Below, in pieces: positions 1-43,746 of a stretch of DNA of 43,746 nt. Position 1 is the first letter of the stretch. Each line of letters opens with the position of its first letter. This DNA comes from Nemertoderma westbladi (taxonomy: Eukaryota > Animalia > Xenacoelomorpha): the NCBI GenBank assembly GCA_032718475.1, contig JAUCBJ010006012.1, forward strand, positions 1 to 43,746, written 5' to 3'. The notes beneath the pieces were generated by a model, which was given only the letters and a program-made list of their open reading frames with translations, had not been told where the DNA came from and did not search any database. The position numbers and the translations under genes are program-made.

Positions 1-612
1 GTATTCTAAATATCCCAGTTATTTTAGGACACATTATTTTTAGATTGTAGGGCCTTATCGCCCCTTGCACCTTTACCGCCCCTGGACCTTATCGTCACTT
101 GGGAACTTATCGCCCCTCAAATGGTCCTTTATCGCCCCTTGGGAACATATCGCCCCCGGGTCTTTATCGCCCACGGATCTTTATCACCCATGGTAACTTA
201 TCGGCACTGTGACAAATATGAATTTTGAATGGGAGAAACGTTGGCATTGGTATTTGTATTGTTGTTTATTATAGTATCATAATACAGTAGTTTTGCAGTT
301 AAATTACGAGACACATGACATACATTGAATTGCCTAAGTACAAATGTTATAATTAAAAACAATATGTTATTTAAAATACCAACTGTATAAATTACTATTT
401 AATATTTTAACGCCGCATACTATATGTACACAGTTTTAGTGGGAAAAATAGAGTATTTTAAAATCATTAATAATCAAACTGCATGTAACTGACATAGGTA
501 AATTGGAATAATAAGTACAAAGGTATAGTACAAAAATACGTTAAAATAAATCCAGTTGATTAAAATAGTAACATTTAGGCTCAGTAAGCTAGTGAATGCC
601 TGTATGCCGTCA

Positions 613-1325
613 AGGGTGATCTTCCACAGTAAAGCCCGTCCACTCTGTTTCCTAAAGGAATGCCTGTTCACCACCATGGGTGATCTTCCACAGTAAACCC
701 TTCCACTCTGTTTCCTAAAGGAATGCCTGTTCACCACCATGGGTGATCTTCCACAGTAAACCCTTCCACTCTGTTTCCTAAAGGAATGCCTGTTCACCAC
801 CATGGGTGATCTTCCACAGTAAACCCTTCCACTCTGTTTCCTAAAGGAATGCCTGTTCACCACCATGGGTGATCTTCCACAGTAAACCCTTCCACTCTGT
901 TTCCTAAAGGAATGCCTGTTCACCACCACGGGTGATCTTCCACAGTAAACCCTTCCACTCTCCTGTTCACCACCATGGGTGATCTTCCACAGTAAACCCG
1001 CCCACTCTATTTCATAAAGGAATGCCTGTTCACCACCATGGGTGATCTTCCACAGTAAACCCTTCCACCCTGTTTCCTAAAGGAATGCCTGTTCACCACC
1101 ACGGGTGATCTTCCACAGTAAACCCTTCCACTCTGTTTCCTAAAGGAATGCCTGTTCACCACCATGGGTGATCTTCCACAGTAAACCCTTCCACTCTGTT
1201 TCCTAAAGGAATGCCTGTTCACCACCATGGGTAATCTTCCACAGTAAACCCTTCCACTCTGTTTCCTAAAGGAATGCCTATTCACCACCATGGGTGATCC
1301 TGTGCAGTAAACCATTCCACTCTGT
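613..1325. repeat. 63-bp tandem repeat, about 11 copies, one with an internal deletion near 960
   Basis: Unit CATGGGTGATCTTCCACAGTAAACCCTTCCACTCTGTTTCCTAAAGGAATGCCTGTTCACCAC; it explains the 21-aa periodic ORFs 474-929 and 1007-1315. Confidence 0.97.
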
Positions 1326-1429
1326 TTTCCAAGTTACCATGGTTCTCATTTATCGACCGGCAAAGGATGAAAACCTTGGTAGAGCTAGTCTGCAACATTT
1401 AAAGTCCCGTACCAAAACAGTAAAAAAAA

Positions 1430-1503
1430 TGCGTCGTCCAGGGAACGAATCTGGAGCCTCCAGAATGAAAACCCAAATTGTTAACACTAAATCAAGCTGC
1501 TGC
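1430..1503 (-). pseudogene. Degenerate tRNA-like sequence (Gly/Glu-like) followed by a T-run
   Basis: Minus strand reads GCAGCTTGATTTAGTGTTAACAATTTGGGTTTTCATTCTGGAGGCTCCAGATTCGTTCCCTGGACGACGCA then T8. A-box-like TAGTG, T-arm CCAGA-TTCGTTC-CCTGG and 3' ...ACGCA are recognisable, but the stems are badly paired. Confidence 0.4.
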
Positions 1504-3099
1504 TTAGTCTACGAATTGAATATGAAAATATGCATAATATCATTTCTAATTGTAGGTCTCCTCTAACTGAAACTATTTGAGTATAAATATAAATGCAAAC
1601 TATAACTACAGTAAAATATGTGACTTAGAGGAAGTATGAGAAAGTTGGTGAAGGTATCCTGTATATAATGCCAGGGGAGGGGCGATAAAGGACCAGGGGC
1701 GATAAAGACTCGGGGGCGATAAAGACCCAGTGGCGATAAGTTCCTCAAAACTCAGAACTGGGGGGCGATAAGTTCCCAACAAAAATGCAATTTATAGGGG
1801 CGATAAAGTTCCAGAGGCGATAAGGTCCTGCTTCGTATTTTTACATGGTAACTGACTGATTTTCTTGTCTGACTTAGTCTCTAATAGATTACATGATTGT
1901 TATGATTTATAATTAGTTATACTAATGATATTGAACCTAAAGCACTGTTTTCTGCTGTAGTGTGCCTATCCCCTCATTGCATTTTATAGTATATATTTTT
2001 CGTAATCTTACTATATTTATTGATTAATTTTAATTAAATATTGCCGTTTTATAGCTATGCTGCGATTGTTACCGCTTGAAACTAAGTAAATGAATTATTG
2101 ATTTTTCCGTTTTTTAAATCTTAATATCTCCATTCTCATTCTACCGCATTTGTCCATATCCCCTCGCCCTTCTTGCATCGCACATTATTTATGATTATGA
2201 CTGTATTGCCACGCCCCATAAGTAATGCAACTCAAACCATAAGTAATTAAGTTGGTAGTAAGTACCATTGTGGGTGTTCCAGATAGCAGTTATGTATAAT
2301 TCAATAGTGCAGTATAATATGCTGCAGCAATGCACATAAATTAATAACTCCCGTGGCAGTGCCCCATTATTAAACAGCATCTATTGGAGTATAGTAATTA
2401 TTCTCAAGTATTGTTGGGGTGGTCCCTATTGGCCGATTTTTTGGGCTACCTGGCCACACGGCCACTGCACACAGCTTACTAGAGAGGTGCGTCTGTCCCG
2501 GGTAGAGGATGTGTGGTATTGGCTCCCAGATAAGTGAGTTATAGTAAATCTAGCCCATCAGACAGCCAGCTGGGACCTCCCAAATTGTTTAGTATGAATG
2601 GGTAACTGGCATTGACGCCTTCGCCTGTCACCGTGTGTGGTATTTGCTATTTATTCGGAGTAAATACTGCAAGGCCTTGTTACTTGGCGAAATGGTTGGT
2701 GTTCATTTTGTCATAAACAATTTGGGTTGGTTGGTTATGTTCGTAATTAAAACGATAGATTTACAAGTTAATTTATTATAATAATGAATACAAAACTATT
2801 TATTTTATCGTGTTGTCATTCGAAATATTAAACCGGTAATTTTCTTTGTCTTATTTAGCGACTAATACAAACTTTTATTTATTTAGTTTACTTTAGGCTA
2901 TAGTTTTTCTTCAATATTATTTATTATTTTATTGTGGAAACGGGACGGTAGGATTGTGGCTACGGTATTTAAAAATATGTTACTAAACTTTTTTAATATA
3001 ATAGTAATGGTATACACTACTTAGTTTTATGCTAAAGCAGTAAGTAAGAGTTAACATTAGGGACTTTATAAGCATAATATAATATTAAATTAAATTAAA

Positions 3100-3138
3100 A
3101 CACAACGTGTTTCGAATATTTAATTCGTCATCAGGTGT
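3100..3138 (-). ncRNA. Minimal type I hammerhead ribozyme motif of the Penelope-like-element type
   Basis: Minus strand ACAC-CTGATGA-C-GAAT-taaat-ATTC-GAAA-CACG-TT-GTGT: core CUGAUGA and GAAA, 4-bp stem II, stem I ACAC/GTGT, minimal stem III, GUU cleavage triplet. Confidence 0.6.
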
Positions 3139-3264
3139 AAATTAGTAATCTAAATAAGTTACACAGTTTTATGTTATTTCTACCGAACCAACCAATACGA
3201 AATAATCAATTTCTCACTTTCGCCGGTTTAATATTGATATGTTGGGCATGTTCGTGAATGAGTG

Positions 3265-3447
3265 CGCCCATGTGAAGAATACCTGGTTTTCACTTTTCGG
3301 TTGACTTTTAATAGGAATTTTGTACCGGTATAAATAATTATGTATTATTTAAATTTATCCTTATGAAGTCTGCTTATGTATCCTTGTGAAATATACCAGA
3401 CTTTCAACTGTTATATTTGAATATTTCACTTTGCAGTATACCCCATC
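3265..3447. mobile_element. Rearranged relic of the same MITE family as 31631-31907
   Basis: CGCCCATGTGAAGAATACCTGG...CTTTTCGGTTGACTTTT matches 31631-31690; 3393-3447 matches the reverse complement of 31845-31895. Confidence 0.65.
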
Positions 3448-3477
3448 CCATCTAACCAAAACAATAAATAAAGTTAT

Positions 3478-3695
3478 CAGAGGCATAGCGAGCCTTTCTG
3501 GCAGTTTTTTTTAGTAAATTTTTACATTTTTCGCTTATGACACATGTCCTGTAAATACTGCTGCACTGTATCACAATCCTTGACGTTTTTGTCTTATTTT
3601 TACAAGAATTCCCTGACATTTTCCCTGACATTTGCCTGGTATTTCAGCGCCCCTGGGTGAGTGCGCCCGGGGGAACATTCCCCCCCCCCCTCGCT
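3478..3695. mobile_element. Degraded hAT-type MITE fragment
   Basis: Begins CAGAGGCATAGCGAG and ends GCGCCCGGGG...CCCCCCCCCCTCGCT, resembling the CAGTGGCGTAGC...GCGCCCGGGGC...CGCTACGCCACTG class of animal MITEs. The right TIR is incomplete. Confidence 0.35.
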
Positions 3696-3894
3696 GAGTG
3701 GTTCAGTGGTCTCATATTATTATACTTTTCGTTGGCACAATTGTAGCTGAGTGGATATTACGGGACCACGGCCAAGTACAAGTACATTAACTGATTAAGG
3801 GGTCTGCATGATTACTTTATTTTGACAATATGGAGGAGGACATAAGAAATGTAAATAGTTGACTTAAGATATCGGGTAGTAGTTCCAGGTCTTA

Positions 3895-3975
3895 TGTGTG
3901 TTGCTATAGGAATGGTTAGAGCGCCAAACTTCAATCCTGGAGGACACCAGTTCGATCCCACCTGGACGTCAAAAT
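3895..3975 (+). mobile_element. tRNA-derived SINE head or tRNA pseudogene
   Basis: GGAATGGTTAGAGCG (A-box-like) and CCAGTTCGATCCC (B-box-like) at tRNA spacing; anticodon and acceptor stems do not pair properly. Confidence 0.45.
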
Positions 3976-4838
3976 ACTGACTGCTCAATTGTACCCAACT
4001 AAAATTATAAAACTTTCAGGTCAAATGATAAATATTTCTGGCGCATTCAATATTAATCTCATTCTTTGTACATATTGACTAATGACGATGGATTTCTTAC
4101 CCAAACGTGTTTTATCGAAAACACTGTTTGTTAACCGTTTGATCTAAAAAGTAAAATTTGTTTTTGAATTTAAGACACTATTTTACACTATATTTTAAGA
4201 CACTACAGTAAGACATTATTTTAATTAAATTATATTGAAAAAAAAGAAAATAATGATAGTTTAGTTAGTTAGTTTAGTTTATTGACCGTACTTCTCAGGA
4301 AACGGAAACAAAATTAAACAGATTAGAGAACAGTCGATAATGGACCGTACAATAATACTATATAGACACATACGGTACTTTTACTTTGTCGAACGTCCTA
4401 AATAAACTAAGTATAATAATATTTATATTATATATTTGATAGAAATAAGAAATAAACCACTAAAACCAATGTTAAAAAGTTTTCCTTTTTCATACAAATG
4501 TAGGGCCGATATATGTGTTAAGTGTGATTACTATTATATATTCTAATATCTTGTCAATTGTTTAATATTCAATTACTAATTAATCAGAAAATAATTTCCA
4601 GTGTATGTGTATATCAATATAAAACTAGTAAAAAACTATACAATCATTTATAATTAAGATAATTAATTAATTGATTTACTTTAGCAAATCTGAACTTAAT
4701 AAATCGAACTCTTAATATTTTATTATTAGAATTATTATAACTATTAGATATTTATTTAATCATGTAGTAGTTTTTAAATCCTTCCACTGCTGCACTTATT
4801 TATAATGTTGATGATAATAATTTATATTTTATATTGAA

Positions 4839-7800
4839 ATGGAGTCGTCTAATAATGCTAGTCGAACGTCTTGTTATTGGAAGAACGACAATGTTAGTAT
4901 CCACACTCCGGCCCCCACAAACTCAAACACCTCATGGCTGCAAAGAATTCACCTTTTTGTACTCAAATGTTTCTACATCTACGGCGTGAAAGTTAATAAA
5001 GTTCCATCTTTCGTAGCAGTTTTGGGGGTATTGTTCCTAGCCAGTCTGTCTGTGGGTCTCAGACACTCCAAGATGGTCACCGATATCAATAAACTGTGGG
5101 TCCCTTCTGACGGCGATTTAAGCGACGAACTGGAATATTTAAAATCTAAACTGGGTTCGGGAGACCGAGTCATTAACGAGGTCATTATACAGGCGTCTAA
5201 ACGCGAGGGTGCAGACATACTGACCAGAGAAAGTCTCCTCCATCACCTAAAAGTAATGGATCGAGTTGCCAAGATCAGGGTTGATGCGTACGACCATTCC
5301 TGGTCATTAAGCGATGTTTGTTTTAAATCTAAAATCCCGGATTATTGGGGCGAGGCATTAAGTAAGTTTATTTCTGGCTCGAATTTGATGCCTTGTATTG
5401 TAATTAACCCGTTGGACTGCTTTTGGGAGGGTTCGTGGATTGCCGAGGCGGGTAGAGTGAGAGGGAGGCCTCTCACTGTCGACCTCAATTGGGTGACTCT
5501 AGACCCCCAGAAACAGCTGCAAACACTCGCTCCGCATTACCCTAAATTTTCTCGAATGTTGAAAGTGATGAAGATTGCTTCGGCATACACAAAGAAGCCA
5601 TGCATCGACCCTCACCATCATAAATGCTCCGATTGGAGTAAACAAAACTATAAATATCCCCTCGATGTGAAGGCGGTTTTAACTGGGGGTTGCAATACTT
5701 ACACCGAACTTATGCATTGGCCTGAGGAGTTACTAATGGGTGGGATAAGACGGTTCCCTCGGAACGGCAGCGTTGCCTCTGGGGAGGCCCTACAAAGCGT
5801 TATTATTCTTACCGGACCGCCGGTTTTCTACGAATTTGGAAAAAATAAATTTCCTGAACAACTTCGCGGTCAGTGGACTGTAGAACGAGCGGCACACGTG
5901 CTGCACAGATTTCGGACGAAAATCACGGAAGTTGTTAGATCGACGGCGAATGAAACGAAAGATAAATCATATGAATTCGTTTCGTTCAGCGAGACTTCTA
6001 TTAAAACGATTATGGACGACTTGTCGAGCACGAGTATCGATAAACTCATCGGTGGTTGCGGGATCCTCGTTGCGTTCGCCGTGCTCCGTAACGCGCGTTG
6101 CAACGCGGTAAAGTCCCGTTGCGGTGTCGCTATTGCCGGTATCCTGCTTGTAGGTCTCTCTATATTGGCGGGTCTGGGTCTCTGCGCCTGGCTCTCTATG
6201 CCATTCAACGCTACCACCTCTCAGGTCTTACCATTCTGCGCTTTCGCACTCGGCGTCAACCCAATATTCATTCAACTTTCAGTGTCTAACGAGATCCTCC
6301 GAGACAACCTAGTCCGTCGGAGGTACCACATCGCCCAGTTGCTCTGCTCCTGTGGACTCTCGCTATCTCTCGTCTCCTTCCAGATAGCGATCGGATTCGT
6401 AATCGCCTCAATAATACCCATCCCTGCCCTGAGGGATTTCACATTACAAGCCGCCATCCTCGTAATGTTCGATTATTTTTCCATCATATTTATTTACCCG
6501 GCGTTTATAGCCATCGATGTGAAAAGGTTTAAACGGAATTACATCGACTGTTTTTGCTGTATGAAAAGCGAATCGGCAATGGCGGCCGAAGTTCGCAAAG
6601 TTCGATACTCCAAGAGTAAAGCCTTATACCAAACGCAGTGCAGCCCCATAACTATTAACAGTGTCTCTACCATGAATGGAAAATCCGCTTCTAGAACTCA
6701 ACACTATGGGTCCCCCGGTCGAGCCTTACGTTCCCGCTCACCCCGTAGATCGCACTCACCCATGCGAGCCCCCATCCTAAGATCTATAGACTCCCCCCAC
6801 TCATCCCAATCCGCGTGTTCTAGAACTCACGCGATTATTCGCCCGCATTCTTCGAGTTCATACATACCTCCGTCTTCTAATAGGGGCAGCATAACGAAAC
6901 TCAATAACTCGAGAGTTAACATTGTAAAAGATCAGCCTCAACCCAAAAAAATAGCAAAATCTCAATCGGATATCGCGTTGCTCGCGAAGTACCAATGGCA
7001 AAGCAGTCAGAACTCTTGCAAGTCAGTACCAATAGCTCACACGCGCTCGTTGTGTTCCATACCCGAGGACAGACTAGAGGGCTCACCTGAATTAGTCGAG
7101 ATATCGAACGCGGTCACTCATAAGAATACAATTAGTTTAAATATTCGTATAACAAACTGGTACACCGGAATCTTACAGAATATCTACTGTAAGATTGCCG
7201 TGGTAGTTCTATCTATGTTTTTACTCTTTATTTCAATATACGGTGTGATTATAGTGGAGGATGGCCTTGAACTATCGGAGGTGATACCGGAAAATACAGA
7301 ATCTTATAAATTCGTTAAATACCAAACCAAATATTTCGGGTTAACTGACGTGCAAATTGTTACCAAAGGTAATTTCAATTACTCGTCTCCATGGGGGCAG
7401 GAATTATTATATGACTTATGGAACGAACTGCATCATATTGACCACTTTGTGAAAGACAATAACGGCGAGCTCGGCAACTTTTGGTTGCTTAATTTTCGCA
7501 AGTGGTTAACCACGCTACAGAATGCGTACGAGGAGGGGATGCGAACTGGATGCATTAAAACTTCGGGTTCCTGGTGCAAAAATGCCACATTCGATGTCAA
7601 CAACGCGAAACTAGCTCGTAAACTAATACAGAGCGCGAATCTCCCGAGAGGCAGTCGGCTGGTGATTACCGACAGGATTATTAACCCCGATGGTTTCTAT
7701 ACGTTTCTTACGGCTTGGACAATGATGGACCCAATGTACAGTATGAGCCAAGCCAGTCTCATACCGGAGCCTGCCCGATGGCAATCAGAGACGGAAAATT

Positions 7801-8963
7801 TCAGCGAATCAGAATTCGTTATCCCAATATCGAGTAACATCGAATTCTCACAGATTGTACTATTTGTAACGAATCTCACAGAAACTTCAAATTTTGTAAA
7901 ATTAATAGTGGACCTTCGAGGAATGTGCGACAAACTGAACGCACGAGGTTTGCCTGTATTCCCCGCGGGTCGACCAATTACATTCTGGGAGCAATACGTG
8001 CACCTTCGCTATTGGCTGTTCATGTCTTTAGCGTTCGAACTCGCGGCGACTACTTTATTCAACCTTATGAGTTTATACTCGTTGCGAGCCACGGGTCTAC
8101 TCCTCATTGTCCAGTCCACCACGCTGGTGGAATTATTCGGGATTCTCGGCTATATGGGTATCCAGTTATCTGCGGCGCCATCCATCCTGTTGATCGCGTC
8201 TGTCGGAATAAACGTGGACGCCGTTCTGCATCTCACTGTCCAATTCCTATCCCGCGAGGGTTCAAATGAAACTCGATTAAAAGTTGCAGCTCAAATGACT
8301 CTGTTTCCTATATTAGACGGCGCCGTTTCTACATTCCTAGGTATTTCTATTTTGGCGTTCAGTGAATATAGTTTCATTCGCAAATATTTCTTTTACGTAC
8401 TTTCCGCTTTAGTTTCACTAAACGTCTTTCAGGGACTTATAGTTTACCCGGTGTTGCTCCTGTTATTCGGACCCCGTAGTAAAGTCTTACGAGCGATCAG
8501 CGCTATCGAGTTCGTGCGTTCTCAGCAGCCACAGACTCAAAGCCATCCAAAGCGAGCCTCCAAACAACAGGTCTACTACTCCACGCGCAAGTCGGGGCCA
8601 CGGCCGCCTCACTCAGGCTACTCGAGTCAGCACGAGATATCAACGAGCACCAGCGTGTCTATAGGCTCGTTCTCCGGCTCCGACACCGAACACGATTTCT
8701 CCTCCACTGCGAGCGCTTGCAGCAGTATGACCGGCTCTCGGGTTATCATCAGTAGACCACCGAATAGACCCCCCAGACGTCTACGCGCTTTGTACCAGAA
8801 TCCCGCGCCCATTATTAGCCCTAGACAACAACCAATAGGCGATAAGCAGTTCAGCGTAGACTGTCAACAATCTATACAGCAGTCCACAGTACTGAATCGC
8901 AACCGCTCATCCACAAGAGTCACCGCCAAACACGTTTTTACATTTGTCCATCCGCAAGTTTAA
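4839..8963 (+). CDS. ptc: Patched (Hedgehog receptor family, 12-TM RND/SSD protein), 1374 aa, single-exon CDS, divergent
   Basis: Patched-specific motifs: KLWVPSDGDL..EL.Y, PCIVINPLDCFWEGS, KPC, LTGGC, HWPEELLMGG, ALQSVI, SSD region FNATTSQVLPF...IPIPALRDF, IDCFCC, DGLELSEVIP, IINPDGFYTFLTAW, FPAGRPITFWEQY.HLR, PILDGAVSTFLG..LAFSEY.FI.KYFF. Two 1+5 TM halves with large extracellular loops. Continuous ORF from ATG to TAA. Confidence 0.95.
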   Translation: MESSNNASRTSCYWKNDNVSIHTPAPTNSNTSWLQRIHLFVLKCFYIYGVKVNKVPSFVAVLGVLFLASLSVGLRHSKMVTDINKLWVPSDGDLSDELEYLKSKLGSGDRVINEVIIQASKREGADILTRESLLHHLKVMDRVAKIRVDAYDHSWSLSDVCFKSKIPDYWGEALSKFISGSNLMPCIVINPLDCFWEGSWIAEAGRVRGRPLTVDLNWVTLDPQKQLQTLAPHYPKFSRMLKVMKIASAYTKKPCIDPHHHKCSDWSKQNYKYPLDVKAVLTGGCNTYTELMHWPEELLMGGIRRFPRNGSVASGEALQSVIILTGPPVFYEFGKNKFPEQLRGQWTVERAAHVLHRFRTKITEVVRSTANETKDKSYEFVSFSETSIKTIMDDLSSTSIDKLIGGCGILVAFAVLRNARCNAVKSRCGVAIAGILLVGLSILAGLGLCAWLSMPFNATTSQVLPFCAFALGVNPIFIQLSVSNEILRDNLVRRRYHIAQLLCSCGLSLSLVSFQIAIGFVIASIIPIPALRDFTLQAAILVMFDYFSIIFIYPAFIAIDVKRFKRNYIDCFCCMKSESAMAAEVRKVRYSKSKALYQTQCSPITINSVSTMNGKSASRTQHYGSPGRALRSRSPRRSHSPMRAPILRSIDSPHSSQSACSRTHAIIRPHSSSSYIPPSSNRGSITKLNNSRVNIVKDQPQPKKIAKSQSDIALLAKYQWQSSQNSCKSVPIAHTRSLCSIPEDRLEGSPELVEISNAVTHKNTISLNIRITNWYTGILQNIYCKIAVVVLSMFLLFISIYGVIIVEDGLELSEVIPENTESYKFVKYQTKYFGLTDVQIVTKGNFNYSSPWGQELLYDLWNELHHIDHFVKDNNGELGNFWLLNFRKWLTTLQNAYEEGMRTGCIKTSGSWCKNATFDVNNAKLARKLIQSANLPRGSRLVITDRIINPDGFYTFLTAWTMMDPMYSMSQASLIPEPARWQSETENFSESEFVIPISSNIEFSQIVLFVTNLTETSNFVKLIVDLRGMCDKLNARGLPVFPAGRPITFWEQYVHLRYWLFMSLAFELAATTLFNLMSLYSLRATGLLLIVQSTTLVELFGILGYMGIQLSAAPSILLIASVGINVDAVLHLTVQFLSREGSNETRLKVAAQMTLFPILDGAVSTFLGISILAFSEYSFIRKYFFYVLSALVSLNVFQGLIVYPVLLLLFGPRSKVLRAISAIEFVRSQQPQTQSHPKRASKQQVYYSTRKSGPRPPHSGYSSQHEISTSTSVSIGSFSGSDTEHDFSSTASACSSMTGSRVIISRPPNRPPRRLRALYQNPAPIISPRQQPIGDKQFSVDCQQSIQQSTVLNRNRSSTRVTAKHVFTFVHPQV

Positions 8964-9829
8964 TTTCTTATTGAATTTATACTTTTTTAATTATTATAAT
9001 TATGCAATACTTTTGATGATGTAAGTTTTTGTTTACGTGTGTATATAATATGGTATTTATGTAGCACAAATAATAATTTGATACTTACATTATATGGCAG
9101 TAAATTTAAAATCTTCAGGAATAACATTTATTTACATTCAATATTTAATTAATAGTATGGAATTCGTTTCGATACTTCTCTAGTTTAATATAAGAGCTAA
9201 GCAGACAATAATATTTATCACCGAGTTATGAGATAACTATTGCGAAAAATTACTCTAAACGCTAACACTCAACTTTTTTCCTGGAGGAAAACCCAAGAAA
9301 ACAAATTTGCTGTGAAAAATGTATTCGTTATCTTCTTAAGTTAATACTATTACTAATATTTTATGAATCAAAGCAAAAAGCAATTTCCCTTTACCACATC
9401 CCAGCAGTTAATGTAGGAAAGACAACTGAAAATTCTGTACAGCTTCTTAATTAATAGTTAGTAAAAAATAATTTGGAAATTTTTTTCCTTGCTTAATAAT
9501 TGAATATTTTAATTCACAAGAATTTAATTATTTGTCGAAATTACCCTGGAAATCTAACCGTAGGCTGCGTTATCGCAACATAAAATGAAAAATTAAAAAA
9601 AAATTAGTAAAAATAATAACAGTTTTGATAACCGTCCGGTTATTAAACCCAAGCGACAGCACAAGTAGATCGTTGGTTGAGATTTATTGCGATAATTGTT
9701 ATATTACATTACTCGTTTGTTATTCATTAATTTTTTTAATAAAAATACATTTTTTTATGATTATCAGATTTTATTTATTTTCACTTAAAAACAGTTAATA
9801 TAATTATTATTTATTACATTAAAGACTTT

Positions 9830-9930
9830 GACTTTTTTCACTATTGTCGATGAATTTTATTTACCGAGCGACAGCGACGTTAATAAAGGGTCGAGAGAAC
9901 ATCTACATTATTTTTTTCCCGTGTAATACG
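9830..9930. mobile_element. Short palindromic MITE-like repeat; inverted copy of 18090-18226
   Basis: TTTTTTCACTATT...TTATTTACCGAGCGACAGCGACGTTAATAAAGGGTCGAG is the near reverse complement of CTCGACCCTTATTAACCTCGCTGGCGCTCGGTAAATAA...AATAGTGAAAAAA. Confidence 0.65.
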
Positions 9931-10660
9931 TAATTTTATTCTTTAATGGGGCAATAAATTACAAACTGTTAAATTTTGCCTTTGTTTTGGTAATTCTGAA
10001 GCACGAGCACGAAAACTAACATAGCCATGTAAATGGCGTTTGCTCTGTTGGATAGCCCATTAACTTTTAGGAAAAGTCACGAAAGCTCGGTTTTCCCAAC
10101 AGACCTGACTCAAAGATACAGATGAATTACAAAGAAATTTCTAAAATGACCCCCGCCCCAAGTCCAAATAGGGTTAATAAAAGCTAGAGCGATATATTGT
10201 TACAAAATAAATTGAACTGTCGTATTTTACTATATTGCTTCCATAGTTACTGCGATTTATATTATTGTACTCTTCAACTCCTGACGCTGCTTTACTCAAT
10301 GTTAAAATAATTTAGTGTTCTCGAATATTTATTACGTAACCAGAGAGCCGCTTAGCTACATAAACTAATATTGGATATTGAGTTCCGTTTTGGTGTACGC
10401 CGCGCAGACACTAAAGTTGCAATAACTTTTGAGTGAGTGAATGGAATTTGCTCATATTATTTGCAACCTATTCTACTTCGATGCTTTTTCAACAAAATTT
10501 AATAAAAATTAAATAAATATTCAATAAAATTAAAGTAAATTATAAATGCTATTTTTTTTACTATTTAAGTTACTATTTTTTATATATTACTATATATATT
10601 TTATATATATTACTATATATTTAACTATTATTTTTAACTATTTTTTTACTATTTACTTAT

Positions 10661-11448
10661 TTTTTCTATTTAATGTTACTTTGTTTGCCTAGGGAAAAAA
10701 GTACTCCTTTTTTCTCCCGATATTGGGGTTTATTCGATCGAAAGTAACAATTTAAGAATAAAATATGTATCATTTTTTCTATTTAATGTTACTTTGTTTG
10801 CCTAGGGAAAAAAGTACTCCTTTTTCTCCCGATATTGGGGTTTATTCGATCGAAAGTAACAATTTAAGAATAAAATATGTATCATTTTTTCTATTTAATG
10901 TTACTTTTTTTGCCTAGGGAAAAAAGTACTCCTTTTTCTCCCGATATTGGGGTTTATTCGATCGAAAGTAACAATTTAAGAATAAAATATGTATCATTTT
11001 TTCTATTTAATGTTACTTTGTTTGCCTAGGGAAAAAAGTACTCCTTTTTCTCCCGATATTGGGGTTTATTCGATCGAAAGTAACAATTTAAGAATAAAAT
11101 ATGTATCATTTTTTCTATTTAATGTTACTTTGTTTGCCTAGGGAAAAAAGTACTCCTTTTTCTCCCGATATTGGGGTTTATTCGATCGAAAGTAACAATT
11201 TAAGAATAAAATATGTATCATTTTTTCTATTTAATGTTACTTTTTTTGCCTAGGGAAAACAGTACTCCTTTTTCTCCCGATATTGGGGTTTATTCGATCG
11301 AAAGTAACAATTTAAGAATAAAATATGTATCATTTTTTCTATTTAATGTTACTTTTTTTGCCTAGGGAAAAAAGTACTCCTTTTTCTCCCGATATTGGGG
11401 TTTATTCGATCGAAAGTAACAATTTAAGAATAAAATATATATCATTTC
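10661..11448. repeat. 112-bp tandem repeat, 7 near-identical copies
   Basis: The anchor CCTAGGGAAAA recurs at 10688, 10801, 10913, 11025, 11137, 11249 and 11361. Confidence 0.97.
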
Positions 11449-11659
11449 TTCTTCCAGTCAATTTGTATTTAGAAAATAATAAAACAAATTAGCCGGTATA
11501 ATGGTCCGGATATTCTATGATCTACTATAATATTATAATGGGTCATGATTGAACGAATTTTCCCAATCATTATAACCATAAGTTCAGAAAAAAACTCGTG
11601 ATTTTTCGCAATAATCATTTTAATACTCACCCTCGTCAGTTTTGATTTGTGTGATTTTT

Positions 11660-12175
11660 TGATACCAATATTGGAAAGCTGGCATGCAAGGATTCAAAAT
11701 ATGTAAAAACTTTTCAATTTGATAGTGAAATAGTTGAGACGTAATTTATAATGTTGCATCTACGCATCTGAGCGGGGTAGCTCAGTTGGTTGAGCGCCGG
11801 GCCTGCATTCTATTGGTTGTAGGTTCAGCCCCGCAAGGGTCCACTCAGCCTTTCATCCACTGGAGTCGATAAAATGAGTACCAGTTAAATAACTGGGAGC
11901 AAATCTTGGGATAGGAGTAGCGCCCACCCCTACCCTCGGGTAGCAGCTATCGAAAGAGGAGCCTTTGGGTCGCCTCCGGCTTCGGCCACAAAGCTATTCA
12001 TAAATATATAAAATGTTCCAGAATATGATGTATTTATTAAATATAATAAATTAGCCTCGCGCAGCTGCAAAACCATGCAACATTTGAACGCTCATATATC
12101 AGCTATTTTACAACGAAATTCAAATTTTTTACATATTTGGAATCCTTGAACGGCCAGTTCTCTAACAGTATCTAC
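11660..12175. repeat. Inverted pair of a dispersed repeat (arms about 11660-11770 and 12028-12175) bracketing a SINE; third copy at 37072-37225
   Basis: TTGGAAAGCTGGCATGCAAGGATTCAAAATATGTAAAAA versus TTTTTACATATTTGGAATCCTTGAACGGCCAGTTCTCTAA; 12028-12170 aligns directly with 37075-37220. Confidence 0.7.
11771..12000 (+). mobile_element. tRNA-derived SINE with a Nin/Deu-type conserved central domain
   Basis: Head GGGGTAGCTCAGTTGGTTGAGCG (A box) and GTAGGTTCAGCCCC (B-box-like), then ACTCAGCCTTTCATCC...GTCGATAAAATGAGTACCAG, which I recognise as the Nin/Deu SINE core, then a structured 3' region GCTATCGAAAGAGGAGCCTTTGGGTCGCC. Confidence 0.8.
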
Positions 12176-12296
12176 TATAAGATCACTAATTATAACTTGA
12201 AGAATAACTGCGGTGGAAGTGGTGCAATATCGACGGAGACACTTTTTTCAAACGCTTGTACTGTATCTAAAGATTGAAAGCGAAAATGAAAATTCT

Positions 12297-12357
12297 GGCT
12301 CACCCACTAAGGAGGAGGGAGGTGAAACTATCTCTGTTTCAAATTTCATGCAATATC
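12297..12357. repeat. Dispersed repeat with an inverted copy at 30003-30062
   Basis: GGCTCACCCACTAAGGAGGAGGGAGGTGAAACTATCTCTGTTTCAAATTTCATGCAAT matches the reverse complement of ATTGCATGAAATTTGAAACAGAGATATGGTTTCACCTACCTCCTCCTTACTGGGTGAACC. Confidence 0.75.
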
Positions 12358-13494
12358 ATTAAGATTTGTAGAAAAATTTGGGTCACTGAATTACCACATG
12401 GTGTATTAAATTAGTGTATTATTAATTGCCATGGAAAATGCAATGAAATTGAATATGGCCAAAGGTAAATTACCCTTGTTTTATTGTGTTGGCCTACTGA
12501 ATGACTGATTTCTGTTGGTTCGGTATCTTCTTAAAAAATTCATAACAAGTGAGGTCTCCATTTGGTTCATTTCGACATAAATAGCGATAACATCCCAGCC
12601 AATTTAGTAGAAAATATTTCTATAATTAATCTGATAAGACAGGTTTAAAACTACCGGGGGATCTTGTTAAGTCCGTGTTTTTTTAAACATCACATTTGTG
12701 ATAATAAAATCTGTTTAACTCATGGTCTGGAAGTGCGTATCATCTGCTACCAACAACCACCCAAATGGGTAGGGTGGGATTGCTAATTCTAAAAACTACC
12801 CTAAACTCTGTTCGCTCTACTCAATACAGACGAGAGACAGCCAGCCGCCATATGGAGTAAGTGGACCAGCTCTGGATTAACCACATCTCCTTGCGTCGTG
12901 TGCAGTCGGTTTCCAGCAAATCAACCGCAGACTCAAGATAACAACGACTAGGTTTAATCTTTATATTTTAGGATTTATTGTGTTTTTGTGATAATTCACA
13001 ATGTAATTAGATAATTAGTGAGGAGTTACTTATGTGGTTATGCGGCGTCTGCTGATTGGTCAGGATGTAAACTAAATAATGATTTGTTTTAAGTTATAAA
13101 GATGTATAATACTATACAGTATAGAGACTAGACACCCCGCGATGTGACTGTAAGGAACCACAATATATCTGCATCAGTTGGCTACTGCAATGCTGTGAAA
13201 ACAAGTGAGTTTTATTCCTGTATGTAATAACCTAAACATAGGTATCGCAGTTGCCAGGTTGGACACGAAAATGTAGCCAATTCTTTATAAATAGTTAGTT
13301 ATACTTTGGGTGTACACTTTGGGAGGGTCTAGTCCCAAAGTGTACAGAGTATATATTATGGTGTGGGATGTTCCTAGCGAGAATTGAAAAATTTCATTTT
13401 AGATGAGTTGAGTTTGATTGAGATCCATTATTAGCTATTCAGAGCATCGCATCCCTATCCACCCTGCGAAACTGAATCTGAAACTTTCGGAAAC

Positions 13495-14602
13495 AAAAGT
13501 TTCTCCGTATGAGGGCGTCAGCAATAAGTTGCTGGACACACTCAGAAACATTTGCGCAACAAAAGTTTATGTGTGGGGAGGAGTCAGCAATACGTTGCTG
13601 GACACACTCAGAAACATTGCGCAACAAAAGTTTATGTGTGTGGGGAGGAGTCAGCAATACGTTGCTGGACACACTCAGAAACATTGCGCAACAAAAGTTT
13701 ATGTGTGTGGGGAGGAGTCACCAATACGTTGCTGGACACATTCGAAACATTGCGCAACAAAAGGTTCTGTGTGTGAGGGAGTCAGCAATACGTTGCTGGA
13801 CACACTCAGAAACATTGCGCAACAAAAGTTTATGTGTGTGGGGAGGAGTCAGCAATACGTTGCTGGACACACTCAGAAACATTGCGCAACAAAAGTTTAT
13901 GTGTGTGGGGAGGAGTCACCAATACGTTGCTGGACACATTCGAAACATTGCGCAACAAAAGGTTCTGTGTGTGAGGGAGTCAGCAATACGTTGCTGGACA
14001 CACTCAGAAACATTGCGCAACAAAAGTTTATGTGTGTGGGGAGGAGTCAGCAATACGTTGCTGGACACACTCGGAAACATTGCGCAACAAAAGTTTATGT
14101 GTGTGGGGAGGAGCCAGCAATACGTTGCTGGACACACTCGGAAATATTGCGCAACAAAAGGTTCTGTGTGTGAGGGAGTCAGCAATACGTTGCTGGACAC
14201 ACTCAGAAACATTGCGCAACAAAAGTTTATGTGTGTGGGGAGGAGTCAGCAATACGTTGCTGGACACACTCAGAAACATTGCGCAACAAAAGTTTATGTG
14301 TGTGGGGAGGAGTCACCAATACGTTGCTGGACACACTCGGAAACATTGCGCAACAAAAGTTTATGTGTGTGGGGAGGAGCCAGCAATACGTTGCTGGACA
14401 CACTCGGAAATATTGCGCAACAAAAGGTTCTGTGTGTGAGGGAGTCAGCAATACGTTGCTGGACACACTCAGAAACATTGCGCAACAAAAGTTTATGTGT
14501 GTGGGGAGGAGTCATCAATACGTTGCTGGACACACTCAGAAACATTGCGCAACAAAAGTTTATGTGTGTGGGGAGGAGCCAGCAATACGTTGCTGGACAC
14601 TC
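13495..14602. repeat. About 64-67-bp satellite, left block (about 16 units, about 198-bp trimeric higher-order repeat)
   Basis: Unit GTCAGCAATACGTTGCTGGACACACTCAGAAACATTGCGCAACAAAAGTTTATGTGTGTGGGGAGGA; the 66-aa periodicity of ORF 13509-14669 reflects the trimer. Confidence 0.97.
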
Positions 14603-16384
14603 GGGTACTCGGTTTTTTTTAACTTCAGAGACAGTCGATTGTCGGCCAGCCATTCAGATATTTTGTTGAGTTCACTATTTGAAGATTCAATTAATAATTC
14701 AATATTGGAATCGTTATGCAGCAAGGTGTTGTCATCTGCAAAAAGGGTTGTCATAAATTTGGATACTAACGGCAGGTCATTTATATATAGTAAAAATAAT
14801 AACGGCGAAAACACCGATCCTTGTACAGTACCACATTTTAAAGATAGTGGGTCAGAAATTGTATCATTTATCACTACGACCTGCTTACGTTTAGTTAGAA
14901 AGCTTTTTATTAACGCATTAGGAGTTCCACGAATACCATAATTTTCGAGTTTTTTAATTAATATACTGTGGTCCAGCGTATCAAACGCCTTTTTCAGGTC
15001 AATGTATATCGCGCAGCTGGTTTCTTTCGAATCAAGAAAAGTACGAATTTTCTCAGTCACAGTTAAAATAGCGCAGTAAGTTGAAACTTTCTTTCGAAAT
15101 CCAAACTGGCATTTGGTGAGAATTGAAAAGTAATCCAGGTAAGAAATAAGCTGGTCGTAGAGTATTTTTTCGTACAATTTTGTGAACACAGGCAAAATGG
15201 ATATGGGCCGGTAGTTATTGGCATCAAGAGGCTCACCCCCTTTGTAGCTTGCAATAACCTTAGACATCTTCAAACTAGCAGGGAATTCACCTGTAGTAAC
15301 ATATAAGTTTATTAAGTACGTTAAGTGACGCGCTAATGGCTCCGCAACCAACTTAATAAGCGCGACAGGGAATGAATCGTTTGTTGAAGTATTGGGATTT
15401 AGTTGAAGGAGGTTGTAGTGCGTTTCAGCTACAGATGTTTCAATGAGGCAAAAAGAATTTACTCGAGATTTCATATGTCTAGTGGGGTTGCGATTTGAGC
15501 GGGGTATTAGATTCGCCAGTTTAGATCCAATGGAAGAGAAGTGGGAATTTAGTTGCGCTGCTGTCTCTGATGTATTTACTGTGGTTTTAAACCCGTCTCT
15601 CGTCTGGTAATTAATTTTCAATGGGGCCGAAGTTTTTTTTCCCTTATTCATAGCAGAGTTAATTACCTTCCATGTATTCGCCATATTTCCCTTAGCGTTA
15701 TCAAATTGCAAGGAAAAGTTTGATTTCTCAGCTGCTTGCAAGGTCGAGGTTAGCACATTTTTATACCGTTTGTATTGTGAAACATTTTCATTGGACGGTT
15801 TTTTTAATTGTTTAATATATAATTTGTTTTTTTTCACAATGCACTTAAGTAACTTTTCATTTAGCCATGGTTTTTTTGGCAAATTCTTTTTATGTATTAT
15901 TTTCTTTGGTAAATGTTTGTTGCATAACCCTTCAAAATAGTTATAAAAAGTGTCAAATTTTATTTTAGATGGCACATGCTGAGACATGTAAGATGAAAAC
16001 GATGGAGATAAGAAATCTGCTATAAAGTCTGCCTTTTTAAAATTTGAGTAGTCATACGAGAGTCTAGTAAGTGGATCTTCAAAAAAAACGGAATAATTAT
16101 ATGAAAATTGACAAAGGTGGCTAAGTGGTCAGTCGTCCCCAACTCAGCCAAACATACCCCGGACGTATTTATGGAGGTACATATATTTGTTAAAATATGA
16201 TCCAGTATTGAATCTGCACCAAAAACAATTCGGGTCGCTTGTTTAATGAGTTGAGAAAACCCATAGGAATGCACTAGTTGTTGGTACTGTCTGGTTTGTG
16301 ATGTATTTTTCTTTACATTAACGTTAAAATCCCCCGTAATAACTACATCACAATGAAGTGAGGATAACATAAAAGTAAAAAGAA
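14603..16384 (-). mobile_element. Internal fragment of a CR1-group (Crack/L2/Daphne-like) LINE ORF2: C-terminal APE endonuclease plus reverse transcriptase, truncated at both ends, one frameshift
   Basis: EN motifs VITGDFN, SILDHILTN, TDHLATF; linker KPWLN, TWKVIN; RT motifs NYRPISILP, QFGFR, IDLKKAFDTLDH..L..KL..YGIRG, GTVQGSVFSPLLFLLYINDLP, LFADD, WLADNRLSL..KKTEY. The two ORFs join if the frame shifts near the A8 run at 16081-16088. Confidence 0.92.
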
Positions 16385-17920
16385 CAAAGGTTTCTGTGTG
16401 TGGGGGGAGTCAGCAATAAGTTGCTGGACACACTCGGAAACATTGCGAAACAAAAGTTTCTGCGGGGAGTCTGCAATAAGTTGCTGGACACACTCAGAAA
16501 CATTGCGCAACAAAAGTTTCTGTGTGTGGGGGGAGTCAGCAATAAGTTGCTGGACACACTCAGAAACATTGCGCAACAAAAGTTTATGTGTGTGGGGGGA
16601 GTCAGCAATAAGTTGCTGGACACACTCGGAAACATTGCGAAACAAAAGTTTCTGTGAGGAGTCTGCAATAAGTTGCTGGACACACTCAGAAACATTGCGC
16701 AACAAAAGTTTATGTGTGTGGGGGGAGTCAGCAATAAGTTGCTGGACACACTCGGAAACATTGCGAAACAAAAGTTTCTGTGGGGAGTCTGCAATAAGTT
16801 GCTGGACACACTCAGAAACATTGTGCAACAAAAGTTTCTGTGTGTGGGGGGAGTCAGCAATAAGTTGCTGGACACACTCAGAAACATTTCGCAACAAAAG
16901 TTTATGTGTGTGGGGGGAGTCAGCAATAAGTTGCTGGACACACTCGGAAACATTGCGAAACAAAAGTTTCTGTGGGGAGTCTGCAATAAGTTGCTGGACA
17001 CACTCAGAAACATTGCGCAACAAAAGTTTCTGTGTGTGGGGGGAGTCAGCAATAAGTTGCTGGACACACTCAGAAACATTGCGCAACAAAAGTTTCTGTG
17101 TGTGGGGGAGTCTGCAATAAGTTGCTGGACACACTCAGAAACATTGAGCAACATAAGTTTCTGTGTGGGGAGGAGTCAGCAATACGTTGCTGGACACACT
17201 CAGAAACATTGTGCAACAAACGTTTATGTGTGTGGGGGAGTCAGCAATAAGTTGCTGGACACACTCAGAAACATTGCGAAACAAAAGTTTCTGTCTGTGG
17301 GGGAGTCAGCAATACGTTGCTGGACACACTCGGAAACATTGCGAAACAAAAGTTTCTGTGGGGAGTCTGCAATAAGTTGCTGGACACACTCAGAAACATT
17401 GCGCAACAAAAATTTCTGTGTGTGGGGGGAGTCAGCAATAAGTTGCTGGACACACTCAGAAACATTGCGCAACAAAAGTGTCTGTGTGTGGCGGGAGTCA
17501 GCAATAAGTTGCTGGACACACTCGGAAACATTGCGAAACAAAAGTTTCTGTGGGGAGTCTGCAATAAGTTGCTGGACACACTCAGAAACATTGCGCAACA
17601 AAAGTTTCTGTGTGTGGGGGGAGTCAGCAATAAGTTGCTGGACACACTCAGAAACATTGCGCAACAAAAGTTTATGTGTGTGGGGAGGAGTCAGCAATAC
17701 GTTGCTGGACACACTCGGAAATATTGCGCAACAAAAGTTTCTGTGTGTGGGGGGAGTCAGCAATAAGTTGCTGGACACACTCGAAACATTGCGTTGCAAA
17801 AGGTACTGTGTGTGAGGGAGTCAGCAATACGTTGCTGGACACACTCTAGATGTGAGGGTGTCAGCAATACGTTGCTGGACACACTCGGAAATATTGCGCA
17901 ACAAAAGGTTCTGTGTGTGA
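16385..17920. repeat. About 60-67-bp satellite, right block (about 24 units, about 192-bp trimeric higher-order repeat)
   Basis: Same family as the left block but mostly CAGCAATAAGTTGCTG; 66+66+60-bp unit pattern (64-aa periodicity in ORF 16673-17815). Confidence 0.97.
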
Positions 17921-18089
17921 TGGAGTATATTGCAAAATTATTGCAATATTATTATTGCAAAAATATTGCAATATAGTGCCGACCCATTGTTGTTATTATG
18001 TTGCCAATATCTGGATTGGTTTCCCTCCGTCGTGGCCGCTTTCTTTATTTCTAAAATTCTCCAGTAGCTTTGTTCGCTACGGTAACACG

Positions 18090-18226
18090 TATTACAAGGG
18101 AAAAAAGACGTCGAACATTTATTTTCAATATTCCCTCGACCCTTATTAACCTCGCTGGCGCTCGGTAAATAAAATGCCTCGGGAATAGTGAAAAAAGTTA
18201 CACTTTCTCTTTTCTTGTGATAAATA
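18090..18226. mobile_element. Short palindromic MITE-like element
   Basis: Arms TATTACAAG/CTTGTGATA, TTTTCAATATTCCC/GGGAATAGTGAAAA and TTATTAACC/GGTAAATAA surround a central TCGCTGGCGCTC; homologous to 9830-9930. Confidence 0.65.
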
Positions 18227-18352
18227 ATTATTACTGAACATTTTTAATGATAAATTTACTAATAAATACCAACGTAATTACTGATCTAGAATAAATATTG
18301 CGAATTCAAAAAAATAAAAATAATATTAATATTAATAATATTTATTAATTAA

Positions 18353-19099
18353 GGTTGTATGGTACCCTAGGTTTTCTTAATGTTTTACTATTAAATAAAA
18401 TGTACCTTTCAGGGAGAACTCGTAAATAAAATTTCCTGAAATTTTGCAGGTCGCTCTATCAACCACTCGGACAAGAGCAAGAATAGAAAAAATTAAAAAT
18501 TAAAAAAAAACCCGATTTTTGACCAAAAATCGAATTTTCAACATGTTTTATTAAGAACTTCTTAATTAAGAAAGCATCCAACCAAACAAATTCGAGTCAT
18601 GCATAGGCCTATCGTTGTTGTGAACATTTTTCCTGAAAATTTTATGAGATTTCATCCAGTAATTCCTCAGAAAAGTGTACCTTTGTGTCTAAAAAACACA
18701 AAAAATTACTTTTCGAGAAAAAGACATTCAAAGTTTTCAAATCTTCCCGCCAGTTTTTTATAAAATACGAGGGATTATTCAAACTGGTTGTAAAAAATAA
18801 ATAAGTACACCACCTACCTAAAAATTCCGATATAGGGGTGTTCCTGGTCGGTGATTTCATTTCAGATGTCAGTTTTTGAGTTTGACCAAATCTAGACTGT
18901 CTGTCTGTCGGTTTGTCTGTCTGTTAGTTTTGGCTAACTTTTCAGACAGACCGACCGACAGACATTTGGGTATCTTAGGCTTATCCTATGCCTATAAAAA
19001 CCCGATTTTATAATCTTCGAAAAATTTTGATCTTAAATAATCGAAAAAAAAATTTCAATGAATTTTTTTTTTCAAATATTGTTAGGGTACCCTACAACC
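18353..19099. mobile_element. Kolobok-like non-autonomous DNA transposon (747 bp)
   Basis: TIRs GGTTGTATGGTACCCTA and TAGGGTACCCTACAACC (16/17 match); TTAA on both sides (18349-18352, 19100-19103). GG...CC termini with a TTAA TSD fit Kolobok (RR...YY) rather than piggyBac (CC...GG). Confidence 0.8.
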
Positions 19100-19109
19100 T
19101 TAATAATCC

Positions 19110-19800
19110 GACGTATTCTTTGTGCCTTTCAAATCCTGGATAGCCAATTTAATGCTACCCATGCCTGCCCCTTTTGGAACTGAAACAGTCTTATTCGTTT
19201 TCATTTCTGGTGGGACTCTCTTGGTTCTGTACATGTCTATCACAATTGGGTGAATGAGCTCGAAACACTCTGGTATTTAAAAGACCTCAGTGGTGACACC
19301 ATGTACTACATTGGCACAGTCTTGTCTTCAGCAAAAGAAGATGTAGCCAAGATGTAGTGAGTACCAACTCAGACAGGAGACAGACGATGTATCACAAAGT
19401 TATCAGGCAATGTCCTATCATTATCTAGGAGCTGTTCAAAGTGGGCATTGAGGCTATCCGCTGGTGCGCTGGAGATTCAGCCTTATCCTCTGGCCTTTCC
19501 TTCCTGTCGGCAAGTTGGATGATTTCCTTTCCTGGGCTGATCGACTGTAAATCGGAGATTTTCCAAGATGCCACTAATCGTGGTTTCAGTGGTTGTAGTC
19601 GATCTTCCTACCCGTGTGATTCGTTTTCCAGCCTTTGATCGGGAGTCCTATTGTATCGGGATAAAACACTGTGGGATGAATCCAGTCGAGGAGGGTTTGA
19701 TGTAGATAGCGTGATGATCGTCTTGAAACGTTATTGAATGATATGAGGGCAGTTGCACACAATGAATGAAACCAGTTCACGAGAATGATATGGTCTGATA
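19110..19800 (-). mobile_element. Decayed RTE-type LINE remnant with internal deletion
   Basis: Minus-strand peptides LNAHFEQLLDN (linker) and KGQAWVALNWLSRI*KA; the latter matches the 21100-21150 copy at DNA level. Confidence 0.5.
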
Positions 19801-20169
19801 TAACTAATCAAATCATAATCAAGAATAACGTAACCTTCACAAACGAACTAAATCTCGGCATATAGTCATCAAACTCAATACAACATAATAATATAGTAAC
19901 AATAAGGCCCTACTAACCTTAATTGATAATTAATTAATTAATGCTCATTTCCTTAATAATCTTATGCCACACAAAGGTACACTTTCTGTCTACACCGCTC
20001 AATTTATTGAACTCTGATAGACCAGCTGCTATCCAGAAAATGTAGAACCAAAAAAACTCGAAAAATAGGACCATTTTTTGAATATTACTTGTTTTAAAAA
20101 AATAATTATATAAATAATAAAATAAATAAACATCAAGGTGACAAACAATCTGACAAGTTAGAGGTTCCG

Positions 20170-20440
20170 CGGGTAGACAGCATTTATGTTGAGAATCTGT
20201 CAAAATTTTATAAAATTTAATCTGGTAGTTCCTGAGAAAAATAAATTTACCTTTTGTGTAAAAAAAAAACACGATAAAAAGTACCTACTTTTAGAGAAAA
20301 AGGCCATTCAAATATTTCAAATCTTCACGCCAAGTTTCTCTGTTTAGATATTTCAAATATGTGCCAACAATTTCACAATGAAAGCGTACCACCTTTCAAT
20401 AAATCTCGCTGTAGGGGTTTTCAGTGTCGCTGATCCTGTT
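20170..20440. mobile_element. Partial diverged copy of the interior of the Kolobok-like MITE
   Basis: ACTTTTAGAGAAAAAGGCCATTCAAATATTTCAAATCTTCACGCCA versus ACTTTTCGAGAAAAAGACATTCAAAGTTTTCAAATCTTCCCGCCA at about 18708-18753; GTACCACC...TAGGGGT is also shared. Confidence 0.65.
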
Positions 20441-20639
20441 TGTTATCTAGAACACAACACCTAAAACGCAACAAACTGTTAATATTATCCCGTACGTGAA
20501 CATACAGTAGTTGGTAGGTATTGTATACAGCGAGAATCAATCGAATGATACAAAAAGGGCAGAATTTTAGTAAGCCAATATATTTCAGGCTCCCTAACGG
20601 GTCATACGCCGCGCTGATTTATATCTCATGTTAACACGT

Positions 20640-21190
20640 TTGGCTGTGATAATAAAATTTGATGGTGTAAATTATCGAAGTCTTCTAAAAGCGCGAACAC
20701 ATACAGACAACTATGTCTTGTGTTACGACTGTAAGGTTTCGATTTCTGTAATCTACAAAAAATGAAGGGCATGAAAGTCATAGGCTGTCCACCATGCTTA
20801 TTCACTCTATTAGGCAGCCAAAGCACAAGATTGTGCATAGGTTGGTCCTCCGGGCGAAAGCAATGTCCTGCAAAGTGGAAGCGACTCCGGCCGAGTGTCG
20901 AGCTTAGAATGAAAATCCGCCAATGTTGTATGGAGTCGGATTGGAGATGTGATCGTTGTACTTAGTATACCGGTAGTGAACCCGGCGTAACATTCTTGTA
21001 TATCTGCCACCCTCTGTAGTTCGAGCCCAGCATGGATTCCCATATCAGAGCCTGGTTCTACTGCTGCCCTATATAATCGAACCTTGTGATTCCGTTTTAT
21101 TCTATGGGACTTCCAAATCCTGGAAAGTCCATTCAATGCTGCCCATGCCTTTCTCGTACGTATACGATGCTCGTTAGACTCTTGTGCGAA
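20640..21190 (-). mobile_element. RTE-type LINE 3' remnant
   Basis: RKAWAALNGLSRIWKS..IKRNHKVRLYRAAVE and HNLVLWLPNRVNKHGGQPMTF, typical of the post-RT C-terminus of RTE-like ORF2; frameshifted. Confidence 0.75.
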
Positions 21191-21589
21191 CGACTTAACC
21201 CTCTATCACGTTAGACTACAAATATGCTACAAATACCTTTCTTACATTAATTCTTCCCACTTTTATAAGAAGCGAAACAATTGCACGTAAAAATTACAAT
21301 GCCACCTAGTGTACACTAATAGAATCAATGCTTTAAATCTTGCAACCACTGATTCCACTTATATAAAAATTTAGAACGTGTTTGATAAGCAAGTAATGCT
21401 ATAATATTGGGACTTTATTCAAAAAAAAAATATTGCAGGGTTATTATACCATCGAATAGCATTCATATTAAAATATTAAAAATAATATTATATTTTTCAC
21501 TCACTAGATGCCAAAATGTAATTGTAGCACATGTGCTACTCTACTGTGTATGTAAATTCGATTATCAGAATCAGGTAAAATGGTGGAAC

Positions 21590-21990
21590 TCCATACAATA
21601 TTTTCCACTTTTGTGTACTCCACCCTGGACTCTATGCTCAACAAGAATGATTCACTGGGTTCATTATGCATAAGTTTAATGCTCACATCTCGAATCAGAC
21701 ACTATTGCTATTGGAGGTGTCTCATTGGTCCACCACTTAAGCTTGACACTTGAACAGAGCTACGTCATCTTTGCAGGACAGTGCTTTCACCCTGAGGACA
21801 GTGAGTGCACGTCTTGTGATTGAGCAGCTCATGGAGAGAATAAGCTTGGTGGAGAGTCCATGATTTACTTGAGACGCTTCTGAAAGGACGCTGGACTTAG
21901 TTGCGGATAATCACACCCAAGCTATGGGGGATATGGGGATTGTGGCGGCGCAATTTTATTGACCAGCCGGCATAGCATCCTCATATATGA
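21590..21990 (+). mobile_element. RTE-type LINE 3' remnant
   Basis: DNA similarity to 22200-22590 (ATTGGAGGTGTCTCATT, AAGCTTGA.ACT.GAACA, TTGAGACGC.TC..AAAGGAC.CTG, GCAATTTT.TTGACC.GC). Confidence 0.7.
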
Positions 21991-22134
21991 CTAGTGCTCC
22001 TATCCAATGCAGTTTGCCGATAGCACATCATGCAATAGGGGGGAAAGGGAGTATCCACCCTTCACTTATAGTGACCCAATCAAACCAAATTATACGCTAA
22101 GCTTTTTAGGATTTGTAAGTTACACAGAATACGT

Positions 22135-22600
22135 CGGAAACTTAAGGTCCGATTAATTAGAGCAGCAGTAGTTACAGTACTCCTCTACGGGAGTCCATGC
22201 TGGGCTCTAACTGCTGAGGACACCAAATCTCTCGATGGCACATTCACAAGAATTATACGGGTTCCTGTGTCAAGTACAACCAGACAGTCACCAAACAGAC
22301 ACTAAATAACATTGGAGGTGTCTCATTAGTTCCCCCAAGCTTGATACTAGAACAAAGCCGCCTCCGCTTTGTAGGTCATTGTTTTCGCCGTGAAGACCAG
22401 CCTGTGCACAATCTTATGCTTTGGCAGCCCCATGAAGAAAATAAGCATCGTGAGCAGCCCATGACTTTCTTGAGACGCCTCCTAAAGGACACTGACCTTG
22501 AAGATGCGGATAATCACGTGAAAGTTATGGGTGATAGGGAATTGTGGCGGTGCAATTTTGTTGACCCGGCACAGCATTCTTAATGCACGCTGCATTGGAG
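22135..22600 (+). mobile_element. RTE-type LINE 3' remnant
   Basis: LKVRLIRAAVVTVLLYGSPCWALT....SLDGTFTRIIR, then RLRFVGHCFRREDQPVHNLMLWQP...MGDRELWR. Confidence 0.8.
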
Positions 22601-23800
22601 CATTCCAATTGTGGATTGAAAAAAAATATTTTTGTTAAGCCAGCATAGCATCTCAATGTGCAGCTTCAATGCACAGGCCGATTATAATAAGTAGGCCTAG
22701 TGGTATATTACTAAAGCGAAACCGGAAACACACTTGGCTTTGTATCTGATTCCATGGAGAATGGCTCCAAGAGAGGGACACGTCGTCAACCTAGAAATGG
22801 AACTCGAATTGACACTAACCCGGGAGATGTTCAAAAGTAGGTAAATATGTATCATACTCAGTACTCAGGGTGTCAATCTATGGATTTCTGAACCCCAAAA
22901 TCCAGAGTATTGTTGATGATAATGCCGTTGGTCTATGCTACGAAGCACAGCAAAATGTATTATTACTTTGGAAAAATTATGAGATATAACATATATTTTC
23001 GTGTAAATTATAAACTGTAGCATATTTGCTCCAAATGTAGGAAGGCTAGATTACTCGAGTTTAAACGAAGTTCAATATTAGCTCTTGAGCATCCCATTCC
23101 TAGACCCCACTACGAAACTGAACCTTGACCCGCCCACCCTGTAGAGACTATGGATGGAGTGGTTTTAACGTTCCTACTGTAGCAAGAATTAAACATTTTC
23201 GTTTTAGATTAGTAGAGTTTGATCGAGGTTCATTCAGTATTAGCCAATCACGGCATCGCATTTCTATCTGACCTCAAAAATTTGGGAGTTAACTTAGATT
23301 TAGCGTATCTAGCAGTGTTGAAAAAGATTGGCAAAATCGTTATAGCCATTTTGAATTTGATCACTCACTCACTCAACAAACACAGATTCAACTCAGTGCT
23401 GACTTGTAACAGCAAGCAACCTTCGATTCCTAATAATTGAACTCCCTTTGGTCCAATTTATTTATTCATTAACATCTGCGGGTCACAGATTCTTTATATT
23501 AATCAACTCATGCCAATTAATTCATATAGCTGAACGTAGCCACTAAATAGTTGTCGAAATACGCAAGGATTATATCACTACCTAACATAACGTTATCTTG
23601 ATTAACCAATCGTACCAGGGCGGGTTGCGAGTCTGTTGTACGCCCGATACTCGGGTTATTATTTTTCAACTACAATTGTACTGTCAAAGATACAGTAGGC
23701 CTATATGGGGCTATACTTGCATTTCCCTTCAATGCTTTCTATATGACTTATTCACTTTGACATTTATCACAATTTTAAAATTATTTTATGGGACTTCAGT

Positions 23801-26800
23801 ATATACTATTATTTTATTATTATTATTATAGCTTCCTTATATACTATTATTTTATTATCATTATAGCTTCCTTATATACTATTATTTTATTATTATTATA
23901 GCCTCCTTATATACTATTATTTTATTATTATTATAGCCTCCTTATATACTATTATTTTATTATTATTATAGCTTCCTTATATACTATTATTTTATTATTA
24001 TTATAGCCTCCTTATATACTATTATTTTATTATTATTATAGCCTCCTTATATACTATTATTTTATTATTATTATAGCTTCCTTATATACTATTATTTTAT
24101 TATTATTATAGCTTCCTTATTATACTATTATTTTATTATTATTATAGCTTCCTTATATACTATTATTTTATTATTATTATAGCCTCCTTATATACTATTA
24201 TTTTATTATTATTATAGCCTCCTTATATACTATTATTTTATTATTATTATAGCTTCCTTATATACTATTATTTTATTATTATTATAGCCTCCTTATATAC
24301 TATTATTTTATTATTATTATAGCCTCCTTATATACTATTATTTTATTATTATTATAGCCTCCTTATATACTATTATTTTATTATTATTATAGCCTCCTTA
24401 TATACTATTATTTTATTATTATTATAGCCTCCTTATATACTATTATTTTATTATTATTATAGCCTCCTTATATACTATTATTTTATTATTATTATAGCTT
24501 CCTTATATACTATTATTTTATTATTATTATAGCTTCCTTATATACTATTATTTTATTATTATTATAGCTTCCTTATATACTATTATTTTATTATTATTAT
24601 AGCCTCCTTATATACTATTATTTTATTATTATTATAGCTTCCTTATATACTATTATTTTATTATTATTATAGCTTCCTTATATACTATTATTTTATTATT
24701 ATTATAGCTTCCTTATATACTATTATTTTATTATTATTATAGCTTCCTTATATACTATTATTTTATTATTATTATAGCCTCCTTATATACTATTATTTTA
24801 TTATTATTATAGCCTCCTTATATACTATTATTGTATTATTATTATAGCCTCCTTATATACTATTATTTTATTATTATTATAGCCTCCTTATATACTATTA
24901 TTTTATTATTATTATAGCCTCCTTATATACTATTATTTTATTATTATTATAGCCTCCTTATATACTATTATTTTATTATTATTATAGCCTCCTTATATAC
25001 TATTATTTTATTATTATTATAGCCTCCTTATATACTATTATTTTATTATTATTATAGCCTCCTTATATACTATTATTTTATTATTATTATAGCCTCCTTA
25101 TATACTATTATTTTATTATTATTATAGCCTCCTTATATACTATTATTTTATTATTATTATAGCCTCCTTATATACTATTATTTTATTATTATTATAGCTT
25201 CCTTATATACTATTATTTTATTATTATTATAGCTTCCTTATATACTATTATTTTATTATTATTATAGCTTCCTTATATACTATTATTTTATTATTATTAT
25301 AGCTTCCTTATATACTATTATTTTATTATTATTATAGCCTCCTTATATACTATTATTTTATTATTATTATAGCCTCCTTATATACTATTATTGTATTATT
25401 ATTATAGCCTCCTTATATACTATTATTTTATTATTATTATAGCCTCCTTATATACTATTATTTTATTATTATTATAGCTTCCTTATATACTATTATTTTA
25501 TTATTATTATAGCCTCCTTATATACTATTATTTTATTATTATTATAGCCTCCTTATATACTATTATTGTATTATTATTATAGCCTCCTTATATACTATTA
25601 TTTTATTATTATTATAGCCTCCTTATATACTATTATTTTATTATTATTATAGCCTCCTTATATACTATTATTTTATTATTATTATAGCCTCCTTATATAC
25701 TATTATTTTATTATTATTATAGCCTCCTTATATACTATTATTATATTATTATTATAGCTTCCTTATTATACTATTATTTTATTATTATTATAGCTTCCTT
25801 ATATACTATTATTTTATTATTATTATAGCCTCCTTATATACTATTATTTTATTATTATTATAGCCTCCTTATATACTATTATTTTATTATTATTATAGCC
25901 TCCTTATATACTATTATTTTATTATTATAGCCTCCTTATATACTATTATTTTATTATTATTATAGCTTCCTTATATACTATTATTTTATTATTATTATAG
26001 CCTCCTTATATACTATTATTTTATTATTATTATAGCCTCCTTATATACTATTATTTTATTATTATTATAGCCTCCTTATATACTATTATTTTATTATTAT
26101 TATAGCTTCCTTATATACTATTATTTTATTATTATTATAGCCTCCTTATATACTATTATTTTATTATTATTATAGCTTCCTTATATACTATTATTTTATT
26201 ATTATTATAGCCTCCTTATATACTATTATTTTATTATTATTATAGCCTCCTTATATACTATTATTTTATTATTATTATAGCCTCCTTATATACTATTATT
26301 TTATTATTATTATAGCTTCCGTATATACTATTATTTTATTATTATTATAGCTTCCTTATATACTATTATTTTATTATTATTATAGCTTCCTTATATACTA
26401 TTATTTTATTATTATTATAGCTTCCTTATATACTATTATTTTATTATTATTATAGCCTCCTTATATACTATTATTTTATTATTATTATAGCCTCCTTATA
26501 GCCTCCTTATATACTATTATTTTATTATTATTATAGCTTCCTTATATACTATTATTTTATTATTATTATAGCTTCCTTATATACTATTATTTTATTATTA
26601 TTATAGCTTCCTTATATACTATTATTTTATTATTATTATAGCCTTCTTATAGCCTCCTTATATACCATTATTTTATTATTATTATAGCTTCCTTATATAC
26701 TATTATTTTATTATTATTATAGCTTCCTTATATACTATTATTTTATTATTATTATAGCCTCCTTATATACTATTATTTTATTATTATTATAGCCTTCTTA

Positions 26801-27060
26801 TATACTATTATTTTATTATTATTATAGCCTCCTTATATACTATTATTTTATTATTATTATAGCCTCCTTATATACTATTATTTTATTATTATTATAGCCT
26901 TCTTATATACTATTATTTTATTATTATTATAGCCTTCTTATATACTATTATTTTATTATTATTATAGCCTTCTTATATACTATTATTTTATTATTATTAT
27001 AGCCTCCTTATATACTATTATTTTATTATTATTATAGCCTTCTTATAGCCTCCTTATATA
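23801..27060. repeat. 35-bp AT-rich satellite, about 93 copies
   Basis: Unit AGCYTCCTTATATACTATTATTTTATTATTATTAT; the main variants are GCTTCC, GCCTCC and GCCTTC. Confidence 0.98.
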
Positions 27061-28489
27061 CGCACTGCATTTCATGTTATTACTGTAACATTTATTGAAT
27101 ACCCAATCAATAATCTGTAACCATGACTACATCAGTCACTTTTTGATCTCTTTTCTTTTAAAATACAATAACAATTGAGTTAACGAGGAATGAAGGTCAT
27201 TAACAAATATCCTGTATAAATATACTGTATATCACTAACATAATTCCGACATATTTAACATAACGCAGCGATGATGGCCACTAAAATAAGTCTGCGAGGA
27301 AGGTGACTAACATAACAAACATTGTGATAAATTATATGATGTGTAAAATCTCGGCACCTCAACTTTCCTCTATAAAATTCCACCTGTAACCGCTGTGTGG
27401 CATGATACGCATAGCGGGCACTGCAGAGTAGTAATTAGTAGGACAGCTGAATGATGGAATAGAGGGAGCTGGGATTGATTGATTTGTTAGGCTGGCAGAG
27501 GCATTCACTCCCGTACTATTAGAGTGTTTGTAACGCTAGTCCATAATCACTCTTGCTTCCATTTGTAGCATAGAATTAGGAATTGTGGTTCTATAATAAA
27601 ACGTCAATACTGGCTGTCAATAACAAACGATAAAGTATTTAAGTTACTTCATTAAATATTATAAAGATCAATTCGTTTCACGCTTGCCATTCTTTGTAAT
27701 ATTATTTATTATTGAATTGGTTGCAGTTGCAGTAATTGCGCACTTCACTTTGCGGTTGAAGAAATTCAATTGTAAATTTTGCGTAATGCGTTTTGAATTC
27801 TTTATTATTCATAGGCAGCAGCTCCAGCCCCAGGCAGCTTCTTACAAACTTAATTAGTTTTTATTTTGTAGATTGTAGACCCTTTACTTATTTAGCGTAT
27901 TTTCATTGTGTGATATTTGTATGCGTGTAATTAATACATTGGGTGAGTTTTGAGTACCGGTATGCTGGTATCGGTAAAGTACCAAAATGTATAAAAATAT
28001 ACTAGCATATTTAATGTAAATACATGACCTCATATAAAACAAATCTGTTAATACTTAAGTTATACATAAGAAATACTTAAGTTGTTTTAAAAAAAAAACA
28101 GAAAATAGCAGCAAAAACAACTTAAGCGCCAAATTGTGCACAAAAATCAATATTGTGGAGTAAAAGATGCACATATGAAATTTTTAACATTGCAGGTCGA
28201 AAGTATAAACAGTGCTGAACATTTTTGTCGAAAACACAATAAAAAATAACCAAAATCCGAATTATAATCAACAAATCGTCGTTCCTGAACAATTTTGATT
28301 ACGGCGTTTAAAGTGTTGTTCTTTCAAGACAGGGACGATTTAATGAAGTCAAAGATTAGAACTCAAGTAATTATATGCCTTACAGTGTGTCAATTTGTTT
28401 TAATATATTCCAAATTTTAACAATGTTTTGCTGCAACAGTTGTTATTATTTTTGGGAGTAACATGCTGTAATTTGCGTTGATTTTCACC

Positions 28490-28755
28490 TCAACTTGGTT
28501 TTGGCAAGTTTGTTGTATCAATTTGGTTTTGGCAAGTTTATTGTGGCAATTTGGTTTTGGCAAGTTTATTGTAGTAAGTCAATTTGGTTTGGCAAGTTTA
28601 TTGTGTCAATTTGGTTTTGGCAAGTTAAGTTTATTGTGTCAATTTGGTTTTGGCAAGTTTATTGTGTCAATTTGGTTTTGGCAAGTTAAGTTTATTGTGT
28701 CAATTTGGTTTTGGCAAGTTTATTGTGTCAATTTGGTTTTGGCAAGTTTGTTGTA
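28490..28755. repeat. About 28-bp minisatellite, about 9 copies
   Basis: Unit TTTATTGTGTCAATTTGGTTTTGGCAAG with occasional 5-bp insertions. Confidence 0.93.
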
Positions 28756-29800
28756 AGTTTTCGGTGTTGTTTGTGTTCGGGGTGTGCGAGTAATTAATTT
28801 TTGAGTTAAATTAACGAACGGATATTATTTGCTACAGATGCTGCGGGAATTCCATTGATTTTATAGTGAACTTCTTCCGAAATGAATCAATGGTACAGTA
28901 GCATTTTGCCTCTGCCAAGGCATTTGGCACTGCGCTCCCTACCCATCAGTCTACTGGGTGCCGGGTGGTCTCGGTTTAGCTTTAGAGAGAATGGGCGGAG
29001 CAGTTTGTATTGGGTGGTCTTGCTTTATTACATAAACTGACGGGCGACGGCTAACGTAATGAATACGCAATCATGTTCCTGCAATGTGCTTTTGACATTT
29101 ACAGTATTGAATACATGTCACAATTTTACTTTGTGCCGTGCTGTTGTTTACTTCGTGGCAAGAGCCACCTGCCCCCCCACCCCCCCACATTTTCTATGTG
29201 AATAATATCTGAATATTTAATTTGGGATGTAATTTTAAAAAAATTTGTCAAAATTTGTGTAAAAGAGCAAAGTAAACCACAAAACCAGTCGACTCCAAAT
29301 ATAAATAATTTGTGATTAAAATGTTACAGTGACCCACAACGGCCATAGTTTTCACAACAAAAACTCAACGCTCATCTATGGGAAGTCCAAAAAGATTAAA
29401 TTTTAAAAAGTTGAAGTGTTCGTAATATTGCAAATGAGTTTTTTTTCTACGGTCAATACGGTTAAGGTTGTAGCCAATCGTACATTGGGTGATCGCCACA
29501 TTATTGCTTTTTCTAGTAACGATAATGTTAAACGGTGAAAACCGTATCGTATACTGTGGGACATGTACGTGGGACGTGTGGGACTGTGCGTACGTATCTG
29601 TGGGACATGCTGAAATTTTACAATTTGGAAGCGGAAATAGGCCTACCTTTAATTGTTGCAAGTCACTTTTTTGTCAATGTCGTTAACAAGTTTGACAAAA
29701 AAAGAACACTTTTTTTGTCAACAAAAAAAGAAATGTTTCCATGACATTAATAATTAACATTGCATTTAAATGGGTAATAGATTAAATAGATAATTTCTAA

Positions 29801-29995
29801 TACTAGCTAGTTTTTGCTATTTTTTTTATAAATGTTATAGAACACGTGTTAGCTTTCAATTTTGATAAATAAATTTGTTCTAGAACACATTTTATGTTTT
29901 TTATACTAGCTAGTTTTTTCTACTTTTTATAAATGTTATAGAACAAGTGTTAGTTATCAATTTTGATAAATATTTCTCTTCTAGAACACATTTTT
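29801..29995. repeat. Diverged tandem duplication of about 100 bp
   Basis: TACTAGCTAGTTTTT...TTCTAGAACACATTTT occurs at about 29801-29893 and 29904-29995. Confidence 0.85.
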
Positions 29996-30144
29996 TCTAA
30001 AAATTGCATGAAATTTGAAACAGAGATATGGTTTCACCTACCTCCTCCTTACTGGGTGAACCAGTATTGTTGTCAGGCTACAGAACCTGCGGTTATTCTT
30101 ATAGTGATTACTGTAAGAAATCTTTCAATGCAAGGATTCTAATT

Positions 30145-30410
30145 ACACCGTTGTTTTGGTTATATAGAATGTTATACACATCAGCAACTTGTTTGCAATT
30201 TTCTGAGGGTCCGACTCTCCCTCAACGCAGTCACTAATTAGGTTACAGTTACCCCTTAACTTGCGAATATGTGCGAAAATATCCATGCCACCTGTAACCG
30301 AAGCGCGTAAAAGGTTATCACGCTTAATCTTGCTTTCCGCATTTTTTAAACGGCGAACGGCGTATTTAAACTGTAATCTAGTTCTTTGTTTAATTTGCCA
30401 CAAAACATTT
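30145..30410 (-). mobile_element. Inverted LINE ORF2 linker fragment, same family as 30430-37020
   Basis: LWQIKQRTRLQFKYAVRRLK...IRKLRGNCNLISDCVEGESDPQKIANK; 30153-30242 is the reverse complement of about 35173-35263 with about 2 differences. Confidence 0.85.
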
Positions 30411-31630
30411 AGAATTTAGATTTAAACTTTTTTATTAGAAAGTTGCAATTTCAAGCTGAAACAATTTTTTCCTGATTGTAATTTTCATTATATACCGGCA
30501 TATTTTTCCGATAATAACACTAATCATGTTGGTAGGCCGATTGGAGGCCTTTGTATTCTGCGGAAAAAAGAACTTACCAAGTATATAACAAAGTTACAAT
30601 GTAGTAAGAATAAACGGTTTCACGGAATTAAAATGTCGCTACCGATACCTGGTTCAGATATTATTATATTAAACTCATATTTTCCGACTGACACTCATTC
30701 ACGTAAACACAGTTTCTGACGAAACTATGCCCTTAATTGACGTTATCTCTAATGTTCTGTCGGAGAATGTGGGTTCTAATTTCTTATGGTCCGGAGATTT
30801 AAATACAGATTTCTCCCGTGTTTCGTATTATTCGTGAGTTTTTGGTTGATAATAATTTAAATACTATCTGGGATTCGATTAACGTTGATTATACTTATTT
30901 ACATTGTAGTGATAACAGAGTTGTAAATTCTACCATTGACCATTTTATAGTTAATAATACCCTACATAATTTTTGCTTTGAGGCGGATTCAGTACACACT
31001 GGTGCCAATTTATCAGGGCATTCACCCATTTTTGCTAAATTTATATTACAGATTTAAATAAAAGTACAGTTGAACCAGGTTTTCCTATTAAGTCTCATTA
31101 TGCACGAGCCAATGCAGCTCAGAGGGACAATTTTATTGGATCTCTAGAAGAGAATTAGAATTCGTGTACAATAGATAAGTGCTTGTAATAGCTGTTCGGA
31201 TATTCATTGTGCGATTTTGTACCATAGAAAACATAGTCTCTTTTAAGAATTTTTTACTGGGCGGCACAGTCACTCGCCATGGCAAATTGTATGAGTGGGG
31301 GGGGGGGGGGGGGGGGAATTTGATACACATTTTTAATGTGTGTGAACGAAAAACTATTAAGCATACTGTAATATATTGTTTATTGACAATAATGGGTATA
31401 ATTTCTATAAGAAGCAACAACTAATTTTACAAAACATAATTAAATCATTATTTTACATAAATATTAAATTATAATAGAAAATGTGGCACCTATACCGCCA
31501 AGATGGGATTTGCGTCCACTTCCTCTGTCTATATAAAGCTGTAAAAGTGCTAGATTATAAGACTTGAATTTTATCTTATAATAATTATTTATTTAATAAA
31601 TAATTAAATTATTGTCGGCCAAAATATACT

Positions 31631-31907
31631 CGCCCATGTGAAGAATTCCAGGATTTAACTTTTCGGTCGACTTTTTATTGGAATTTTATATATGAAGATT
31701 TTGTATTTTTTTAATTTATCTTTATTAAGTGTTTTATAGCGCTAATTTCTGTCTTATAACCTGTACAGATAATAATTAGTTTATTGTTTTGGTTAGATTC
31801 AGCCCTTCTGAAACCTGTGGTTATAGTGAAAACCTGGTATTCTTCACATGGGGGTAACTGCAAAGTGAAATATAATGGCAGAAAGTCTGGTATTCTTCAC
31901 ATGGGCC
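31631..31907. mobile_element. MULE-like MITE nested in the hAT-like element
   Basis: TIRs GCCCATGTGAAGAATTCCAG and CTGGTATTCTTCACATGGGC; AAATATACT flanks both sides (31622-31630, 31909-31917), consistent with a 9-10-bp TSD. Confidence 0.7.
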
Positions 31908-32155
31908 TAAATATACTTATTAAAAATAATATAATTAAATTTATAAGAAAAATAATATCAGTATCATAAATAAATAAATAAATATACAGTATCATAAAAA
32001 TCATTATTAAAACTTAATAAATTATTATTAATAAAATAATAATAGTATTATTATAATTATAATTATAATTATATCAAATTATTAATAAATGTACATAGAC
32101 GAACCCTAATAAGTAGTTAAACACTTAATTTTTAAAACCAATTTATTACATAATA

Positions 32156-34519
32156 GGGTCGTTCTCACAAAAAGTGGCCAAACTTTTATGTCAAAATGTC
32201 CATGCATTCGCACGGTTATATTTCCAAACGACACAGATTTAACCCCATGAACCTATATACCAATCGGAAGAGCGGAAATCTGCTCATATTTCAGCAAATT
32301 TTCAACAGATTCCATTCACAACCTAGAGAATGACACCATTTCAAATATCGAAAATGCATGTTTTTTGAAATGTCACATTGAATTATTTTGAAATATTTGG
32401 CTTCTGAGCTAAAGCAATGAAAGCAAAGGTTCCACATACCATACATCAAAATAAAGCAAATTTAATGCTCTTTCACATACTATTGGTGGTTTTCAACCGA
32501 AGCTACTCACATTTTATATATTTACTATTTACTAACAATTAATTACGCCGTCACTAGGATTTTGTCCACCATGTAACGCTCGTTTTTATGACATGGTTTT
32601 TTTATATTTATTCACAACATCTCCAAGTGAGATATTTCTAAACGGCGATTTATTTAGCTATCAGCAGGTAAAAAAATTATAAGAATTCGTTCATTAGAAC
32701 TCGAGCGTTGTGCGAAAACGTAAATCTACATAAAATACCGTCATTAGGAATGTCCTCAATGTAACGCTACTTTGAATAGCGATAACTTTTGCTTTACTAA
32801 TCATATCGACACCATTGAGGGCTCATATGAAAGAGCAATCGCAGATCTATCGAATCACATATTTGATTTTAATATAGTTTCAAAACAGACTATAGTCAAC
32901 GCCATGCTAATGAAAAATGTCTTCAATGTCCATCATGTAACGCATGTAACGCTGTCACAATCAATAGCGTTACACTTGAGACATGTCCATCATGTAACGT
33001 AGTTGGGCCTGAACATACCTAGTAGTACGAGTGGCGTTTCTTTTTACAAATTAGGCAGTCAGGGTCAAATTAACAATAGTCGATGGTTTCTGGTTTTCAG
33101 TATTTAGTATAAACTACTGTAGTAGTAATATTATCTGTAGTAAGTAATATTGTATCTGTCTGTAGTCTGTATTACCTAGTACTACCTAAAGGGTTTAGGA
33201 AAAGCTCATGAGTTTGTTTACCTTTCTTTATTTCGGTTCTAAAACAGTACTTCTTAATCGTCATGCAATTACAATTGTCAAACGGAATTAAGCGTGTTGT
33301 GTCCGGTAAGAACTTCTCGATTGAATTTAGTGATGGTGTTACACGTGAAGGACTTAGAGATTAAGTTAGTGATGGCGTTACACGTGAAGGACATAAAGTT
33401 AGTGATGGCGTTACACGTGAAGGACTTAGAGATTAAGTTAGTGATGGCGTTACACGTGAAGGACTTAGTTACACGTGAAGGACTTAGAGATTAAGTTAGT
33501 GATGGCGTTACACGTGAAGGACTTAGAGATTAAGTTAGTGATGGCGTTACACGTGAAGGACTTAGAGATTAAGTTAGTGATGGCGTTACACGTGAAGGAC
33601 TTAGTTACACGTGAAGGACTTAGAGATTAAGTTAGTGATGGCGTTACACGTGAAGGACTTAGAGATTAAGTTAGTGATGGCGTTACACGTGAAGGACTTA
33701 GAGATTAAGTTAGTGATGGCGTTACACGTGAAGGACTTAGTTACACGTGAAGGACTTAGAGATTAAGTTAGTGATGGGATGGCGTTACACGTGAAGGACT
33801 TAGAGATTAAGTTAGTGATGGCGTTACACGTGAAGGACTTAGTTACACGTGAAGGACTTAGAGATTACGTTAGTGATGGGATGGCGTTACACGTGAAGGA
33901 CTTAGAGATTAAGTTAGTGATGGCGTTACACGTGAAGGACTTAGTTACACGTGAAGGACTTAGAGATTACGTTAGTGATGGTTTTAAGGATTCCGTTAAC
34001 TATTTTGTACAATTAGTGTTACAATAGTATGTATATTCATATTGTATGTATGCAATAATACAAACTAAATAATTTGCTGATTTGAAAAATATTATTTTCA
34101 GCCATTGGGTCGATAAATAAATCCGTAAAAAACCCGTATAAATATAAAATAAATCCGTACATGACATTAAAGTGACTGTTGAATTTCTGGTATATATTTT
34201 AAATGTCAAATCCTGGATACTGATTGGCTAACAAGTAGCGTTACATTCGAGACAACGAGTTAGATTGTGGGCGTTCTGTGAAATGAAGGCTTCTGATTGG
34301 CTAACAAGTAGCGTTACACCAAGGACAAAATGTTACATTGTGGACATTAGTTTTTCGCGAATAAAACCTTACGACTTTACTAAAAAAAACGGCCCACTAG
34401 TGTATTCGAAATCGCCTCATCGAGAGCTCTCGAAATATGTATATATTTATATGGTTTTGACAAAAAAAAATTTGACAATTTTTTCTCAAAATTTTGGCCA
34501 CTTTTTGTGAGAACAACCC
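32156..34519. mobile_element. Sola2-like non-autonomous DNA transposon (2364 bp) nested in the hAT-like element
   Basis: TIRs GGGTCGTTCTCACAAAAAGTGGCCAAA and TTTGGCCACTTTTTGTGAGAACAACCC (26/27); 4-bp TSD AATA (32152-32155, 34520-34523). A GRG terminus with a 4-bp TSD fits Sola2. Internal TGTCC-N4-TGTAACGCT motifs occur in both orientations. Confidence 0.85.
33327..33981. repeat. 39-bp satellite with a 19-bp sub-repeat forming 136-bp then 102-bp higher-order units
   Basis: Unit AGTTAGTGATGGCGTTACACGTGAAGGACTTAGAGATTA; the variant junction GGACTTAGTTACACG occurs at 33461, 33597, 33733, 33835 and 33937. Confidence 0.95.
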
Positions 34520-36989
34520 AATAAAGCAATGATGCAATGTAAGCCCTGCCGTCTCGGGGTAGTTTATAATGACTAATAAACTTCTAAATCTCTCCTGAAT
34601 TCTAATAGTAACATATACTGAAAACTGACTACTCTTAACAGGGGTAGGGGGTTAAAGGTGCCAGACAGGTAAGTATGGTGATAGCAAGCAGCCTTGGAAG
34701 TTGGAACTATCCAATATCTATCTGAGGCACCAATTAACTGCAGTAAGCCTATCAGGAATCTATAGACATCTACAAAATGATTGGACCAAAGGCGACCTTT
34801 ACTAACATTAGTAAAGGTCGCATTGGGTTGGACACTGACTCATCCCTCCACTACTACTACTACTACTGTACTATGGCTATCACCCATTGAAGTCTCTGTG
34901 CTGTCAATCACTTATTCCTTTAGAAGTTTATGTAGGTACTTTACTGGGATTGATACATATTAGATTGGTCGCTGGCTGAGGCTAGTCCAGATATAATATA
35001 TTAGGAAGGCACTCTGGCTGTGACTGGGCGGCAAATTGATTCAACTGGGCGGCACTTGTGCCGCCTAGTGGCAAAGTTAAACGAGGCTATGATAGAAAAT
35101 GTTTGGGACGGTATACTTTATATTTGTTACATGCTATTGATTCTGCAGCAAGAGAACTGCCACAAAGTGGTACCTAATTAGTGACTGCGTTGAGGGAGAG
35201 TCGGACCCTCAGAAAATAGCAAACAAGTTTGCTGATGTGTATAACATTCTATATAACCAAAACGAGGGTAATGTAAATGGGGTTGAATTTTCGGTAATTG
35301 AAAGTAAAATTGCAGAGAAAATGGACTTCGAGTCTAAAATTTATATTAGTAGAGATTAGGTGCAATAAGTCTGATGTTGAGTTTTCTTTTGATTCAGACT
35401 GATTAATACACGGTGGATCACATTTGGAAGATAATTTGTGTACATGTTTAATTCCTTTTTATTGCATGGTCTAATTTCAAGGTGTTTATTGTCAGTTGCC
35501 TTTGTTCCGCTTATTAAGGACAAGGCTGGTGACTATAGGATAACTATAGGGCTATTATGCCATATCATCATTATTATTAAAACTATTTGAGTGGGTTATG
35601 ATATTATCAGAGGGTCATAAATTAAAGTTAGATGACTTACAGTTTGGTTTCATGTCTAACTCAGTACTACTATGTGTACATGGACTGCTATAGTGAGGTG
35701 GTGAATTATTATATGCGGAATAATACTTCAATATAGTTGTCTGATCGATTTTACAAAGGCTTTTGATTTGGTTCAGTGGAAACAATTATTTTTAGAATTA
35801 ATTAAAAAGGGTTTCAATGTGCTTTTTTTACGTTGTCTATTTTTCATTTATCGGAACCAAGCCGGATTTGCACGTTGGAATAATTATAAGTCAGATGTTT
35901 TTTCTGTTTCGAATGGTGTAAGACAGGGCTCGATAATTTCTCCGACCCTGTTCTGTATTGTTATAAATATATTAATTTTGCGACTTAGGGATTCAAAGAT
36001 TGGTTGTCATATTGGTTTGCACTATTTTGGGTGTTTAGTATATGCAGATGATGTGCTTTTACTTTGTCCATCGGTTAAAGGTTTACAATTTATGGTGGAA
36101 ATTTGTTCAAATTTTTGTAAGGAAACTTAAGATTAGTAGGCCTATTAATTCTAATGTTATGAAATGTAAAACCAAGTGTATTCCATTTGGTTTTACCTGG
36201 GATCCTCCAGCTGCTCGGATCGTAGTAAATTGAATAGTTTTACCTTGGGTTGAACAAGCTAAACATCTTGGTGTCACCTTGTTTTTTAAAGGTGATTTCT
36301 CGAGGGACATACTACAAAAAAGAGGGACTTTTGGAAAATTATCTGGGCTGACGAATGAATTTCATTTTGCTTCACCTCTGCAATTGCTCCGACATACAGA
36401 GATCTCTTGCTATTAGTTTTTATAGCGAAATACTATGGGATCTCTGGTCACCCGAATGTAATAAGATTTACACGGTTGGAATTGTAACGTCAGAATTGTG
36501 TGCGGGCTACCCTTTAAATGCTCATCGTTACATAGTTGAAGGTATTGTTGATTTTCCTCACCCAAAAATCATGTTGCTTAAGCGGATTGTTATATTTGCG
36601 AAACGTCTTATTTGTTTTAATAAACTACCTATACGTTTTTTGGGTACACTATTTTTCAAGGATTCCCGTTGTTTATTGGGCCACAATTTGCGGTGCATTG
36701 CTAATGAATGTTGTTTATCTGACATTGAGATGCTTTCTCCGGCAGAAGTATCTAAATTACATTATGCTGTGCTTAACGAAGATGATATTTATAAGATTAG
36801 TCTCTGTCGCGAATTGATTTCGGTTATTTACGGTGAACAATTTGTTAGTGGTTTCACCAAGACTTATATTATTTCATTATTAAATTTTGTCCCATCTTCC
36901 TAATGTTACGCTTGTGCTTTACTGTAGTTAGTTCTCTCTTTTTTTGTGTGTTTTGTGCCACTACATTTAATTATATCTGTAATGTGCAT

Positions 36990-37020
<31 letters not shown>

Positions 37021-37230
37021 CCTCTTTACATCATAAGATAATCATACATTAACAAATTCTTCCCGAATAATGGTGTATTATTATTAAATATAATAAAATA
37101 GCCACGCGCAGATGCAAAACCATGCAACATTTGAACGCGCATATCTCCGCTATTTTTACGACGAAATTCAGATTGTGTTACATATTTGGAATCCTGGCAT
37201 TGTCAGCTTTCCAACAGTAGTATACCAAAC

Positions 37231-37797
37231 CCAGATAAGGGGTGGAAAACTGGACGCAATAAAAATTCATCCCACTCCAGGGGAAATTCGACGCAAATAA
37301 CAGCTAATTATTCTCAAAAATAAAACTGTAACCTGTTCTATTGTGCTTAGTTTATTGTTTTGGTTAAAATAACGTCCCACTGTAACCTGCTCCTTTCCCT
37401 AAATTGAGAATTTAACATTGAGGCGGGATATTAATTCGCCAAGGCGGGTTTTGCGTCCAGTTGCCCCCCCCCCCCCCCCCCCCCCCCCCTGTCTCACCAA
37501 ACCAACAAAACTATATAAGGTTGAACAACTGGGGTGCAGATAGGGGGGAAACTGGACGCCATAAAAATTCATCCCACTCCAGGGGAAATTCGACACAAAT
37601 AACAGCTGATAACTCTCAATAATAAAACTGTAACCTGTTCTATTGTGTTTAGTTTATTGTTTTGGTTAAAATAACGTGCTACTGTAACCTGCTCCTTTCC
37701 CTAAATTGAGAATTTAACATTGAGGCGAGATATTAATTCGCCAAGGCGGGTTTTGCGTCGAGTTTCCCCCCCCCCCCCCCCCCCCCCCCTTGTCTCC
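37231..37797. mobile_element. Two tandem copies (about 265 bp each) of a MITE-like element with inverted ends and poly-C tracts
   Basis: Copies at about 37231-37496 and 37537-37797; each starts AGGGG..AAACTGGACGC and ends GCGTC(C/G)AGTT.CCCC...TGTCTC. A diverged relative lies at about 41280-41476. Confidence 0.75.
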
Positions 37798-38186
37798 TGG
37801 GGTATGGTATGTACACTAACATACTAACACTACCGGTACGCTGTATCTGACTACTACAGTACTATAGGCCTTCCGGTACCTGACTATTTATGATTTCTAT
37901 TTCAACACTGCACACTGCACACTGCTGCTGCTGCACTAAAACTGTAAAACATATTGTACTACCGGTACAACGTTCGACTGTAAGTTTACAACTAACAAGT
38001 ACTATTCATTCATCCAGCACCGCAGTCCTCAACTCCTCACCCTCACAGCTGACAGCTGTGGACAGCCTCACCTCATCTCAGGCAGGATCAGATATACCGG
38101 TAATATTGCATATTGGTATCGTTCTCTAATTTTTATGTTGCCGACTTCGACGACTTATACAACGTTGTTGTTGTTGATTGATTGTT

Positions 38187-39146
38187 ATGGCTGATGTGGG
38201 AGGAGTTCAGCAGTACCTCGATCACATAACCCACCACTTCGAGACGCATAATAAAACCCGAGATATCCGTAACCACGACGCCAAGGTTCACTCGGTATCC
38301 TGGAGCTGCGACGGACGCCGACTCGCCTCGGGTTCCTTTGATAAATCCGTATGCGTGTTCGCCTTGGACAGAGACAGACTACTGCGCGAGAAGACCTTCC
38401 ACGGACACACCGGCAGTGTAGACCAGCTGGTCTGGCACCCCAGCCACTCAGACTCACTCGCAAGCGCTTCCGCTGATAAAACAGTTCGAATATTCGATAC
38501 TCGGACCCAAAAAAGTGTCCATTGTATCACTACAAAGGGAGAAAATATTAACATCAGCTGGAGTCCTGACGGTAATACAATCGCAGTTGGAAACAAAGAA
38601 GATCTAGTGTCTCTTATAGACGCGAGGAAAGCGGTAGTCCGATCGGATCAGCAGTTTAAGTACGAAGTTAATGAGATCGCGTTTAATAAGGAATGCGATC
38701 AGTTGTACCTAACTACCGGTTCCGGGACTATTAATGTTGTAAATATAGCGGAGAATAAGGTTGTTAATTCGTTGAAGGGTCACACTGCCTCCTGTATCTG
38801 TATAGACTTTGATCCCAGTGGTTCTTACTTTGCCGTCGGCTCAGCAGACGCCCTTGTGTCCATCTGGGACGTGTCCGAACTGGCTTGCATCCGGATGCTC
38901 TCCAGACTGGACTGGCCTATCCGGACTCTCAGTTTCAGCTACGACGGGCAGCTGCTCGCCAGCGGTTCAGAGGATCTTGTCATTGATGTCGCCTTGGTTA
39001 ACACTGGGGATAAAGTAGCCGAGGTGCCGTGCGAGAGTCCTACGTTGACCGTTGCCTGGCACCCGAAGAAACTCTTGCTCGCTTATGCGTGCGATGATAA
39101 AGACAGAGATACAGGTACCATAAAACTATTCGGCTTCGAAAACTGA
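38187..39146 (+). CDS. THOC3: THO complex subunit 3 (Tex1), WD40 protein of the TREX complex, 319 aa, intronless
   Basis: HDAKVHSVSWSCDGRRLASGSFDKS, GHTGSVDQLVWHP, TKGENINISWSPDG..IAVGNKED, FKYEVNEI, CICIDFDP.G.YFAVGSADALVS.WD, RLDWPIRTLSFSYDG.LLASGSEDL.ID, VAWHPK..LLAYACDDKD, GTIKLFG. First ATG is at 38187 (the ORF track starts at an upstream TTG). Confidence 0.97.
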   Translation: MADVGGVQQYLDHITHHFETHNKTRDIRNHDAKVHSVSWSCDGRRLASGSFDKSVCVFALDRDRLLREKTFHGHTGSVDQLVWHPSHSDSLASASADKTVRIFDTRTQKSVHCITTKGENINISWSPDGNTIAVGNKEDLVSLIDARKAVVRSDQQFKYEVNEIAFNKECDQLYLTTGSGTINVVNIAENKVVNSLKGHTASCICIDFDPSGSYFAVGSADALVSIWDVSELACIRMLSRLDWPIRTLSFSYDGQLLASGSEDLVIDVALVNTGDKVAEVPCESPTLTVAWHPKKLLLAYACDDKDRDTGTIKLFGFEN

Positions 39147-39269
39147 CGCGCTAATTATTGGACAGTCATTATTATTTTAGTTTGCTATTACAAACTGAAT
39201 CTACGATAGTAAGTAATACGTATCACGTGCAATACTTTACTTATAAAACTATAATGCGGTGTTTAGTTT

Positions 39270-39275
39270 AATAAA
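39270..39275 (+). terminator. Candidate polyadenylation signal for THOC3
   Basis: AATAAA about 125 nt after the stop codon, followed by T-rich sequence. Confidence 0.45.
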
Positions 39276-39892
39276 ACGAAAACTTCATTTATTTGGATAT
39301 ATTTTATGTCGATATTTCATTCATGGGTTTCGTAGCACGCTATTCCTAATCAATATTTCGAACGTTCAGCGCATATGAGTATGTTTCACCTTTAAATTGT
39401 GTTATGACGTTATCTTTTTATTTTATCAATATTACACCTCGAGCGATATAATGAATAAAGTTCAGTATGTTATGATAGATCTACCATAATGTGTGAATCT
39501 ATCTATGCCTACCATTTTTCCCAATATTTCTCCAACCAAACACTGTCGCATATTATTATTAAGAAGCAAAGACTAATCGATAGCGTTTGATTCAATTTCG
39601 CATCATCTATAATGCAGCCGCGAAGTCACTAAGGCCATTCTGCTACATAATCGAACTTTAATATAATAAATATTCTAATTATACCATTTGCGAACAGGTT
39701 TTTGATATTATTTTGAATTCCTAACGTCAACATCACTTAAAACCATTAGTTAATGTTGACAGTGAGTTAGTTACGATGTAATCTGGCTTTATCTAGAGCT
39801 ATAATGTCCGCCCATCTCCATTACTTTTATTGCGTCCAATGGTTACGACGAAAGGGTGTCTGGCTTCCTGGCAACCAACCATATTTATATTC

Positions 39893-40125
39893 TATAAATG
39901 CCAAAATAAATTGTTTTTGACTGGGCTGATTAAACTATTTACATAATTGTGCGAAAATTAGCACTTTTCAGTGTTATGACCCGAGTGTTTTGATGTACCG
40001 AGCGAGTGCAGCGAGGGAGGTTTACATAAATATACAAGGGTCCTAAACGCTGCGTAGTGCCCTTTTCACACAAATGTAGATAGTTAAATTAGCCCAGTCA
40101 AAACTTCTTGATTTTGGCATTAATA
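39893..40125. mobile_element. About 230-bp foldback (hairpin) MITE
   Basis: ATGCCAAAAT...TTTTGACTGGGCTGATTAAACTATTTACA pairs with TGTAGATAGTTAAATTAGCCCAGTCAAAA...ATTTTGGCAT; central ACCGAGCGAGTGCAGCGAGG. Confidence 0.8.
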
Positions 40126-42411
40126 TTTAATAAAAAAAAATGGCCGATATTTAATAAAAGAAAAGAAACAAACCACGGTGATATTTAAAAAAATAAAATT
40201 TAGAGCGTAGAAATATGGCCATCAGGCAGCACACGAAAACATGAAGTCAAATCGATATACCGTTTTCTTAACACCAATAAAATAATGTGATTACTTTTTC
40301 TGTGTACATAATTATTTTATATATATATTGGTATAAATTCCTTTCTAGAGTTCCAGTTATAAAAAAAAACATCTGTAAAATACCGATGGTTACAAATGAA
40401 TTAATAAAATAATACGCAGATACGTACTTACACCTAAGCACAGCGCGAAGTAACCATTTGATAGGAATGGGCGAGGCATTCATTCAGTTTAGCCGATGAG
40501 GTTTTATCCGCTTAAAATCGCCCACATTTATCTCAGGCGACTGGCAGAGACTACAGAGAAATTTGCGATTGGACTTATTACTTTTTCCTCGGGTAACTGA
40601 TAATGCGCTTGGGGCGGTGTCTCATTAATCAATCGTGGTCGCGGACTAATATTATAAGCGGCAGGGTTCCAAGATTAGGGATCCAACGCTGCCCACAGTG
40701 ACAGCCGAGATTAATCGAAACACAAATATATAATGAATTGGAGTCCAGGATTCTGTGGCGATCACCTTGAAACAGTTTGATATTCGAGACGCGACTTGTC
40801 TCTCGCAGTACTTCCATTGTTCTTCTGCTGCAATATAAATTTTATTTGAGTGCTGTCGTGGTGTGTATAATAAATAAGAAGGCCTATTTGAGTCATTTGT
40901 CGTTCTTTGACAAGAATGGTAGAGTGATAGATAACAATTCGCATTGAATTTAGGTGCTCTGTAGTTTGGTGGTTGGGTCATCCAACTTGGGTGAGGGGGT
41001 GGGTGGCTAGTCAGATGGAACACACTTACAATTACACGCCGGATACGTTATATCCTTGACTTGTTCCTTTCCGCCTTGTAGCAAGAATACGTTGTTGGGA
41101 TTTTGCGCAGACGAAATAATCGTATCCGACAGTTTTCTTTATGTCTTTATCGAGTGCAAAAACTAAGGTAAAATTTTGTCATGATTTGAGAAGCCCCCTC
41201 TGAGAAAAATTAGTTGTAAAACAGTTTGAATTTTGTAAAACTCGTCAGTTCTTTAAATCTAATTAAGGTGGTATTCATGGAGATAAATAAGGGCCCCAAA
41301 AGCGCAAATAGTGGGAAAATAGTTTAATGTTTTGGTTAGGTTAAGAACACATCACTGTAACCTGGTACTACCCAATAATAGAAACAGGAGGGAAATACAC
41401 TAAAAGACGTATTTTTAAATACGTTTTTGTGACGAGGTACCAACCCCCCCCCCCCCCCCCCCCCCCCCCCTTACTCGTAAAGGTATAGTGACTTCTTTGT
41501 TTTCAGAAACAAGCATTATCCCGGTTAAAATAAACTTCTAACTACACAAAACCAACCACCCCCTTCCAATAGATGGATGGACCTTGACCTTACTTTACTT
41601 TTCGTCGCGGACGGGAAGCCAATTAATTGAAGCGACCAGGGATATAATGTTTGTATGTTATAAAATTACTTAGCCTGACAATAGAGTGACAGTCACTGAC
41701 TCACTGCTGAGCTATTTATTGCTGGAGAGTAATCTGAAGCTGTGCATTAGTGGTGGAATGTGATTGCAGCAAAACATGTCGTTACATTTACCGTACTATG
41801 TATTTCACTGTGTTCGTTTTGTGTGTCTGTCTGTAGGCAACTTGGTATACTTGATCGTCAAATATAGCAACAATATTAATAGCCCGAACACAATGCGGAC
41901 GTTGCTATGTCGTGGAATAAGTTCAGAGATTGCTCCAGCTAACCAAACCAGGGATATTTGCAAAGCTTTTTATTAATACCAACGGGGACAACTGCTCCAA
42001 GAATGTATTGGCTTATTACGTTGCTTTTAATTCATCTCAGCTTCGGAAAACAGCACCGGGTCATTGGTGAGTTTTATACCATATTCATATTTATTATGCC
42101 ACAATGAAATTATTTGAGTTTATGCGCGGGAGGATTAACTTATGGGTCGAGCATGGCGATGTTTGAGTCGATTATAAAATATAATAATTTTATTTCGTAA
42201 ATTTTATTGAATAACCGTCCATTTAATAGTTTATCATAAAATAAAATATATGTTGAAGACAGTAGTTAATTGAAGTGAACTAGACAAATTATTATGAGAA
42301 GTTAAAAAATATATATTGGAAATTATTGCTATTGCGCCTCTACCTATAACTAATCTAAATTTCATGGAGGTTACTATATTGCATATTAATTCACATCAGT
42401 TCGGGTTGTAA

Positions 42412-43323
42412 TTATCTATTTAATGCGTTTAGATGCGCTTTATACATGGAAGCAATTGCTTTGGTGCCAGAAGACATCGTCTTCCAGTAAGGGCCGACAG
42501 TTGATTCGGATAAATTACAGAAATTATCTTTCTTAACGAACACGATATTCTGAGACTCAAACGCTTCCGGACCGCCTGATTGGAAACGGCAACGAATCTC
42601 GTCGGACGTGAGACCACATTCGGTGGCGAAGTCAAAGGAAGGTCTGCCTCCCAGCACAGCGTTCCTACTGACACCTAATAGAAGGGCAGGTTTTAAAGTT
42701 TCCATGGGGACATTGACCTCGTCTCTGGCTTCCCTCATCACTGACTCAAATAGTTCCTCTACGAATATCGATGACTTTAGTTTCTCTGAAGATCCTTGCG
42801 ATGTGAATGCTTTACTCAGTTTATCTTCCATTTCATCCGGTTCCATATGTCCCCCCGGAACAGAAATCATTCCTGGTTCCTCTCCCACTTTCTCGCTCCT
42901 TTCTAAAAGGACAACATCATCGTCTCTAGTTACTATGGCAATGCTTACGCCTATAGCGTCCGATATATACGCCTGGGGATCGGAATAATCGTTGCTCCCA
43001 CGTTCCCGCAACATTGCGCTCACAGACGAAATATTCGTACCCTGGAATGTTTTATAATCGGTATAACCCGCTTTAATGTGCAGCTTATTAGTAGTCTGAT
43101 CGTAGACAAAGTCAAATAGTCGGAATTTACTTCCGTTATATAAGGTTGGGAGCACCGCAATACGTTTCGACCATTCCTCATTGATCAACGTATGCAGTTC
43201 AGGGTAATATTTCATGTTGTAACAAGAGTTCAGATCAGCTGACACATCTGACGGTTTAAGAGGTTTTTCGAAAGCGAAATAATTCATAGCGTCATCCAAA
43301 CATTGTAATTCCCTCTGCGCCAT
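42412..43323 (-). CDS. NUDT22: Nudix hydrolase NUDT22 (UDP-glucose/UDP-galactose diphosphatase family), 303 aa, intronless CDS
   Basis: W..R....PTLYNGSKFRL, GYTDYKTFQGTN, D..AYISDAIGV....VTRDD.VVLL.RS.KVGE.PG...VPGGHMEP, ELFESVMREARDEVNVP...L....LLGV.RN...GGRPS..F...C.LTS.EI, EAFES: the NUDT22-type Nudix box with insertion. Confidence 0.93.
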   Translation of the reverse strand: MAQRELQCLDDAMNYFAFEKPLKPSDVSADLNSCYNMKYYPELHTLINEEWSKRIAVLPTLYNGSKFRLFDFVYDQTTNKLHIKAGYTDYKTFQGTNISSVSAMLRERGSNDYSDPQAYISDAIGVSIAIVTRDDDVVLLERSEKVGEEPGMISVPGGHMEPDEMEDKLSKAFTSQGSSEKLKSSIFVEELFESVMREARDEVNVPMETLKPALLLGVSRNAVLGGRPSFDFATECGLTSDEIRCRFQSGGPEAFESQNIVFVKKDNFCNLSESTVGPYWKTMSSGTKAIASMYKAHLNALNR

Positions 43324-43746
43324 TTTCTCAACTTAGTTACCCCAGTGAAACTGCAATATGTAGGGCCTGTTGTATCGGAATCTAAGACGCAGCACTTTAA
43401 GGATTCAGTAAAGGTTTAATTAGATTGAGTCAACGTTGATGAGTTTAACCCACATGCATGTTTAACACACACAATTTTCTTAGAACCTAATTACTAATTA
43501 TTTACATGCAATATGTGCAATAGGCTTATAAAATATCTGGTTTTGCTTAGCCTATAATGAAGTAATCTGGTAACATGAACCGAATTACCCGGTCATATTG
43601 AATGCAGTGCGACAGTACAGTTCCGTACCGGTACTACGGCACAGTTTCATACAAGACAACCCTCACTATACAGTACCGTAGTACCGGTATCACTACTGGC
43701 CATGAAGCCGAGGCCTCTAACTGATAATGAGAAGTAGGACTACCCA

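What the first reader, a model, noticed from the sequence alone, without database searches (positions are those of the whole stretch)
6228..8222. Patched has lost the TM4 acidic transport motif: GxxxDD reads AxxxNP, and the TM10 glutamate is aspartate
Seen: TM4 reads LPFCAFALGVNPIF (A470, N474, P475; nt 6246-6263) where PTCH1 reads LPFLALGVGVDDVF; TM10 reads ASVGINVD (D1127, nt 8217) versus ASVGIGVE. Established: human G509/D513/D514/E1095 (mouse D499/D500/E1081) form the RND-type intramembrane triad needed for cation-coupled sterol transport and Smoothened repression; the mouse NNQ mutant is strongly impaired and G509V and D513Y are Gorlin-syndrome alleles. Yet this ORF is intact over 1374 codons and keeps extracellular cysteines and SSD motifs. 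Inference: a natural transport-dead pseudo-transporter (Hedgehog sink or decoy, or Smo-independent receptor), or a Patched with rewired ion coupling, pointing to a non-canonical Hedgehog system in this lineage.
Basis: partly seen in the sequence, partly recalled or inferred. Interest (0 to 1): 0.8.

Follow-up and report, generated by a model that had tools for sequence, protein, structure and literature searches.

The report
Patched with a rebuilt ion site
This animal's intact Hedgehog-receptor gene Patched lacks two acidic residues that vertebrate Patched needs to pump cholesterol, but similar losses occur in many arthropod copies and it has gained a new acidic residue predicted to lie nearby, so it is likely a working receptor with a rebuilt ion site rather than a dead one.

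Summary
Observation confirmed. The 1374-codon ORF (4839-8963) is a true Patched. TM4 reads ALGVNP (A470/N474/P475 = human G509/D513/D514) and TM10 reads GINVD. It is not an assembly error: four runs from three studies show the same codons, and 23 of 25 coding variants are synonymous. One run ends in a non-templated poly(A).

The state is not unique. Among 35 arthropod, tardigrade and flatworm-clade Patched representatives, none keeps all three acids and 14 have no TM4 acid. Drosophila keeps one acid; mite Patched shows nearly this gene's state. 'Motif lost, so transport-dead and non-canonical Hedgehog' therefore does not follow.

Peculiar to this protein are Pro475 (1 of 148) and a new Asp545 in TM6 (0 of 71 other animal Patched; NPC1-like), inferred to sit near Asp1127. 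Mapped on DISP1's three sodium sites, it loses the dispensable site, keeps one as Asn with both hydroxyl partners, and remodels the third.

Best reading: a working receptor with a simplified, rebuilt ion site (0.5). A second ptc, and hh or smo, could not be checked because no genome is held. Look-ups found no earlier scan note on this.

The parts
4839..8963 (+). Single-exon patched gene, 1374 aa, 12-TM RND fold with two extracellular domains
   Evidence: model mean pLDDT 82.7; target-normalised TM-score 0.93 to PTCH1 6rvd_B
6246..6263 (+). TM4 motif ALGVNP (A470-P475) in place of GxxxDD
   Evidence: same letters in 4 of 4 runs; Pro at this column in 1 of 148 aligned proteins
8205..8219 (+). 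TM10 motif GINVD (G1123-D1127); Asp for Glu, the only triad acid left
6471..6473 (+). Asp545 in TM6, a new intramembrane acid; candidate replacement carboxylate (inferred)
   Evidence: acid in 0 of 71 other animal Patched (Asn in 40) and 8 of 55 outgroup rows, including both NPC1-like rows checked; on the conserved face of TM6
6372..6386 (+). TM5 ion-partner positions V512, S513, Q515, I516 (canonical T, S, S/N, N)
   Evidence: mapped by offset from DISP1 sites I and III
8328..8333 (+). TM11 S1164/T1165, retained hydroxyl partners of the first TM4 Asp site (DISP1 site II)
8037..8039 (+). Glu1067 in mid-TM8, a second unusual intramembrane acid; orientation unclear
   Evidence: acid in 1 of 67 other animal Patched; 131 degrees from the polar face, 35 from the conserved face
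5085..5099 (+). Sterol-conduit residues I83, L86, W87 (mouse V111, L114, W115)
   Evidence: role from passages
6516..6518 (+). Asp560, the conserved Asp at the end of TM6 in the sterol-sensing domain, retained
   Evidence: Asp in 58 of 70 others
6734..6775 (+). 42-base in-frame deletion allele in the disordered Ser/Arg-rich cytoplasmic loop
   Evidence: one contig of run X4; frame stays open; pLDDT under 50 there
8910..8960 (+). C-terminal RVTAK motif, matching the VTAT/VTAS motif of other Patched tails
   Evidence: found in 5 of 6 comparison proteins
4767..9124 (+). Likely transcript span, ending in a non-templated poly(A)
   Evidence: run X2 contigs cover this span; a 22-A loose end follows 9124 where the genome is not A-rich; the run is not on record as RNA

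Best explanation
The gene is an intact Patched under purifying selection that has lost both TM4 aspartates and gained an aspartate in TM6, and it likely still works as the Hedgehog receptor that represses Smoothened by moving sterol, with a predicted simpler, rebuilt cation site. Shown: identity as Patched, motif changes, selection, retained conduit and SSD residues. Inferred: in the three-site frame of DISP1, site III (Pro475, Val512) is lost, site II survives as Asn474 with Ser1164/Thr1165, and site I is held by Asp1127, helped by the new Asp545 now that the TM5 Asn is gone. Fewer ions per cycle would then drive sterol export, and Hedgehog binding to the extracellular domains would block it. 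Ion binding, transport, Hedgehog binding and Smo repression are all untested.
For: 23 synonymous against 2 conservative non-synonymous variants among 25, pN/pS about 0.03, binomial p 1e-12. PTCH1 fold across both halves. 81 of 109 invariant extracellular-domain columns are kept, as are conduit residues and SSD Pro/Asp. The full triad is absent in 35 of 35 arthropod/tardigrade/flatworm-clade representatives, yet insect Ptc regulates Smo. Near-identical states occur in Varroa (SFGGNS/GLGME), Tropilaelaps (GIGRSG/GVGMD) and Steinernema (GIGVNN/GIGVE). In DISP1 single Asp-to-Asn changes do not inactivate and site III is dispensable (10.1101/2020.09.05.284026 section 6). Asp545 lies 14 residues after L531 (human L570) and Asp1127 14 after the V1081 position; L570C/V1081C was designed as a disulphide pair (PMC9949057 section 22; offsets).
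Against: Drosophila keeps the first TM4 Asp, so it is no exact precedent, and I found no functional test of any Patched lacking both TM4 acids. Loss of the first Asp inactivates C. elegans PTC-3 (D697A), PTCH2 (D469A) and PTCH1 (D513Y). Two sites are changed at once and site I has lost a TM5 ligand, which DISP1 single-site data do not cover. TM2-TM5 keep only 16 of 32 invariant columns against 125 of 172 elsewhere (Fisher p 0.02), so the sterol-sensing region itself has drifted.
Confidence: 0.5

Rival explanations
1. It still represses Smoothened but without ion coupling, moving sterol down its gradient or binding it, as proposed for PTCHD1 and NPC1; Asp545 would be structural.
For: 12 of 35 representatives in the arthropod/tardigrade/flatworm clade have no triad acid at all, including a tardigrade and a mite protein named Patched. 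PTCHD1 lacks both motifs, binds cholesterol and is proposed to work down-gradient (PMC9917202 passages). Asp545 matches the NPC1-like state.
Against: Asp1127, His1131, Asp1160, Ser1164 and Thr1165 are all kept, unlike in most arthropod rows. [quoted passage not shown] PTCH1 export is calculated to need an energy input.
Confidence: 0.2
2. It is a transport-dead Hedgehog sink or decoy, or a partner that borrows ion flux from a canonical paralogue.
For: The mouse NNQ mutant binds ShhN but cannot repress Smo. Extracellular domains are better kept than TM2-TM5. The single exon would fit a retrocopy. PTCH1/PTCH2 complementation in trans is reported. Varroa has two Patched-like proteins.
Against: Two other genes in the window are also single-exon, so this may be the genome's style. 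No similar coding copy at 80% or more appeared in 4 runs, though a diverged paralogue would be missed. The protein has no [PL]PxY endocytic motif (weak). The known decoy PTR-18 needs its GxxxD motifs. Both Varroa proteins found lack TM4 acids.
Confidence: 0.2
3. The lineage has lost Smoothened or Hedgehog, and this Patched has a Smo-independent lipid or membrane role, as in nematodes.
For: C. elegans keeps essential ptc genes without hh or smo. The host's genes are fast-evolving.
Against: Nematode PTC-3 needs the TM4 Asp, and 9 of 10 nematode-clade rows keep at least one TM4 acid. Nothing here shows pathway loss.
Confidence: 0.08
4. Assembly error or decaying pseudogene.
For: Run X1 may be the source of the assembly.
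Against: The same codons stand in runs of two further studies; at least 6 base changes are needed; pN/pS about 0.03; poly(A) end.
Confidence: 0.02

Closest known systems
Vertebrate PTCH1/PTCH2 and hemichordate/anthozoan Patched (TIGR00918; PF02460, PF12349)
   Same: Fold, 12 TM helices, two extracellular domains, conduit residues, SSD Pro and Asp, TM11 LDGAVST, C-terminal VTA motif; about 34-35% identity.
   Different: These keep D, D and E (17 of the 18 other complete rows of that group; Hydra is the exception). Here N, P and D, with T551 to Val, H520 to Ser and TM6 Asn to Asp; single exon.
Arthropod and tardigrade Patched with eroded triads (Drosophila GLGVDH/GMMLC; Nasonia GLGIHD/GISVH; Varroa SFGGNS/GLGME; Tropilaelaps GIGRSG/GVGMD; Paramacrobiotus VTHLQH/GVAWR)
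   Same: One or no triad acid. The mites share 'no TM4 acid, TM10 acid kept', and Varroa also lost the motif Gly.
   Different: None has Pro at the second Asp or Asp in TM6, and they have lost Asp at the D1128 position, which this protein keeps. A clade of the query with these rows is only weakly rejected (p-AU 0.04), so convergence is likely but not shown.
DISP1 three-Na+-site transporter
   Same: Same TM4/TM10 acids with TM5/TM11 hydroxyl partners, stated to be conserved in PTCH1; gives the frame for reading the changes.
   Different: DISP1 releases Hedgehog and is a distant relative (about 10-11% identity).
NPC1, PTCHD1 and C. elegans DAF-6/PTR proteins with partial or no RND motifs
   Same: Functional family members without the full motif; NPC1-like rows carry Asp at the Asp545 column.
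   Different: These are other subfamilies. The query scores 788 bits on the Patched model against 176 on the NPC1 model and falls in the animal Patched clade.

Membership tests
True Patched (Ptc/PTCH) | Sequence and tree placement with Ptc rather than PTR/NPC1/Disp | tested here: met
   Best hits are all Patched; inside the 21-row animal Patched group, 100/99 against 3 unnamed outgroup rows. TIGR00918 E 1e-236, but 788 bits is below its curated cut-off of 1120.
True Patched (Ptc/PTCH) | 12-TM RND fold with SSD and two extracellular domains | tested here: met
True Patched (Ptc/PTCH) | Sterol-conduit and SSD key residues | tested here: met
   I83/L86/W87, V815, P465, D560; TM2-TM5 otherwise more eroded
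True Patched (Ptc/PTCH) | Binds Hedgehog and represses Smoothened | not testable with these tools
   No ligand or Smo sequence of this animal is available; needs assays.
Vertebrate-type ion-coupled Patched | TM4 GxxxDD | tested here: not met
   ALGVNP
Vertebrate-type ion-coupled Patched | TM10 GxxxD/E | tested here: met
   GINVD fits the published GxxxD/E consensus, so Glu to Asp alone is no deviation
Vertebrate-type ion-coupled Patched | TM5 and TM11 hydroxyl/amide ion ligands | tested here: inconclusive
   S1164, T1165 and S513 kept; V512 and I516 lost; Q515 changed; mapping by offset
Decoy or pseudo-transporter paralogue | A canonical paralogue in the same genome, and no transport activity | not testable with these tools
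   No whole genome held; no copy at 80% or more in 4 runs
Processed pseudogene | Stops, frameshifts or neutral evolution | tested here: not met

The most novel reading that the evidence does not exclude
A natural Patched in which the ion-neutralising carboxylate has moved from TM4 to TM6 (an NPC1-like Asp545 beside Asp1127), independently of arthropods. It and the many arthropod Patched proteins with one or no triad acid would show that the 'essential' triad is only one of several ways to power Smoothened repression.
Probability: 0.3. Interest if true: 0.65.

Novelty: new variant of a known kind. Interest (0 to 1): 0.4.

Why it matters
How Patched is energised is still argued (Na+ versus K+, and how many ions), and the papers read treat the TM4/TM10 acids as conserved and essential. 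Natural Patched proteins kept by selection with one or no triad acid are ready-made tests of that model. This one adds a specific prediction (Asp545 with Asp1127) that two point mutants can test. The wider point, that most arthropod Patched representatives lack the triad, was not stated in the passages I read. It may be in subscription papers: Myers et al. 2017 was not held, and supplements and alignment figures were not seen.

Tried and rejected
Whole-genome search for a second ptc, hh, smo, disp, sufu and gli: impossible, no genome is held. The scan's notes on this genome gave 0 of 79 for Hedgehog words and nothing relevant by sequence, words or place, which says nothing on gene content.

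No RNA holder listed. Runs of two other organisms held next to none of the words and were never laid, so whether relatives share the motif is open. That X2 has no cover on the flanks is only a hint.

No close relative was found: the best identities were about 42%; the search of shorter proteins gave 1 hit of 1309 candidates, a GLGIHD protein; the metagenome scan confirmed 0 of 329 stretches.

Lineage: the Patched tree leaves the query unplaced. The THOC3 tree puts it in a 20-row group, all of whose named rows are protostomes (100/98), but flags its long branch and unsettled bootstrap. A guess that the host is a xenacoelomorph got no support or refutation from listings and passages. A 32-row mixture-model tree did not finish. 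FastTree's pairing with Hydra vanished in IQ-TREE.

Glu to Asp in TM10 was rejected as a sign of damage, since it fits GxxxD/E. The model keeps TM4 helical through Pro475, so no helix break is claimed. No complex was predicted, as no Hedgehog of this animal was at hand.
Full report
Observation. The window carries one long ORF at 4839-8963 (+), 1374 aa. Pfam finds the sterol-sensing and Patched domains. Its best solved relative is mouse PTCH1 (E 3.5e-184), and the alignment has no gap through TM4, so A470, N474 and P475 face G495, D499 and D500 (human G509, D513, D514), and D1127 faces the TM10 Glu. The best named hit is Ptychodera Patched at 34%. The AlphaFold model of residues 30-1224 has mean pLDDT 82.7 with one long disordered loop and matches PTCH1 structures with target-normalised TM-scores of 0.88-0.93, ahead of NPC1-type proteins.

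Is it real and alive? Eight runs were listed and four hold the stretch. All four were laid; X1 may be the assembly's source and X3/X4 are one sample, which leaves two independent studies. None differs at the TM4 or TM10 codons or at Asp545. The canonical motifs are at least 6 base changes away. Of the 25 single-base differences inside the coding sequence, 23 are synonymous and 2 are Ile/Val swaps in the disordered loop (pN/pS about 0.03, p 1e-12). The only coding indel is an in-frame 42-base deletion in that loop. Contigs of run X2 cover 4767-9124 and end in 22 A's that the genome does not template. This looks like an mRNA, but the run is not on record as RNA, so expression is likely rather than shown.

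Is it unusual? I aligned 185 proteins (the query, 36 hits and 148 further hits) to a profile. After dropping rows under 60% filled and 11 near-duplicate isoforms, 127 went into a tree; 72 fell in the animal Patched clade, 64 of them with letters at all motif columns. In the deuterostome, cnidarian and mollusc rows 17 of 19 keep all three acids, the exceptions being the query and Hydra. In nematode-clade rows 5 of 10 do. In the clade holding the named arthropods, tardigrade and flatworms, 0 of 35 do, 14 have no TM4 acid and 12 have none at all. Names show these include annotated patched genes: Drosophila montana GLGVDH/GMMLC, Nasonia GLGIHD/GISVH, Harmonia GLSIRE/IIISR, Cloeon AIGISD/AFCVQ, Varroa SFGGNS/GLGME, Tropilaelaps GIGRSG/GVGMD, Fragariocoptes CIGFHT/GISII, Paramacrobiotus VTHLQH/GVAWR, Dugesia GIGLDE/GLGFR. 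Caveats: representatives at 50% identity over-weight divergent lineages, many rows are unnamed, some may be paralogues or bad gene models, and columns can slip in very divergent rows. Insect Patched still regulates Smoothened (10.1101/352443, passages), so an eroded triad does not by itself mean a dead transporter. Drosophila does keep the first TM4 Asp, however, and I saw no functional test of a Patched with no TM4 acid.

What is special here. Pro at the second Asp occurs in 1 of 148 rows with a letter there. TM6 carries Asp545 where 0 of 71 other animal Patched have an acid (40 have Asn) but 8 of 55 outgroup rows do, both NPC1-like rows among them; the column lies on the conserved face of the helix. 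TM8 carries Glu1067 (1 of 67 others), of unclear orientation. TM2-TM5 keep 16 of 32 columns invariant in 17 canonical proteins, against 125 of 172 elsewhere (p 0.02). Conduit residues, SSD Pro465 and Asp560, His1131, Asp1160 and the C-terminal VTA motif are kept.

Mechanism. The DISP1 structure paper (10.1101/2020.09.05.284026; passages and section 6) defines three Na+ sites, each one acid plus two hydroxyl residues, and states that they are conserved in PTCH1. Single Asp-to-Asn changes were tolerated, site III was dispensable, and sites I and II were needed. Mapped by offset, the query has site III as Pro475/Val512/Ser513 (lost), site II as Asn474/Ser1164/Thr1165 (acid neutralised, both hydroxyls kept) and site I as Asp1127/Gln515/Ile516 (acid kept, partners changed). 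In PTCH1, L570 and V1081 were paired for a disulphide (PMC9949057, section 22). Fourteen residues further down each helix lie the positions of Asp545 and Asp1127, so the two acids likely face each other at similar depth. I infer a simpler site built on Asp1127 and Asp545 that still couples ion flow to sterol movement.

Against this: loss of the first TM4 Asp inactivates C. elegans PTC-3 (PMC3078328, passages) and PTCH2, and cripples PTCH1 (PMC9949057 and 10.1101/2023.08.08.549832, passages). The NNQ mutant binds ligand without repressing Smo. The uncoupled reading (PMC9917202, passages) and the decoy reading therefore stay open, although the known decoy PTR-18 needs its motifs (PMC8104386, passages). 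No genome is held, so paralogues and the rest of the pathway are unknown.

Lineage. The host is an animal with fast-evolving, single-exon genes in this window. Patched is unplaced within animals; holding it with the arthropod, tardigrade and flatworm rows is weakly rejected (p-AU 0.04 under LG+G4 with long branches). THOC3 groups with protostomes but on a flagged long branch. A mollusc Patched keeps the full triad. An independent loss is likely, not shown.

Literature. Of ten searches, six bore on the motif. The passages read describe it as conserved, and I saw no statement that arthropod Patched lacks it. PMC8654371, PMC9695228, PMC5055395 and PMC10565955 were read in passages and added nothing on this point. 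Myers et al. 2017 was not held; figures and supplements were not seen. G509V as a Gorlin allele is recalled.

Verdict. A real, selected, probably expressed Patched with a remodelled ion site: a new variant of a known kind. Interest 0.4.

Noticed in passing
proteins P0163, P0012, P0162, P0172, P0174, P0177, P0179, P0184: Most arthropod and tardigrade Patched representatives lack two or all three of the triad acids said to be essential, in different combinations; I did not find this stated in the passages read.
   Followed up: partly
window 38187-39146 (+): Single-exon THOC3 gene (319 aa, Pfam E 2e-117), 66% to a limpet protein.
   Followed up: partly
window 42412-43323 (-): Single-exon 303-aa ORF with a weak NUDIX match (E 6e-4, below Pfam's cut-off); NUDT22-like from recall.
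   Followed up: no
window 14560-16370 (-): Reverse-transcriptase ORF (RVT_1, E 1e-26) with an upstream fragment, likely a LINE inserted into a 66-67 bp satellite that runs 13517-14600 and 16383-17846.
   Followed up: no
window 23800-27047: 35-bp AT-rich tandem array, 92 copies at 96% identity, with strong strand skew.
   Followed up: no
window 614-1327 and 33319-33981: Further tandem arrays of 63 bp and of a variable unit of about 39 bp.
   Followed up: no
window 6700-6800 (+): Ser/Arg-rich stretch in the Patched cytoplasmic loop; both non-synonymous variants and the in-frame deletion lie in this loop.
   Followed up: partly
P0170 (Hydra), P0178 (Steinernema): Hydra Patched reads GFGMDN/GVGVS and Steinernema reads GIGVNN/GIGVE, further natural triad losses outside arthropods.
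   Followed up: no
window 36355-36903 (+): 182-aa ORF with no Pfam match.
   Followed up: no
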